From the IMG/VR virus record IMGVR_UViG_3300023199_000204, positions 1 to 64,000 of that record: a stretch of 64,000 nucleotides of DNA; one strand, given 5' to 3'. The notes under the pieces were generated by a model. That model saw nothing but the letters and a program-made list of their open reading frames with translations, searched no databases and was not told the origin of the DNA. Each line of letters starts with the position of its first letter. Positions within the stretch are counted from its first letter, which is position 1. Below are positions 1 through 64,000 of this stretch, piece after piece. The position numbers were made by a program, and so were the translations under genes.

Positions 1-1
1 G

Positions 2-1117
2 CGTGAACTAGTTAAAGAAGCTATGGGCGAAGATATGCTATCATTAGAAGACGATCTTGATTCTGATTTAGGAGATTCCGATTTAGGGGATTCTGATTTA
101 GGGGATTCTGATTTAGGGGATTCTGAAGATTTTGAAGCAGAGCTTGATAAACTAATGTCAGAGGTTAGGGAGTTAAGTGGTGATGTTGATTCATTAGAAG
201 CGGATGTTGATGGAATTAAAGAAATGGAAGAAAAAGAGCCGTGGCATGGAGATCTTCAGGTTGAAGAAGAAGCAAATGATATGTCTCTAGACCAAGAGCT
301 TGCGGCTATGTTAGCTGATGATGGAGACGAAGAAGATAAAGAAGAAGACGAAGAAGATGAGTCAGATGCCAACGATAGTTTAGTTTCTTCTGCTTCAAAG
401 CGTCGTGCTTGGAGAGAAAAAGTAGCGGCAGAATATCAGCTTAAACTAAATCCTCAAACTACTGCTGATACCGATATGCCTCTTGCTCAAAGTGCAAACT
501 TGGGTCAATTATCAACAAGCCCATCTGATGATGGAGCTAAAGTTGAGGGATTGGTGGAGATGCACGAGAAGTTCTTGAGAGAGATTAATAGTCTACCTCA
601 GGTTCGCGAAGCTGTTGAGAAGATTACTTCTTTGATTAAATCTGGAAAACTAAATATTGCTGATCTAGATAATTCTGAAAAACTCAAGGCACTTGCTGTT
701 GATCCAGCTGCTGCGAAATATTACAAAGATTATTTTGGTCAAGCGGATCCGAAAAGCAGTGAGTTTGCCAATGAGCTAGTAAAAGAATTTGGTAAAAAGA
801 AAGTAGAGGCTAGCCTTGATGAGCAGAGACTAAAAATGCGTCGTGCTTATGATGTAGCCATTGATATGCAGGAAAAGGGAATGATTCCTGACACTGTATC
901 TTCTTTACATCAACAAGTTGATGAGCTTATAAATTTTAATGATAGCCAATTTGAAAGTTTCAAAAAAGCTGTTCAACTTGCTGGAAGGCCAACCAAAGTA
1001 GCTACAGCATCTCTAAAGGTTCCAGCAATGGAAGTAGGAATCAATGAGGATGGAGTGGCAAATAACACAACTACAGCTCCTGTTAATCTAGCGGGACAAC
1101 TTAAAAGCCTATGGTAA
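2..1117 (+). CDS. Acidic capsid scaffolding/core-like protein, C-terminal part (frame open to the window edge)
   Basis: Frame is open from position 2. Very D/E-rich coiled-coil character, K-x-A sites, a segment (DGAKVEGLVEMHEK..P) resembling those in the 5559 and 9590 proteins, and a location upstream of the capsid genes. Confidence 0.55.
   Translation, partial: RELVKEAMGEDMLSLEDDLDSDLGDSDLGDSDLGDSDLGDSEDFEAELDKLMSEVRELSGDVDSLEADVDGIKEMEEKEPWHGDLQVEEEANDMSLDQELAAMLADDGDEEDKEEDEEDESDANDSLVSSASKRRAWREKVAAEYQLKLNPQTTADTDMPLAQSANLGQLSTSPSDDGAKVEGLVEMHEKFLREINSLPQVREAVEKITSLIKSGKLNIADLDNSEKLKALAVDPAAAKYYKDYFGQADPKSSEFANELVKEFGKKKVEASLDEQRLKMRRAYDVAIDMQEKGMIPDTVSSLHQQVDELINFNDSQFESFKKAVQLAGRPTKVATASLKVPAMEVGINEDGVANNTTTAPVNLAGQLKSLW
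59..127 (+). repeat. 15-bp coding tandem repeat (GATTCYGATTTAGGR) x4 plus a partial copy, encoding DSDLG
   Basis: Seen directly: units at 59, 74, 89, 104 and a partial unit at 119. Confidence 0.95.
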
Positions 1118-1120
1118 TAT

Positions 1121-1160
1121 TTTGGGGCCCTGGAAAAATGCTATAGGGCCCCAAATTTAT
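1121..1160 (+). terminator. GC-rich hairpin, probable intrinsic terminator
   Basis: TTTGGGGCCCT (1121-1131) pairs with AGGGCCCCAAA (1145-1155), just after the scaffold stop. The T tract is short. Confidence 0.65.
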
Positions 1161-1173
1161 ATCGGAGACCATA

Positions 1174-1347
1174 ATGAAACTTACAAAAAAAGAAATTAGA
1201 AGAGAAATATTAGATTTATCTTATCTTGGCCTTACAACAAATGATATAAGAGGCTATTTTGAGTTTTATAATTTTGAGATAGAAGAAGAGGAAGAAACTA
1301 AGTCTAAAACAAATAGACGATTAATTAATTCAAATAGAAAAAAATAA
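1174..1347 (+). CDS. Small hypothetical protein (57 aa, MKLTKKEIRREILDLSY...)
   Basis: Translated by hand; GGAG RBS upstream; below the ORF-track size cutoff. Confidence 0.55.
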   Translation: MKLTKKEIRREILDLSYLGLTTNDIRGYFEFYNFEIEEEEETKSKTNRRLINSNRKK

Positions 1348-1365
1348 TTCTGTGGAGGATTCACA

Positions 1366-1830
1366 ATGACAAGTCTAAAACCACAATATGTGGATGAAAT
1401 CGTAGCTTCTATGGCAGAAATGCTAGGGGACAAGGATTTTATGTCACTTCATAAAAAAGCAGCTTTGGAGAAAGTTGCCAAAAGTACTCAAGAATATCTA
1501 TCAGCATATCAGGCAGCACAATCGCTAAATGAGGTTGAAACAATTCATAATGAGGTTCAGGCAACTAGAGGGTCTAGATCTCAGCAAGAGGAAGAGGCTC
1601 TTCATAATGCTTATCAGAGTGCGAAATCTCGTTTCTCTCCTGGTGAGAAACCAGTTCCTATTATGAGTGATGATGGTCAAGCGGCTGATGACGGAAAAGA
1701 GAATGTAGCAGCTGACTTTGCTCTTAAAAATCTTTCTGAAGTAGCTGACGCACTTGATAGCAACGGTTTTGAACATCTTGCTAATTTTATTGATGAGGCA
1801 ATGACAAAAATAGCTTCAAAAAAAAAATAA
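1366..1830 (+). CDS. Putative internal head protein with LA..LD..G module; possible -1 frameshift extension to 2060
   Basis: GGAGG RBS; motif LSEVADALDSNGFEHLANFIDEAM; ends in an A10 run then TAA, with the -1 frame open to TAA at 2058-2060. Confidence 0.6.
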   Translation: MTSLKPQYVDEIVASMAEMLGDKDFMSLHKKAALEKVAKSTQEYLSAYQAAQSLNEVETIHNEVQATRGSRSQQEEEALHNAYQSAKSRFSPGEKPVPIMSDDGQAADDGKENVAADFALKNLSEVADALDSNGFEHLANFIDEAMTKIASKKK

Positions 1831-2072
1831 CAAAGTCTAAAGATGGCAAGCCTGGAAAATATAAAAACACAGGCGGTGCTCACCCACCACCCAAAAAGTG
1901 GTGGGACAAGATGTCTAAAGAGATTAAAAAAAATAATAAAGATTACTCTAAAGAGAGAATAAGAGAGACCGTGGGTGATATTTGGTATAATAAACTTAGT
2001 AATTCTAAGCGTTCTGAAATATATAAACGTCACGGAAAAAGCAAAAGCCCTAACAGGTAAGGGAGCATAACA

Positions 2073-2591
2073 GTGGTTCTTAAATATAGCGAAAAAAATA
2101 ACAATACTCTTGCTAATGCTATGGCAAGGGCTTTAAATGAAGATTTTGAAAAATTGGCAAAAACCAAATGTAAATGCGGCTGTTTTAACTGCTCTTGCGG
2201 CAAAGCCAAAAATAATGGAAAATGTCCTTGTAATTGTAAATCTTGTAAAAAAACAAAAGTGGCAGAGTTGGAAGATATATCTTATACTATTTTAAGATCA
2301 GCTGACTTATTAGACAAGGTTGGACACTATGATGCTGCTTTAAGTTTATCATATGCTTTAAAGAAATTGGCAGAGAATGGATGTAATTGCCCTGACTGTC
2401 CTGATGAAATTGAGGATATAGACTCAAAAGAAGATTTAGTATATGTAATAAGCAAGGCTTTATTTGATATTTCAGATACTTTAGATAAGCTTGGACACTT
2501 TGATGTTTCAGATAATGTTGATACTGCTCTTAAATCACTATCCGGAAAGAAATGTGATTGCGGGGGATCTTGTTGTAACGGCAACTCTTAA
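2073..2591 (+). CDS. Putative internal head protein with Cys-rich (metallothionein-like) segments and two LA..LD..G modules
   Basis: CxC/CxxC clusters alternate with SADLLDKVGHYDAA and ISDTLDKLGHFDVSDNVD. Confidence 0.55.
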   Translation: MVLKYSEKNNNTLANAMARALNEDFEKLAKTKCKCGCFNCSCGKAKNNGKCPCNCKSCKKTKVAELEDISYTILRSADLLDKVGHYDAALSLSYALKKLAENGCNCPDCPDEIEDIDSKEDLVYVISKALFDISDTLDKLGHFDVSDNVDTALKSLSGKKCDCGGSCCNGNS

Positions 2592-2602
2592 TAGGGGAGT
2601 TT

Positions 2603-3403
2603 ATGTCTAATATTAGCAAGTATATGGAAAATATAAAACTAGATGTTATTAAACTATATACTAAAGATAATTTAAGTTATAATGCTATAGCTAAAAAATT
2701 TAATGTAAGCCAACCCAGTATTAAAAAATATTTAATTAATTGGGGAGTTAAACAAAAACCAGTCTATGAACAAATGAGTTATGTATTACACGATAGACAA
2801 AAAGATGATAGGTGTTTTCCAAAAAATATTCTTAATTTATTAGAAGGTGGTTTGCTTGGTGATGGTGGAGTTTATAATACCAAACTTCAATCTTATTATC
2901 AGCACGGATGTATTAACAAAGATTATATAGATTTTTTAAAAACATATTTTAATAACAATGAAATTATAGCAAACATTTGCTCTATTGCCCCAAAAGGCAA
3001 AAGTGTTAAAAGATTTTATTGTCTAACAACCAGAAGTAGTTTATTTTTAAGGAATATTAGGAATAAGTGGTATAAAGGCAGTATTAAGATAGTTCCAGAA
3101 GATTTTGAATTATGTCCTTTATCATTAAAGCATTGGTGGATAGGTGATGGATATTTAAACCCTGATTGGGGATGGGCTACTATTGCTACGCAAAGTTTTA
3201 CAGAAAAAGAGAATATGTTTTTAAAAAATAAATTAAATAATATTACTGAACATTATATAACCTTACGTCCAAGTGGTAAAGCAGCTCCAGGTAAATTTCA
3301 TCTATATTTATCAAGAAAAGCAATAAATGATCTAATTAATTATATGGGAAGTTGTCCTGTAAAATCGTTTAAATACAAATGGAAGGTTAAAAATGGTATT
3401 TGA
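2603..3403 (+). CDS. LAGLIDADG homing endonuclease (N-terminal HTH plus two LAGLIDADG motifs)
   Basis: GGLLGDGG and HWWIGDGY motifs, ATQSFT..E; AT-rich. Confidence 0.85.
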   Translation: MSNISKYMENIKLDVIKLYTKDNLSYNAIAKKFNVSQPSIKKYLINWGVKQKPVYEQMSYVLHDRQKDDRCFPKNILNLLEGGLLGDGGVYNTKLQSYYQHGCINKDYIDFLKTYFNNNEIIANICSIAPKGKSVKRFYCLTTRSSLFLRNIRNKWYKGSIKIVPEDFELCPLSLKHWWIGDGYLNPDWGWATIATQSFTEKENMFLKNKLNNITEHYITLRPSGKAAPGKFHLYLSRKAINDLINYMGSCPVKSFKYKWKVKNGI

Positions 3404-4088
3404 AATAATACAATCAGGAAATGCTTTACCATTTTTCTATAAACTGGATCCAACTGCTACATTTGAATCAGGGCAAATTGGTCAGCTTAAGCTTATAGGA
3501 AATGATATAGTTGTAGGATTATCTGACGGAACAGCTCCTTTGGGTATTATTGATGATGTAAGAACTACAGCTTTTTCGCAACCTGTTGCCGATGAAGTTG
3601 TAATTATTCAGGGAATAGATATTACTACAGACGGCTATAATACTTACAACGGAAGAGATTCCATAGGTCCACTAGATAATTCCCCAGTTATTGGGTCAAG
3701 CTTTACTTCAGATTATCCAGATGTATCTTTAATCACAACCAATGGAAATTTAATTTTACCAGCCGGGGCAGAGCTTAATTATGATGCCGATGGAGATGGA
3801 ATAAAAGAATCTGTAAGAATGACAGTTAGTTATGTTTATCATGTGGCTGATTTACCTGGTGGAGATACTACATTAGGAAGTGGAAAAGTCACTATTTGGT
3901 TTCAAAGAGGAATTTTTGCTACGGATCAGTATGATACTACTGCCAAATATCCTTTAAACGCAGTATTATTTGTTAATTCTGAAGGAAAGCTTACCACAAG
4001 TCAAACCACTCCTGAACATCCAGGAGTTGCGATGGTTACAGGTCCTCCGGGAGCTACGATAAACACTTTAGAGTTCCTATGGCTATAA
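3393..4088 (+). CDS. Capsid decoration/cement-like protein 1
   Basis: Beta-rich; shares QSGN, SGKVT.W..G and GKLT with the gene directly upstream of the major capsid gene. Confidence 0.55.
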   Translation: MVFEIIQSGNALPFFYKLDPTATFESGQIGQLKLIGNDIVVGLSDGTAPLGIIDDVRTTAFSQPVADEVVIIQGIDITTDGYNTYNGRDSIGPLDNSPVIGSSFTSDYPDVSLITTNGNLILPAGAELNYDADGDGIKESVRMTVSYVYHVADLPGGDTTLGSGKVTIWFQRGIFATDQYDTTAKYPLNAVLFVNSEGKLTTSQTTPEHPGVAMVTGPPGATINTLEFLWL

Positions 4089-5152
4089 ATAATTATTCTT
4101 TAAATGCTAAAAGTCCAAAATGGACTAAAGAAGAAATTGAAAAATTAAAATCTGTTTATAGAGATTACACTTATAAAGATCTAAGTATTATTTTTGATAG
4201 AAGTGTAGAGGCAATTTCACAAAAACTTAGTAGTCTTGGTTATAGTAAATATAATAAATGGACTGAAGAGGAAATAAACTTACTTAAAAAAAAATATAAT
4301 ACAAGTTCTACTGAACAGCTTATAATATTGTTTCCTGCTCATACTTTAGGAAGTATTAATAAAAAGGCAGAAAAATATAATTTAAAACGTCAAAATATAA
4401 AAAGACCAAAATGGACAGATGATGAAATTGGCACCATCCAAATAATGTATGAAAAAGGGTTTTCAGTTTCAGAAATTTCAAAAAAAATTAATAGAAGTGA
4501 AATAGTAGTAAATATTGAAATTGGTTCTTATAAAGCAAAACTTAAGAAATGGACAGCACAAGAAGAAAAAATATTATTAGATAATTATAAAACTTTATCT
4601 TATAAAGAAATTTCAAATCTTCTATCTAACAAAAGTTTAAGTCAAGTTAAAAAGTATGGTAAAAAGCTTAATCTTAACAAAATTGATCCAAGAGGTGTTT
4701 GGACGGCTGAGGAAGAAAAACTTTTAATTGAAAAATATTCTATTTCAACTATAGAAGAGCTTATGAATATTTTTAAAAACAAAGCTAAGTCTCAAATATC
4801 TAAAAAAGCAAAGCATTTGAGATTAAGAAAAACTAAGAAGACATTATCTAGATGTTTTAGAACAAAAATAGATAATTATAATGATATAGTTAAAATTTAC
4901 ACTTCTTCGCGGCAACGTTGGCGTAAAATAGTTTTAAAAAGAGATAATTATACTTGTGTTGATTGTAATTTAAAAGACATTACTGGTTTAATATTACAAA
5001 TTCATCATATTATTCCTGTAAGAAGTTGTAGTAGTAAAGAACAGATTATAGATATTAAAAATGGTATTACTCTGTGTATAGATTGTCATAATAAAGTGAC
5101 AGGTAGAGAGTATAAATTTATAGAAAAGTATCAAAACTTAGTTGAGTTATAA
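4079..5152 (+). CDS. HNH endonuclease with N-terminal W-T-x-E-E (Myb/SANT-like) repeats
   Basis: Five WTxxE repeats; C-terminal RDNYTCVDC..HHIIP..NGITLCIDCH. Confidence 0.85.
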   Translation: MAINNYSLNAKSPKWTKEEIEKLKSVYRDYTYKDLSIIFDRSVEAISQKLSSLGYSKYNKWTEEEINLLKKKYNTSSTEQLIILFPAHTLGSINKKAEKYNLKRQNIKRPKWTDDEIGTIQIMYEKGFSVSEISKKINRSEIVVNIEIGSYKAKLKKWTAQEEKILLDNYKTLSYKEISNLLSNKSLSQVKKYGKKLNLNKIDPRGVWTAEEEKLLIEKYSISTIEELMNIFKNKAKSQISKKAKHLRLRKTKKTLSRCFRTKIDNYNDIVKIYTSSRQRWRKIVLKRDNYTCVDCNLKDITGLILQIHHIIPVRSCSSKEQIIDIKNGITLCIDCHNKVTGREYKFIEKYQNLVEL

Positions 5153-5167
5153 GCCTAGGAGGAATAA

Positions 5168-5569
5168 ATGTCTTTTTCAAAAGAAGATAAAGCTGCTTGG
5201 AACAACAGCGAAATAATGCAGGAGTTTGAAAAAATTGCTGCGGAAATGGAAATTTTTAATGGACCTCCTGAGGAGGCATATCTTCCAATCAAAAATGCTG
5301 ATGACGATTGGGAAGATGAAATTAATGATGATGTTGAAAACAAAAATATTGAAGCGGAAAATAAGAAAGAGGATTTTTTAAAAATAGCAGAATTTGAAAA
5401 AAACTTGCTAGAAAAAAAGAAAACAGTAGATGATAAATTAATCAATGATTTGCGAACCTTGTCCGAAAAATTAATTTCAAAAAGAAAAATTGAGGCAGCA
5501 TATAAAGTGGAGAGGGCCATTTTAGATATTGAGGCACATCTTCAGACGGAGGAAAATAATGACATTTAA
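5168..5569 (+). CDS. Putative internal head protein
   Basis: AGGAGG RBS; N-terminal W..SEIMQEFEKIAAE shared with the 5559 and 9590 proteins; degenerate helical module at the C-terminus. Confidence 0.55.
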   Translation: MSFSKEDKAAWNNSEIMQEFEKIAAEMEIFNGPPEEAYLPIKNADDDWEDEINDDVENKNIEAENKKEDFLKIAEFEKNLLEKKKTVDDKLINDLRTLSEKLISKRKIEAAYKVERAILDIEAHLQTEENNDI

Positions 5570-8500
5570 TTATAGTGGAACAAGTGTTATGGAAGAATTG
5601 GAGAAAATTGCTATAGAAAAAAAATGGCTAACTGTAGAGGCAGGTCCAGACGCAGGTTTAATTAAATCAATTCAGCAGCAAATGAATGAGTTGGTTGGAA
5701 GATTACATAAACCAATGCCTCCTCAATATAATGTATTTCCTCTTGATGTTGATGGTGTTTTTGGACCAAAATCGACAAAAGGTATTAGAGGAATTATGCT
5801 TGTTGCCCAAGATGCTGTTAAAAACACTCCTAATAGACATATGCCTCAACACAGAGAGTTAATTACTGGTATAAGTGAAATGAGCAGGGGGACTCCAGAC
5901 GCTCTTTTAACTGGTCTTAAATATTTAAATAAATATTTTTATGAGAATTGGGGAGAGAAAATTAAACAAAAGGAGCCTCAAATTAAACTTCCTGAATGGG
6001 CAAAAAATAAGCCAGCACCAGTGGGAGATGGAACTGATGAGCCAGACTGGGAGGCACCTGCCGATGATGAAAAAAAATCTTGTTTACATAGCGAAGAGTG
6101 TCCACCAGGTCAGCGTTGTTATCAAGGATATTGCGAAGAATATATGGAAGAAAGCCCAATTAAAGGGGCGTCAAATAAAACTAACTTGGAGAAAATTGCT
6201 ATGAATCCTCGCGAATGGTTTAACAGCTTAGACTACAACACTCAGAGCAGAGTGAGAAGAAAAGTATATGAATTAATGAAAGGAAGAGGTTTTGATCAGG
6301 AAGGGGCTCTTGGAATGGTAATGAGACAAATGAATCCTCCTGAACCAAAACAAAAGCCTCCTCTTAAACAAGAGTGGCCTGATACGCCTGATTTTAATCC
6401 AGATGATTTTTTACGAGAAGTGGAAAGGGGTGTTCAGGAACAATATCCTTCTTTTAAAATGACCTCTTCTGTTATAAACAGTTTGGTTTCTCTTGCCAAT
6501 GATTTAGATGATATGGGAGCAAAAGAGGCTTCTTTTTCTGTTGATAATCAAATTAAGATATATAAAGAAGCTCTTGATAAGCTTTATGATGTAACTGGAG
6601 AAACTGGAGAGCAACTTATTGAAAAAGCACATCCCGGCGGAGGTCCAACAATTGCTCCTTCAAAAGAAGAGGGTGGCAAAGTTGAGACAGTTGTTGAGGA
6701 GCAGAAAAAATCAATTGACAAGGCGACCAAAAAGCCAACTGGAAAATATGCTCAAACAGTGTCAAAACTAATTGCTTTGGCAAATAAGCTTGAAGATGAA
6801 GGGAATGTTAAAGCCGCATTACAAGTGGATGAGTCAATACGGGAAATGAGGGCCTTGCTCCCTTTTTCAAATAGGAGTTCAGTAATTGAGGCAGCTGGCT
6901 CCGAGGACAAAAAAGCCTCGGTTGTTAAGAAAGGTTTTAGTCTTACGGAGACATTGGAAACAGATATAAATGATTATGCTATAGTTCTTGGAATAATGTA
7001 TAAACTGAATCAAGAGCAAAGACCATTGTATTCAGGAGCTTATAAAAACCTTAAAAACCTTTTGTTGAAATATTTATCTAAAGCTAAATATTATGAAAAT
7101 TATTCAAAACAAAGTAATGCCAAAAACTATCACCAATTAATTATATACTATAATAATTTAGAACGGTTTACTAAAAAAATTGTTGATAATTCTGGGACTA
7201 TGTCAGATATGGGAATGTTTTCTATAAGATTAGCATCTCATTTAAGAAGTATTCAAGAAGGGTTAGTTTATCTTGGGAAAGCTATGGATTCATTTGATTA
7301 TACTACTTCACCAAAAAAAGCTCTTGAGCCTCTTTCTGGAAATTCAAGACAAAGGGCAATAAAATCTTATTTAAAAGATCTTAAAACACTAGAAAATTTA
7401 ATACAAACTCAAGATCCAGTAAAAGTTGGTAAAATTTTAAATGGCGGTCTCAAGGCTATAGACCAGCTAGAGAAATGGATTGAAAAAAGAAGATATAATC
7501 TTACAGTTACTGATGGAAACGATAGTTATATTGGTGATAAACTTGAATTGCCTCATATTACACAGTTAAGAAATTATATTTCTAAGTTACAGAAGGGTTT
7601 AGGAAAAACTTCTGGAATAAAGTTTTATAAATTTGTCAAAACTGCTCTTGATGGCGCACCACCAGTTGGCATTGGAGGCGGATCTGCCACTCCACGAAGA
7701 AGAACAAGAAGTGTTGTTAATAGGAAGCCAAAAGACCAACAAGTGGTTAAATTACAGAGGGCTCTTAAAAAAGCAAATTTTGATACTGGCAAAATAGATG
7801 GATATTGGGGAAAAAACACTGCTGCGGCTTTTAACGCAATGCTGGCAAAACTTGGGCAATCAAGGGGCAGAGCTTTCAAACAGTTTAGTGGTGATAAAAA
7901 ACCCAATCCAAAGGTTTTAAGATTTGGAATATATGCTGCCAATTTATATCAAAGAAAAGATATTCCAAAAGGAAGATTTTTTGTTCTTACTGATACTGGA
8001 GAAATAGATTTGCCATTATCTGCATTAAATAGTCCTTCTAGTTTTATTGGGGCTCTGGAACTAAATTCCGTTATAAGGAAAGATCTTTCGGCAGAGGAAA
8101 AGGTTAAAGCAGCCGAAAAAGTTTTAATATTTACTGCTAAGAAATTAAATCCTCCAGATAAAGCTCCATATGTTTTGGGCAGAGTTGAAGACTTAATGGA
8201 TCTAAGTTATATTGATAAAGCTAAAAATAATTTAAGGCTTTTGAATAAAGCATATGTTATGTTAAAACCGTTTGTCTTAAAAGTAAAAAACAAAGAAAAG
8301 GTTGATGAAAAATCTTTAAAACAGAATAAGTTAAAACCTTCTGTTAAAAGCCCTTCTGCTAAAAGAAGTGTTAAACAAAAATTAGAAAAAGCTATGTTAA
8401 AAATTATGCCTGAGCCTGGGCAACTAACAAGCCTTGAATCTTTTGAACGACTTGCTCAAGTAAATAATATGACTGCTAGAGAATATTATCCACTATTAAA

Positions 8501-8648
8501 AAGCAGAATTGTTGGTGTTATGAGATTTATGAAAAACAATAAATCACAGCTTGTTGCTGAGCTTGGTTCTGATGGATTTTTAGATAAGTGGTGGAAATTA
8601 GAAAGAGTAAGCCGTGATCTTGATAGGTTAAAAGCTGCTATCAGATAA
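5559..8648 (+). CDS. Large putative internal/ejection protein with two peptidoglycan-binding-like domains
   Basis: Start moved to ATG 5559 (GGAGG RBS). PG_binding_1-like segments IQQQMN..VDGVFGPKS and LQRAL..IDGYWGKNT; two LA..LD..G modules; a small CxxxxECPPGQRCxxGxC motif. Confidence 0.6.
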   Translation: MTFNYSGTSVMEELEKIAIEKKWLTVEAGPDAGLIKSIQQQMNELVGRLHKPMPPQYNVFPLDVDGVFGPKSTKGIRGIMLVAQDAVKNTPNRHMPQHRELITGISEMSRGTPDALLTGLKYLNKYFYENWGEKIKQKEPQIKLPEWAKNKPAPVGDGTDEPDWEAPADDEKKSCLHSEECPPGQRCYQGYCEEYMEESPIKGASNKTNLEKIAMNPREWFNSLDYNTQSRVRRKVYELMKGRGFDQEGALGMVMRQMNPPEPKQKPPLKQEWPDTPDFNPDDFLREVERGVQEQYPSFKMTSSVINSLVSLANDLDDMGAKEASFSVDNQIKIYKEALDKLYDVTGETGEQLIEKAHPGGGPTIAPSKEEGGKVETVVEEQKKSIDKATKKPTGKYAQTVSKLIALANKLEDEGNVKAALQVDESIREMRALLPFSNRSSVIEAAGSEDKKASVVKKGFSLTETLETDINDYAIVLGIMYKLNQEQRPLYSGAYKNLKNLLLKYLSKAKYYENYSKQSNAKNYHQLIIYYNNLERFTKKIVDNSGTMSDMGMFSIRLASHLRSIQEGLVYLGKAMDSFDYTTSPKKALEPLSGNSRQRAIKSYLKDLKTLENLIQTQDPVKVGKILNGGLKAIDQLEKWIEKRRYNLTVTDGNDSYIGDKLELPHITQLRNYISKLQKGLGKTSGIKFYKFVKTALDGAPPVGIGGGSATPRRRTRSVVNRKPKDQQVVKLQRALKKANFDTGKIDGYWGKNTAAAFNAMLAKLGQSRGRAFKQFSGDKKPNPKVLRFGIYAANLYQRKDIPKGRFFVLTDTGEIDLPLSALNSPSSFIGALELNSVIRKDLSAEEKVKAAEKVLIFTAKKLNPPDKAPYVLGRVEDLMDLSYIDKAKNNLRLLNKAYVMLKPFVLKVKNKEKVDEKSLKQNKLKPSVKSPSAKRSVKQKLEKAMLKIMPEPGQLTSLESFERLAQVNNMTAREYYPLLKSRIVGVMRFMKNNKSQLVAELGSDGFLDKWWKLERVSRDLDRLKAAIR

Positions 8649-8663
8649 AGGTGGGAGAATTTA

Positions 8664-9593
8664 ATGATGACACTTTCTCTACGAGAGGAACGACAACTGT
8701 TGCCACTGTTGGTTAAAGAAGCCGCCATACCTGAATTTCTTGGCGGCTTTTTAAAAACAATAAAAGATAAGACATCATTTCTGTCAAAACCTTTTGAGAG
8801 TTTTTTGGGAACAGTTGGAATTATTGTTGTTGGCAGAATAAGCAAAATTCTGGGATTTCTGGCTTTAATTGGCGAATATTACGGCTTTGGATTAAGTTCT
8901 ATTGGAAAAATGATAGATACTTCTTTAGGATTTAATACCGGGAAACCAAAAATATCTTTATCTGATATAAAAAAAACAGCAAAAGGTGTTATTGACACCA
9001 TTGCTAAAAAAATTGGTTTAAAAGAGGCGGAATTTAAAAACGAATATCTTTTATCAAAGCGGGCAGGGCTTGGAACATTTTTGGGACAAATTTTTAGAGC
9101 AAAGAGATTAAGTTTTGTTAGTATTTTATATGGTTTTATAAGAACATTTGTTAAAGGTTTAATTGCTGCTGGGCTTATTGGTGGTTTAGCTTCTATGACT
9201 GGTCAAAGACCAGCGCCTCCAGTGGGCGGGAAGTCAAAAAGTCTTACAGGGAAATTACAATACTATAAAAATGTTTCTAACAATGTTGAAGATACTTTAA
9301 TAAAATTCCTAAACGCAGAAATAGCAAACTTTTCAAGAGCCTTCGAAGCACAAAAGGGGAGACCATTAAAAGGCTCTTCTGAATTACAAAAAGTATTATA
9401 TAATATAGAAATATTAAATTATGGGAAAAATATTTCTGATTTAAATTTAAGAGATGCTTTTATTGGTCCAGATGTTAAAACTTTGGCAAAAAAGATTTTA
9501 CCAAAAGTTAATTATCAGCCTTTAGCTTCTTCTTCTTCTACAAAAAAAACAAAAGAACTTTTAAAACTTTTAAACGAGGTGAAAAAAAAATGA
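8664..9593 (+). CDS. Putative internal/ejection protein with hydrophobic Gly-rich helices
   Basis: KEAA, KEA and KRA sites; hydrophobic segments such as FLGTVGIIVVG..ILGFLALIG and GLIAAGLIGGLA. Confidence 0.5.
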   Translation: MMTLSLREERQLLPLLVKEAAIPEFLGGFLKTIKDKTSFLSKPFESFLGTVGIIVVGRISKILGFLALIGEYYGFGLSSIGKMIDTSLGFNTGKPKISLSDIKKTAKGVIDTIAKKIGLKEAEFKNEYLLSKRAGLGTFLGQIFRAKRLSFVSILYGFIRTFVKGLIAAGLIGGLASMTGQRPAPPVGGKSKSLTGKLQYYKNVSNNVEDTLIKFLNAEIANFSRAFEAQKGRPLKGSSELQKVLYNIEILNYGKNISDLNLRDAFIGPDVKTLAKKILPKVNYQPLASSSSTKKTKELLKLLNEVKKK

Positions 9594-10963
9594 CCGGACA
9601 ATGGCACGGTAGTGATGTTATGGCTGGCTTTGCCAAAATAGCTGCCGAATCTGGGCTCATTACCTCAGATTTTAATCCGGATAATAAAGATTTCCTTGGA
9701 AATCCAAGTGAAAAAACTCCGGTGAAAGATAAAACAAGGTATGAGCCAACAGAAGATTATAATAATAGATATAATAAAGAGGGTGAAAAGCTTATAGATA
9801 AAGCACATCCTAAAAATGTGGAAGTGGCCGACGCGATGGGCAAAGGTGGTCTCGTTGAAAACGAGAACCAGAGGCAAGAAAAAGATATTGAAGTGGCAAC
9901 AAGAATGCCAAGTGGAGCATTATTTGGAATTCACGCAGATTTAATTAATGATTTGGTAAAACTTGCTAACAAGCTAGATGATGTTGGAAATTATAAAGCA
10001 GCAAGTTTAGTTGATAAAACCATTAGGGAGGTTCGCGGTCTCCCTTTTGATAAAGGCCACTCCATACAGAAAGAAGCAGCTCTATTTGGTCTTGTAGCAC
10101 TAGTTGCTGGTTTAGCACTTCCTTGGATTGCGACAAAACTAAAATTTAGATCTCCTTATGCTAGAAAATCAGGATTAACAGGAAAGCTTGGTTGGATAAG
10201 TGCTGGTGTAGGACTACTTAACCTATTTGGATCTAAACTTACAAGTATCAAAGAAAATCTAAATACTGATTTACAAGATTTATATGATGTTTTGGAAAAA
10301 CTAGATACACCCTCTTCAAAAAAAGCTATAATGATATTAAAGCCACATTTAAATAAGTTTTCAAAAATTAATTTAAGCACAAAAGAGGGTGCGGCCCAGT
10401 TTTTAAATAACTTTCATAAACTAAGTCAGGCTTATCCACAGGTAGAGGCATTAATTAATAATATTATTATTGAATATCAAAGTAATTGGTTTGATAAGTT
10501 AAAAGGATATGTTGGAATGGATGTATTATCCAGATTTAAGGAAAAATATTCAGATTTTAAGACAACATATAAAGAGACACAAGCTTTGGTTAATAAAACT
10601 TTAAAGGTCGGTGGAAAATTAAACCGCAAAGCTATCTCTCTAGGGGGAGCAGCTTCTGGGACCAAACCTTTTTCTCCTAAAGTTATAAGTGATAAACCAA
10701 TTTACAGACTACAGAGATTATTATTTGAAAGTGGATTTAGAGGAAAGAAATGGGAAGGAAAAATTAGTGGAGAATTGGATCAGGCTACTGTAACTGCTGC
10801 CAAAGAACTGGAAAGTCTTTTAAACGCAGCAATGTCGAAAATGCTTAAAAAGAATAATAAAGACCCAGATTTTTTCAACAACTCTATTATAAAAGATGGA
10901 AAGTTAGTAGGCAATGTTAATTCTTTATATAAAGTTATTCAAATTGCTGAAAATATATCATAA
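9590..10963 (+). CDS. Putative internal/ejection protein (paralogous segment with 5559; TM-like helices; PG-binding-like C-terminus)
   Basis: GEKLIDKAHP...GGLVE...LVKLANKLDDVGNYKAASLVDKTI; KEAA followed by hydrophobic LFGLVALVAGLALPW. Confidence 0.55.
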   Translation: MTGQWHGSDVMAGFAKIAAESGLITSDFNPDNKDFLGNPSEKTPVKDKTRYEPTEDYNNRYNKEGEKLIDKAHPKNVEVADAMGKGGLVENENQRQEKDIEVATRMPSGALFGIHADLINDLVKLANKLDDVGNYKAASLVDKTIREVRGLPFDKGHSIQKEAALFGLVALVAGLALPWIATKLKFRSPYARKSGLTGKLGWISAGVGLLNLFGSKLTSIKENLNTDLQDLYDVLEKLDTPSSKKAIMILKPHLNKFSKINLSTKEGAAQFLNNFHKLSQAYPQVEALINNIIIEYQSNWFDKLKGYVGMDVLSRFKEKYSDFKTTYKETQALVNKTLKVGGKLNRKAISLGGAASGTKPFSPKVISDKPIYRLQRLLFESGFRGKKWEGKISGELDQATVTAAKELESLLNAAMSKMLKKNNKDPDFFNNSIIKDGKLVGNVNSLYKVIQIAENIS

Positions 10964-10964
10964 A

Positions 10965-10985
10965 CTACTAATATTTTATTATAAT
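10965..10985 (+). promoter_or_regulatory. Candidate late promoter CTACTAAT-N7-TATAAT
   Basis: The same motif with the same spacing recurs in other intergenic gaps (18426, 19027, 27424, 46438). Confidence 0.65.
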
Positions 10986-11061
10986 TTACGAAATCTCGAA
11001 TAATAACGGGATATAACGATCAAAGATACAATATAAATATATTTCTTTGGAGGAAATAAAA

Positions 11062-11703
11062 ATGGCATTATACATCTACCAATCGGGCAATGAGCCCCTA
11101 GGTCAATTTGACGTTCTTGACTCATACCAGAGCAGCATTCTTGGTGGTGAGATTGGAACAGTATATGAGGCATCCAGAACTGTAACTGCTTCAGAAAAAG
11201 CCGCATACGACGTTCTTGACGGCTACACTAACACTACTGACGTAACTCGTGCTGGTGTTGCTAATAGAGTTAATACTAATGGACAGCGTCCACTATGGCT
11301 TCTTGATGAAGGAACTACAGGATATGGAACTCTTTTTGGTCAGGTAATTGGAACTCCTACAGGTCTTAGCACCTCTGGAACCAACCTTGGCCCACACACT
11401 TCTGCCGCAAGTGGTAAAGTCACCTGCTGGAATAAACCAGGTCTTTATGCAGTATCACTAGATGCTGTAAATACTGCTTCTGACGGAATTGTTCTTTCAA
11501 ACGTTTCTATGGATCCAGGTTTAGCATTACAACCGCTTAACAACGGTAAGCTAACCCCAACTGGTTCTTCAGGTGCTGTAAACGTAACTGTTGGACACTT
11601 CGTAGAGTTTGAAACTTCACCATTCTTGGTGACAACTCCACCTTCACTAGTTGGAGCCGCTGAAGCAGCAGAGAGAGCTGTATTTAACTTTTTAGCACTG
11701 TAA
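11062..11703 (+). CDS. Capsid decoration/cement-like protein 2
   Basis: Start moved to ATG 11062 (GGAGG RBS). Directly upstream of the major capsid gene; high-expression-type codon usage; paralogous to 3393. Confidence 0.6.
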   Translation: MALYIYQSGNEPLGQFDVLDSYQSSILGGEIGTVYEASRTVTASEKAAYDVLDGYTNTTDVTRAGVANRVNTNGQRPLWLLDEGTTGYGTLFGQVIGTPTGLSTSGTNLGPHTSAASGKVTCWNKPGLYAVSLDAVNTASDGIVLSNVSMDPGLALQPLNNGKLTPTGSSGAVNVTVGHFVEFETSPFLVTTPPSLVGAAEAAERAVFNFLAL

Positions 11704-11726
11704 TTTAAGAGAATAAGAGGATAATA

Positions 11727-11749
11727 TGGGGAGTTTAATAAACTCCCCA
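11727..11749 (+). promoter_or_regulatory. Intergenic hairpin upstream of the major capsid gene (possible mRNA stabiliser or processing site)
   Basis: TGGGGAGTTT-AAT-AAACTCCCCA with no U-tract. Confidence 0.55.
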
Positions 11750-11790
11750 AATCCTAAAAAAATTTTTTCACATAGGAGGACAAAGATACT

Positions 11791-12822
11791 ATGTCTTTAT
11801 TTAGTACACATGGAAAGGGAGGCGAGCTTAATGTTGGTTCAACTCGCGATGCCCTTCAACAAATTGTAAAATATGCAACTATTTTAGAAGATTTGCAGCC
11901 AGCAAATACTGCTTTGGCTCAGAGACCCTCATTTTCTGATCAACAGAGAGATGAGCTAGTAAAAAGAGCACTTTTAACCACAGAGGGCAAAATTGCTTTA
12001 GGTCAGGCAATGGCTAACCCCATTAGAAAGAACCTTGATTATCAAGGGGTAGGAAGAAGAGTTCTTGTTGTAGACCCGTTACCACAGGGAGCACTCCCAG
12101 TTTACGAGCGTGACATTGATGTTGCTGCTACTGTTGTTTCAAGCAATGGTTCAGCACCTGAGAGTCGCGTATTCGGTGACAGGGTAACTATTCCTGAGTT
12201 TGAAGTTGTTTCAAACCCGACAGTAAGAATTGCTGAAGTTCGCAGACGTAGATTCAACGTCATTGACCGTGCCCAGCAGAAAGCTCGCCAAGAAATCCAG
12301 GCTCAAGAGGATGCCAACATCTTCTCAGCTCTTGATTTCGCAGCTGACTCAACTCTTGGTGGTGAAAACACTGCTCAGGACATTGCGGACGCTGGTCTTC
12401 TAAAGCGCGACCTTTCTGAAATTAAGGTTCAGGTTGATCGTTGGGACCTTGTAACCACAAAATTCCTTATGAATATCGTTGAATACAATGATATCCTAAA
12501 CTGGGCAACTGGTGGCGGACAAGGAACTGGTGGTGGCGAGGTTGATCCTGTCACTATGCGTGAAATCCTACAGACTGGTCTTTATGCCCATCTTTGGGGT
12601 GCTGACATCATCGTTTCAAAGGTTGTTCCTCAGGGAACTGTCTTCGGTGTTGCCGATCCTGAGTTTATTGGTGTAATGCCTGTAAGACAGGATATTGAAG
12701 TACTTCCTGCAGACGAGCCTAAACAGTTAAAACTTGGCTGGGTAGTAAACGAAATTATTGGTGTTGGCATTGTCAACTCCCGTGGTTGTGCTGTTGGTCG
12801 TAAATCAGTAGCTGTTGGCTAA
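11791..12822 (+). CDS. Major capsid protein (HK97-like fold)
   Basis: 343 aa; PIRKNLDYQGVGRR.LVVDPLPQG.LP.Y, A.QEIQAQED..IF, G.YAHLWGADIIVS..VP.G and LGWVVNE.IG motifs typical of large-phage capsid proteins; strongly biased codons; followed by a terminator. Confidence 0.85.
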   Translation: MSLFSTHGKGGELNVGSTRDALQQIVKYATILEDLQPANTALAQRPSFSDQQRDELVKRALLTTEGKIALGQAMANPIRKNLDYQGVGRRVLVVDPLPQGALPVYERDIDVAATVVSSNGSAPESRVFGDRVTIPEFEVVSNPTVRIAEVRRRRFNVIDRAQQKARQEIQAQEDANIFSALDFAADSTLGGENTAQDIADAGLLKRDLSEIKVQVDRWDLVTTKFLMNIVEYNDILNWATGGGQGTGGGEVDPVTMREILQTGLYAHLWGADIIVSKVVPQGTVFGVADPEFIGVMPVRQDIEVLPADEPKQLKLGWVVNEIIGVGIVNSRGCAVGRKSVAVG

Positions 12823-12848
12823 ACTTAAAACTTAATAACTAATTAAAG

Positions 12849-12884
12849 GATAAAGGGGCTTTGTTCCCCTTTATCTTTTTTTTT
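12849..12884 (+). terminator. Rho-independent terminator after the major capsid gene
   Basis: GATAAAGGGG / CCCCTTTATC stem followed by T9. Confidence 0.9.
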
Positions 12885-12930
12885 GTCGATAAGAGCGACC
12901 CACACCAAATATAACTCGTTAGGAGGTTGG

Positions 12931-13899
12931 GTGATGGGGAAAAGATTATTTACGAAAAGGGAATTATTAAGAAAATTGGTGGAATTTTCTAAAAAGGTAA
13001 ATAAGAGTAGAATTTCAAAAACCGATTTAGACAAAGATAAAGCATTTCCATCTTCGGCAACATATAAGAGATATTTTGGTAGTTGGAGCAATGCTTTAAA
13101 GTTAGCTAAATTAAAATCTGGAATAATTACTGGAAGACCACAGGATAAGGAGATAATAATTCCAGACAAAGCGTTAGATATAATAAATGGAGAATTATTA
13201 GGTGATGGCTCAATGCCTTTAGGCGGGGAATATAAAAGCAATGCTTATTTTGAGCATTCAACAGCGAATATAGATTATGGAAAATATTTATATAATAAGC
13301 TTAAAAATTATGTTCCATTATTAAATTCCTCATATTGCCCTAAAAGAAATAAGAGATGTAATATTCAATTTAGAACAAGAAGTAGGGTTAATATTGCTTG
13401 GACTAAAATTAGAAACAAATGGTATATTAATGGAAAAAAAATAATACCAAATGATTTAATTCTCACAAAAGAGGTTTGTCTTCATTGGTATTTAGGTGAC
13501 GGATACAGTGAGGATAAGACTTGTAAATTTTCTACTTGTGGATTTACTAAAAAAGAGAACGAAAAATTATGCGAACTATTGTTAAACATTGGCTTTAAAT
13601 CAAACATTAATAAAAGAAGCGGTGGTTATTATATTATAAGAATGAGAAGAAGCAGTTCATTTAAATTTTTAGATTGGTTAGGTCCTTGTCCAGCGAAAGG
13701 ATATGAGCATAGATGGAATATTGGAGAAAAATCCAAGTTATTAACTAAAAAAGATTTAGAAACAGCATTTAAGAAATTTAATAAATCGGTTACAAGAAAA
13801 GAGTTTGATGCTGATAAAGATGTTCCTTCGTCTATAACAGCTATTAGATTATTTGGAAGTTGGAATAAGGCAAAGGAATTTTATTATGAAAATAAGTGA
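12931..13899 (+). CDS. LAGLIDADG endonuclease flanked by homing-endonuclease-associated (PS...FGSW) repeats
   Basis: GELLGDGS and HWYLGDGY motifs; PSSATYKRYFGSW and PSSITAIRLFGSW repeats; AGGAGG RBS before GTG/ATG at 12931/12934. Confidence 0.8.
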   Translation: MMGKRLFTKRELLRKLVEFSKKVNKSRISKTDLDKDKAFPSSATYKRYFGSWSNALKLAKLKSGIITGRPQDKEIIIPDKALDIINGELLGDGSMPLGGEYKSNAYFEHSTANIDYGKYLYNKLKNYVPLLNSSYCPKRNKRCNIQFRTRSRVNIAWTKIRNKWYINGKKIIPNDLILTKEVCLHWYLGDGYSEDKTCKFSTCGFTKKENEKLCELLLNIGFKSNINKRSGGYYIIRMRRSSSFKFLDWLGPCPAKGYEHRWNIGEKSKLLTKKDLETAFKKFNKSVTRKEFDADKDVPSSITAIRLFGSWNKAKEFYYENK

Positions 13900-15024
13900 T
13901 AAGGAATTGATGTTAGACCTAATGAGGGTTAAAAACATTGTTAATAAAATTCCAAGTCAAGCAGATTATATAAAATATGGAAAATATTCCAAAAACACTT
14001 ATATTTCACGAAAACCCTGGTCTAAATGGAACGAGAGTTTGTTTTTATTTTCTAACACCAACAATCTTAATGAAGTTAAAAAGATATCAAATGATGATTT
14101 AATATCTAATTTAAAAAAGCTATATATTAAATTAGGTCGTGTTCCCAAAAAAGACGATTTAAGGATAAGTGAAGGTTCATTATATAGTATGAATGCTTAT
14201 CGCAGGGCATTTGGAGATTTGGCGACAGCTCTAACTTCTGCTAATTTAAAACCAAATTAAATAAAAGGGATTCAAAAGGATGAAATAATAAAAGATATTA
14301 AAAATGTATATTCTTCTTTGGGCACAACACCAAGTTTTAGAATATAGGAAGCTTTCAAAAATAGGATATAGTTTTCCAACAATAAGAGAAAGGTTTGGAT
14401 CTTGGACCAAAGCTTTAATTGCGTCAGGCATCCCAATAATAAACGCAGGAAAAGCTAATAAAGAGTTTATTCTTATTGAGCTAAATAAATGGTATAATAA
14501 AAATAATAATGATGTTAATTGCTTATCTTATTGGACTTTAAGGAAGGCAAAAGCTGCCCGAGAATTTATATTCAGCCCTAGAACAATTAAAAATAATTTT
14601 GATGGAATGTCTTGGGAAGATATAATGAAGAAAATAGATATTAATTATGAAACTCAAGACCCGTTTGTTAAAAAAATATTGTTATATTGGAAAAGATAAT
14701 AATATATATGTTTCTTTGCTTGAATTAAAGACAGGTAATCATTTATTTTATCTAGTAAATAATAACAAGATAAAAGATTACGAATATGAAGCAAAAGTTT
14801 GTAAAGAAAAAAGCTGGACCTGTGATTTTTTAATATTTTGTAATTCTGGAAATAAGGTTTGGTTGGAAATTGACGGAATGAGAAAAAATAGAAAATATCC
14901 ATATTTATTAGGAGAAAATAACAAAATTGAATATTATAAAATTAACAATTTTGATTATGCTATTTTATCTTATAATAACAGGGATTTAATAAAATCTATT
15001 AATTCACTTTTAGGAGTAATATGA
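13886..15024 (+). pseudogene. Disrupted endonuclease: homing-endonuclease-associated repeats plus a PD-(D/E)xK-like C-terminus
   Basis: In-frame TAA at 14258 with sense continuing (IKGIQKDEIIKDIKNVYSSLGTTPS), a frameshift at T4 14335-14338 and another at A7 14670-14676; C-terminal CDFLI..WLEIDG. Confidence 0.7.
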
Positions 15025-15773
15025 CTTTTATAGACAGATATAGTTGGAAATGCTTACTTGGTCCTCAATCAAAAGACATTAAAGAAAATAAATTACTATC
15101 AACTTGGAGGGTTAGAAATAAAACTCATATAGTTTTATTTGAGCCGTTAGAGGATACTAATATATTAGAGAACTATATTCCATTAAGTTTTTATTATATT
15201 GAATTAGAAGATTTAAATAAAATAAAAAAAGTATATAAGGTAAAATCTACGAAAGTAAATACTACCTGTATAGATTTAACAAAAATAGATGATTTGAAAA
15301 AAAGAAAATATAAAAGTTTGAGAAGAAAAATTAATTCTTGTAAAGAGTATAATTTAGAAATATTAGATGATTATAAATCCATAAATGATTTATATGAGAT
15401 GATTAAGATATGGAATGCTGATAGTGGTGATAAATATTTTAGGAATTTCTCTGGTAAAAACAAATATTTTTATTCTTCTGGGTTTCACAAAGATTGTATT
15501 AATTCATTTTGTTATGATAAGGGTAAATTAGTAGCATTTGGGTCTTTATCTCCAAATAATAATGGAAATTCATCATTTATAATTGGAAAAGCATTAAATT
15601 ACAAATATAACGGTTTATCTGAATTTTTAGATTTTTCATTATATAAGAAAGCTATAAGGCAAGGAGTTAAAGTAGTTAACCTCGGGGCAAGTTATTCCAC
15701 TGGAATTAAAAACTATAAAAATAAGTGGTTTGGTTCATTTGAAAAGTTTTGTTATGAAGGAAAGATATTATGA
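15021..15773 (+). CDS. DUF2156/Fem-like GNAT-fold transferase
   Basis: LRRKIN..; GKA..KYNGLSEFL....GVKVVNLG...GIKNYKNKW resembles the C-terminus of aminoacyl-tRNA-dependent GNAT transferases. Confidence 0.5.
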   Translation: MTFIDRYSWKCLLGPQSKDIKENKLLSTWRVRNKTHIVLFEPLEDTNILENYIPLSFYYIELEDLNKIKKVYKVKSTKVNTTCIDLTKIDDLKKRKYKSLRRKINSCKEYNLEILDDYKSINDLYEMIKIWNADSGDKYFRNFSGKNKYFYSSGFHKDCINSFCYDKGKLVAFGSLSPNNNGNSSFIIGKALNYKYNGLSEFLDFSLYKKAIRQGVKVVNLGASYSTGIKNYKNKWFGSFEKFCYEGKIL

Positions 15774-15837
15774 GCGACTTTAATAAAAAATGTAGCTGTT
15801 GTGGAGATTTTTATAATACAAGGGGAAGTAAAGGCAA

Positions 15838-18351
15838 GTGAGAAAAAAAACAACGGCTGAGTTTATAAGCGATGCGATAAAAGTTCATAAAGGTAAATAT
15901 GATTATAGTAAAACAAATTATATTTCATGTAAAAATAAAGTGGAAATAATTTGCTCTATTCACGGAGAGTTTTTTCAAACAGCGAGCGACCATCTATCAG
16001 GGCATGGTTGTAAAAAATGTAAATTCGATAAATTAAATAAATTAAGAAAGGTAAATTTAAAAGAATTTCTTGAAAGAGCAAGAAAATCTCATAACAATTT
16101 TTATGATTATTCTCTAATAGAGAAAATATATGATTGTAATAATGATAAGTTAAAAATTATATGTCCCATACACAGAATATTTTATCAAACGGCATCTTCA
16201 CATATGTCAGGAATAGGATGTAAAGAATGCTATTATGATAATGTTAGAAAAAATCCTCCAAATCCTACTATTACTTTTGATGAATTTTTAGAAAGAGCAA
16301 AAAAGATATTTAGAAATAAATATAAGTATAAAAACTATGAAAATATTTCTTCAAAAATAACAATAATTTGTCCTATACATGGAGAATATGAGCAATTACC
16401 ATATAGTCATTTAAAAAGTAAAGGATGTGTTAAATGTAGAGGAACTGTAAATAATCTTAAAGTATTTATTAGCAAGGCAAATAATATACATAATTTTAGA
16501 TATGATTATAGCAAATCAGCTTATTCTGGAAATGAAGAGTTAATAACAATAATTTGCCCTATACATGGTGAATTTGAACAGATAGCGAGAACTCATTTAA
16601 GTGGCTCAGGATGTAGATTTTGTTATGGAAAACGTAAAAAAACTACTAAAAAATTTATAAAAGAAGTAATGGAAGTTCATGGGAACAAATATGATTACAG
16701 TAAAGTAGATTATCAAAATTGGAAAACAAAAGTTAAAATAATATGCCCTACTCACGGAGAATTTTTCCAAAGGGCTCGACTTCATCTAAAAGGAGCTAAT
16801 TGTCCCAGATGTGCTAATTCTTTTAGAAAGACTACCAAAGAGTTTGTTAAAGAAGTAATGGAAGTTCATGGAAATACATATAATTATAGTAAAACAAAAT
16901 ATATAAATTCTTATACTAAAATAATAATTATATGTTCTACTCACGGAGAATTTAAACAGAACCCAAGAGTTCATTTAAGGGGATCAGGTTGTAGAATTTG
17001 TAATTTATTTAAGGTTTCTAAAATATCTCAAGATTGGCTTGATAATTTCAAAGGAATAGAAAAAGAGGTTCCTATTACCGTTGGTAAAAATAGATTTATA
17101 GTTGATGGATTTAATAAAAATACAAATACTATATATGAGTTTGATGGAGACTTTTGGCATGGAAATCCAGATGTTTTTAACCTTAATGATAAAAATAAAA
17201 CTGCCAAAATGACTTTTAAAAAGCTTAATGAAAAGACATTAAGAAAAAGAAATGTCTTAATTAATGCTGGTTATAATCTTTTATATATATGGGAAAATGA
17301 TTGGAATAAAATTAAAGGAAGTAAAATGGAAAAATATAATAACGCAATTGAAGTGGATGGAAATAAATTAACAAAAAAATATATAGAGAGTTTAGATGAC
17401 AAACAAAGAGAAAAATTAATAGCCCCTATTTTTCATTATTTTAGAATTAATGGCTTTCAATATCCCGATGATGAGAATAAAATAAAAAAAGATTATAAAA
17501 GGCTTAAAGAAAAAGAATTTGATAAAAATATTACTGAATTATATAATAACGCAAGTTTAGCTACTTATATTTGTAAATATTTTTGTAAAAGTTTTTATAA
17601 AACTACAAGTAGAGGAAAACCACATATGATTGATGTTTTTAATGATGATAAATTATTAAGAAAAGTTATTAAAAATAGATTGGGTTTAAATTGGTATAAA
17701 CAAAAAGGAGAAGATGATGTAGAGGCTTTTACGATTTCATTTAAGCAAATAATCCAAGGAATTCGTTCTAGTAGGCTAGTTCCTATGATTTCTATGTTTA
17801 AGCCTAGCATCGCAAAGTTCATATATCAAAAATATAGTAATTATGGAGATACTATTCTAGATTACTCTGCTGGTTTTGGCGGAAGAATGCTTGGTGCTTC
17901 TGTTTTAGATAGAAGATATATCGGAATAGATCCACTAACTTCTTTTGAAATTAATGATATTATCAAATATCTTCAAATTGAAAACTGTTATTTAATAAAA
18001 GGCATTTCTGAAGAAATATATTTAAAGCATAATTCCATAGATCTATCTTTTTCAAGCCCTCCTTACTATGATCTTGAATATTATTCTAACGATAATACTC
18101 AGGCATATAATAAAGGTGAGAATTATTTTTATAATGTATATTGGAGAAAAACATTAGAAAACTCCTATAAAATGCTTAAAAAGGGAAAAATTTTCGCTGT
18201 AAATGTAAAAGACCAGCCAAAAATGGTTGAAATGGCTGGTGATTTTTTCACATATAAGGAAAAAATTGGCTTGAGAACCATAAGATCTCATCTGAACAAA
18301 AAAAATATAGATCCTACCAAATATGAATATATCTACATATTCGAAAAATAA
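15838..18351 (+). CDS. Fusion of DUF723-like repeats and a Vsr/DUF559-like nuclease with an amino (N4C/N6A) DNA methyltransferase
   Basis: Six YDYS..ICPxHGEF.Q...H..G.GC repeats; YEFDGDFWHG and IWENDW; then ILDYSAGFGGR (motif I) and SPPYY (motif IV). Internal AAGGA RBS plus in-frame ATG at 17326. Confidence 0.8.
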   Translation: MRKKTTAEFISDAIKVHKGKYDYSKTNYISCKNKVEIICSIHGEFFQTASDHLSGHGCKKCKFDKLNKLRKVNLKEFLERARKSHNNFYDYSLIEKIYDCNNDKLKIICPIHRIFYQTASSHMSGIGCKECYYDNVRKNPPNPTITFDEFLERAKKIFRNKYKYKNYENISSKITIICPIHGEYEQLPYSHLKSKGCVKCRGTVNNLKVFISKANNIHNFRYDYSKSAYSGNEELITIICPIHGEFEQIARTHLSGSGCRFCYGKRKKTTKKFIKEVMEVHGNKYDYSKVDYQNWKTKVKIICPTHGEFFQRARLHLKGANCPRCANSFRKTTKEFVKEVMEVHGNTYNYSKTKYINSYTKIIIICSTHGEFKQNPRVHLRGSGCRICNLFKVSKISQDWLDNFKGIEKEVPITVGKNRFIVDGFNKNTNTIYEFDGDFWHGNPDVFNLNDKNKTAKMTFKKLNEKTLRKRNVLINAGYNLLYIWENDWNKIKGSKMEKYNNAIEVDGNKLTKKYIESLDDKQREKLIAPIFHYFRINGFQYPDDENKIKKDYKRLKEKEFDKNITELYNNASLATYICKYFCKSFYKTTSRGKPHMIDVFNDDKLLRKVIKNRLGLNWYKQKGEDDVEAFTISFKQIIQGIRSSRLVPMISMFKPSIAKFIYQKYSNYGDTILDYSAGFGGRMLGASVLDRRYIGIDPLTSFEINDIIKYLQIENCYLIKGISEEIYLKHNSIDLSFSSPPYYDLEYYSNDNTQAYNKGENYFYNVYWRKTLENSYKMLKKGKIFAVNVKDQPKMVEMAGDFFTYKEKIGLRTIRSHLNKKNIDPTKYEYIYIFEK

Positions 18352-18425
18352 CCCACCCCGCCTAAATCTACCTACCAATCACTTATCCATTATCTTTTCT
18401 TTCCAAATATACTAATTAATAACAA

Positions 18426-18446
18426 TTACTAATAGATAGTTATTTC
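18426..18446 (+). promoter_or_regulatory. Candidate late promoter TTACTAAT-N7-TATTTC
   Basis: Matches the recurrent motif; directly upstream of GGAGG and ATG 18458. Confidence 0.55.
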
Positions 18447-18457
18447 GGAGGAAAAAG

Positions 18458-19019
18458 ATGTCTAAAAAGATTAAAAACCTTATTATGTTGGCGGACTCTC
18501 TTGATAAAGAAGGGAAGTTTGCTGATGCTGATTATATTGATAATTTAATTCACTCCTTTGCGGCAAAAAGTCCGCCAAAAAAAATATAAACAAACTGGGG
18601 CAAAAAATAAAAGTGATTATGCTGACCCAAAAAATTATAAATATCCCATACATACGGAGAAGAATGTAAGGTCTGCTCTATCATATTTTAGTCAGTCCAA
18701 AAATTACAATAAATATTCTCCAAGTGAGAGAGGCTCTATTTGGTCAAAAATCAAACGAGCAGCTAAAAAGTATAATATTAAACTCGATCCAAAGAACGAT
18801 CCTCCTTGGGGCAAAAAGTCTAAAACAGCAAAATTAAACCAAGAGATGGTAGATTTATTAGCTGGCTCTGGGCTTTGTATTAATGGACAAGACACATTTA
18901 ATAAATATTTAGATTTCTTAAATACACTAGATGATAATGAATTATCTGTTTTTAAATTCAGACTACAGCCATTTTCTGGCTCTAGTAGTGGGGAATCATA
19001 TGATACAAGCCTCAACTAA
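18458..19019 (+). pseudogene. LA..LD..G module fused to a DUF6582-like domain, split by +1 at A8 (18577-18584)
   Basis: ATG 18458 with GGAGG RBS reads MSKKIKNLIMLADSLDKEGKFADADYIDNLI..SPPKK. Removing one A joins it to YKQTG..YADPKNYKYPIHTEKNVRSALSYF..IKRAAKKYNI. Confidence 0.65.
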
Positions 19020-19026
19020 TCAAAAT

Positions 19027-19047
19027 CTATCAATATTTGGGTATTTT
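19027..19047 (+). promoter_or_regulatory. Candidate late promoter CTATCAAT-N7-TATTTT
   Basis: Recurrent motif upstream of 19081. Confidence 0.6.
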
Positions 19048-19080
19048 TAATAGCAGTATATTAATATAGGAGCCTTTTAA

Positions 19081-19368
19081 ATGAGTAGATGGGATTATTT
19101 TAACGAAATTACAGTAACAGAAACGAGCTTTCCTAGTTCTGCTCAAGTTGATTTTAATTTTCACACGGTTGGATTTAATTTAATAAATCAAGGGTCTGAA
19201 ATTATTGAATATTCTTTTGATGGGACCAATGTTCATGGTCAATTAGATGCTTCTGGAGATACAGTAGAGGCTGATTTTATCAGCAGAATAGTAAATAAAA
19301 TATGGTTCCGCGTGTCTTCTGGGATTTCTCAAGTTAGAGTCGAAGGATGGGGGAGTTCAGGAGGATGA
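19081..19368 (+). CDS. Small virion protein, single ~90-aa beta anchor domain
   Basis: W.YF..ITV.ETSFP..GF.L.N.G..IEYSFDG.NVHG..NKIWF..VEGWG; four copies in this locus. Confidence 0.55.
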   Translation: MSRWDYFNEITVTETSFPSSAQVDFNFHTVGFNLINQGSEIIEYSFDGTNVHGQLDASGDTVEADFISRIVNKIWFRVSSGISQVRVEGWGSSGG

Positions 19369-19371
19369 TTA

Positions 19372-21648
19372 ATGTCTAAATGGGACCATTATAGTGTAAT
19401 CGAAGTAACAGACGCAAGTTTTCCTTCCATTCCGCAAGTTTCTTTTAAATTTAATTCAAAAGGATTTAAGCTTGTTAATATTGGCGAGACAGAAGTTGTT
19501 TATTCTTTCGATGGGACAAATGTTCATGGAAAATTAAATCCTAATGATAATTCAGTAATACGAGAATTTCCTGACAGAATCGTTAATAAAATTTGGTTTA
19601 TAAGTTCTTCTTCTGGATATGTTAGAATTTCTGGCTGGGGGGCTGGTGGGGTAATATCTCAAGGAATTGGGTCTTCTTCTGGTGAAGACAGTAGCTCAAG
19701 CGATAATATTATAGAAGTACCTTTATTTGATGTAAATTATTCTTTGGAAAACGGAGTTGACTATTTAAATCCAGTATTAACTATCAACGGCATAACCGAG
19801 ACGCCTGTATTTAGATACAAGGGTGGCGATGCTTCGGCCAGTGGTTTGCCCGCATGGGGCTATGGACCCGATTTGGATTTTGCTTCTGCTGGTGATGACC
19901 CTACCTATAACGACGGTTCCCCTTTGCTTGGCGCCAATGACGATAGCGTTAAGTTCAACAATGGTGATTTTTTCCGCTATGACGCTTCGACAACATTCGC
20001 GGATATAACCTCCGAAGATATTGTGATGGAAATGGTGGTCGTTAGGGGAGGCTTGGGCGGTATATTTTCAAAGCGTGATAGCTCCAATCATGGCTGGGTT
20101 ATTCAGGACGAAACAAACGATATTCGCCTTCTATTAAGTGACCCCGACGGTGATAACGTTTCCATCATTACGAACGCGCTAGCGGCTGGCCAGTGGATAC
20201 ACCTAATGTTTTTTGTGGACCGTAGCAACGTTATTGGTGGAGCGGTTTATATTAATGGTACGAACGAGACACTTACTATTATTGGCTCTATCACAGACAT
20301 AGGTACGCTCGTAACATCGGCGAATCTTGCCGTAGGCGCTTTGCGTTTCGACGGTGTGCTAAAATCTCTCGCCAATGTCGCCTACGTCGCCATGTGGAAA
20401 CGCGACGCTTGGCTCGATACTCACCTACAAGCGGCGGTAGCAAAAGAACGCTTTGCGAAACTAACGGGTGTATGGCCCCAAAGGGCCACGGGTACAAAAG
20501 TTCCAACGGTAATGACCAGAACTACCACGGCCTATTCTGAAAAGATTGAAGCCGATGGAACAAGAAGGCTTTACTACGTAGGAATGAATTGGCCGCGCGT
20601 GGTTTCAAGGCCCGATGCTAACGGAGATATAGTAACGGGATACTTGGCGGAGCCTGCAACGACTAACCTTATTGGCTACAGCGAATATTTTAATAATTGG
20701 TCAAAGGGTAACTGTACCATAAGCAGCGATGCTCTAGTAGGGCCTACGGGACAAAGTACAGCGGATGAACTACACGAATCAGGTTCGTTTACAAGTAGCA
20801 ATGCAGCGGTGGGCAGAACAGCAAGTTTAACGGATGGAACGACATACACATTTTCTTGCTGGGTTAAAGCAGCTGGTAGAAGTTGGGTGCGCCTTGCAGC
20901 AATATCGGCTCCAACGGCTACGGCATACTTTGACGTAACAAACGGGATTGTTGGCACAACAAGCGGCACCACCGCTGCAGGAATGGAGTCTTGGGGGGAC
21001 GGCTGGTATCGATGCTGGATTACATATGCCGCTACAGGTACGGCAGGAAGAGTACATAATATCGTTCCAGCCGAGGACGACAACGATCCTGTGTACGATA
21101 GTCTTGATGACCACTCGCTTTCACTTTACGGCGCCCAAGTGGTAGCAGGTGCTGTCCCTTCTAGCTACATCATTACAGTCTCGTCGGCAGTCGCCACGCG
21201 TACCGCCGATAACCTTTACTACAAGGGCGATGACGGGAACATTAATGCGGATGGGAAGGGTTCTGTATACGTCGAAGCTTTGCCCCCTGTGTCTACGGCT
21301 GGAACACATTTGGTAAATCTCAACGATGGAGGTAGCGCTAGCGACCGTATCTTTACGATTATCGATAGTTCTGGTTTCTTTGCCGCCGATAGTCGCGCAA
21401 GTGGGGGCAACGATGGCGTAGTAGACTCGACAATCAACGCGCTTGACGGTGTATCTCACTCGGTAATGGTGAAGTGGAAAGCGAATTCACTGCAATTGTT
21501 TGTTGATGGAACATCGGAGGGCACTGTCGACACGTCGGTGGATATCCCCGATGACCTTGATCGCATAGCAATTGGTGAGGCAGAAGCAGGTGCTGTACGG
21601 CTTGACGGCATAGTCCAACGCGTGAAAATCAACAAGGATGATTCATAA
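19372..21648 (+). CDS. Head/tail fibre: anchor domain, LamG/concanavalin-like domains and a spike-fibre carbohydrate-binding-like domain
   Basis: N-terminus matches the 19081 domain; WIHLMF..AVYING (LamG-like); EPATTNL, GDGWYRCWIT and YGAQV...PSSYI...TRTAD motifs; GC-rich body. Confidence 0.65.
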   Translation: MSKWDHYSVIEVTDASFPSIPQVSFKFNSKGFKLVNIGETEVVYSFDGTNVHGKLNPNDNSVIREFPDRIVNKIWFISSSSGYVRISGWGAGGVISQGIGSSSGEDSSSSDNIIEVPLFDVNYSLENGVDYLNPVLTINGITETPVFRYKGGDASASGLPAWGYGPDLDFASAGDDPTYNDGSPLLGANDDSVKFNNGDFFRYDASTTFADITSEDIVMEMVVVRGGLGGIFSKRDSSNHGWVIQDETNDIRLLLSDPDGDNVSIITNALAAGQWIHLMFFVDRSNVIGGAVYINGTNETLTIIGSITDIGTLVTSANLAVGALRFDGVLKSLANVAYVAMWKRDAWLDTHLQAAVAKERFAKLTGVWPQRATGTKVPTVMTRTTTAYSEKIEADGTRRLYYVGMNWPRVVSRPDANGDIVTGYLAEPATTNLIGYSEYFNNWSKGNCTISSDALVGPTGQSTADELHESGSFTSSNAAVGRTASLTDGTTYTFSCWVKAAGRSWVRLAAISAPTATAYFDVTNGIVGTTSGTTAAGMESWGDGWYRCWITYAATGTAGRVHNIVPAEDDNDPVYDSLDDHSLSLYGAQVVAGAVPSSYIITVSSAVATRTADNLYYKGDDGNINADGKGSVYVEALPPVSTAGTHLVNLNDGGSASDRIFTIIDSSGFFAADSRASGGNDGVVDSTINALDGVSHSVMVKWKANSLQLFVDGTSEGTVDTSVDIPDDLDRIAIGEAEAGAVRLDGIVQRVKINKDDS

Positions 21649-22217
21649 TGAGTACAAAATGGAACTACTTTGAAAAAATAACAGTTTCAGAAACTTCTTT
21701 TCCAACAAATCCTCAAACTACTTTTGAGTTTCACGGACAAGGAGTTGTATTTTATAATGAAGGTGGCGTTGATGTAGAGTATTCACTTGATGGAGTTAAT
21801 ATTCACGGCATTGTGCCCGCTACAACTAAACTACAATTTAACTACAGAAATGTAAATAAGATATGGTTTCAAACCGCTTCTGGCTCTCCTGTCATAAGAG
21901 TTGAAGGATGGGCGGATACGGAAGCAACTCAAAAGGGTGATTTTTTCAATGATGTAGAAATCAATTCAAATATCTTCCCAGAGTCCCCTCAAGTTGTTTT
22001 TGGATTTATAACCCGAGGGTTTAAGCTAAAAAACACAGGGGCTTCAATTATTGAATATTCTTTTGATGGAAGTAATCTAGGCGGAACATTGAATCCTGCT
22101 GATAATACCATTGAAAGATTTTTTGAAGATAGAATGGCAACAAAAATTTGGTTTAGAAGCCCTGTTAGTTCAGGAACCGTAGAGACAGAGGGCTGGGGCA
22201 ATTCAAGAATTCAATAA
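21648..22217 (+). CDS. Virion protein with two tandem anchor domains
   Basis: Two copies of the 19081 domain (EYSLDG..KIWF..EGW; EYSFDG..KIWF..EGWG). Confidence 0.55.
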   Translation: MSTKWNYFEKITVSETSFPTNPQTTFEFHGQGVVFYNEGGVDVEYSLDGVNIHGIVPATTKLQFNYRNVNKIWFQTASGSPVIRVEGWADTEATQKGDFFNDVEINSNIFPESPQVVFGFITRGFKLKNTGASIIEYSFDGSNLGGTLNPADNTIERFFEDRMATKIWFRSPVSSGTVETEGWGNSRIQ

Positions 22218-22252
22218 TAAAAATTGCTAAAATACTTATGGAGTAAATAAAA

Positions 22253-22576
22253 ATGTTTAAAAGGGTAGGGGATTTGAAAATAGACATAGATGAAAAAACT
22301 ATGGAAGAGGTTCAGGAAAAAACTCTTGAATTAATGGAATTAATAAAAGAACAATCAAAAACTGTAGATGGTGGTTCTATTGTTAAGGCTTCTGATGGTA
22401 CAACTTACAAAGTAGGTGGGCATTATTTTCCCGAAGAGGAAGTTGATCAGGATAAAGATTCTGATGAGTTAGGAAGCAACAATCGCCCTAAAATATTTGG
22501 TAGTATAAAAAGTAAAAATCAAAATACCAACGGTTATGTTATAACTACTTGGACAAGGAGTGTTGATGAAAGATGA
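22253..22576 (+). CDS. Hypothetical protein
   Basis: ORF with GGAG RBS, in operon. Confidence 0.6.
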   Translation: MFKRVGDLKIDIDEKTMEEVQEKTLELMELIKEQSKTVDGGSIVKASDGTTYKVGGHYFPEEEVDQDKDSDELGSNNRPKIFGSIKSKNQNTNGYVITTWTRSVDER

Positions 22577-22841
22577 GAAAGAAATTAGAAAGTTAATGTT
22601 AGAACGGGCAGCAAGAATGGGTTGTAAAGAAGATTTACAGCAAACGTTTGATAAATGGGATAGGGCTATTTTACTTGCCCCAGAAAGTGAAAAAGTCGAA
22701 ATGTCTCGTGCTGCCATACTAGAAGTACAGGCGTTATTGGATATTCATCCAGAAACAGGTGATGGTTTAACCATAAATGGAGAAGTTATTACTGAGGCCG
22801 CAAAAGAAGGGGAAAGATGGAAATCCTGGGGAAGTAAATAA
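22560..22841 (+). CDS. Hypothetical protein
   Basis: AAGGAG RBS; overlaps the upstream stop. Confidence 0.6.
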   Translation: MLMKDEKEIRKLMLERAARMGCKEDLQQTFDKWDRAILLAPESEKVEMSRAAILEVQALLDIHPETGDGLTINGEVITEAAKEGERWKSWGSK

Positions 22842-22851
22842 GGAGAGTTGT

Positions 22852-23088
22852 ATGAGTAAAATACTTAATAGCAATGATAATGATTTTCTTTGCTCTGTTG
22901 GCGAAGCCATACAGGTATATGAAGGTAAAGTTAAAATTGGTTTTATGAAGTTTTTAATAGACCCTAATTATGACTATTTAGTCAGTGATTGGAAAATAGT
23001 TAAGGGTAAAATTAAGCAAGAAGGTAATTTAGTTAAGGTTGAAGGGACAGGAAAGGTTGTTATTCTAAATTGTCAAATAACAAATTAA
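22852..23088 (+). CDS. Hypothetical protein
   Basis: Start moved to ATG 22852 behind AGGAG. Confidence 0.5.
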   Translation: MSKILNSNDNDFLCSVGEAIQVYEGKVKIGFMKFLIDPNYDYLVSDWKIVKGKIKQEGNLVKVEGTGKVVILNCQITN

Positions 23089-23089
23089 A

Positions 23090-24421
23090 GTGAAAAAGAA
23101 ATATTTGAGCGAATATGATAAAATAAATTGTTGGGATTATGATAAAAACAAAAATTTAGATCCTAGTAAATTAACTTACGGGAGCCATAAGTTAGCGTGG
23201 TGGAAATGTAATAAATGTGACCAATCTTATAAAAAATCTATTAAAGAACAATTAAAACACAAATTATGTCCGTTTTGTTCTAATAAAAAAGTATATGAAG
23301 GCAATTGCCTTTTAAATTTATATCCAGAAATATCAAAAGAGTGGGATTATAATAAAAATGATTTAAAACCAAATAATGTAGTTTCTGGAAGTAATAGAAA
23401 AGTATGGTGGAAGTGTAGTAAATGTAATCAAGAGTGGGAAGCACCTATTTTTAAAAGAACTCTTTATAATTATGGATGCCCATACTGTTCAAATAGAAAA
23501 GTCTCTAAAAAAAATTGCTTATCTAGCACTAACCCAGAATTATTAAAAGAGTGGTGGTATGAAAAAAATATTATTAAGCCACATAATATAACAGCAGGCA
23601 GTGGAAAAAAAGTTTGGTGGAAGTGCTTAAATTGTAAAGAAAAATATAAAATAATTATACATAGAAAAGTAAGCGGAAGAGGTTGCCCATATTGCATAAA
23701 TATAAAAATTTCTAAAAAAAATTGTTTATCAGCAACACATCCCGAAATAGCAAGTGAATGGAATTATGATAAAAACCGTTTAACACCAGATGATGTAGTT
23801 TCAGGAAGCAACAAAAAAGTATGGTGGAAATGTAATAAGTGTAATCAAGAATGGAGCACTAAAATTCAACATAGGACATTATCTAACAGCAACTGTCCTT
23901 TTTGTAGCAACCAGAAAGTATATAATGGAAACTGTTTAGAGACTTTATATCCTGATGTAGCAAAAGAATGGAATTATAATAAAAATGATTTAACACCAAA
24001 AGATGTAGTTTATGGTAGCAATAAGAAAGTATGGTGGATATGTAAAAATAGCCACGAATGGAAAACTGATGTCTATAGTAGAACTATTAGCAAAACATTA
24101 TGTAAAAAATGTAGTAATAATGTTTCAAAGACATCTCAAAAATGGTTAAATAAAATGGAAGAAATATATGGAAAAATTGAAAGAGAATTTCCTATAAAAA
24201 CAAAAAAAAGAGTTTATAATGTTGATGGGTTTTCAAAAAAGCATAATATAATATTTTCTTACCACGGAAATTATTGGCACGGAAACCCAGAAATATATGA
24301 TTTAAATGAGTATAATAATGTAGCTAAAAAGACTTTTAGAGAGTTATATTTAGATACTTTAATTAGAGCACAATATTTAAAAGCTGAAGGGTATTGTGTT
24401 ATTGAAAAATGGGGTAAATAA
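23090..24421 (+). CDS. Zinc-ribbon-repeat (DUF4379-like) protein with a Vsr-like nuclease C-terminus
   Basis: Five EW.Y.KN..GS.KKVWWKC..C..CPxC repeats; VDGF..YHGNYWHGNP. Confidence 0.8.
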   Translation: MKKKYLSEYDKINCWDYDKNKNLDPSKLTYGSHKLAWWKCNKCDQSYKKSIKEQLKHKLCPFCSNKKVYEGNCLLNLYPEISKEWDYNKNDLKPNNVVSGSNRKVWWKCSKCNQEWEAPIFKRTLYNYGCPYCSNRKVSKKNCLSSTNPELLKEWWYEKNIIKPHNITAGSGKKVWWKCLNCKEKYKIIIHRKVSGRGCPYCINIKISKKNCLSATHPEIASEWNYDKNRLTPDDVVSGSNKKVWWKCNKCNQEWSTKIQHRTLSNSNCPFCSNQKVYNGNCLETLYPDVAKEWNYNKNDLTPKDVVYGSNKKVWWICKNSHEWKTDVYSRTISKTLCKKCSNNVSKTSQKWLNKMEEIYGKIEREFPIKTKKRVYNVDGFSKKHNIIFSYHGNYWHGNPEIYDLNEYNNVAKKTFRELYLDTLIRAQYLKAEGYCVIEKWGK

Positions 24422-24451
24422 AGTTGCCTACTAAAAAGGAGAAAGAGAAAT

Positions 24452-24679
24452 ATGGAAAAGAAAAATGGTAAGGTCTGCTGGTTTAATGGTAATTATGGTT
24501 TTATAACGCCAGATGATGGAAGTCAAGATTTATTTTGTCATTGGTCTAACATTGTTGATGAACCAGGGAAGTTTAAAACTTTGACTGCTGGTCAAAAAGT
24601 TTCTTATGTTCTAGGAACAAATGATAAAGGCCCTCAGGCAGAAAATATTGAAGTTTTTGGTGAATCAGAACTGGAATAA
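24452..24679 (+). CDS. csp: Cold-shock domain protein (CspA family)
   Basis: GKVCWFN..YGFITPDDG..DLFCHWS (RNP1/RNP2), FKTL..GQKVSY..GPQAENI. Confidence 0.9.
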   Translation: MEKKNGKVCWFNGNYGFITPDDGSQDLFCHWSNIVDEPGKFKTLTAGQKVSYVLGTNDKGPQAENIEVFGESELE

Positions 24680-25111
24680 ATGAAAAAACATTCATTTTTA
24701 TTAAGAAATGTAACTAAAAGAGATATAAACCTAGGAGACTTAAGATTTAAAATCCCAGCGATGGGAGTTAAAAATCTTCTTTCTCCTAAATCTCACATAA
24801 CTGTTGAAGATCTGGCGAATTCAATTTCTTCAGGCTCTTTATCAAAATATTTGGGAAAAAGTTTAATTCATATTAAAAATTTATCTCGCGTTTCTCCAAA
24901 ATATAAAACAGAGTCAAAGGTCACCACAAAGGGTCTTAAAAGGTTAAAAACATCTGTAAAAGAAAAAGCTGAAGACTTATCAAAAGAGCTTGAAGAAATG
25001 ACTTTAATGGATGATGAAGAATATTTGAGAGAACTTTCTATGGTAGATGATATTAGTAAAGGTTCAGCTCCTTTGGTGAGGAAACAAAATGAAAAAAAGA
25101 CCAAAGATTAA
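24680..25111 (+). CDS. Hypothetical protein
   Basis: ORF coupled to the csp stop. Confidence 0.6.
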   Translation: MKKHSFLLRNVTKRDINLGDLRFKIPAMGVKNLLSPKSHITVEDLANSISSGSLSKYLGKSLIHIKNLSRVSPKYKTESKVTTKGLKRLKTSVKEKAEDLSKELEEMTLMDDEEYLRELSMVDDISKGSAPLVRKQNEKKTKD

Positions 25112-25400
25112 ATGTGAAATCTGCGGAAATGATAATAAAAGAATACTTCATAGGCATCATATAATACCGCGTCACGATCCACGTTCTACAAATTCTGATA
25201 ATAATTTAGCAATTTTGTGCCCAAATTGTCACTCTTCTGTTCATACAGGAGAGCTAATAATTATCGGAGTTTATAAAACGACCTCTGGCACAGAAGTTTT
25301 ATGGTTTAAAGAAGGGGATGAGCCACCTCTTCCAAAAAAAAATTGGAGAGTTAAAGAAAATCCATTGGTAATAACTTTAAAAAAAAAGGGAGTGAATTAG
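25089..25400 (+). CDS. Small HNH endonuclease
   Basis: CEICG..HRHHIIP..NLAILCPNCH..VH. Confidence 0.85.
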   Translation: MKKRPKIKCEICGNDNKRILHRHHIIPRHDPRSTNSDNNLAILCPNCHSSVHTGELIIIGVYKTTSGTEVLWFKEGDEPPLPKKNWRVKENPLVITLKKKGVN

Positions 25401-25401
25401 A

Positions 25402-25812
25402 ATGAATAATATATCTATAGCATTTTATTATAGTCCTCATCTTAGGGATTTTTGGGATCAATTAATTAGATCTTTCTCTATAAATAATGCTTATGAAATA
25501 GGCGCACCTCTTAATGTTGAAATGGGTGGATGGAGTAGAATAGATGATATTAAAGACTTGCCAACTGAAAATAGAATATTTTTTTCCCCTAAAACATCTA
25601 AGTATTTTCCTGGAACGATAGAATTGTCAAATTTTGTTCATTTAGAGTCTGGTTTATATATTTTTGGATCAGATGACCATCATAATAAGCCTATTGTTTG
25701 CGACAACGTTGTTTATATTGATATGCCAAAAGAAAACAAGCCAATGTGGTCTGCCCAGACAGCTGCGATAGTTCTTTATGATCAGTGGAGACGGAATGGC
25801 GATAGTAGATAA
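25402..25812 (+). CDS. SPOUT/SpoU-like methyltransferase fold protein (divergent)
   Basis: LYIFGSD...DNVVYIDMP...AQTAAIVLYD resembles the TrmH/SpoU C-terminal knot. Confidence 0.4.
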   Translation: MNNISIAFYYSPHLRDFWDQLIRSFSINNAYEIGAPLNVEMGGWSRIDDIKDLPTENRIFFSPKTSKYFPGTIELSNFVHLESGLYIFGSDDHHNKPIVCDNVVYIDMPKENKPMWSAQTAAIVLYDQWRRNGDSR

Positions 25813-27391
25813 TAGAACCCTTATAACTGCAAATGATACTGCTACAAATATTGATAATTTAACAGGCGGTGCCGCTGGAAGCCAAAATACAGAAACTTTC
25901 ATTGAAGGCTCAGCCTCTGTATCTGATAAAATATCTAACACTGTAGATGGACTTTTATACGATTTCGGGTCCGCTCAGGATTTTAGTAGTCAGCATTTTT
26001 ATATTTGGTGGAACGTAGCTACTGCCGGTAAATTAGATACTCTTGCAAATGGCGGAGTTAGAATTAGGTTCTGTGGAGCAACTGTTACTGATTGGTTTGA
26101 AAAATATATAGAAGGGAGCGATACTTACTCGGGCGGATTTAGAATGACAGTTATTGATATTGAAACTGCTCGTTCTGATGCCGTAGGAGGAACATTGGGA
26201 GGAATAAATGGAACTACCCCTGCAACTACAGCCATTAGATATGTAGGAGTTGTTTTTGATGTGGCTGCAATGATTAGTGGTAATGTTGATAATTGTTTTA
26301 TTGATGCAATGTGGAGACTTCCAGCAAGTACTCCAGGAATGTTAGTTGAGGGGCAAAATACAGGCTCTGTTGACTGGACCTGGTCTGACATTGTTGATGC
26401 GGCAGATGAAGGAGATCCTAATAAAGCCTGGGGGACAGCATTTAATCGTGACGGCGTTATTTTTATTAACACTCCAATTCGTTTTGGGGATACAGATGGC
26501 GTAACTCATGGTTTTTCTGATACAGATGCCATCGTAGGGTGGGAAAATCAGCTAGTTGATGCAAATTTTTATGGGTTAGAGGTTATTGGTGGAACAGGCA
26601 CTCAAAGTTTCCAATTAGGCACAAAAACAGGAACTGGTGACGACGCCGTAGGAACGCAGGGCGGGGTTATTTTATCATCTTCTTCTGGACCAAGATGGTA
26701 TTTTGATGCAGATGATTCTAATATTGATTCATGTAATATATATGGAACTTCATTTTTTCATGGAGATGATTTTCAACTAGATAATTCTAACAATGAAATA
26801 ATTAGTTGTGTTTTTTCAGATTGTTCCTCAGCAAGAGTTGATAATTCATTAATATTAAAATGTCGTATATTAGATTCAAATACTGCTGACGGAGTTGCTT
26901 TTATGACGACTGACGATCTCACAGATATTCGCAGATGTGAATTTATTTTCAGTGATGGGCATGCTATTGAATTAACAACTCCTAGGGTAGCTACTCAAAC
27001 ATCAAAAGGAAACTCTTTTACTGGCTTTGGTTCAACAGGAACCAATGATGCTGCTATATATAATAATACTGCTGGAGCAGTAACTATTCAGGTTACTGAT
27101 GGAGGGGATACTCCAACTTATAGAAACGGAACAAGTGCTTCTACAACAGTTGAAAATGCAGTTGATATTACAATAACAGTTGTTAAGGAGCCTTTAACTG
27201 TAGATAGACCCATTCTGTCAGATGCTGATAGAATATTACCAACACTTTCTATATCAGAACAAGGAGATATTCCTGTAATTTCAGCCACTTCTAGTGAGCA
27301 AAAGCCAACCATTAGCTCAACAAATCCAACCGGGAAACCAAAAATTTCCAAAACGTCCAACCTTAAACCAAAAATATCAAAAATTGAATAA
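25796..27391 (+). CDS. Beta-rich/beta-helix virion fibre-like protein with C-terminal P-x-I-S repeats
   Basis: Start moved to ATG 25796 (GGAG). G/T/D/N-rich with beta-helix-like periodicity; terminal PILS/PTLS/PVIS/PTIS/PKIS/PKIS. Confidence 0.5.
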   Translation: MAIVDNRTLITANDTATNIDNLTGGAAGSQNTETFIEGSASVSDKISNTVDGLLYDFGSAQDFSSQHFYIWWNVATAGKLDTLANGGVRIRFCGATVTDWFEKYIEGSDTYSGGFRMTVIDIETARSDAVGGTLGGINGTTPATTAIRYVGVVFDVAAMISGNVDNCFIDAMWRLPASTPGMLVEGQNTGSVDWTWSDIVDAADEGDPNKAWGTAFNRDGVIFINTPIRFGDTDGVTHGFSDTDAIVGWENQLVDANFYGLEVIGGTGTQSFQLGTKTGTGDDAVGTQGGVILSSSSGPRWYFDADDSNIDSCNIYGTSFFHGDDFQLDNSNNEIISCVFSDCSSARVDNSLILKCRILDSNTADGVAFMTTDDLTDIRRCEFIFSDGHAIELTTPRVATQTSKGNSFTGFGSTGTNDAAIYNNTAGAVTIQVTDGGDTPTYRNGTSASTTVENAVDITITVVKEPLTVDRPILSDADRILPTLSISEQGDIPVISATSSEQKPTISSTNPTGKPKISKTSNLKPKISKIE

Positions 27392-27423
27392 AATTCAATA
27401 ATTATATTATTTTATATCAATAA

Positions 27424-27444
27424 CTACTAAATTTTCACTATTAA
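27424..27444 (+). promoter_or_regulatory. Candidate late promoter CTACTAAA-N7-TATTAA
   Basis: Recurrent motif in the intergenic gap. Confidence 0.55.
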
Positions 27445-27461
27445 TAAAGAGGCACTAGTTT

Positions 27462-28164
27462 ATGATTAAGGACTATAAAGACATAATTGACTTAGCTGAA
27501 AACTTAGACAGTGAAGTTAAATATTCTCCTAGATATGGAGGGAGATTGTCTTTAACAATGAAGGGAAAGCACATTCCCACTTCTATAACGGAGTTTGAAT
27601 TCAACTTTATAAGAAACATAGTAAAAACTTATAAACTAAAATGTGGGTATGAATGTGCTACCGCATTTGGCATTTCGATGTTAGCCCCTGCTCTTGAAAT
27701 GAAAGAATATAATGGAAAAATAATAATAATTGATTGTTATTTGGAAGAAAAAGACGGTGAATTTTTTCCACAATAAAGATGTAAATACTGATTCTTGGGG
27801 ATATAAGTCAGCAAAGTTTTTACGAGATGCTGTTGGTCTTGATAACACTTGTTTTTTTAAAATTGGTTGGAGCCCAGATGATGTTTTAGAAAAATTATTG
27901 GAAAATTTAGATTTTCCAAATGAAAAACTAGATTATGTTTTTATAGACGCAGAGCATAAAACGGAGTGCGCAATAAAAGATATTAACGCTATCAAGTCGT
28001 ATCTAGCGGAAAAGTTTATAATATTTTTACACGATGTCCATTGCCTTGGTGGCATTAACGAGTACTTAATGAAAGAATTCGGAATGAAATATACGAAAGC
28101 CGAGGGGTGTGAATACCCTAGTGGGAAAGGATATAATTTAGCATATATTATAAATTTATTCTAG
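27462..28164 (+). pseudogene. Class I SAM-dependent methyltransferase (Methyltransf_24-like) split by +1 at T6 (27762-27767)
   Basis: YECATAFGIS..IIIIDCY lies in the first ORF; LDYVFIDAEH..IFLHD lies in the second; removing one T fuses them. Confidence 0.7.
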
Positions 28165-28172
28165 GAGATTAA

Positions 28173-29324
28173 ATGTCAACACTTAAACTAACAATTACTG
28201 TATCAGATATAAGTGATGTAATTTCTTTATATGATAAGATACAAATTCAAAGGTCTGAATCGGGCCCACCATATTCAGATGCTGTTGATATAACATCTTC
28301 TGCTTCTACTTCCGCAACTCTTTCCAGTGAGTTAAATGGCCCATATAATATAAACGGGCAAACTTTATCTTTTAAAATAAATGGAGGCAACACTCAAACT
28401 TTAACCTTTACTTCATCAAACCCTGTTTCATCTACAGCGGCTGCTTCTGAATTTACGACATTTGCCTCTGGAGCCACAGCTTCTGGAGCACTTGGAAACT
28501 TTATTATGACAACTGCTTTGACTGGAACTGGTTCTTCTATAGAAGTAATAGGAGGAACTGCTTTAACTGAATTAGGATTTGATGCCGGAGATAAAGATAC
28601 GGGTGAAAACTCTGAAATAACTTTAGTTGCGAACACTTCAACTTATGAGTTCACTGACAGCAGTGGAAGTGAAAATTACTATTATAGAACAAGATACTAC
28701 AACTCTTCAACAGATGCTGTTAGCTGTTATTCTGATTGGATTCAAGGTGCTGACATAAGTGCTGATTTAGAAATTGGTGACGCTCCAATATACGCCTGGA
28801 CTCAAGATGAAATATGTGGAATTAATATATTGCTGAAACAGTTAAAAGCCAGACTAAAAAGTGATGGATTGGCAGAAACTATTGATGAGTATGGAAACAT
28901 AGAATTATCAAATTGTCCAATATTTACAGATGATGAATTAGTATGTTTCTTACAAAACAGTTTAAGTGAGTTTAATCAAACGCCACATTTTACTAGTTTT
29001 ACGTTTGCGGACCAGGTTATTTATGACAGATATGCTCATATTATTGTAGAAGGTGCTTTTATATTAGCAACAGGGGCACAAATGTTAATTGAAGCGGGAA
29101 GAGAGTTTACAATTACAGATAATGGAATTACTATGAATCCGCCACCATTATCTAATGTTCTAAATAATCAACTTGGACATTTTGTTACAAGGCACACACA
29201 AGCTTTAGAAAAGATTAAATGGAGTATTAAACCAAAACCAACGGGATTTGGAAGCTTCAGGGTACTTGCTTCAAATCCAAATTATCTTCGTCTACGGCAC
29301 CTAAGGCAAAGGAGAATTATATAG
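28173..29324 (+). CDS. Neck/head-tail adaptor protein with N-terminal Ig-like extension
   Basis: C-terminal FTDDEL..FL..SLSEFN.TP..IIVEGA..LIEAGREF.ITDNGI helical connector-like domain; synteny. Confidence 0.55.
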   Translation: MSTLKLTITVSDISDVISLYDKIQIQRSESGPPYSDAVDITSSASTSATLSSELNGPYNINGQTLSFKINGGNTQTLTFTSSNPVSSTAAASEFTTFASGATASGALGNFIMTTALTGTGSSIEVIGGTALTELGFDAGDKDTGENSEITLVANTSTYEFTDSSGSENYYYRTRYYNSSTDAVSCYSDWIQGADISADLEIGDAPIYAWTQDEICGINILLKQLKARLKSDGLAETIDEYGNIELSNCPIFTDDELVCFLQNSLSEFNQTPHFTSFTFADQVIYDRYAHIIVEGAFILATGAQMLIEAGREFTITDNGITMNPPPLSNVLNNQLGHFVTRHTQALEKIKWSIKPKPTGFGSFRVLASNPNYLRLRHLRQRRII

Positions 29325-30439
29325 TGAAAGAAGAGTGTCCAGTTTGCGGTAGAAAAAGTAAAACAAAAACAGGTGTAAGTAGTCATTTATTCAAATGTAA
29401 AGATGAAAAACATATAAATTATATAGAAAATATGAATAAAACTATAATAAATAATTTTTCTATAATGAAATCTCCATATGAATTAGATGTATATTGTTCT
29501 CCATATTATATTAGGAAGATATGGGATACAATTCCAGAAAATAAAGATAGAAAAAAATTAGCTAACTCTACATCTTTAAAAAAGCAGTGGAAAAAAGGAA
29601 CAAGGACTGTTCCAAAGGGATTAACTAATAAAAATTATAAATATAGTTTAAATCACAAACATACTATTAGTGAAACAGCCAAAAATACTATAATAGAATT
29701 ATTTAATTCCAATCTTACATCAAAAGAAATTTCTATTAAAGCCAGTTGTGATGTTAAAACTGTTATTCCTGTTTTTAGAAGATATTTTAGTGACGAAGAG
29801 GTAGATGAACGAATTAAGAGAATTTTAAAATTAGCAAGCATTAAATCTGGAGTGTCAAATAGTTTAAAGGTAAAGTTCCCTGAAAAATACAAAAATATTG
29901 TAAAAGAATTTAATGATACTAATGGGTTAAAAACAATAGCAGAAAAATATAAAACGGGAACAGGGGCAGTTAAGAAGATATGGATAGAAAAATTTGGAAA
30001 AAAGGCATATGAAGGCCGTCTTGCTATGATGTTAAAATTACAAAAAGAGAGGGCAGGGAAATCTCTTAAAAAGGCAAAATTCTTAGGTTCTAAAAATGAA
30101 AGACTATGTTATAGTCTTTTAAAAGAGAGTATAGAGTATAATGTAAAACATCACGATTATAGTGTAGTTCCCAGATTAGAAATAGATATAACAATTCCTG
30201 ATCTTAAAATCGCCATTTGTTGGGATGGAATAGGGCATAGGAAACCGGTTTTTGGGAAAAAGCCTTATAATAAAGTAGTTAAAAATGATAAAATAAGAAA
30301 ATTAATACTTGATAGAAAAAAATGGACACATATTTCTGTTGTTGATAATGGAAGTCATAACAAGGAATTTGTTAAAGAAAAAGTCAAAGATATTATAAAA
30401 ATTATAAATGATGGAAATCAACAGTATATTGAAATATAG
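29324..30439 (+). CDS. HTH plus DUF559/Vsr-like endonuclease (putative homing endonuclease)
   Basis: SKNE..EIDITIPDLKIAICWDGIGH..D; N-terminal CxxC..H. Confidence 0.7.
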   Translation: MKEECPVCGRKSKTKTGVSSHLFKCKDEKHINYIENMNKTIINNFSIMKSPYELDVYCSPYYIRKIWDTIPENKDRKKLANSTSLKKQWKKGTRTVPKGLTNKNYKYSLNHKHTISETAKNTIIELFNSNLTSKEISIKASCDVKTVIPVFRRYFSDEEVDERIKRILKLASIKSGVSNSLKVKFPEKYKNIVKEFNDTNGLKTIAEKYKTGTGAVKKIWIEKFGKKAYEGRLAMMLKLQKERAGKSLKKAKFLGSKNERLCYSLLKESIEYNVKHHDYSVVPRLEIDITIPDLKIAICWDGIGHRKPVFGKKPYNKVVKNDKIRKLILDRKKWTHISVVDNGSHNKEFVKEKVKDIIKIINDGNQQYIEI

Positions 30440-30539
30440 CATCAGTTATAGAACTCTGGGTGCTGTGTATAATATTTTCCTTTGCTGCTGTTATTAGTTA
30501 CTTAACAGGACGGAGGAAATTTTCAAGAAAGGAGATAGA

Positions 30540-30794
30540 ATGGTTTTAAAGAAAAATATAGCATATATAGGAATTAAAGAACCTGCGACAGTCGAAGAAG
30601 TTAATGTTGAAATTTGCGGGCTTAAAACAGTAATAATGACCGCACAGGAAATGATTGCCAGGCTTGAGCAGGCAGTTGCTCTGATGGAAATGGACAAAAA
30701 GAAAAAACAAGCTGAAGAGCAGGAGCCAGAAAATGAATTACAAAGCGAAGGCAAATTAGAGGAGATGCGTTCAGAAACTAAAGATGGTTCCTAA
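30540..30794 (+). CDS. Hypothetical protein
   Basis: AAGGAG RBS. Confidence 0.55.
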   Translation: MVLKKNIAYIGIKEPATVEEVNVEICGLKTVIMTAQEMIARLEQAVALMEMDKKKKQAEEQEPENELQSEGKLEEMRSETKDGS

Positions 30795-31754
30795 AAAAGA
30801 GAAAGAGTTTATAGAATTGTTTTATAGTAATATGTCTTTAAAAGATATGGAAAACACATATGGAGTTGACCAAAGGAAAATTAGAGGAATTTGGAGACAA
30901 AAATTCGGAAACGAGATGGTTAAAAATCGTGGCAAAAGTATAACTTCTAATAAAGTTAAGAATAGTAAAGAATTAAATAATGATATTATAAATAATATAT
31001 ACTTCCTTTCCGAAAAGCATAGTACAAAAGAGGTTGCTAAAAAACTTAATATATCCAAAAGTGTTGTTAATAAATATTTATCTAAAAATAAAAAAGTATT
31101 ATATAAAATTAAAGAGAGAAATATAGAGAACTCTCGTGTTAGAATGAAAGAGCTGAGGAAAAACAGTGTTAAACAACCTAAAACGCTAAGTGAAGGGAAA
31201 ATTGAATCCATAATTAAAGAGTTTAGTTCAAATTTACTGCTTATTGATATATCAAGAAAAAAATAATGTTTGTGTGAGCACAGTTTGTAATATATTTATT
31301 AATAAATATGGAAAAGATGCTCATATGGCGAGGGTAAAAAGATTAAAAGATATAAGAATTAAAAGAATTTTTAAGGCATTGGAGAAGGCAGGAAAGCTTG
31401 GTTCTAAACCAGAAAGAGAGTTTTATAAAAAAATAAATAGTAAACTTAATATTAATGTAAAACATCACGATTATGATTTAATACCTCCTTTTGAAATAGA
31501 TATTACAATTCCAAAATATAAAATTGCTATATTTTGGGATGGAATAGGACACTATAAACCTATTTTTGGTGAAAATATATTTAAGCAAGTTGTATATAGA
31601 GATAAATTTAAAAGAAAAAAAACTTAAAACATTGGGGTGGGGATACTTTTAAGTAAAAGATTTAAATAATAAAGTTAAAGAAGCATTTTTAAACAAACAA
31701 TTTAATAATTTACTTAAAAAATTTCCTATATTAAAAAATGAACTATCAGGTTAA
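30784..31754 (+). pseudogene. Disrupted paralog of the 29324 endonuclease
   Basis: Shares GSK.E, NVKHHDY and EIDITIP..KIAI.WDGIGH.KP.FG. +1 at A7 31257-31263, +1 at A8 31615-31622 and in-frame TAA at 31650. Confidence 0.75.
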
Positions 31755-32217
31755 AGCAAAGCAAAGGCGATTAATTCAAAAACTAAAGATGGCTCTAAAA
31801 AAAGAAAAAGAGTTTATAGAAAAATGCGAAAAATATGATCGTAGACCAAATTTTATAGATGATGTTAAAGTTTCGTTTCAGCCTTTGGACGTATCAGCGA
31901 AAACAATTAATGGAGAGATAATTTTAAATGAGAGCCTTTTAGAAAAAGACTGGGTAGAGCAAATGAGGTATTTGTTACACGAATCTACCCACGTTTTACA
32001 ACAAGAAGCGGGACAAGTTAATGGAAAGGTTGATAAAGATAATTATCTTGATGACGAAAATGAACAAGAAGCTTTTCAAGCACAAATTTCTTTTCAAAAT
32101 AAACATGAAGGACCTGAAGAGGTTCAAGAATATATAGAAAACTTATTAGATCATCACGACATAAAAGGAAAGGAGAGAAAAGAGAAAGAAAAAATGCTAA
32201 CTGAAGAAGTTAAGTAA
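31738..32217 (+). CDS. Zincin-like (HExxH) putative metallopeptidase
   Basis: LLHESTHVLQ plus downstream E.EAF. Confidence 0.55.
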   Translation: MNYQVKAKQRRLIQKLKMALKKEKEFIEKCEKYDRRPNFIDDVKVSFQPLDVSAKTINGEIILNESLLEKDWVEQMRYLLHESTHVLQQEAGQVNGKVDKDNYLDDENEQEAFQAQISFQNKHEGPEEVQEYIENLLDHHDIKGKERKEKEKMLTEEVK

Positions 32218-32228
32218 AATGGAGTAAA

Positions 32229-34241
32229 ATGGCACAATTTACCAATTTTTTTCCTACATTTGGGCAAACAGATATTCCTAAAACAACAACAGTTAGTTAT
32301 ACCATATTAACTGATGGCTACGATGGTGCTCAAATTGGAACACTTTCTACTATAATAGATGGCTATCAGGTAATAGAAAATGGAGCATTTGTTAATGGAT
32401 ATTCTGGGAATATATTTTCTAGTACTGGAAAATATGTTGTTGGAGTTTATCCAAAATCTCCTGATTTTCTAGGCGGAGCAAAGGCAATAAGTGTTGAACT
32501 AGAAGTTCTTGACTCGTATGGAAGTCTTGATGCCTATAGCTATACCTTTTATACAGCTGGATATGGAGTTGCTGAAGAGGTGGTGGAGAGCCCTCCTTTA
32601 ACAAACAGAGCTTGCCAGTATAAACCATTTTTTCCTTCTACAGATTTAGGATTGGTTGCCGCTTTAGATTCCGGAATAGGAACAGAGGTGGAACTAACCT
32701 GGAAACAAGCACATCCTTATGATGAAGATAATGTAGTTTACTATAATATAAGATTCAATACAGATAGATCGTTGGTTTTAAATAGTGATCCAATATTTAT
32801 TGTTTCTGATGTGGAAGCAACTATTGCTGGTTTATGTCCTGGAGATACGAATTATTTTAACTTAAAAGCAGTAGAGTTTGATCCTACATTACTTACAACT
32901 GATGGTATGACTCAGGGCGGAACAAATATGTTCTTTTACCCTGAAAGTGTGGTCGATTTAGAAGTTGCCATTGATGATTTATTGATTCCAGGATCTACGG
33001 ATGGATTTCCTGATTATGGAATTCTGGATATTGGAACAGAGCTTATTAGATATGTTTCTAAATCTGTAATTCCAGAAGGATTTGTTATATCCTCAAATGG
33101 AAGGGGCTATGGAGATACATTAGCTGAAGAACACTCAGAAAATGATCAAATTAAGTTATATTTTGGAATAGAGGACGGCAATACAATTGTGGTACAAGCC
33201 ACTCCAACTTTTACAAAGCCAAACGATCAAGTAACTTGGGTTAAAATTGATGGTTATGGAAATGATGGATATAGAGATGGTTATGATGGATATGATAAAG
33301 TTTATTCTGGTGGACCCAATGCCTATAGATTATTTGATGGATATGATGGATATTATAGGTATAGACAAGAAGAGTTTGATAATATAACAACAGATGGGAC
33401 CAATAATGATTCTTTAGGAGATTTTAAAAGATTTGATTATTGTGGCACTTATAGAAGATTATCTCCGGCAAGTTTTATGCAGGGTCAGTGTTCTGGGTCA
33501 TATTGGGGCGGAGTTCAGTTGAAAAATGGTAATAGGGTAAGAGTTCCTGATTTAACCACTCATATATTACAGAGAGAGGAGCTTCTTCTTGAGACTACAG
33601 GAGAGCCTTTTATTTTATTAAGAAGAATGTGGACAGGAATAAGATGTGCTTGTATGATGAGTAGAAGAGAGCATTCAGACGCAAGGTGCTCGATCTGCTA
33701 TGGCACAGGTTTTGTTCAAGGGTATACGCAATTCTTTAACCCAAGAAGACCAGATAGAAGAATTCTTGTAAGCATAGATCCTGCGACAGATGATGTACAA
33801 ATAGTGGATAGAGGTGGTTTGGAGCCAGTATACGAGCCAGATGGCTGGACACTACCATTTCCATCGATAAAAGACAGAGATGTTGTAATTAGGTTTAATG
33901 AGAATGGAACTGTTGAATATAGATATGAAGTTCTTAATGTAACTAGAGTTAGAAATGTTTTTAGTACCTCTGGTGCTCAAAAGATAAAATTTAAAAGATT
34001 TCCTGTTACAGATATAATATATCAATTCCCTATAGTTGGAGACACTTCTCCAGCACCAGAGGGTTTAACTACCTCTACTAATATTGCTCCAGGTTTACCT
34101 GCTCATAGTCACGATATTATTATACCTAATGGAGCAGATATAAATACTATAAGAATAGCAACATTGCTTTCTGAAGGGCACAACCATACAATTATCAATG
34201 GAGTTGTTATGCCTGTTCTAGGGCACACTCATACGATATAA
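32229..34241 (+). CDS. Neck/head-closure-like protein with FN3/Ig-like N-terminus, a DGY cluster and a His-rich tail
   Basis: TGEP..LLRR.WTG.RC.C...C..CYGTG and WTL..P.IKDRD..RYEV..VTR (stopper-like); VELTW..YYNI..YFNLKAV (FN3-like); HSH/HNH/HTH tail. Confidence 0.55.
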   Translation: MAQFTNFFPTFGQTDIPKTTTVSYTILTDGYDGAQIGTLSTIIDGYQVIENGAFVNGYSGNIFSSTGKYVVGVYPKSPDFLGGAKAISVELEVLDSYGSLDAYSYTFYTAGYGVAEEVVESPPLTNRACQYKPFFPSTDLGLVAALDSGIGTEVELTWKQAHPYDEDNVVYYNIRFNTDRSLVLNSDPIFIVSDVEATIAGLCPGDTNYFNLKAVEFDPTLLTTDGMTQGGTNMFFYPESVVDLEVAIDDLLIPGSTDGFPDYGILDIGTELIRYVSKSVIPEGFVISSNGRGYGDTLAEEHSENDQIKLYFGIEDGNTIVVQATPTFTKPNDQVTWVKIDGYGNDGYRDGYDGYDKVYSGGPNAYRLFDGYDGYYRYRQEEFDNITTDGTNNDSLGDFKRFDYCGTYRRLSPASFMQGQCSGSYWGGVQLKNGNRVRVPDLTTHILQREELLLETTGEPFILLRRMWTGIRCACMMSRREHSDARCSICYGTGFVQGYTQFFNPRRPDRRILVSIDPATDDVQIVDRGGLEPVYEPDGWTLPFPSIKDRDVVIRFNENGTVEYRYEVLNVTRVRNVFSTSGAQKIKFKRFPVTDIIYQFPIVGDTSPAPEGLTTSTNIAPGLPAHSHDIIIPNGADINTIRIATLLSEGHNHTIINGVVMPVLGHTHTI

Positions 34242-34250
34242 AGGAAGAAA

Positions 34251-35303
34251 ATGAAAAGAACAAGTAAAGAAATAGAAAACAAAGTAGTTGAGATGTACAA
34301 AAGTGGTTTATCTTATAGAAAAATTTCAGAAATAACTGATATTAAATTACACGTAATAAGAAAAATAGTAAAACAAAGTGATACTATTGTATCTACACCA
34401 GGATTTAAAAAAAAATATAATTATGATGAAATCATAAATATTTATAAAAATGGAAAGACAATTAAAGAAGTATCGATTGCTACTGGGGCGTCATTCTCGT
34501 GTGTAACAAATATACTAAAATCTAAAAATGTGCCGTTACGCAGGAAAGTTAATTTTAATAAAGATGATATTGTAAATTTATATTTATCTGGGCATAGTAT
34601 AAAATTTATTTCTCAAAAATTAAAATTACCTAAAACTAATATAGCACGTAGAGTAAAAAGATATGGAATAAGTAGGTCAATTTCACAGGCGAAAAGAAAT
34701 GAGCAAATTAATCATAAATGTTTCAAAGAATACAATATTAACTCTGCTTACTGGGCTGGATTTTTAGCGGCAGATGGTAGCATTAGAAAGAAAGGGGGAG
34801 TTAGACTAGCACTTCAAAAACGCGATATTGGACATCTTAAAAAATTTGGTGAATTTATTAATTATAATAAAATTAAATTATACAGTAATACCCCCGAGAT
34901 TGTTTTTGGCTCAAAAGAAATAGAAAAAGATTTAGAGTTTAACTTTAACATAATAAATAATAAAGTTTATATTTTAAATCCCCCTTCACAAATTAATAAA
35001 AATTTTATTTCTCATTTCATAAGGGGCTATTTGGACGGAGATGGGTGTATTCACAAGACAAAGTGTAAAATAAGTTTCGCTGGAACATATATGATGCTTT
35101 GTTGGATAAAAGAAAATATTAAACTATTTGTGGAAGAAGCTAAAAACCCAAGTGTTTTGCCTCAAAAGCAATCTAAATATACTTATACATTGACTTTTAA
35201 TGGTAAGATTCAATCTAGAAAAATAGTTAAGTGGTTATATGAAGGTTCTACAGAAAACACAAGGTTAGATAGAAAATACGAGATAGCAAAAAATTATATG
35301 TGA
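34251..35303 (+). CDS. LAGLIDADG homing endonuclease with three HTH repeats
   Basis: YWAGFLAADG, FIRGYLDGDG and LDRK motifs. Confidence 0.9.
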   Translation: MKRTSKEIENKVVEMYKSGLSYRKISEITDIKLHVIRKIVKQSDTIVSTPGFKKKYNYDEIINIYKNGKTIKEVSIATGASFSCVTNILKSKNVPLRRKVNFNKDDIVNLYLSGHSIKFISQKLKLPKTNIARRVKRYGISRSISQAKRNEQINHKCFKEYNINSAYWAGFLAADGSIRKKGGVRLALQKRDIGHLKKFGEFINYNKIKLYSNTPEIVFGSKEIEKDLEFNFNIINNKVYILNPPSQINKNFISHFIRGYLDGDGCIHKTKCKISFAGTYMMLCWIKENIKLFVEEAKNPSVLPQKQSKYTYTLTFNGKIQSRKIVKWLYEGSTENTRLDRKYEIAKNYM

Positions 35304-35307
35304 TTTA

Positions 35308-36082
35308 ATGAATATATTTCAAATGATAGGGTTAGAGAGAACTGGGACAAATTATTTACAATGGCTAATTGTAAATAATTTTAAAGACTGTATTATAATA
35401 GCGATAGGGAAGCATTCAGCACGCATGCCAACTCATTTAAGCCTTGGTGAAAAAGAGTTTATTGATTTTTTTCAATATAGAATATAAAAGTTATGCTTCA
35501 TATTTACATTGTAGTAAAAATATTAAAGACCCTGGTATATTAAAGAACGGAATTATTAAAATTCCAAGTAAATTTATTATATCAAGTTTAAAAGAAAATA
35601 GAAATAATATTAATTATATTATAAATGTTAGAGAGCCCATTGCTTGTGCATTGGGAATGAATAATGCTTAGAAATATAGAAAAATAATAGATAATATAAA
35701 ATCTTGGAATAAATTCTATTCAAAATGGCATATAATGATGAAAGACGCGGATAATTCGATATTTATAAAAAATGAAGATTGTATGCGTGATTATAAAAAA
35801 GAACTTATGAAAATAAAAGAAAAGTTCAATCTTGAAGTAATTAATAATGATTTTATTACGACTGATAAGGTTATAAACTTCTCTATGAGAGAAACTTCTT
35901 ACGAGAGTTGTAAAAAGGCGGCAGAGGGAAATAATTCAATTTATTCATTTAAGCCTCACACCAATGGTTTTGATAATAATTATTTTTTAGATAAAAAATA
36001 TTTAGCTAGGCTAAAAGAAAAAGAAATTAAAGAATTAGAAAATCTTATTAATAAAGAAGTTAAGAATATTTTTAAATACTAA
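35308..36082 (+). pseudogene. Sulfotransferase-like gene disrupted by +1 (T7 35466-35472) and in-frame TAG (35669)
   Basis: ATG 35308 reads MNIFQMIGLERTGTNYLQWLIVNNF (5'-PSB-like loop); later YIINVREP (3'-PB-like) and IFIKNED; the pieces join into one ~258-codon frame. Confidence 0.6.
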
Positions 36083-36099
36083 TTTTAAGAGGTTTATAT

Positions 36100-38700
36100 A
36101 TGGCAACAAATTATCCAAACGCAATAGACGGATATTCTGAAATAAGAGAGGTTGTAGATAGGCGAGACGAGATTCTGGCATCGGACCATAATGATCTTCG
36201 CAGTGCTATTATATCTATTGAGCAAACTCTTGGACAAAATCCACAAGGACCGTTTGGAACCGTTGTGGAAAGACTCAATGACGCATATTCTAATATTGAA
36301 GCACATATCGCTGGTGATCCGCCAAGACACATTGACACAGTTATTGATAGTGTTGCTAGAACTGGTGCTCCTTATTCATTATCAATTGGGACTGTTGGTT
36401 CTCAATTAACTTCTTTACTAAGTAGTTTAAACTCTTCAACACTTTATTCTGGCAGTGGTGCGAATACACTTGCTGACGGATATGCTTTACCAGCATCATA
36501 TACGACAAGTGCTATAACTGAAATTATAAGAAGACTTGGGGCTACAGCCGGCTCTGCCGCTATTGGAGCGGATGCTGTTGTCGGATCTCCTTTTTCTTTA
36601 AGTTCTGGTTCTGTAGCTTCTCAAACATCTTCTTTATTAACAAATCTTAATAATACTTCTCTATATACTGGTGGAAGCAGCCCTTATTCTTTCGCAGATT
36701 CTTATGTTCTTGATGAATCATATTTGTCTAGTGGAGTAACCGAAATTGTAAGAAGATTGGGCTCAACTGTAGGGGCAGGTGCAATAGGAGTTGATATTGG
36801 TCCTATGTCAGTAATAAATGTTGCGTCTCCTAGCAATGATATTCAAGACCTATTGAATAATATTGATGCTTATGTAGATACACTTGGAAATGAAGTGACA
36901 ACCGCCAGAACGAGTCCATATTATGGAGCTTTTGATAAATTAGATGATAGGATAGATGTTACTGATGGTTATTTAAACACTTTTGTATCTGTTGGAAATA
37001 CTGGAAAAATGTATACCAGTTTAACAGATGCTATAACTGATTTAAATAACGCCAATGGGGGAACCATAATAGTTGAACCAAATTATTCTTTTACAGTGAC
37101 TACTACTGCCGCAACCCACCCGCCGGCTATTGTAAAGCCAATTAAAATAATAGCTCTTGGTTCTGCTATAATAACTAATTCAAAGGGAAGCGGAGCAGAC
37201 GGATTATTTAAATTTCAATCAGGAAGTGGTGGTTCGGGATTGTTTGGATTGAGTATAGTTGAAGGTGGAACACCTTCGCCAACTGCTATTACTATTGATG
37301 TTAAAAATATTACAATTGAGGATTGTGATATAACTGGTCAAGTTTCGGTTGCCAATGGCGGAGGAATTACTAGAGCATATTTTAGAAATAGTGATTTTTT
37401 GGGAAGTGGTACGCCAAGCGGCAATGCTGCTATTGATTGCTATGGAACTGTCACAGATTTAAAAGTAGAAAATTGTTTTATATCTCCAGGTTCAGAATCA
37501 ATAGCATTTAGGCACCACAATGGAAGATCAGTTCAACTATCTAATTGTTATTTCTCTGCTGGACCTGCTACAGCAATTGATGCTACTGGCGGGGGCTTAA
37601 CTGTTGAAAGAAGTTCTATTGTTTTAACAGCGTTGAATTCTACTAATAAGGGAATAGTTTTTGATAGCCCAAGAGGCAGTTATACAAGAAATATTATTAA
37701 AGATGTAGAAATATATGCTGTGTCAAGTATCACAAATTCAGTTTTAAAGTTATCTGGAGAGGCTTTGGCTCAAAATATTAAAGTTAATTTAGGTGACGCA
37801 ATAGGAAATTATTCTGGATCGTCTGATCAAAATCCAATACAGATTTTAGATAGTGCTATTTTGGATGGGCTAGATTTAGTTGGAGTTAATTTACCAAATT
37901 CCACGGATGATGGGTTTGAAATTGGTGCTAATGAGCCTATAATTATGTTAGATGGATCTGATGGATATAATCAACCAGCTCAACCAGCTACACTTAGAAA
38001 TTCTATAATTTCAGATATGGATGATGGGTTATCTTATGGCACTAGTGCAGTAACTATAATAGGCAGTGTTGGAACTGGAGGGGCCGGAGAGGCGGCCACT
38101 CATTTAAAAAATCCAATATTAATCGAAAATGTAACAGTAATAGGTACTGGTAGAAATGATAATACTAACTATCTAAAGGTCTCTTATGTTGCTAACTTGC
38201 CCGATCATGCTGTTATTAGAAACTGTTTATTTGAGGGAGGCCTTTGGGCATATGGAATAAATGCCGTTGATGCCGACCATTTAGTAATATCAGGAAACAG
38301 ATTTAATTTTAATACTAGTGATGAAGATAGAATTATATCTGCTATTATTTTAACAGGAAATGATGCCAACTCACCAGAGGGATGCTCTATAGAGAATAAT
38401 GAAATCGATGTATACAGGACAGGTGCAAGTGGACAATATATTTTTTGGTTAAATCAAACTTCTGGAACCTCTGGAGATGAAGCAAGATATAACAGAATAT
38501 GTAATAATAAAGTGAGAGTATTTAATAAAACATTTACAACAATGTCTATGATGGTTATAAATAATATAAGGGACTCAATTATTCAAGGAAATATGTTATA
38601 TAAAGGAAATGCCTCAAACGTAGGTTTTAGTTTTCCAGGGACAGAGGTAAATATAGTGCCTGCGGCAGCAAGCATAACTGATCAAAATGTGGTAAGTTAA
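36100..38700 (+). CDS. Tailspike/whisker-like protein: shared N-terminal anchor, internal repeat, right-handed beta-helix
   Basis: YP..ID..V.D...I....N.LRSA...IE..LG..PQG shared with 39036; pectin-lyase-like I.N..F/I repeats. Confidence 0.65.
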   Translation: MATNYPNAIDGYSEIREVVDRRDEILASDHNDLRSAIISIEQTLGQNPQGPFGTVVERLNDAYSNIEAHIAGDPPRHIDTVIDSVARTGAPYSLSIGTVGSQLTSLLSSLNSSTLYSGSGANTLADGYALPASYTTSAITEIIRRLGATAGSAAIGADAVVGSPFSLSSGSVASQTSSLLTNLNNTSLYTGGSSPYSFADSYVLDESYLSSGVTEIVRRLGSTVGAGAIGVDIGPMSVINVASPSNDIQDLLNNIDAYVDTLGNEVTTARTSPYYGAFDKLDDRIDVTDGYLNTFVSVGNTGKMYTSLTDAITDLNNANGGTIIVEPNYSFTVTTTAATHPPAIVKPIKIIALGSAIITNSKGSGADGLFKFQSGSGGSGLFGLSIVEGGTPSPTAITIDVKNITIEDCDITGQVSVANGGGITRAYFRNSDFLGSGTPSGNAAIDCYGTVTDLKVENCFISPGSESIAFRHHNGRSVQLSNCYFSAGPATAIDATGGGLTVERSSIVLTALNSTNKGIVFDSPRGSYTRNIIKDVEIYAVSSITNSVLKLSGEALAQNIKVNLGDAIGNYSGSSDQNPIQILDSAILDGLDLVGVNLPNSTDDGFEIGANEPIIMLDGSDGYNQPAQPATLRNSIISDMDDGLSYGTSAVTIIGSVGTGGAGEAATHLKNPILIENVTVIGTGRNDNTNYLKVSYVANLPDHAVIRNCLFEGGLWAYGINAVDADHLVISGNRFNFNTSDEDRIISAIILTGNDANSPEGCSIENNEIDVYRTGASGQYIFWLNQTSGTSGDEARYNRICNNKVRVFNKTFTTMSMMVINNIRDSIIQGNMLYKGNASNVGFSFPGTEVNIVPAAASITDQNVVS

Positions 38701-38760
38701 AAATGAGAATATTAAAATATTTATTACTGCTTTTGTTAAAAAGTTACAAAAGGAAAAAAA

Positions 38761-39024
38761 ATGATTGAAAATGAAGAAAAAATTAAAAGATCTAGAAAAT
38801 GGGTTTTAGCTTTAATGGTGATAATTATCGCAACAGTGGCTGCTTTTGTTCCGCCCCTATTAAGTACTTGGGTTTTTAAAGATACTAGTCGTGTAGTAAT
38901 ATTGACAGGAACAGAATGGGTTTCAGTTATTACTTTAGTCACTGGAGCTTACATAGGCGGTAATGTGTGGCAACGCAAGGTTGAAATAGAGAACGGAAAA
39001 ACTAAAGAAAATGCGGAAGCATAG
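38761..39024 (+). CDS. Small two-TM membrane protein (holin-like)
   Basis: SRKW followed by two hydrophobic helices and a charged C-terminus. Confidence 0.4.
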   Translation: MIENEEKIKRSRKWVLALMVIIIATVAAFVPPLLSTWVFKDTSRVVILTGTEWVSVITLVTGAYIGGNVWQRKVEIENGKTKENAEA

Positions 39025-39035
39025 TGGAGGAATAA

Positions 39036-42000
39036 ATGGGAGATAGCACATATCCAAGTCAAATAGACAACGACCAAAATCTACCGAGGGTAGATGACAA
39101 TATAAGTGAAATTGGTGGAGAGGCTATTAACTCTGTCAGGAGTGCTGTATTTGCTATCGAAGAAGCTTTGGGTATAGAGCCGCAAGGGACTGCGACAGAC
39201 TTAGCAACAAGGCTCGATGCTTCTTTAAATTCAGATGGAACATTAAAAGCTTCAGCCCTTTCTACTGTCGGATTAGTAACTCTTCCTATTACAAATAGTC
39301 AGGTCGCAACGAACGCAGGCATAGTTGAATCAAAGCTTGATTTAAACTATAATACCACATATTTGAAAACAAGGATAGAAGAAGTAAATACGTTTGCTCT
39401 TTCTATTAATGAAGCGTTACTTAGTGATATTGCTAATCTTAATCAGCACGTTGGTCATCCTGGGGTTTTTGGCAGGCATCAAACCTCAGACATTGATGGG
39501 TATATTTCCCCTTATGCTTCATTGAATCTTCAAGGAATTGTTAATGACCTATACACAAGAATTACTAATCATATTGGTGATTTAATAGATGCTCACGACG
39601 CTAGTGCTATATCTGTTGTTCAGGCAAATCTACAATCAATATCTGCCGATGATGTTCAAGAGGCAATAGAAGCCCTAGATTTAGCTCAACTTGTAGAGGT
39701 GATTAAACATAGGGACCAAAACCATAGCAATGGAATTAATAATGACTCAAATGTAAATCTTATTGGTGAAAATCATTCTACTACTTCAGTATCATCTGCG
39801 GCACTAAATTCGTTTAATAGTGGAACAAGAACTATTCAATTTTCTTCTGTCCCTGCTGGAATAAGCTCTGTTAAAAGATATGATAGAATTGATGTGACTG
39901 TTGGTGGAAATACTTATAGAAGAAATATTAAATCAGTAAATACCGCAACTGCCGCCATAGAGGTGTTTAGAGAACTTCCTGTCGGTGGCGCTGGAACTGC
40001 TGTAATTTATCAAAGTTCTGAGGAAACATCAGCAGACTCGCAACTTAAATTAGCATTAAGGCAGCCAAATGTTTCATCAACAGGCGGCTCTGTTATTCAG
40101 TTAATTCACCCATCTTCACCATATATATTGAGCAGTGGATGTGATCCAAGGTTATTGAGTTCAGCAGCCAGTGATATTAAAATTAGATGGGCTACGGGCG
40201 AAACTGCTGATATTGATGTAAATACAGCAATTCAAACTTATCCAGTAGCAAGTTCTTTGCAAAGCACCTGGACTGTTGAAAACCTAGTGATTGCCCTCAA
40301 TGAAACATTTAGATCTGAAACACTAGGATATCACTATCCTCTAATCGCATTTGTTCATAATGGAGAGATTGGAATAGCTTTTGATGAAGCTGATGGATAC
40401 ATTGAAGCTGTCGCCCCAACTTCAAATAGTGCTTGGTCGGCACTAGGATTTAGCGGCACCGAAAAAGTTGACGCATTAGAAAATAGAAACTTTTATATTG
40501 ATGGATATGAATTTTCTGGAATAAGAAAAATAATAGATGCTAATGGAGAAACCACTGGTTCTAGCAATGTAAGCAGCATTGATGTTGATTTGGTTTCAGC
40601 GGGAATTGTTGCTAGTGGATTAGTGAGAGTATCAAACAGTGTTGCTGATGATGGGACATATGTTTATGATGCTATTACTACGTCTACATTAACTATAAAC
40701 GAACACCCTATTTTTACTTCGGATTCTAGCGTTGATATTAAAATTTATTCCGATTATTTTAGTGTTCCCACAACTCCTGTAAATAGAACTCTGTTTGAGC
40801 TTTTTATTGACGGGTATGAATTAGGTGAGGCTGAGTTAAGAGGAATTCCCAGAGCAGAATATATTAATGCTGGAGGAACTCCAGACAATCCAGAAATATT
40901 TTTTGATATAATCTCTGTTTCAAGAAACTTCTCTGCTTCCGAAAAAAGAATTAGATTTGAGGATAATTCTGGTGTAAAAACAGCCCAGCTTGGTTCAAGA
41001 GGCTCCGGATTATTATTGTCAACTTCTGGAGAAACTGTTACTTTACCGACAACAACTGCTGAAGGATATAAATTTAAACTTTATGATCTTAATGGTATTG
41101 ATTACGTGGAATTAATGGTAGCATACAGTAGCTATGCGACCGTCACTAACGACAATGCCATTGATGTCGAGATATATGATAGAATTAGCGAAGATAAGTT
41201 TTTACTTTTGGGAACTGTACTTCACGACAAAACTTCTTTTAAACATCTATTTGATAGAAGACTTTTAGGTAGTGTCGGCAGAAAAGATGTAAGGACTGAT
41301 TATACAAGAGATTATGTTTCCTATCCTCGTTCTTTAATGAGAGGGAATGGAGTTATATATGGATGTGTAGTAGAAAATCCGACAGGAGATTTATATATTT
41401 CTGGCGGGCAAGTAGTTGTTGATGGTCAGATATTTAATATAGAGAGAACTGTATTCTTTGTTCCAGAAGACGCATTGGTTTCAACATATAATGTTTTTAT
41501 TGACTCTGACGGAACCCCTAGATTGTTAAAGGATGACCAACACGTTAGTGGTCAACTAACAACCCCCTCTGTTGCTGAAATTATAGCAAGCAATGATAAG
41601 ACAATTATTGCTCAAGTTGAAGTTAATGCCGGAAATTCTGTAACAGCTATTAATGATTTTAGAAGATTTGTTAATAATCTTGATAATAAAGTTGATTTAT
41701 TTGTTGAAGAAAACAGCATAACTCACGGTTCTTTTGCTTCTATAGACGCAGCTTTAAATTATGCTGATATAGCAGTCGGTGATAATCAACCATTGTCTAG
41801 GGTGTTGAGAATTAAAGGAGATATAAGTATTACATCTAATGTTATTTTATCTAGTAATTTAACTATTGAAGGAGATTGTGGAGGCTCACAAACTACTCAA
41901 ACAGGATCAAGGCTTTCCTTTAATGGCTCAGGATATTTAACTCTTGGAAATAATAATACTTTAAGAAATTTAAATCTATATTCTGAAACCACTAATTTCA

Positions 42001-43577
42001 GTGGCTTAGTTAGAGCAACAGGTAAAGATGATATTTTAATAGAAAATTGTAGTTTTCAATACTCAACTTATGATCCCTCAAATACTGGTATATCTTTATT
42101 AACATCTGGAACAAATATTAATGTTAATAAATGCTCCTTTGCAAATACTGGTTCTTCTATATCTTGCGTTGGTGCTAATCAAGTAATATTTAAAAATAAT
42201 GTATTTGATGATATAGCATTAGCGGTATTATCAGTCGATTCATATGATATGATTATATCAAATAATGTTGTTGATACAAGCAATGTTTACTCAGTGTCTC
42301 CGTATCTAATAAAGCTCCAAAACTGTGGAAGAATTAATATAAGTGATAATATTTTATCAACAGATGCTACGTCAGCAGAAACGGGAGCAATGATACGTCT
42401 TCAAACAACGAGTAACCGAGTTAATATTGAAAACAATATTTTAATGAATACAGATGTTAATTCACAAGGGTTTTCAAAAGGAATTTGGATGGAGGGGTCT
42501 GTTATAGGAGACCACTTTTTTAATATTGTTTCAAATAATCAACTACACTTCTTTTTTGGAACAGCTCCATCTATAGCAATTGATATAGATGCAGGAGATA
42601 ACATATCGGTGTTAAATAATAAAGTATTTAATGCTGCAAGGGCACTTGATATGTTTGACTGTCAATTCTCTACTGTCTCAGGGAATACCCTAAATACTTG
42701 GTTTTCTTCAGAAACAACTGTTAAAATTGATGCCACTACCCCTCTGTTATCTGGAGCATTTAATAATTTAATTAATAATCAAATTGCTTCGTCTAATGTA
42801 GCTCCGAATGCCGAGTTGGTCGAGATAACAGATATTGGGTTTGGAAACACTATATCTGGAAATCTATTTTGTCACTTATTTGCAGTTATTTCTTCAGCAG
42901 CTCTATTATCATGTGCTGCCGATGTGACTCAAATTACTAATAATATTTTTAATGGAGGGATATATAGTACAGCTTCTCCTTTGGTGTATTCAGGTAGTAA
43001 CGGAATGGTAGCTTATAATAATTTGAATCAAATTACTGCAGTTCCAGCAGCAGGGCACACAGATGTTGATGGCTACAGCGCTGATACTATGAATTTAGGA
43101 ACGGAATATAATACATTTATACCGTTAAATCGAGCTAAAAGAAACCATGCCGCATCAGACTGGGAATTTACAGTTGGAGTTGTAACAAATAAAGTATTTC
43201 TTATTGCAACTACTTCCAGCGGAACTCCCAATAATCATTTGTTAATAGAATTTACTCAAGCCGATCTTATGCCATCTAAAACAAATAACTCAATCGAATT
43301 AGTTAAAGTTGAAGTTAGATGTGCGGCAACATTATCGGCAGGTTTAGATTTAGAATTAGTAAAATCAGAATTTAGCTTTGCCGGCAGCGGCGGGTCAACT
43401 ATTGTTTCTGTAACTAATCCAGTTGGCGGCTACGGCTACGGCCCAGAAACAGTTACCTTGACTCCAGCAAGCAGAAAGTTTTTAGGTCCAGATGAATCAT
43501 TCGCTGTTAGGGCAATCTCTCAAGTTGCATCAGTAAATAATATATATGGAGTTATGGTTTATTGGAAATTAAATTAA
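39036..43577 (+). CDS. Large tailspike/fibre protein with C-terminal beta-helix
   Basis: Same N-terminal anchor as 36100; HDASAIS..VQEAI fibre motif; many I.NN beta-helix rungs. Confidence 0.7.
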   Translation: MGDSTYPSQIDNDQNLPRVDDNISEIGGEAINSVRSAVFAIEEALGIEPQGTATDLATRLDASLNSDGTLKASALSTVGLVTLPITNSQVATNAGIVESKLDLNYNTTYLKTRIEEVNTFALSINEALLSDIANLNQHVGHPGVFGRHQTSDIDGYISPYASLNLQGIVNDLYTRITNHIGDLIDAHDASAISVVQANLQSISADDVQEAIEALDLAQLVEVIKHRDQNHSNGINNDSNVNLIGENHSTTSVSSAALNSFNSGTRTIQFSSVPAGISSVKRYDRIDVTVGGNTYRRNIKSVNTATAAIEVFRELPVGGAGTAVIYQSSEETSADSQLKLALRQPNVSSTGGSVIQLIHPSSPYILSSGCDPRLLSSAASDIKIRWATGETADIDVNTAIQTYPVASSLQSTWTVENLVIALNETFRSETLGYHYPLIAFVHNGEIGIAFDEADGYIEAVAPTSNSAWSALGFSGTEKVDALENRNFYIDGYEFSGIRKIIDANGETTGSSNVSSIDVDLVSAGIVASGLVRVSNSVADDGTYVYDAITTSTLTINEHPIFTSDSSVDIKIYSDYFSVPTTPVNRTLFELFIDGYELGEAELRGIPRAEYINAGGTPDNPEIFFDIISVSRNFSASEKRIRFEDNSGVKTAQLGSRGSGLLLSTSGETVTLPTTTAEGYKFKLYDLNGIDYVELMVAYSSYATVTNDNAIDVEIYDRISEDKFLLLGTVLHDKTSFKHLFDRRLLGSVGRKDVRTDYTRDYVSYPRSLMRGNGVIYGCVVENPTGDLYISGGQVVVDGQIFNIERTVFFVPEDALVSTYNVFIDSDGTPRLLKDDQHVSGQLTTPSVAEIIASNDKTIIAQVEVNAGNSVTAINDFRRFVNNLDNKVDLFVEENSITHGSFASIDAALNYADIAVGDNQPLSRVLRIKGDISITSNVILSSNLTIEGDCGGSQTTQTGSRLSFNGSGYLTLGNNNTLRNLNLYSETTNFSGLVRATGKDDILIENCSFQYSTYDPSNTGISLLTSGTNINVNKCSFANTGSSISCVGANQVIFKNNVFDDIALAVLSVDSYDMIISNNVVDTSNVYSVSPYLIKLQNCGRINISDNILSTDATSAETGAMIRLQTTSNRVNIENNILMNTDVNSQGFSKGIWMEGSVIGDHFFNIVSNNQLHFFFGTAPSIAIDIDAGDNISVLNNKVFNAARALDMFDCQFSTVSGNTLNTWFSSETTVKIDATTPLLSGAFNNLINNQIASSNVAPNAELVEITDIGFGNTISGNLFCHLFAVISSAALLSCAADVTQITNNIFNGGIYSTASPLVYSGSNGMVAYNNLNQITAVPAAGHTDVDGYSADTMNLGTEYNTFIPLNRAKRNHAASDWEFTVGVVTNKVFLIATTSSGTPNNHLLIEFTQADLMPSKTNNSIELVKVEVRCAATLSAGLDLELVKSEFSFAGSGGSTIVSVTNPVGGYGYGPETVTLTPASRKFLGPDESFAVRAISQVASVNNIYGVMVYWKLN

Positions 43578-43587
43578 AAGGATAGAT

Positions 43588-44097
43588 ATGAATAAAGAAA
43601 AATCAGGAATAGATTTATTAAAAGAAATAAATGAAAAATTAGATTTGCTCAATAAAAGATTAGAAATAGTTGAGCAAAATAGCAAAATAATGCTTAACAC
43701 AAGAGGAGCGGTTGAACAACCAAAAGAGTTTAAGCCCTCAATTGCCCCAACCCCGAAACCCATTGAAAAGAAGCCAAGAATTATTAATGATCACAGGGAG
43801 TTGAAAAGAGATGATAAAGGGACAGAGTTTAAAGGAGTGAAAGGAAAAACTAAGGTTATAGGCAAAATTAAAAAAGATAATAAGTTTGTTGCTGGGGTTA
43901 TGATAAAAGTTTTTGATTCACAGAAAAATTTAGTTAAACAAACAAAAACAAATAGGGCTGGCGAATGGATGTCTTTTCTTCCCGAAGGCACATATAGTGC
44001 GATATATAGCTTAAAAGATATGATTAATGCAAAAGTTAATTTTAATGTAACTGCTGGGAATAGCATAGTTAGAGTTCCACAACCAAAGGAGATTTAA
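43588..44097 (+). CDS. Coiled-coil plus carboxypeptidase-regulatory/transthyretin-like domain protein
   Basis: V.GV.IKVFD....VK.TKTN..GEW...LPEG.Y. Confidence 0.5.
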   Translation: MNKEKSGIDLLKEINEKLDLLNKRLEIVEQNSKIMLNTRGAVEQPKEFKPSIAPTPKPIEKKPRIINDHRELKRDDKGTEFKGVKGKTKVIGKIKKDNKFVAGVMIKVFDSQKNLVKQTKTNRAGEWMSFLPEGTYSAIYSLKDMINAKVNFNVTAGNSIVRVPQPKEI

Positions 44098-45090
44098 GTG
44101 ATAGAATGTAATAGATGCCGTAGAAATAGAAAACACAAAGCAAAAGGAATGTGTCTTTCTTGTTATTCTGGATCTTTATATAAAAAAATAATTTGCTCAA
44201 ATTGTAAAAATAAAAGAAGACAGTTTAGAAAAAGTTCTTCATTGTGCTCTAAATGTTTTAAACACTTATCTAAATTTAAATGTAAAAATTGTAATAGCAA
44301 AATACATTTTGAAAATGGATTTTGTAAATTTTGTTACATACCTCCAGAGAAAACTTGTAATAGTTGCTATAAAGTCGGTATTCTTAAATCTAATTTATGC
44401 TCTAAATGTTATAATAAAAAATATTATTCTAAAAATATTGGAAAATGCGAAATATGTAAAAAAGAAAAAAACATATTTAACCATAGTGGTAAATATATAT
44501 GTTCAAAATGTAATCATAGGAATATAAGAACTATATCTATTTGTAAAATATGTTCAAAAGAGAAGGTTATATATAAAGACGACAAGTGTAAATATTGTTG
44601 CGTGAAGGTTGGGAAATGTAAAAAATGTAATATAATAAGAAAATTATTTTATGATAATAAAACAGTATGTAGATTATGTTATTATCCTCCTAAAAGAGAA
44701 TGTTATTTTTGTAATAAATATGGAATAATATCAAAAATAAAAGATGGCAAATATATGTGTAATAAATGCTATAATTCTCAACCAGAAAGAATAGCTATTT
44801 TACAAAATAACAGAGCAAGTAGGGGAAATATTTCAGGAAGTGAGTGGTTATATATAATGAATTCTACAAATTGGAAATGTTTTTATTGTGAGCAAAAGTT
44901 GAACAAGAATAATAGAACTGTTGATCATATTATTCCTATAATAAAAGGCGGTTCTAATAGTATAGATAACTTAGTTCCTTCTTGTAATATATGTAATTCA
45001 AGCAAGAACGCCCAAAATGTATTTAAATGGCTTAAAATAAAAAATATTGAATTGACGGAAGAAAAATTAAAAACCCTTGGAGTTAAGTAA
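44098..45090 (+). CDS. Cys-rich HNH endonuclease
   Basis: Many CxxC pairs; CFYC..TVDHIIP..GG....NLVPSC..CN.SK. Confidence 0.85.
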   Translation: MIECNRCRRNRKHKAKGMCLSCYSGSLYKKIICSNCKNKRRQFRKSSSLCSKCFKHLSKFKCKNCNSKIHFENGFCKFCYIPPEKTCNSCYKVGILKSNLCSKCYNKKYYSKNIGKCEICKKEKNIFNHSGKYICSKCNHRNIRTISICKICSKEKVIYKDDKCKYCCVKVGKCKKCNIIRKLFYDNKTVCRLCYYPPKRECYFCNKYGIISKIKDGKYMCNKCYNSQPERIAILQNNRASRGNISGSEWLYIMNSTNWKCFYCEQKLNKNNRTVDHIIPIIKGGSNSIDNLVPSCNICNSSKNAQNVFKWLKIKNIELTEEKLKTLGVK

Positions 45091-45872
45091 TGAGTACATC
45101 GCACAGAGTATATAGTGATCTTTTTCAAGAAGCTAATTTTGTAAATCAGACGGCTGTATCTCAAGGGAAAAATTTACTTATAGATGTTATTAGAGAATCG
45201 TTTAAAAAAGATACATTTTATCGCTATACTCACGACGCCTTTGGTTTCCCTTTAACACCGGATTTAACAGCTCTTCCTCCAGATATTCAAGAGGAAAGAA
45301 CAACAAGAATATATATAGGAGATGTATATCGTTATGATAAAAGATTTAATCCTTCAATAACAGTTAGACATTCTTCGGGAAAATATAAGCCAATATCTAT
45401 TAATCAAAATCATACCACTAAATATAGATTGGATTTGGTAATTGATGGATATGGAAATAGATCATATATTAGGGTTCCGACACATAGGGTCATTACTGGA
45501 GCTTGGGAACAAACATTTGAAGTTAAAATAACTTCAGAAAGCACACAGGACCGCGAAGAATTGACGGATATTGTGACAGGGTATTTACAAGGTGTTGTTC
45601 GTCAAGAACTGTATGAGGCTGGACTTTTTGTTAGAGGAGTGAGTATGAGTTCTGAAACTGAAGAAGATTGGGCTAATGATAAGTTATATATACAGAGTAG
45701 TAGTCTGGAAACATATTCAGAATGGCGTAGGCACCTTCCAATAAATAGTGTAATTGAAACACTTAATTTTTGTTTTAACTATGGTATTTTAGGAAGTGGC
45801 AACTTTGCTTTAGACAGTATTATGGTTCATACTGAAGATAATACAATCAGTTATGAAGTTCCAGTCACTTAA
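45090..45872 (+). CDS. Tail completion/terminator-like protein
   Basis: Position before the sheath; P.ITV..GAW...FEV.I.SES..DREEL.D.V pattern. Confidence 0.5.
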   Translation: MSTSHRVYSDLFQEANFVNQTAVSQGKNLLIDVIRESFKKDTFYRYTHDAFGFPLTPDLTALPPDIQEERTTRIYIGDVYRYDKRFNPSITVRHSSGKYKPISINQNHTTKYRLDLVIDGYGNRSYIRVPTHRVITGAWEQTFEVKITSESTQDREELTDIVTGYLQGVVRQELYEAGLFVRGVSMSSETEEDWANDKLYIQSSSLETYSEWRRHLPINSVIETLNFCFNYGILGSGNFALDSIMVHTEDNTISYEVPVT

Positions 45873-46360
45873 TTTTTAATCCATTCTCTCATAGCACAGC
45901 AGTTTTTACATAAAAGATCATAGTTTTTAAGAGTGTCTCTCATTTTTTTTAAAGACATCCCTTTAAGTTTACTTCTAGTATATTTTTTTCCGTTGTAGAA
46001 TTCATATATTATATAAGGATATGATAAATTACAATCTTCACAACTACCACCTCTTTCTATAATAATTTCTTCCAAATTTTCATTAAATTTTATATCTTTT
46101 ACTTTGTTTTGGCATTCAATACAATAGCTATATGGAGTTCCACTTTTTCTTATATAAAATTCTTTAATATTCTTTCTATTTAAGCACCTAGCACAAAAAG
46201 CCTCATCTTTTTTTAAATTTACAATATAGCTTCTAGAGTTTCCTCCCTTATATTCTGAACAAGAAAGGCAAAATTTTCTACTGGATAATTCCAGTACCTC
46301 TCCAGCTTTGTCTTTGATTTTATTAGGAAATTCTTTATTACAGTTTTTACATTTTATCAT
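45869..46360 (-). CDS. Zinc-finger/HNH-like endonuclease, the only minus-strand gene
   Basis: CxxC pairs, GG.CEDC...YEF...LLCKNC; GAGGA RBS on the minus strand. Confidence 0.6.
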   Translation of the reverse strand: MIKCKNCNKEFPNKIKDKAGEVLELSSRKFCLSCSEYKGGNSRSYIVNLKKDEAFCARCLNRKNIKEFYIRKSGTPYSYCIECQNKVKDIKFNENLEEIIIERGGSCEDCNLSYPYIIYEFYNGKKYTRSKLKGMSLKKMRDTLKNYDLLCKNCCAMREWIKN

Positions 46361-46372
46361 TTTGTCCTCAAA

Positions 46373-46393
46373 TATATTTAGATTTATTGATAG
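46373..46393 (-). promoter_or_regulatory. Candidate late promoter (minus strand) CTATCAAT-N7-AATATA
   Basis: Reverse-complement copy of the motif just upstream of the RBS of the 46360 gene. Confidence 0.45.
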
Positions 46394-46437
46394 TTACTTA
46401 TTTATCTGTCAATCTAAAATGGTTGAAGTTTTATTAT

Positions 46438-46458
46438 CTATCAATAAAACATTATATC
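46438..46458 (+). promoter_or_regulatory. Candidate late promoter CTATCAAT-N7-TATATC
   Basis: Recurrent motif upstream of the sheath gene. Confidence 0.6.
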
Positions 46459-46550
46459 AATGATGCTAAAAATTTTCAATAAAGTCTTGAAATCATATGT
46501 TTTAAGCTATTGTGGGCATCGTCAAATATATATATTTTGGAGGATTTCAA

Positions 46551-49094
46551 ATGCCTAATATTCCTGGAGTACAAGGTCCATTAATACCATCTGTAGTGAC
46601 GAGGGTAAGGGTAAGATCAAGGGCTCTATCAATTCCTGGGGGATTGAGAGTTTTATGTTTAGTTGGCGAAGGTCGTCGCGAGGAGGTTCTTGTAGATTCT
46701 GCTCAAGGGGGCGGTGCCGATGGATTTGTGCCAGATTTTTCTCAATTAGCCACTGATGGTTATGGAAGATTTTTCCGTCTGGCAAACACCAGCATAGTTT
46801 CAAACAGAACATCTCTTTTATTAAACGGATCAGAATTAAGACTTTTAGAAGAAGCTCTTGATGGAAACAGCTTCTCATCAAGTTATGACGCAAGAATTGA
46901 TATTTCTACAGGTCAAATAGAGCTTCAAAGTGCTTCTATTGTTGATCAGGGCGGAATATTATATTCAGAAAGCTCAGGAAACACCGGTGATGGTTATTTA
47001 TCAGCAATAAATCTTACAGATTCTAATGCTCCTGCGGAAACTTGGACAATTAGGTGTACTAGTGTTTTAAAAGACAGTTATGGTGCTCCTATAAGAGAGC
47101 AAGCTACATTTATAGCCTCAGGTTCAGTTAGCGGACAATTAGTAGACTCATATGGTCAGCCATTTACTTGGAAAAGTGATGGAGCCGCCGTAGATAATGG
47201 AATTTTGTCTTTTGCTATATATAATCCTTCTCCTAGTCAGCCTCACGATGTAGGCGACAGATACTCTATTCAGGTTTCTAGTAAGGTGTTACAGGAAAGA
47301 GATACTTTAGAAGCCAGATATATTGCTGAAGCAGATTTGCTTGATCCTCAAACATTTACAGAGCCAGAAAAACTTTATATTAAGCACGGACAGCCCGATT
47401 TGGAAAATACATTATCTTTTGCCGCGCAATTGGCTTTTGAAAATGGAGCAACAAGTGTTCTGGCTGTTCAGGCGAAACCAGCATTGCCAAGAAGAACTAG
47501 TGAAATTGTTCTTCCTGCTCAAAATTCACTAACAGGCGAAACTGGTGCTGATGGTGGTTCTGATCCAGATGATTTAATTTTTCCAATCACTGCTCCAGGA
47601 AAACCAGGAGCTGATTCAGAAGTTCATTTCTTTATTATAAATGCTGATGGGTCAGAGGACCAAATATTCCCTAATAAAGTTTCATTTTATGATCCTGATA
47701 TTACGACCGCATTTTCCACTTATGAAGATACTGGCGTAAGTGCTGATTTACTAACTGAATTTATGGCTCCAGGCTCAAGTGGAACTCCATATAGCTATAC
47801 TGTTGTAAGTGATGATAAAATTGAAGATACTGGAATTGATGGGTATATTTCACCAATTGGTGTTGGCTCAACAGCATTTTTTACAGCCTCTTCTGCCTCA
47901 TTTACAAGTGAAGCAGTAACTGATGGAAAATATATTGATGTCGTAAATACTGGAACTGCTAATCTTGGCAGATGGGAAATTACAGAGGTTGTAAGTGCCA
48001 CAACTGTAAGAATTTCAAGAGATTCTGGATTTTTTGCTACCGAAACAGATTTAAAATGGCAGCTATTACTTCCTGGAGAATCATCTTATAGAGTTTTATT
48101 TACAACTGATTTAGCTTTAGCTTCGGGCAAAGGTTTAAGAGTTAGTTATATAGATGAGAAAGATGAAGACTTTTTTGATGCTAACTGGGCAGTGGCTCTT
48201 GATACTTTAGAGACTCAAGATTTACAGATTCTTGGTCTATATCCTAGTCAAACATTTTCAGCAATTCAGCAGGCTGGTCGTGTCCACGTGGAGAGAATGT
48301 CTTCAACATTCTATAAGAGAGAGCGTGTGCTCTTCACAGGTGCTTTGGATGGTTTAACGACTGATAATGTGCTCGGCGTATCCAACGCGGCTGTAGAGAA
48401 TATAGGAATTCTTGAGGGCATTCAGGGTGATTCTGCCGAAGAGATATTAGATGGAAATATCGAAGATTTGACAGATTACAGTGTTGTAAATAGCTTTGGA
48501 GACAGCTTTAGAGTTGCGTATTTCTATCCAGATCAAGCTATTAGGGTTGTTAATGGAACAGCAACCACAATTCCAGGGTATTGGATTTCAGCCGCTGCGG
48601 CAGGAAGAATGTCAGGAGAGCCTAATATTGCTCAGCCTCTAACAAATAAGGTATTATCTGGAATAACAATTCTAAACAGTCGTCAATATAAAGAAACCGT
48701 TCTTGCTTCTCTTGGAGATGATGGAATTATTGTATGTCAGCCAGTTACAGGCGGCGTGAGAGTTATTCACGGAATTACAACTTCTCAAAGTGGAAACCCA
48801 GAAGATGAAGAACTATCAATCGTGTTCATTCGTGATCATATCGCGAGAACTATGAGAGATACATTTAGAGAGTTTATCGGGCAACCAGAAGATCCTACAC
48901 TAATTCCTTCTTTAACTGCCAAAGCAATTTCGCTACTTAATGCTTTTGTCTCTCAAAACTTGATTACTGCTTATAGAAACCTATCTGTATCCAGAGATGA
49001 TGTAGAGCCAAGACAATACAATATCGTGGTTGAAGTCCAACCTAACTATCCAGTTAACTGGATATTCTGTGATGTGAGCGTAGGACTCTTTTAA
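46551..49094 (+). CDS. Contractile tail sheath protein
   Basis: Start at ATG 46551 (GGAGG). H...MS....ER, AAA.AG......PLTNK, GITT....ELS...IRD and PNYPVNWI...V sheath C-terminal motifs. Confidence 0.9.
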   Translation: MPNIPGVQGPLIPSVVTRVRVRSRALSIPGGLRVLCLVGEGRREEVLVDSAQGGGADGFVPDFSQLATDGYGRFFRLANTSIVSNRTSLLLNGSELRLLEEALDGNSFSSSYDARIDISTGQIELQSASIVDQGGILYSESSGNTGDGYLSAINLTDSNAPAETWTIRCTSVLKDSYGAPIREQATFIASGSVSGQLVDSYGQPFTWKSDGAAVDNGILSFAIYNPSPSQPHDVGDRYSIQVSSKVLQERDTLEARYIAEADLLDPQTFTEPEKLYIKHGQPDLENTLSFAAQLAFENGATSVLAVQAKPALPRRTSEIVLPAQNSLTGETGADGGSDPDDLIFPITAPGKPGADSEVHFFIINADGSEDQIFPNKVSFYDPDITTAFSTYEDTGVSADLLTEFMAPGSSGTPYSYTVVSDDKIEDTGIDGYISPIGVGSTAFFTASSASFTSEAVTDGKYIDVVNTGTANLGRWEITEVVSATTVRISRDSGFFATETDLKWQLLLPGESSYRVLFTTDLALASGKGLRVSYIDEKDEDFFDANWAVALDTLETQDLQILGLYPSQTFSAIQQAGRVHVERMSSTFYKRERVLFTGALDGLTTDNVLGVSNAAVENIGILEGIQGDSAEEILDGNIEDLTDYSVVNSFGDSFRVAYFYPDQAIRVVNGTATTIPGYWISAAAAGRMSGEPNIAQPLTNKVLSGITILNSRQYKETVLASLGDDGIIVCQPVTGGVRVIHGITTSQSGNPEDEELSIVFIRDHIARTMRDTFREFIGQPEDPTLIPSLTAKAISLLNAFVSQNLITAYRNLSVSRDDVEPRQYNIVVEVQPNYPVNWIFCDVSVGLF

Positions 49095-49113
49095 TAAGTA
49101 TGGGAAATAATTA

Positions 49114-50100
49114 ATGAAATTAGATGAAGAAATAACTGAAAGACACACTGCTAAGGAAAAAATTAATTATGGATTAATATTTGAGGAATATTTAAATGGA
49201 AAAACTGCTAATTTCTTAATTAATAAATATAATATTTCAAGAAAACAATTTTTTAAAAAATCAAAAGAATTTAATATAAAAAAACAAACCAAACTGCGTT
49301 CAGAATTATTTTTAGAGAATACTGCTGAGACTTATTATTGGGCAGGATTTATAGCTGCCGATGGCAATATAAGCAAATGTGGAAAAAGAATATCTATACA
49401 ATTAAAACTAGATGATTTATCACATTTGCAGAAATTAAGTCTTTGGTCTGGGGCAAAAACTTTATATTTTAGAGAGACTATAAAAAATAACAAAATTATT
49501 AAATCCTGTTGTTTAAACTTAAATTCAAAATCAGCAGTTACGGCAATATTTAAGTTAAATATAATTCCTAATAAAACAAGAATATTACTTCCCCCTCCTA
49601 AAACCATATATAGTTGGCATTATATTAGAGGGTATTTTGATGGAGACGGTTCAATAAGTTGGCATAAGTCAAATAATAAAGCAAGAATTTATTTAGCATC
49701 AGGTTCTTTAAAGTTATTAAAATGGATAAAAAATAAAATATCTTTTATCGAAGGAGTTGGTAATCCAAAAATTACTTATAAACTTGATAAAAACTCAAAT
49801 AATAAAACATATTGTCTAGAATATATGGGTTTTCAAACAATTAATATACTTAACAAGATATATGAAAATTCTAATAAAACAATAAGGCTTGATAGAAAAT
49901 ATAATAGATTTATTGATTATAAACAAAGAATGTTAAACCAGATTAGGAATAAAGAAGAAAAAGATAATAAAATTTTAATTCGTAATATGGAAATTGTTAA
50001 TTTATATAATTCTTTAAATATAAAAATGAAGGATTTGGCGGACAGATTTAATTTATCGCGAGCATCTATAAGCAATATAATAGCAAAAAATGAAGCGTAA
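49114..50100 (+). CDS. LAGLIDADG homing endonuclease
   Basis: YWAGFIAADG, YIRGYFDGDG and LDRK motifs. Confidence 0.9.
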   Translation: MKLDEEITERHTAKEKINYGLIFEEYLNGKTANFLINKYNISRKQFFKKSKEFNIKKQTKLRSELFLENTAETYYWAGFIAADGNISKCGKRISIQLKLDDLSHLQKLSLWSGAKTLYFRETIKNNKIIKSCCLNLNSKSAVTAIFKLNIIPNKTRILLPPPKTIYSWHYIRGYFDGDGSISWHKSNNKARIYLASGSLKLLKWIKNKISFIEGVGNPKITYKLDKNSNNKTYCLEYMGFQTINILNKIYENSNKTIRLDRKYNRFIDYKQRMLNQIRNKEEKDNKILIRNMEIVNLYNSLNIKMKDLADRFNLSRASISNIIAKNEA

Positions 50101-50896
50101 ATCACCAGGTTGTAAAGGCTTTGATTTAAATTACGAAGCTATTTCCAAAGAGTATTTGAGCGGAGGTAGTTTAAAAGATTTGGCAGAAAAATATAATGTA
50201 TCTAAATGGACGTTATTGGATAATTTTAAGAAACTTGGAGTTAGAAAAAATACTAAAAGATATTTAGATAAAACGAAGTTTGATACTTATACACCAGAAA
50301 GCTGTTATTGGGCAGGTTTTATAGGGGCAGACGGGTGGATAAATAACAATGGATATTTGGGTATTGAAATAAAACAAACAGATAAAAACCATTTAGAGAA
50401 AATTAAAAGATTTTTGAGTAGCAATGCTGATATAAATTTTAGAGAAAGGAATAAATTTAGTTCTGTTCAAAAATCAGCGTATATTCAGTTTAATTCAAGA
50501 TATTTAATAAACAGTCTAGAATATAACTTTAATATAATCCCAAAAAAATCATTAATACTTCAACCTCCAAATATACCAGAAAATATGATAAGACATTATA
50601 TTAGGGGCTATTTTGATGGTGATGGCTCTCTAGGGTGGCACAAACACAATAAAAATCCTAGAGTTACAATATGTTCAGGTTCAATTAAGTTTTTAAAAAC
50701 GATATTTAATGAAATAAAACGTAATATTAACTCAACAGGAAATCCTAAAATTATAAAGCGAAGGCATTCTAACACTTGTACGGTAGAATTTATGGGTAAG
50801 CAGTGTTATGATATTCTTGATTGGTTATATGAGGATGCTGAATATTATTTAGATAGGAAATATAAAAGGTATTTAAAATATAAATCCAAAAGGTGA
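50090..50896 (+). CDS. LAGLIDADG homing endonuclease
   Basis: YWAGFIGADG, YIRGYFDGDG and LDRK motifs. Confidence 0.9.
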   Translation: MKRKSPGCKGFDLNYEAISKEYLSGGSLKDLAEKYNVSKWTLLDNFKKLGVRKNTKRYLDKTKFDTYTPESCYWAGFIGADGWINNNGYLGIEIKQTDKNHLEKIKRFLSSNADINFRERNKFSSVQKSAYIQFNSRYLINSLEYNFNIIPKKSLILQPPNIPENMIRHYIRGYFDGDGSLGWHKHNKNPRVTICSGSIKFLKTIFNEIKRNINSTGNPKIIKRRHSNTCTVEFMGKQCYDILDWLYEDAEYYLDRKYKRYLKYKSKR

Positions 50897-50899
50897 TTA

Positions 50900-51490
50900 A
50901 TGGCTTATCCTAGGACAGGAACTTTATTACAACGACCTCAGATAAACGCAACTCTTTCCACCCAACTGGTAATAAAGGTGGGAAGGATCACAGTTGGTGC
51001 CATTCAAAGGTTACAAATAACTCAAAGAAGAGAGCACCAGGTTTGGGAAGAAATAGGAACTGACGGGATAGTTGAAATTCATCCAAAGGGGGCGGCAAAA
51101 ATTTCTTTATCAGTTGAAAGGGTTGTTTTTGATAATTTAAGATTAACAGAATCTTTCGGAAGGGGTTTTGTTAATATACAATCTCAGAGATTTCCATTTG
51201 ATATTGAAGTAATTGATTTGTCGCTTTCTGATGAAATAGGAAATGACTCCATTCTTCACGTTTTTCATAATTGTTGGTTTAGTGAGTACTCTCCAACAAT
51301 AAGTGCTGATAGTTTTGTTATTTCTGAAAGAGCAAATATTTTATGTGAAAGAGTAACCTCTTCTCAAAATAGTATCAGTATGGTTAATGGAGGCTTAAGA
51401 GGAATTTCTGTTGAATATGATACTATGGAGAGAGCAACAGATACAATAGGCAGACCTGGAAGATTTGATCCTACCGGTAATCTAACATAA
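50900..51490 (+). CDS. Tail tube protein 1
   Basis: Follows the sheath; IKVG..TVGAIQRL.I.Q.R...EIGTDG..E..P..NCWF..YS pattern. Confidence 0.8.
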   Translation: MAYPRTGTLLQRPQINATLSTQLVIKVGRITVGAIQRLQITQRREHQVWEEIGTDGIVEIHPKGAAKISLSVERVVFDNLRLTESFGRGFVNIQSQRFPFDIEVIDLSLSDEIGNDSILHVFHNCWFSEYSPTISADSFVISERANILCERVTSSQNSISMVNGGLRGISVEYDTMERATDTIGRPGRFDPTGNLT

Positions 51491-51497
51491 GAAAATA

Positions 51498-52262
51498 ATG
51501 ATTGAATTAGACATTGAAGAAATAAAAGATCTATATACAAATAAAGGGAAATCAATTCAAAAAATAGCGGATATATTAAAGTGTAATTATGGAACTATTA
51601 GGAATAGAATGATTTTAAATAATATTAATATCAGATCACAAACATCAATTAACTTTAATGCTAAACACAAATATTTTGATTTTTTAAATGAAAAAAGTTG
51701 TTATTGGGCAGGATTTATAGCTGCTGACGGCAATGTTTATAAAAATATTTTAAGTATTCAGCTAAAAGAAGATGATAAAAATCATCTCAAAAAGTTTAAA
51801 AATAATCTTGATATAAAATCTAAGATACTATTTCACAATGGGACTTGTAGTATTAAAATAAGGTCTAATTTATTAATAAATAGCCTTAATAATAATTTTT
51901 CTATTACGCCTAATAAATCTTTAACTTTACAGCCTCCAGATAATATGCCAAAAAACATGATTAGACATTATATAAGAGGATATTTTGATGGAGACGGACA
52001 TATAGGATATAATAATTTCCGTAAAGTATTTGTTTCAGAACTATATTCTGGTTCATATGATATATTAAAGTGGATTTTAGATAATATTAAAAATAACTTT
52101 AATACCAAGGCAACAGTTAGAAAAAGAAAGAATAAAAATCTTTATAGATTTGGCTTTTCAGGAAATTTGGCAAACAAGTTTTTAGATTACATTTATGAAG
52201 ATACTAATATCTATTTAGATAGGAAATACAAAAAATATATTAACATAATGGAGGCTATATAA
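51498..52262 (+). CDS. LAGLIDADG homing endonuclease
   Basis: YWAGFIAADG, YIRGYFDGDG and LDRK motifs. Confidence 0.9.
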   Translation: MIELDIEEIKDLYTNKGKSIQKIADILKCNYGTIRNRMILNNINIRSQTSINFNAKHKYFDFLNEKSCYWAGFIAADGNVYKNILSIQLKEDDKNHLKKFKNNLDIKSKILFHNGTCSIKIRSNLLINSLNNNFSITPNKSLTLQPPDNMPKNMIRHYIRGYFDGDGHIGYNNFRKVFVSELYSGSYDILKWILDNIKNNFNTKATVRKRKNKNLYRFGFSGNLANKFLDYIYEDTNIYLDRKYKKYINIMEAI

Positions 52263-52263
52263 T

Positions 52264-52893
52264 ATGGCTCAGTATCCCACTACAGGCTCTAAATTAGAGT
52301 CAAACATACAAACTGGATTATCTACGCAGATAATTATCAAGGTTGGAACTGAAACTGTTGGAGCAATTCAGAGACTTCAAATTCAGCAGGAAAGGAGTTT
52401 AGAGAGGGTCAAGGAAGTTGGAACAGATGGTGTTTTGGAAATTGTTCCAAGACAACCAACAACTCATCAGGCACAAATAGAAAGAATTGTTTTTGATAGA
52501 TTACATCTTCCAGAAGCTTTTGCCAGAGGTTTTATCAACATTAAATCTCAGCTTCTTACATTTGATATTTTGGTCATCGATAGGACCAATGGAGAAAATG
52601 AAGGTGCGGTTTCTCACAAACTTACTGGATGTTGGTTTGCTAGTTTAAGTGCTACATATCAAGCTGATAATTTTATTATTTCAGAAAGTGGAACCATTTG
52701 GATTGAAGATATAAGCTCAACTCTTGGCTCAAGTGAAGCAAATGCTGCTCAGGGCGGAAGTCGTGGGATTAATTTTCAGATTAATCAGAGAGAAAGATCT
52801 ACTGACCGTGGTTCAGGAGGCTCAGGCGGAGCTGGAGGTTTTAGAGGCACAATGGATGTTGCTAATCTAATCAATGCGAGTTTCGAGAATTAA
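52264..52893 (+). CDS. Tail tube protein 2 (paralog of 50900)
   Basis: Shares LSTQ..IKVG..TVGAIQRLQI.Q.R, GTDG..EI.P, ER.VFD.L.L.E.F.RGF.NI.SQ and CWF. Confidence 0.8.
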   Translation: MAQYPTTGSKLESNIQTGLSTQIIIKVGTETVGAIQRLQIQQERSLERVKEVGTDGVLEIVPRQPTTHQAQIERIVFDRLHLPEAFARGFINIKSQLLTFDILVIDRTNGENEGAVSHKLTGCWFASLSATYQADNFIISESGTIWIEDISSTLGSSEANAAQGGSRGINFQINQRERSTDRGSGGSGGAGGFRGTMDVANLINASFEN

Positions 52894-52912
52894 TTTAGAT
52901 TGTTTATTAAAC

Positions 52913-52934
52913 GGGGAGAGAACTCTCCCCTTTT
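52913..52934 (+). terminator. Intrinsic terminator after tail tube 2
   Basis: GGGGAGAG-AA-CTCTCCCC-TTTT. Confidence 0.75.
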
Positions 52935-53000
52935 CCTTCCAATAGTTAAACTTATAACTATTAAATAAAACCTACCCAATACCTTGGGAAAGGCAGAGGT

Positions 53001-53459
53001 GTGATTATGACAGAGATTAAACATAGCACTTTTGGCTCCTCAAAGGGTCATTCCAAAGAAAAGCAAAATCCTCAACAGCAAATAAAAGAAGCTGATCTGG
53101 GCTCATTAATTGAACTTGGATGTATTAAAGAGGATGTTGTGATTGGAAACCTTAGTTTTAAAATGAGAAGCTTAAGTTCTACAGAAAGACTAATGGCCGC
53201 TGATTATATTGATGAATATGCGGACGTGGAGAAACTATTTAGTTTTAATAAAATGATTTTATCAATGGCAATTGACAGTGTAAATGGAACCCCTTTGGAA
53301 AACTTTTACGATGGTCCAGATAATTTAGATGTTTTAAGCAAAAGAATGGAGGTAATGGGGAAATTACAGTCTCCAGTTATAGCTGTTCTTTTAGAGGCAT
53401 ATGATAAAATTACTGACAGATGTGATGCTCAATTTAATGTTGAACAAGTAAAAAAATAG
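53001..53459 (+). CDS. Tail assembly chaperone (gpG-like)
   Basis: Lies between tube and tape measure; ends in slippery A AAA AAA TAG. Confidence 0.75.
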   Translation: MIMTEIKHSTFGSSKGHSKEKQNPQQQIKEADLGSLIELGCIKEDVVIGNLSFKMRSLSSTERLMAADYIDEYADVEKLFSFNKMILSMAIDSVNGTPLENFYDGPDNLDVLSKRMEVMGKLQSPVIAVLLEAYDKITDRCDAQFNVEQVKK

Positions 53460-53484
53460 CAACTGGGTCGTGGCATCGGCTCAG
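53450..53484 (+). other. Programmed -1 ribosomal frameshift signal
   Basis: A AAA AAA (53450-53456); stem CTGGGTCG / CGGCTCAG (53463-53484, two G.U pairs) 6 nt downstream. Confidence 0.8.
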
Positions 53485-53905
53485 ATGGAAATTATGTAAA
53501 ATCTTTCAGGTGCCAGTCGATGACAAGATATTTCAAAAAATCAACGACGCTCAGTGGGCTTGGTATCAAACCCAAATTATTGAAGATGAGACAGAAAGAT
53601 TTGAGTTACAAAGAGATATAACTGAATATGGAGCAATGTTTGTAAACCCAGATGCCGTTCGTCAAGTAAGAGAAAATCGTGATAATGTTTACGAAACTTC
53701 AGAAGAAGATTTTGATGCTATGCTTAAAGAAACATTTGGTAGAGGAATTCCTAAGGTTGAAAATAAAGAAATGTCAATTAAAGATTTTAAGAAAAGCTTA
53801 CAAGATGAAATTAAAAAAGATAAGAAAAAGAAAGTTAATCAAAGTGAAATAGAACAATATTTAAATATGGATTTAGATTTGGTTAATTTCATTCCATATA
53901 AATGA
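53450..53905 (+). CDS. Frameshift extension of the tail chaperone (gpGT-like C-terminal part)
   Basis: The -1 frame reads KKIATGSWHRLRWKLCKIFQVPVDD... into the 53510 ORF, whose GTG lacks a clear RBS. Confidence 0.75.
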   Translation, partial: KKIATGSWHRLRWKLCKIFQVPVDDKIFQKINDAQWAWYQTQIIEDETERFELQRDITEYGAMFVNPDAVRQVRENRDNVYETSEEDFDAMLKETFGRGIPKVENKEMSIKDFKKSLQDEIKKDKKKKVNQSEIEQYLNMDLDLVNFIPYK

Positions 53906-53912
53906 GGTTTAA

Positions 53913-55997
53913 ATGGCTGATGATCCCAAGGTGATAAGTGAAAAAGATGTTGAAGGAGTAAAAAAATACGACGATGCTAATAAAAATCTTAATAAAACCT
54001 TGGATAAAACCAAGGAAAGCCTTGATGGTGTCAAAAAAAGTGCTGATGGCACCAAGCTAAGTAAAATAGAACTTGCCGAAAACGCCAAAAAATTAAAAGA
54101 TGAGGCAGATAAACTTAATATTAGTCTTGATGGCATTAAAGATAGGTTAGCTAATGCTTCAGAAGGGGCTGAAAGTCTTGGAAGAAAAATTGCTTTAAAA
54201 CTAACCAGCTCTATGTCCAAATATGCTGAAATTGCTGGTGTGGCTGGAAGCAAAACTATTCAAAGTTTGGTTATTCCCACAAATGAAGCGGGGGCGGCTG
54301 TTGATCATTTGTTTGGCAAATATGGAAAATTATTAGCTCCTCTTAAAAGAGTTGAAACTTATTTAAGATCTCTTTATCAAACCCAGGCATTGGCGAGACA
54401 GGCAGCAATTCTTCACGGTGACTCAATTGATAAGGCAAACGAGTTTGCTGGAAAGTATGCTCAAGGTCTAAGAAAATCAGCATTGGCAACAGGGCTAACT
54501 GCCAAAGAAATTTACGGAATGAATCAAACTATGAAAGATGTTCCTGGAGCATTAGCTCCAACAACCCGTGGGTTGGAAGATATATTGGGTGCTCAAGTTA
54601 GAATGATTCAGCCATCAGCGGCTCTTGCCACGACTATGAAAGCTTTTGGAATGTCAGCGGCAGAAGCTGGGACATTCGGCAGAGAAGCATTTTTATCATT
54701 TAACCAAACTGCTGAACAAACAATTAAGCAGATGGGTTTTATCGCTCAAGCGTCAAAAGAAACAAATGCCCCAATGTCTGTTGCCAGAGAGCAAATAGTT
54801 AGTGCCAGCAAAAGCCTTGCTATTTTTGGTCGTGGAAGTTCTGTTGCTGCCAATATGTGGACAACTTTTGCTCGAACATTAAGAGAAAGCAGAGTTCCTT
54901 TACAAAATATTGGTCAAATTGTTTCCAATTTAACTCAAGGATTGGCAAATATGTCAATTCAAAACAGAGCTTTTATTTCTATGATGAGTGGTTTAGGAAG
55001 AGGAGCAACTGCCCTTGGAGGAGGTCTTCAGCTTGAGCTAGCGATGAGGAGCCCAAGAGGTATGCAGAGAAATCTACAAGCTCTAACAAGGTCTCTTTCT
55101 AGATTTGGTGGTGGAAGAATTATAACTCTTCAGCAAGCGGCAAATGATCCAAGATTAGAAATGCAGTTTATGATTCAAAGACAAATGTTAAGAAAGCTAA
55201 CAGGAGTTTCTGGCCGTGAGCAACAAAACAGAATTCTTGAAGTTCTAAGAAAAGTTCGTCAAGGCGGAATGTCTCAGCTTGAAGGAAGTAGGGCTTTAAA
55301 AGATGCTTTTCAGGCTGGCAGAACAATTCAACAAAAGAGCCTCACCGCTTTACAAAGAATTGAACAACTGTTAAGAGCAGCCATAGGTAAAAGATCAGAC
55401 GCCATTGGCGCTGCTGCTGATAGAACGGTTGCTAAATCACTAGATAGGGTTAGTGGTGCCGCAGGGCAAGGTGTATTAAGTGCTAGAGATTTTAATAATG
55501 CCATTTCTCGAATTGGTGCCGCTATGAGAAATGTTCCAAGAAACATTAAATATACCAGTGATAGTTTAGGTCCAAGTCGTTTTTCATTAGGTTCGTTAGC
55601 TCAGATATTTAAAAGAGAGGCGGTAGTTCCTAGATTAAACTTAACGACTCCATCACAACAGCCTAGTATGGCAGCAACACCTTTGCTTAGAGCTATTCAG
55701 GGAAATCAAGCAAGAAGAACAAGTCAAAACGCAATGATGCCGATATTAAAGGCAATTGAAAATAATGTAAAGAATGATCAAACTTCAGTAAGAAGGGACG
55801 CAACTCTTCCAAACAATCCTCTTTCTGTTTTAACTCCACAGGCACAAAAAGAACAAAAAAATTTAGAGCTAGTGGTTAAAATTGTAAGCAACTTAAATGA
55901 TCCTGATTTAAAATCTTCTATTGAAAATGTTGTTCAGAATCACTTAGTTAAAAAAATAAATTCCTTAGCACCTTTAGGAATAACCAATAATAAATAG
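53913..55997 (+). CDS. Tape measure protein
   Basis: Ala/Gln/Arg-rich helical protein directly after the chaperones. Confidence 0.75.
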   Translation: MADDPKVISEKDVEGVKKYDDANKNLNKTLDKTKESLDGVKKSADGTKLSKIELAENAKKLKDEADKLNISLDGIKDRLANASEGAESLGRKIALKLTSSMSKYAEIAGVAGSKTIQSLVIPTNEAGAAVDHLFGKYGKLLAPLKRVETYLRSLYQTQALARQAAILHGDSIDKANEFAGKYAQGLRKSALATGLTAKEIYGMNQTMKDVPGALAPTTRGLEDILGAQVRMIQPSAALATTMKAFGMSAAEAGTFGREAFLSFNQTAEQTIKQMGFIAQASKETNAPMSVAREQIVSASKSLAIFGRGSSVAANMWTTFARTLRESRVPLQNIGQIVSNLTQGLANMSIQNRAFISMMSGLGRGATALGGGLQLELAMRSPRGMQRNLQALTRSLSRFGGGRIITLQQAANDPRLEMQFMIQRQMLRKLTGVSGREQQNRILEVLRKVRQGGMSQLEGSRALKDAFQAGRTIQQKSLTALQRIEQLLRAAIGKRSDAIGAAADRTVAKSLDRVSGAAGQGVLSARDFNNAISRIGAAMRNVPRNIKYTSDSLGPSRFSLGSLAQIFKREAVVPRLNLTTPSQQPSMAATPLLRAIQGNQARRTSQNAMMPILKAIENNVKNDQTSVRRDATLPNNPLSVLTPQAQKEQKNLELVVKIVSNLNDPDLKSSIENVVQNHLVKKINSLAPLGITNNK

Positions 55998-56007
55998 GAG
56001 AATATAA

Positions 56008-56838
56008 ATGGCTTTTGATAACAGGGCTCGGTTAGAGCCAAGAGATTTGCCTATTAATGATACTATAGATAATAGTAAAGCATCAGTTAGAATAGGAGAT
56101 TATGAATCTCCATCAATTTTACAACTTAATCCAAATATTAAGGATGGTAAAAGAGATAGGCAGCTCATAATTTGGAGAGTTCCACAACTTGGGTTTGTTC
56201 CTATGTATATTAATCCACAACAAATGAGATTACAAGAGAAAAAAGTTATTCAAAAGCAAAGAACTAAGGGCGGATATGTAATTCAATATTGGGGAGAGGA
56301 GCTTCCTATAATAACCTTAGAGGGTTCAACTGGTGCTTCAGGAATTGAAGGTATTAATATTTTAAGAAAAGTGTATAGGGCTGAACAAAATGCTTTTCAA
56401 CAAGTATCTCAGACATTAGCAGATAGATTACAATCATTTACTGTTGGAGGGACCCTGGCAAACTTAATTGGAGCAGGAGCGGAACAAAATACAGGAAATG
56501 CTATTGCTCAGGTAGGCGCAAGTTTATTTGGAGGTTCGGCAAATCCTCCTTTGCTTCCAACACTTGGTTCTTTAGCAGTTTCAGTTGAGCTTTTCCACCA
56601 GGGTTGGGTATTTAAAGGATATTTTAATGAATTTTCAATTACAGAGTCAGTTACACAGGGTGTTGGGGTATTTAATTATAGTATGACATTTACAGTATTA
56701 GATAGAAGGGGAACGAGAACTAATTTTATGCCCTGGCATAGATCTCCAGCAACTCTTGACTCAGAATCAGAAAATCCACTTGCTTATTTCAAATCTAATG
56801 CTGATTCTACGCCACCAAGTTTTGGCGGGGAGGAATAA
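56008..56838 (+). CDS. Baseplate/tube-initiator-like protein
   Basis: MYINPQ....K......TKGG...QYWGE....I...G.TG and F.GYF..F...E....F.YS..F tube-like fold; synteny. Confidence 0.6.
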   Translation: MAFDNRARLEPRDLPINDTIDNSKASVRIGDYESPSILQLNPNIKDGKRDRQLIIWRVPQLGFVPMYINPQQMRLQEKKVIQKQRTKGGYVIQYWGEELPIITLEGSTGASGIEGINILRKVYRAEQNAFQQVSQTLADRLQSFTVGGTLANLIGAGAEQNTGNAIAQVGASLFGGSANPPLLPTLGSLAVSVELFHQGWVFKGYFNEFSITESVTQGVGVFNYSMTFTVLDRRGTRTNFMPWHRSPATLDSESENPLAYFKSNADSTPPSFGGEE

Positions 56839-59800
56839 TGACAGTTTTTGTTTCCACACAAGCGGGTCTTGGCGATGGATTAAATAGTGTATTAAATGAG
56901 TTTGGAAAATCCGTGGGCATTCCGGGTTTTCCAGAACCAGGGGTTTCTTCAAACACTCCAGATATTCAAAGGTTAAAAGATTTTGCTGGAGGAATATTAT
57001 CTAAATTAAGGGGCGAGACGCCAGTAGAAAAGTTTGATCCAAATTATGTCGGAACAGGAAGACAACTTGTTGTTGGTGGCAATATTCAGCAAGGAAAAAC
57101 ATCTCCTTTGGAAGAGGGAAATGTAAGACAAGTTTATTCTCAAACTCCCAATATAAGTATTATTGTAAAAAAACGACCTTTTTCTTCTCTTAAAAATTTA
57201 TATGATCCTAAGCTAATGGATCCCGCAGAAAAGTGGCTTTTAAGAGCTACGAAGAGACTTATTTCAAGAAAATGCTCTATAATGGCAGATTATGAAAGAC
57301 TAAATAAAATAGATGTGGCGTTTAGTAATAATAAAGATACGAGCCAGATTATATCAGCTTTGTTTGCTCAAGCAGCAGAGCTTGATGGTGATATTAATTC
57401 ATTTACCTCTGCTACAATTTTAGAAAAATCAGTTCAGGATAGAAGACCAGTAGCCATAAGCACATATTTTACCAATCAATCACTTCCTGTTTTAGAGGAG
57501 TTAGGTCCGGGAACAGGAGTTTTTGAAATCACTACAATCTCCAACCTTAACACAAATCTAGATCTTGACGGTAATGGAAACGCTAGTTTTAATTTAGAAG
57601 ATCCTTATCATATATTATTTGTAACCGAAGAGGATATTGAGTCAGCAATAAGAGACACTGCGTTGTCAAATTTTGTTGATTCTTTAAACCAAGCATCTGC
57701 TTCAAGTTTAGCAACTGCTCAAATGAGAGATTCTTTACTATCTGAATCAAGAAGATCAAAGAGCCAAAGTGCTATCAGTTTTACTGTTAATATCGGTGGT
57801 AAAAAGCCCGTAACTGCTGTAATAGATTCGCTTGGTTTTGAAATTTCTCCAGATAATCTTGAAGATGTTCCAGAAGCACAAGCTTTAGACTCTGATGATC
57901 AGTCATCTTTTGAAGCAATCTATAATCTTTTAGAAACATATAGTCAGGCAACTAATAAAACTATTTTATCAGGTTTTAATAATATAAATGGAAAAGATAT
58001 TAAAGAACAGATAAAATATACTAGAAGTAAAATGAGATTATATTATTTAGGTAAGTATTTAATTCAACCAATGGACACTATCCATATGTATATTGATGGA
58101 GGAACGAGAAGAAATAACGAAGGGAATGATATAAATAACAACCTAAATAATGATCCAATTAGCATTGCTGGAAATATTTTAGGACTACAAGATGAAGCTC
58201 AAATTGATAATTCCTTATTAAGAGTTGAATGGGAAAATGAAGCAAAGGGGCTGATGAAGTTTGAGGATTTTAAAAAATTACGCTCTTTACAAACAAGTGG
58301 TGAAGGAGCAGGATTTCACGTTTTTGGAGGAATAGTGGGCAAAGTAACAGATAAGTATGATGCCGAGTCTGGAAAATATAGTATGTCAGTTAGTGTTCAA
58401 TCAAATATGGAATGGCTTAGAATTTCTAGATATAATGCTCAACCTTCTTTAGATCAAACTCAAGGAATCGTTTATGATCCGCTAACTCCTTTTAAAATTA
58501 ACACAGACCCTGCTACTGGATTACCCACAGGAAAGCCAGAGCTTCTCGATGCTAATTTAAGAAGGCTTGGAAGCAGTGCTTGTAAGTTATATTTCAATAA
58601 TGGTCCGTCTCTAGGTTCAGAAGTTACAAGTGTTGAAGATATGAATCAAGATGTTAGACCCCTAGGGGGCAATCTTATTGCTTTATACCAGCACGCTCCT
58701 GGCTTAGTTTATCGTTGGAAAGAAGGAATTATGACGGCGGTATATGATATGCAGACAACTGATCCTTTAAATAGAACCCGTGTTGATAATAGACAACTAA
58801 GGAGAGATGTTGGTTTTTTTGCTAGTCATACTGCTTTTGATAATATGGATGCGGCAAATATAATTAGTGTAATGGTTACGGGTTTTCCTTACAACCCTTC
58901 TACATTTGTTCAGTCTGCTATTCAAACAGGAGCTTTCGTTCCAGACACAACATTAAACAGCAAAACTGATTTCTTTTCCACATTTTTGGAGATTCAGAGA
59001 TCTGTAAATTATGTTCACGGTTCTTTTCAACCATTTCGGTCTTTTAATACTGACCCCGCTGATCTTGCCAATGCTATAAGATTTCAAAGACAGCTTACTG
59101 GAAAATCAAATAAGCTCACTCAATTGAGAAATCAAGAAGCAACTATATTGGACAGAATAAGAATTTTGGTTCAGGACGCCAAAGTTTCTGATGTAGCTAG
59201 AACACAGCTTACAAATTTAAATATCACAAGAGAGAAAATAACAAAAGCAGAAGAGGAATTTTCCAGTCTTGTTAAAACTAGTGGTAAAGAGCAGGAGCAA
59301 AATATTATTAGAGTTGCTGGTGATGATATTACCTTTGATTTAGAGTTTTTAGATTCTGACGACAGGGTTAGATTATTTGGCGATAGAATGATACACGCTG
59401 TTTTAAGAAGAAGAGAAGATGTAATTAACAACAGAGATAAAAACTATTTAATTATATCTGATGAATATGATAAAGATTTTGATATTCAGGCATTTGCTTT
59501 AAGATTAAGAGAACAAAGCCCAGATTTATTTAAAAGTGATTGGCAATCAGTTTATCAGCTTTGCCAGACTGTGGCAAATACGTTGAACTTCGAGTTTTTC
59601 GCAAACACCCAAGGTCATTTGGAATTTAGACCGCCTCAATATAATAGAACTCCTGTCTCTGTTTTAGAGGCAATGTTTAGATTATCAAGTACAGCTGGCA
59701 TTAAAGTATATCCAGATTTTCTATCAAGTTTGTTTGAAGGAAGGGAGAGAAATCTAGTAAAAGATATAGAAATATTAGAGTGGCAAATAAGATTAAAAGC

Positions 59801-61544
59801 AGCTTTGCTTGGAGCATCTAGTGATTCTGATGTTCAAGACATTGTTTTTAAAAAATCGGGCTCTGAACTTTTATTTCTTTCACAAGAGCTTGATGCTATA
59901 AGAGCCGCTGCTAAGGATAGAGCACAGTTCTCTAAGCAAAGGTTAGGTTTGTTAGAGGTAATTAGAGGAGCGAACGCAAGTGCCCAGTTGCTTAACTTTA
60001 CTAATGAAGGTTTATTTTCTGTCAAATCACAAATTAATTTACAAAGAAGATTAAATCCAAAAGTAGATGCTAGTAGTACAAATATAATTGGAAAAATAAG
60101 TGCTGAAGGAAACGAAGGGTTTTATAACACTACTAGGAAGAAATTAGTAAACCTTACAGGAAGACAACTTAGAAATTTCCCTGAATTTAATGATGCGAAA
60201 ATTGGAGCTTCAAGGAATGGTCAAACTACTCCTGCTACTGATGTTGCTAGAATTATTTCTGACATCTCTGGTTTTATAAGTAGAAGGTCTAGATTATTAA
60301 GAACTCTAGAGAAAGTTCTTGAGCAAAGTATTGAAATAGGACAAATTTCAGAAGGTGGAAAGCTAAGTTTAGGTGGATTTAGAAGTCCAGATTTAAGTGA
60401 TTTTACTTCTGGAGCATTTAGCAAACTAGTTCAAGATGATACTAAAAACACTTTGGGTCATTTATCAGGATCTAGATTTGTAATAAGAGATGACGTAGTA
60501 AAAGATTTTACATTTGAAGAAGCACCTCCTGCTATAACAACTGTTTCTGTTAGTGGCACCGATCCTATAGTTGGAGAACCCAATGGAGGAATTGCTGGCG
60601 GAATGCCTCTTTACCTAGCTTATGGGGTAGATTTTGATTCTTGGAGACAATATGGTTGGAGGGCGGAAAAGCCGTTTAATAAACCATTTTTCTGGAGTGC
60701 TGAATTACAATGTGCCTCATACGCTGTAATGTTACTTTCAAGACAAAGAGCAGATATTTTAAAAGGTAATATTACTGTTATGGGTAATGAGTTTTATCAA
60801 CTTGGAGATGTTGTTTATGTTGTTGATAGGCAAATGTTATACTATGTTCACGGAATAAGTCATCAGATAGGGTATGACAACTCATTTAGCACATCTTTAA
60901 CTTTAAGATACGGTCATCCTCCTGGAGAATATATTCCAACCCCACTTGATGTTATTGGAAAAGGATTAACAACCAAGGCTGGCTCACAGAGTGCCTATCG
61001 CATAAGAAGAGAAAGACCAAGAAATGATTTTGTTCTTGGGGTTGTGAAATTTGATGCAGAACTGGATAGTGATAATCCATTAGCAGGGTCGCACGGAGCA
61101 AGAAACTTTAATATACTTAAAAATGCCGCCATAGCAGCCAAAAAAGACATAGATCCTAATGATACTACGAATAGTCCTAGAATATATGTTGTAGGGTTTG
61201 GATCAGAAGATATGAGCAGTAAGGTCAACAATGTTAAAAGTTGGTTCTTAAATCCAGAGAGACCAGGTGCTTCAAGTGGAATAGGAATTCCGTCACCTTT
61301 TTCATTATTGTCTGGATCAGGAAATGATTTAGCAAAATATAAAATCTCATCAGCTTTATTAAACACACAGTTGGTAAGACAGTGTTTGCCTAAAAATGAA
61401 TTAAATCCTGAAGAATTAGAGGCAATAAGGAAAGGGATTGTTGCTGATGAACAATCTTTCTTTTTTGATGAAATGTTAAATACAGTGGTTGAAATTAGAT
61501 TAAGACTCCCTCCAGCAGGTGGTTGGACTAGGAGTAATCAATGA
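56838..61544 (+). CDS. Baseplate hub protein (gp27/gpD-like, expanded)
   Basis: FEFFA..QG.LEFRPPQYN; G.ITV.G.....LG..VY......YYV..ISH......F.T.L.L.YG. Confidence 0.65.
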   Translation: MTVFVSTQAGLGDGLNSVLNEFGKSVGIPGFPEPGVSSNTPDIQRLKDFAGGILSKLRGETPVEKFDPNYVGTGRQLVVGGNIQQGKTSPLEEGNVRQVYSQTPNISIIVKKRPFSSLKNLYDPKLMDPAEKWLLRATKRLISRKCSIMADYERLNKIDVAFSNNKDTSQIISALFAQAAELDGDINSFTSATILEKSVQDRRPVAISTYFTNQSLPVLEELGPGTGVFEITTISNLNTNLDLDGNGNASFNLEDPYHILFVTEEDIESAIRDTALSNFVDSLNQASASSLATAQMRDSLLSESRRSKSQSAISFTVNIGGKKPVTAVIDSLGFEISPDNLEDVPEAQALDSDDQSSFEAIYNLLETYSQATNKTILSGFNNINGKDIKEQIKYTRSKMRLYYLGKYLIQPMDTIHMYIDGGTRRNNEGNDINNNLNNDPISIAGNILGLQDEAQIDNSLLRVEWENEAKGLMKFEDFKKLRSLQTSGEGAGFHVFGGIVGKVTDKYDAESGKYSMSVSVQSNMEWLRISRYNAQPSLDQTQGIVYDPLTPFKINTDPATGLPTGKPELLDANLRRLGSSACKLYFNNGPSLGSEVTSVEDMNQDVRPLGGNLIALYQHAPGLVYRWKEGIMTAVYDMQTTDPLNRTRVDNRQLRRDVGFFASHTAFDNMDAANIISVMVTGFPYNPSTFVQSAIQTGAFVPDTTLNSKTDFFSTFLEIQRSVNYVHGSFQPFRSFNTDPADLANAIRFQRQLTGKSNKLTQLRNQEATILDRIRILVQDAKVSDVARTQLTNLNITREKITKAEEEFSSLVKTSGKEQEQNIIRVAGDDITFDLEFLDSDDRVRLFGDRMIHAVLRRREDVINNRDKNYLIISDEYDKDFDIQAFALRLREQSPDLFKSDWQSVYQLCQTVANTLNFEFFANTQGHLEFRPPQYNRTPVSVLEAMFRLSSTAGIKVYPDFLSSLFEGRERNLVKDIEILEWQIRLKAALLGASSDSDVQDIVFKKSGSELLFLSQELDAIRAAAKDRAQFSKQRLGLLEVIRGANASAQLLNFTNEGLFSVKSQINLQRRLNPKVDASSTNIIGKISAEGNEGFYNTTRKKLVNLTGRQLRNFPEFNDAKIGASRNGQTTPATDVARIISDISGFISRRSRLLRTLEKVLEQSIEIGQISEGGKLSLGGFRSPDLSDFTSGAFSKLVQDDTKNTLGHLSGSRFVIRDDVVKDFTFEEAPPAITTVSVSGTDPIVGEPNGGIAGGMPLYLAYGVDFDSWRQYGWRAEKPFNKPFFWSAELQCASYAVMLLSRQRADILKGNITVMGNEFYQLGDVVYVVDRQMLYYVHGISHQIGYDNSFSTSLTLRYGHPPGEYIPTPLDVIGKGLTTKAGSQSAYRIRRERPRNDFVLGVVKFDAELDSDNPLAGSHGARNFNILKNAAIAAKKDIDPNDTTNSPRIYVVGFGSEDMSSKVNNVKSWFLNPERPGASSGIGIPSPFSLLSGSGNDLAKYKISSALLNTQLVRQCLPKNELNPEELEAIRKGIVADEQSFFFDEMLNTVVEIRLRLPPAGGWTRSNQ

Positions 61545-63745
61545 ATTATGTTAGCAATCTCATTAGGTTGGCAGTTATAACAAATGTTGATCACGATGGT
61601 GGAATTGTAAGCACAAGATGGCTTGACCAAACAGCTTTACCTGGACCAGATGTTCCTGTTCCCCATCCCTTTGCTGGAAAGGGCGGGGAAGGAATTTTTA
61701 TAGCTCCAAAGCCTGGAAACATTATAGCTTTAGATGTATCTGCTCACGAAAGATATATCCCTGTATCTATTCTTCCTTTAAGAGCCTATTATCAAGATTT
61801 AAACTCTATTTCTGAAATAGGTTTTGATGAAATAGAATTTCCTCAACTTGATAATGGAGAAATTGTTATTCAAGGTTCTACTGGAGGTCAATTTAGGTTT
61901 GATAATGATGGTGAGGTTTCTATTAAAAATGCTTTTTCTGAAGGAATATCTTTTGGTGGAGACGATGATAGCTCTCACAGATGTTCAATCTATATAGGAA
62001 CTCCTGTAGATTATAAAGTAGACCAAACTGGCTTAAGTGCTTCTGGATTGGTAAGAAGAGATGTGCGAATAGAATCTTCGGAGAGAGACTTTGTTGATTT
62101 TCTTACTGAGATTAGTTCCGAACAAAGCCTCGAAGAAATTGGATGGGATCCAAGCAAAAAAGTAAGTTTTATAACAAGGTCCTCGTCTGCTGAGGTAAAG
62201 GGCAAGGCGCAAAATAGAAAGTTTAGAAATCCTGGTTTAATTGAAAAAAGAAATATTATACTTGAATATGGCAGAGATTGGGATTTTGGAACTTATCAGG
62301 AAGAACTTGATAGGCTTACAACTTCTCAAGTTACTCTAAACGAACTTGATGATAGAAGGGAAAGAAGAAGCAATTCGTTAAGTTTATCTTTGGCATTTCC
62401 TAATGAATTAATGGAAGTAATTAGTGGAACGGTAGTTGATATTTTTGGAAACCCAATTGATATTAATAGAGTTGCTATCGAAGCTCCAAGAGGCAAAGAT
62501 AGGGAATTTCTTAATGATATTTTGGAAAAAATGCGTCATACAATGGCATATCATATGGAAATTAATGCTAGAAAGGGGTGGGATTATAGGGCGAGAAATA
62601 CATTTGCTGACCGACCAGACCCTCCTATATTTACTGTTCCTGATATATTTAGCTCTGCGAACAATGCTAGAGACAGAAGTAAATTTTCTTTAGATATTGA
62701 TAAAGAAGGGCAGCTTAAAATAAATGTTCCGGCATCGTCAGAAACTGGAAATATATCATTTTTAACCAGAAATGAAAACTCTAGTACTATTGAAGTTGAT
62801 GATAATGGAAATCCTAAAAAGAATGTTAGAGATGATTTTAGAGGATTGCATAGAAATATAAAAAATCAAGATATATTTTTGGACCAAGTTGGTCCTGGTG
62901 GAATTAAAGTTTTAGGGACCTCTGTCAAAAATAGATTAAGTGGGAATAAATCAAGTTGGATAGATCCAGATCCAACAGACAGTTCCTCTTCTACGGGAGA
63001 AAGGAAAGAGTTGCCCGAGTTTATTGAAGCCGGAACTGCTTTTCACAACATAACTCAAACAGCTGCTCTTTTATTAAGAAGCAATTTAAATCAAACAGCA
63101 ACTGGTGAGTTAAATGAGGACGATGCTGCTCCTTCTGAAGGGGCAGTTTTGAAAGAGATTAACTCTAGAACCCCAAGTAACGAAAATCCTTCTCCTAATG
63201 CGGGAGGAAGAAGTTTACAATTAAATTTGGATGGAAGTATAGAAACATCTATAGGTGCGAACACATCAGATAGAATTTCTTGGATGTTAGATACGGCAGG
63301 AGCGCTTATTGCTAGAATAGGAAGGGATAAATCTGGGCGAAGTGCTATAATTCAAACAGATGGCGAAATTGCTTTAGAGATTGGGGGATTTGATTATATA
63401 GGGGAGGATGGAACAGATGAAGTTGATACGAGATTTGTGGGAAGAGGTAAAGATAGGACTATTTCTTTACCTTCTGACCCTAATAGATTTAAAAGTGGAA
63501 AGTTTGTCATAAGGGTTAGAAGATCCAATGGTGAGCAAACTGGACCTGATGTAGATAAAGAAGATCATTTAATTATAATTGAACAAACAGGAATAACTAT
63601 TCACTCTGCCGGAAGGATGAATTTCATAAGTGAAATGGACACTGTAATAAAAAGTGGCAGCAGGGTGGTAATAGATGCTCCAAAAGTTCAAATTTATGAG
63701 CAAAATCCAAGATACTTCTCAAGATCAGGCAGAAGAATATCGTAA
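61541..63745 (+). CDS. Baseplate central spike (gp5/gpV-like)
   Basis: N-terminal OB-fold-like I..VD...G.V...P..G; beta-strand repeats at the C-terminus; follows the hub. Confidence 0.55.
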   Translation: MNYVSNLIRLAVITNVDHDGGIVSTRWLDQTALPGPDVPVPHPFAGKGGEGIFIAPKPGNIIALDVSAHERYIPVSILPLRAYYQDLNSISEIGFDEIEFPQLDNGEIVIQGSTGGQFRFDNDGEVSIKNAFSEGISFGGDDDSSHRCSIYIGTPVDYKVDQTGLSASGLVRRDVRIESSERDFVDFLTEISSEQSLEEIGWDPSKKVSFITRSSSAEVKGKAQNRKFRNPGLIEKRNIILEYGRDWDFGTYQEELDRLTTSQVTLNELDDRRERRSNSLSLSLAFPNELMEVISGTVVDIFGNPIDINRVAIEAPRGKDREFLNDILEKMRHTMAYHMEINARKGWDYRARNTFADRPDPPIFTVPDIFSSANNARDRSKFSLDIDKEGQLKINVPASSETGNISFLTRNENSSTIEVDDNGNPKKNVRDDFRGLHRNIKNQDIFLDQVGPGGIKVLGTSVKNRLSGNKSSWIDPDPTDSSSSTGERKELPEFIEAGTAFHNITQTAALLLRSNLNQTATGELNEDDAAPSEGAVLKEINSRTPSNENPSPNAGGRSLQLNLDGSIETSIGANTSDRISWMLDTAGALIARIGRDKSGRSAIIQTDGEIALEIGGFDYIGEDGTDEVDTRFVGRGKDRTISLPSDPNRFKSGKFVIRVRRSNGEQTGPDVDKEDHLIIIEQTGITIHSAGRMNFISEMDTVIKSGSRVVIDAPKVQIYEQNPRYFSRSGRRIS

Positions 63746-63765
63746 GAATATCGAAAGAATATCGT
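63733..63765 (+). repeat. 11-bp tandem repeat AAGAATATCG(T/A) x3
   Basis: Units at 63733, 63744 and 63755, spanning the spike stop codon up to the next RBS. Confidence 0.9.
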
Positions 63766-63776
63766 AAGGAGATATA

Positions 63777-64000
63777 ATGGCACAAGATACACTTCCGGTT
63801 CAAATACCATTTCCGGAGGAAGGCGAACAGCCAAAAACATATTCTGAACAATTATCGCAACTTAACTGTGTTTGTTCAGGAGGGGCAATAATTAGTCCAA
63901 TAACACTTCCTAGTGCTACAGTTAATTTAGGAGATATTATTGCTGATCATTCTAGAGTATTATCTAATTTTGCCTCAGCCTACAGTGTAATTACAATAAT
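63777..64000 (+). CDS. Next baseplate-region protein (5' part, truncated by the window)
   Basis: AAGGAG RBS; frame MAQDTLPVQIPFPEEG... open to the window end. Confidence 0.65.
   Translation, partial: MAQDTLPVQIPFPEEGEQPKTYSEQLSQLNCVCSGGAIISPITLPSATVNLGDIIADHSRVLSNFASAYSVITI

What the first reader, a model, noticed from the sequence alone, without database searches (positions are those of the whole stretch)
33249..33356. Dense DGY array inserted in the neck protein
KIDGYGNDGYRDGYDGYDKVYSGGPNAYRLFDGYDGYY holds six DGY in about 36 residues, as a low-complexity linker between the FN3/Ig-like region and the stopper-like domain. It looks like a deliberately multiplied modification or docking site at the neck, analogous to a mucin-like linker.
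Basis: partly seen in the sequence, partly recalled or inferred. Interest (0 to 1): 0.7.

Follow-up and report, generated by a model that had tools for sequence, protein, structure and literature searches.

The report
Conserved DGY array in phage neck stopper
A huge phage's neck "stopper" protein carries a real, strongly conserved run of Asp-Gly-Tyr units, and the same tripeptide is about 12 times over-used across the tail and neck proteins of this uncultured phage group; its function is still unknown.

Summary
Window 33249-33356 encodes residues 341-376 of a 670-aa protein (32229-34241, +) and holds six DGY; no shuffle comes close.

- The N-terminal part is Ig/FN3-like.
- Residues 437-603 are a phage neck stopper barrel (phage 812 stopper, Z 10), with an invariant four-cysteine loop.

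The "mucin-like low-complexity linker" reading is not supported. Among 78 orthologues of 45-62% identity, the four-unit core DGYGxDGYRDGYDGY is one of the most conserved stretches of the protein. Only the part behind it gains and loses units: 2-8 in the array region of the 88 orthologues read there, and one in a distant subfamily.

DGY is also specifically over-used (O/E about 12, rank 2 of all tripeptides) in the virion-module proteins next to the stopper in 66 related loci. This holds whether or not their stopper has the array. It is not seen in T4 or Bacillus phage G. Other DGY arrays sit in unrelated virion-module proteins of relatives.

Best reading, inferred and not shown: a structured Tyr/Asp connector or clasp, amplified from one ancestral DGY turn. 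A modification site or a metal-binding site is not excluded. Structure and complex predictions gave no answer.

The parts
32229..34241 (+). Neck stopper (head-closure) gene, 670 aa, carrying the array
   Evidence: ORF. No Pfam family; weak phrog_38102 'virion structural protein'. 187 metagenomic homologues. Fold matches below.
32229..32558 (+). Ig-like domain 1 (aa 1-110), with two further DGY at aa 29-31 and 44-46 in loops or turns
   Evidence: AF2 pLDDT 83-93, all-beta. Ig/FN3 tandem matches in the PDB. This domain is absent from the ~530-aa subfamily, whose matches start at aa 124-151.
32634..33218 (+). FN3/Ig-like domains 2-3 (aa 136-330)
   Evidence: AF2 pLDDT mostly 83-94. Foldseek FN3/Ig tandems. 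One orthologue carries PF00041 fn3 (P0085).
33249..33293 (+). DGY array, conserved core (aa 341-355): DGY-G-x-DGY-R-DGY-DGY
   Evidence: Mean top-residue frequency 0.91 across 79 rows (the query and 78 orthologues); rank 6 of 656 windows; R349 99%. Synonymous codon variation. AF2 pLDDT below 50.
33294..33335 (+). Variable insert of the array (aa 356-369)
   Evidence: Present in about a quarter of orthologues (gap fraction 0.5-0.76). The long/short state needs at least 9 changes on the tree, at least 5 of them forced by well-supported branches.
33336..33356 (+). Distal DGY-DGY-Y (aa 370-376); DGY 373-375 is the ancestral anchor
   Evidence: G374 and Y375 invariant and D373 at least 90% across both subfamilies. 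It is the single DGY at this position in the ~530-aa subfamily. DGY+R/K/H is seen at the same place in more distant representatives.
33357..33536 (+). N-arm between the array and the barrel (aa 377-436), with conserved TTD, ND, DYCG and GQC motifs
   Evidence: Conservation 0.71. AF2 confidence is low to moderate. By analogy it corresponds to the N-terminal arm of the 812 stopper, which is ordered only in the virion (PMC12886913).
33537..34037 (+). Stopper beta-barrel domain (aa 437-603)
   Evidence: VIA-align Z 10.0 to the phage 812 neck chain 8q01_S, and Z 8-9.8 to chains of the FCWL1, Pam3, phiCD508, GTA, R4C, Chi and XM1 neck/connector entries. Foldseek probability 1.00 to the same set, including 8qgr 'stopper protein of phage 812'.
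33645..33698 (+). Tetra-cysteine loop C473-x-C475...C487-x-x-C490
   Evidence: All four Cys are invariant in 44 sequences. [quoted passage not shown] AF2 pLDDT below 50 without metal.
34038..34238 (+). C-terminal beta domain (aa 604-670) with three invariant HxH motifs
   Evidence: H626/H628, H651/H653 and H666/H668 invariant. AF2 pLDDT 82-89.
31738..32217 (+). 159-aa HExxH protein immediately upstream, a conserved partner gene of the stopper
   Evidence: Sub-threshold PF13699 eCIS_core (20.8 bits, cut-off 22). A homologue was found in 69 of 80 related loci; in the seven listed with a position it lies 400-490 nt upstream of the stopper.
34251..35303 (+). Free-standing homing endonuclease gene directly downstream
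   Evidence: phrog_4645 endonuclease, E 2.7e-50.
35308..36082 (+). Sulfotransferase-like gene in three pieces: a frame change in a T7 run at 35465-35471 and an in-frame TAG at 35669-35671
   Evidence: ESM Atlas: the third piece matches sulfotransferase clusters (score 0.94; TM 0.57-0.64). No Pfam hit. Same breaks in a 97%-related contig. TAG is an ordinary stop here and there is no suppressor tRNA. No homologue in four related genomes or in phage G.

Best explanation
The gene encodes the neck stopper of an uncultured huge myophage whose major capsid protein is 53% identical to that of Bacillus phage G. Its parts, in order:
- Three Ig/FN3-like domains, which should sit on the outside of the neck as a built-in collar or decoration.
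- The DGY array.
- A roughly 60-residue arm.
- The stopper beta-barrel with a four-cysteine (probably zinc) loop.
- A small His-rich C-terminal domain.

The array is not a floppy spacer. It is a tandem amplification of one ancient DGY+basic turn of the stopper's N-terminal arm. It forms a fixed four-unit Tyr/Asp/Gly/Arg core plus a labile tail of one to four more units.

Most likely it is a compact, assembly-ordered connector or clasp. The Asp-Gly turns would present a row of tyrosines, with one invariant arginine, that pack against a neighbouring neck subunit, possibly bridged by cations, and so fasten the outer collar to the stopper ring. DGY appears to be this phage group's general punctuation motif (a turn or cap with a tyrosine staple) in virion surface domains.

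Shown: the anatomy, conservation, evolution and specificity of the motif.
Inferred: that it is ordered in the virion, what it contacts, and any role of metal.
For: - Stopper identity and position. Fold matches reach Z 10 and probability 1.00. The gene lies between the major head protein (11791-12822) and the tail sheath (46512-49094).
- Precedent in phage 812. The stopper's termini are ordered only in the virion, where they hold separate decoration proteins and reach towards the adaptor. Here the decoration-like domains are fused to the stopper.
- Constraint. Core conservation is 0.91 against 0.65 for the protein and 0.78 for the barrel, rank 6 of 656 windows, with Arg 99% conserved.
- Selection acts on the protein. 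Codons vary synonymously, all 16 codon combinations occur, and the DNA pattern is in frame 0 in 1278 cases against 35 and 7 in the other frames.
- Ancestral anchor. G374 and Y375 are invariant across subfamilies down to about 36% identity, and DGY+R/K/H sits at the same place in more distant representatives.
- Structural context elsewhere. In the confident part of the model, DGY 44-46 lies at a two-residue hairpin turn with Tyr opening the next strand. In a relative's 692-aa protein, 20 repeat units each end in ...LKDLDGY.
Against: - AF2 gives pLDDT below 50 for the array, both in the whole protein and in the C-terminal half. The ESM Atlas model of the protein is poor too (pTM 0.31, mean pLDDT 0.57).
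- The co-fold of two stopper copies, Ca and the upstream 383-aa protein gave 'no answer' (score 0.00). No partner is identified and no order is demonstrated.
- A simple turn motif does not explain the near-absolute specificity. NGY, EGY, DGF, DAY and DSY are all at 0.7-1.3 times expectation, against 11.8 for DGY.
- It also does not explain why whole arrays appear in unrelated virion-module proteins of relatives.
- The distal part of the array changes length often, as linkers do.
Confidence: 0.4

Rival explanations
1. DGY is a three-residue acceptor site for a covalent modification of virion proteins (tyrosine sulfation, phosphorylation, nucleotidylation or glycosylation), and the neck array is a multiplied acceptor patch.
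For: - Sequon-like statistics: specificity at all three positions with almost no flanking consensus (755 distinct 15-mers of 792).
- Enrichment confined to the virion module of the genome.
- Many sites turn over between orthologues while density is kept: 70 distinct columns in one family, with 37% of sites in columns shared by at most 10% of sequences.
- Arrays recur in unrelated virion-module proteins.
- Acidic and turn residues beside Tyr fit the known rules for tyrosine sulfation (my own knowledge). The only PDB sequence hit is the sulfated CDR-H3 of antibody PG9, which is weak (E 0.04).
- A sulfotransferase-like gene lies 1 kb downstream.
Against: - That gene is broken by a frame change and an in-frame TAG, and the phage has no suppressor tRNA.
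- It has no Pfam match.
- It has no homologue in four related genomes, two of them rated complete, although those genomes' stopper neighbourhoods show the DGY enrichment.
- No clade-wide enzyme was identified.
- Many DGY sites are positionally conserved, like structural residues.
- The invariant Arg and Gly of the core suggest a fold.
Confidence: 0.17
2. DGY is a metal claw. Asp carboxylate and Tyr phenolate, two residues apart, point the same way, as the two His of an HxH motif do. Three units would give six oxygen ligands for a hard cation (Fe3+ or Ca2+). The array would then be a metal-stapled knot, and single DGYs in trimeric fibres would form axial sites.
For: - Strict need for Asp (not Asn or Glu) and Tyr (not Phe).
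- Units come in threes or more in the conserved core and in other arrays.
- The same protein has a four-cysteine loop and three invariant HxH motifs, so metal sites are already part of its design.
- AF2 also fails on the Cys loop, which in phage 812 is ordered by zinc.
- Asp/Tyr ligation of Fe3+ in transferrins and ferric-binding proteins is established knowledge (recalled, not tested here).
Against: - There is no direct evidence. Adding Ca to the co-fold gave nothing usable.
- The pattern matches no known Ca motif: only one partial RTX-like nonapeptide, and no Pfam calcium-binding family.
- An invariant Arg inside a cation site is unusual.
- D-x-Y with any residue other than Gly is not enriched, which a pure ligand-geometry argument does not predict.
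Confidence: 0.15
3. It is a sticky recognition surface. Tyr/Asp/Gly loops, like antibody CDR-H3 loops or low-complexity aromatic-rich kinked segments, bind host-envelope glycans or other phage fibres. This would be docking of whiskers or fibres at the neck, or weak adhesion to the host.
For: - The composition mimics Tyr/Gly/Asp-rich antibody binding loops, though the profile hit to PG9 CDR-H3 is weak.
- DGY is concentrated in large proteins of the virion module (two of them, 866 and 1513 aa, lie just downstream and are unidentified) and in the part of the sheath protein outside its family match.
- Those two proteins could be neck or tail fibres needing an attachment point (inference).
Against: - Host-binding surfaces usually evolve fast, whereas the core is nearly invariant.
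- The neck is far from the host surface during adsorption.
- No partner was identified.
Confidence: 0.1
4. It is only a flexible low-complexity spacer of no specific function. It arose by slippage and is tolerated between two domains (the mucin-like linker in its neutral form).
For: - AF2 confidence is low.
- The distal part changes length often: at least 9 long/short changes and at least 23 changes of DGY count on a 79-row tree.
- It lies at a domain boundary.
Against: - The core is one of the most conserved parts of the protein, across orthologues that share only 45-62% identity with the query.
- The residues are held by purifying selection with synonymous change.
- Spacers are not Tyr-rich and do not keep an invariant Arg.
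Confidence: 0.06

Closest known systems
Stopper protein gp97 of Staphylococcus phage 812 (Herelleviridae), PDB 8q01/8qkh/8qgr
   Same: Best structural match for the barrel (Z 10.0; Foldseek probability 1.00). Both have a four-cysteine loop, C-x-C...C-x-x-C, which binds zinc in 812, plus an extra beta domain. In 812 the termini are ordered only in the virion, where they hold neck decorations.
   Different: gp97 is about 230-270 aa with no Ig/FN3 domains. Its decorations are separate proteins (gp164, gp56). It has no DGY array. There is no detectable sequence similarity (no PDB sequence hit to it). The 812 paper states that the Cys pattern is not conserved outside Herelleviridae; here it is invariant in an unrelated group.
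gp175 of Bacillus phage G, the nearest cultured relative by capsid protein
   Same: It matches the stopper barrel of the profile (E 1.4e-13). It lies three genes upstream of the tail sheath gene and has a four-cysteine pattern. The major capsid proteins are 53% identical.
   Different: It has only 283 aa, too short to hold three N-terminal domains (its N-terminal part was not examined), and one DGY with no array. The phage G tail module shows no DGY enrichment (3 observed, 2.15 expected).
Small stoppers/head-closure proteins (SPP1 gp16 / lambda gpFII / HK97 gp10 type; PBSX XkdH 3f3b, GTA 6tba, Pam3 8hdr)
   Same: Same barrel fold, Z 7-9.
   Different: They are about 100-130 aa with the barrel only: no arm, array, Cys loop or Ig domains.
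Mucin-like or PT/ST linkers and O-glycosylated C-terminal tails of mycobacteriophage virion proteins
   Same: A repetitive segment at a domain boundary of a virion protein; the idea of multiplied acceptor sites.
   Different: Those are Ser/Thr/Pro-rich, fast-evolving and accompanied by glycosyltransferase genes (my own knowledge). This array has no Ser/Thr/Pro in its core, is highly conserved, and has no identified enzyme.
HxH metal-binding motifs of phage fibres and spikes (T4 gp37 and gp12, P2 gpV)
   Same: A short motif with two ligand-capable residues two apart, recurring in virion proteins. This protein also has three invariant HxH.
   Different: The ligand chemistry would be oxygen, not nitrogen. 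No metal binding by DGY is known or shown. Recalled from memory, not tested.

Membership tests
Phage neck stopper / head-closure protein | Stopper beta-barrel fold | tested here: met
   aa 437-603: VIA-align Z 10.0 (812), 9.8 (FCWL1), 8.8 (Pam3), 8.7 (phiCD508), 8.2 (GTA, R4C). Tube/Hcp proteins reach only Z about 5. Foldseek top hits are all neck entries.
Phage neck stopper / head-closure protein | Gene placed between head and tail genes of a tailed phage | tested here: met
   Major head protein at 11791-12822 and tail sheath at 46512-49094, all on the + strand. Same neighbourhood in relatives.
Phage neck stopper / head-closure protein | Forms a hexameric or dodecameric ring under the adaptor and gates the channel | not testable with these tools
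   The size limit of the complex tool precludes a ring. The one co-fold run gave 'no answer'.
812-type stopper with tetra-cysteine zinc loop | Cys-x-Cys-(X)n-Cys-x-x-Cys in a loop of the barrel, binding Zn | tested here: inconclusive
   The sequence pattern is present and invariant (C473, C475, C487, C490); the 812 pattern is given. Zinc binding was not tested, and the middle residue is Ala, not Pro.
Mucin-like / low-complexity modification linker | Only composition conserved; sequence and length evolve fast | tested here: not met
   Core 341-355 conservation is 0.91, rank 6 of 656. Only the distal third is labile.
Mucin-like / low-complexity modification linker | Ser/Thr/Pro-rich acceptor residues | tested here: not met
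   Composition of the 36-mer: G 9, Y 9, D 7, with one S, one P and no T.
Mucin-like / low-complexity modification linker | A cognate modifying enzyme encoded by the phage group | tested here: inconclusive
   There is a sulfotransferase-like gene at 35308-36082, but it is broken and absent from four related genomes. Other enzyme classes were not searched.
RTX / beta-roll calcium-binding repeats (GGxGxDxUx) | Several tandem nonapeptides matching the consensus | tested here: not met
   By eye, only aa 341-349 resemble one nonapeptide. Position 5 is Pro in most orthologues. The next nine residues do not fit. No Pfam hit at E up to 1.
Collagen-like Gly-X-Y triple helix | Gly at every third residue over a long run | tested here: not met
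   Gly spacing in the core is 2, 3, 4, 3, read directly from the sequence. The longest in-register stretch is two triplets.
Tyrosine-sulfation site (TPST / RaxST type) | Tyr with nearby acidic and turn-forming residues, and a sulfotransferase acting on it | tested here: inconclusive
   The sequence context fits (from the sequence; rules recalled from memory). The enzyme evidence is weak, as above. Sulfation itself cannot be tested here.

The most novel reading that the evidence does not exclude
DGY is a three-residue code used across the virion surface of a whole clade of uncultured huge phages. It would mark sites for a covalent tyrosine or aspartate modification, or for chelation of a hard metal ion. 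The stopper's array, and the independent arrays in fibre, beta-helix and small virion-module proteins of relatives, would be multiplied copies of that site. No such virion-wide tripeptide motif has been described for phages, to my knowledge.
Probability: 0.25. Interest if true: 0.85.

Novelty: new variant of a known kind. Interest (0 to 1): 0.62.

Why it matters
The neck of huge phages is almost unexplored, and no cultured phage in the collection searched matched this stopper by direct comparison; only a profile search found a distant homologue in Bacillus phage G.

The work gives three things:
- It identifies the stopper of a large metagenomic phage group and shows that the 812-type four-cysteine loop is not confined to Herelleviridae.
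- It shows a stopper with the decoration domains fused on.
- It shows that a bare tripeptide, exact at all three positions, is used about 12 times more often than composition predicts in the virion-module proteins flanking the stopper gene in this group, and not in T4 or phage G.

A motif this specific, with so little context, normally means a defined chemistry: a modification, a metal site or a very particular fold element. Whichever it is, it would be a new design rule for virion proteins and a handle for recognising virion genes in metagenomes. If it is only a favoured turn, the finding is a modest curiosity about one protein family.

Tried and rejected
- Pfam on the whole protein: nothing at E up to 1. 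tblastn of the protein against 50,697 phage records: no match.
- AF2 on the full length and on the C-terminal half: the array stays below pLDDT 50.
- Co-fold of two stopper copies (aa 335-603), four Ca ions and the upstream 383-aa protein (a guessed adaptor): score 0.00, 'no answer'. This counts neither for nor against.
- ESM Atlas on aa 326-436: best score 0.74, uninformative.
- PDB sequence search: only a compositional hit to the PG9 CDR-H3 (E 0.04). I treated it as chance and used it only as an analogy.
- Literature searches for DGY repeats and for phage sulfotransferases or tyrosine sulfation: nothing relevant.
- Sulfation lead. Motifs I recognised by eye in 35308-36082 were backed by the Atlas. 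They were not backed by Pfam. The gene is broken, TAG is not recoded, and it is missing from four relatives. I rejected it as the explanation of a clade-wide motif.
- DNA-level explanation (a binding or methylation site GAYGGNTAY): rejected. The pattern is almost only in coding frame 0 and on the coding strand, with all synonymous codons used.
- 'DGY is general to myophage virion proteins': rejected by T4 (5 observed, 2.5 expected) and phage G (3 observed, 2.15 expected).
- RTX and collagen readings: rejected on register (see the membership tests).
- PHROG searches of other DGY-array proteins and of the neighbouring neck genes: no named function.
Full report
**The observation.** ORF 32229..34241 (+) encodes a 670-aa protein. 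Window 33249-33356 is its residues 341-376 and holds six DGY in 36 residues. The whole protein has eight. In 20,000 shuffles of the protein, no 38-residue window held more than two DGY. In 200,000 shuffles of the segment's own composition, none reached six. The DNA has only a weak 9-base periodicity.

**What the protein is.** Pfam finds nothing, and PHROGs gives only a weak 'virion structural protein'. The genome is a 316-kb, 32% GC virus record with nearly all genes on one strand. The gene lies between the major head protein (11791-12822) and the tail sheath (46512-49094).
- AF2 with a 44-sequence alignment models residues 1-110 and about 140-330 confidently as beta domains. These match Ig/FN3 tandems.
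- A separate model of residues 322-670 matches neck stoppers over residues 437-603. Phage 812 gives Z 10.0. The FCWL1, Pam3, phiCD508, GTA, R4C, Chi and XM1 neck entries give Z 8-9.8. XkdH, phiKZ and T4 gp13/gp14 give Z 7-7.4, and tube/Hcp proteins only about 5.
- Four cysteines (C473, C475, C487, C490) are invariant. They reproduce the Cys-x-Cys...Cys-x-x-Cys zinc loop described for the 812 stopper, whose authors report that it is not conserved outside Herelleviridae.
- Three HxH motifs in the C-terminal domain are also invariant.

**The array in relatives.** The protein has 187 metagenomic homologues, many on contigs of 300-460 kb, and 93 loci in IMG/VR.
- In the roughly 660-aa family (45-62% identity), the region reads DGY-G-x-DGY-R-DGY-DGY, then a variable stretch, then DGY.
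- DGY counts in the array region, read in 88 of the 120 listed homologues, are 2 to 8, with a mode of 5.
- The roughly 530-aa subfamily (about 36% identity) lacks the first Ig domain. It has a single DGY at the anchor position and a DGYDGY doublet elsewhere, after a conserved His.
- More distant representatives again show one to four DGY, usually as DGY+R, at the same place before the barrel.
- Across 79 rows (the query and 78 orthologues) the core 341-355 has a mean top-residue frequency of 0.91. The whole protein has 0.65 and the stopper barrel 0.78. The core ranks 6th of 656 fifteen-residue windows, and Arg349 is 99% conserved.
- Orthologues use different synonymous codons for the same residues.
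- The 14-residue insert with an extra DGY, which the window's protein has, is present in about a quarter of the family.
- On a tree built without the array columns, the long/short state needs at least 9 changes (5 forced by well-supported branches). The DGY count needs at least 23.

So there is a fixed core and a labile tail. This is not the behaviour of a mucin-like linker.

**DGY elsewhere.** In this genome, long ORFs other than the stopper hold 52 DGY against 12.7 expected. These are concentrated at 25-100 kb, the virion module, where O/E is 7-11. Across most of the rest of the genome O/E is about 0-2.

I pooled the 10-kb flanks of the stopper gene in 66 related loci, with the stoppers themselves excluded.
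- There are 793 DGY against 67 expected (O/E 11.8), the second most over-represented of all tripeptides.
- The specificity holds at each position. Every D-x-Y with another residue, every x-G-Y and every D-G-x lies at 0.4-2.5. This includes NGY 0.70, EGY 0.74, DGF 0.93 and the permutations at about 1.
- There is almost no flanking consensus: 755 distinct 15-mers among 792.
- The DNA pattern GAYGGNTAY is in coding frame 0 in 1278 cases, against 35 and 7 in the other frames. All 16 codon combinations are used, so the selection acts on the protein.
- The enrichment is the same whether the locus's stopper has the array (O/E 13.2, 7 loci) or not (12.0, 59 loci). Array size therefore does not track DGY use.
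- It is not a general property of myophage virions. T4 structural proteins have 5 against 2.5 expected.
- Bacillus phage G has a capsid protein 53% identical. Its tail module has 3 against 2.15 expected, and its 283-aa stopper gp175 has one DGY and no array.
- Within orthologous families some DGY sites are positionally conserved, for example 45 of 60, 43 of 52 and 22 of 24 sequences. Many others are lineage-specific.
- Thirteen further distinct arrays of three to six DGY occur in relatives. They sit in small 117-150-aa proteins, in two large (about 1600-1700-aa) proteins I take to be fibres, in a 421-aa protein, and in a loop of a 1023-aa protein I read as a beta-helix from its sequence (it had no family match). 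One 692-aa protein has 20 repeats that each end in DGY.

**Attempts to see the array's structure or partner.**
- AF2 leaves residues 342-387 below pLDDT 50 in both models.
- A co-fold of two stopper copies, calcium and the upstream 383-aa protein gave 'no answer'.
- The Atlas look-alike search on the segment was uninformative.

**The modification lead.** One kilobase downstream, after a homing endonuclease gene, window 35308-36082 reads as a sulfotransferase-like gene in three pieces. There is a frame change in a T7 run, then an in-frame TAG.
- The Atlas places the last piece among sulfotransferases (score 0.94; TM 0.57-0.64).
- Pfam does not match it.
- The genome has 32 tRNAs but no suppressor, and TAG ends 28 of 192 long ORFs, so the stop is real.
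- The same breaks occur in a 97%-related contig.
- No homologue exists in four related genomes, two of them rated complete, or in phage G.

This gene cannot explain a clade-wide motif. No other candidate enzyme was found, and other enzyme classes were not searched.

**Interpretation.** In phage 812 the stopper's termini become ordered only in the virion. There they hold separate decoration proteins and reach towards the adaptor. Here Ig/FN3 domains are fused to the stopper through the array and a 60-residue arm.

The array grew from one ancient, invariant DGY+basic turn of that arm. Its core is under stronger constraint than the barrel, and it keeps an invariant Arg. I therefore favour a structured, assembly-ordered Tyr/Asp clasp that ties the outer collar to the stopper ring (confidence 0.4).

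A plain turn motif leaves two things unexplained: the exactness of the tripeptide, and the recurrence of whole arrays in unrelated virion-module proteins. Those two facts keep a modification site (0.17), a metal claw analogous to HxH (0.15) and a sticky recognition surface (0.10) alive. A neutral spacer is largely excluded (0.06).

**Novelty.** The protein is a new variant of a known kind, a stopper with fused decoration domains, an 812-like Cys loop and a DGY array. I found no description of the clade-wide DGY bias. It is the part most worth following up.

Noticed in passing
window 33645-33698 (aa 473-490): An invariant C-x-C...C-x-x-C loop sits in the stopper barrel, matching the zinc-binding tetra-cysteine loop of the phage 812 stopper. 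The 812 paper reports that pattern as not conserved outside Herelleviridae. Phage G gp175 has a C-x-x-C...C-x-x-C version.
   Followed up: partly
relatives P0011, P0024, P0025, P0029, P0043, P0066, P0072 (about 1080 aa); insertion point corresponds to window aa 490: Several orthologous stoppers carry an intein (Hint plus LAGLIDADG domains). In all seven aligned the break maps to aa 490-494. In the one read residue by residue (P0011) it lies exactly before the fourth cysteine of the tetra-cysteine loop, so the zinc-ligand Cys is also the +1 splice nucleophile. The window's own gene has no intein but has a free-standing homing endonuclease gene directly downstream (34251-35303).
   Followed up: partly
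window 35308-36082: A sulfotransferase-like gene split into three pieces by a frame change in a T7 run (35465-35471) and an in-frame TAG (35669-35671). The breaks are identical in a 97%-related contig (L002). Probably a pseudogene. It is absent from four related genomes.
   Followed up: yes
window 31738-32217: A 159-aa protein with an HExxH motif (sub-threshold match to PF13699 eCIS_core / DUF4157) has a homologue in 69 of 80 related loci; in the seven listed with a position it lies 400-490 nt upstream of the stopper. It appears to form a tight gene pair with the stopper. It could be the adaptor or a neck-associated metallopeptidase-like protein.
   Followed up: partly
window 34038-34238 (aa 604-670): Three invariant HxH motifs (H626/628, H651/653, H666/668) lie in a confidently modelled small beta domain at the C-terminus of the stopper. 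They resemble the metal-binding HxH motifs of phage fibres and spikes.
   Followed up: no
L066:210-2288 and L065:12486-15557: A 692-aa protein in a relative is built of 20 repeats that each end in ...LKDLDGY. By eye it looks like a segmented coiled coil. A 1023-aa protein in another relative, which I read as a beta-helix from its sequence, carries its own six-unit DGY array in a loop beginning with a Cys.
   Followed up: partly
~530-aa stopper subfamily (e.g. L011-L081): These stoppers lack the array core. Many of them instead carry a DGYDGY doublet three to four residues after the invariant His that corresponds to H302 of the window's protein, i.e. in a different domain.
   Followed up: no
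window 15838-18351, 23090-24421, 29324-30439, 34251-35303, 44098-45090, 49114-50100, 50090-50896: The virion module is crowded with homing endonuclease genes (HNH, LAGLIDADG and others) placed between the structural genes.
   Followed up: no
whole record G000 (316,473 bases): The major capsid protein is 53% identical to that of Bacillus phage G. There are 32 tRNA genes, all beyond 163 kb. CheckV rates this 316-kb record as only 18% complete, which looks odd.
   Followed up: no
window 28173-29324 and 45090-45872: The 383-aa protein upstream and the 260-aa protein just before the sheath are conserved neighbours of the stopper. Each has one positionally conserved DGY (43 of 52 and 22 of 24 orthologues). 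They are candidates for adaptor and tail terminator, but no family or fold evidence was obtained.
   Followed up: partly
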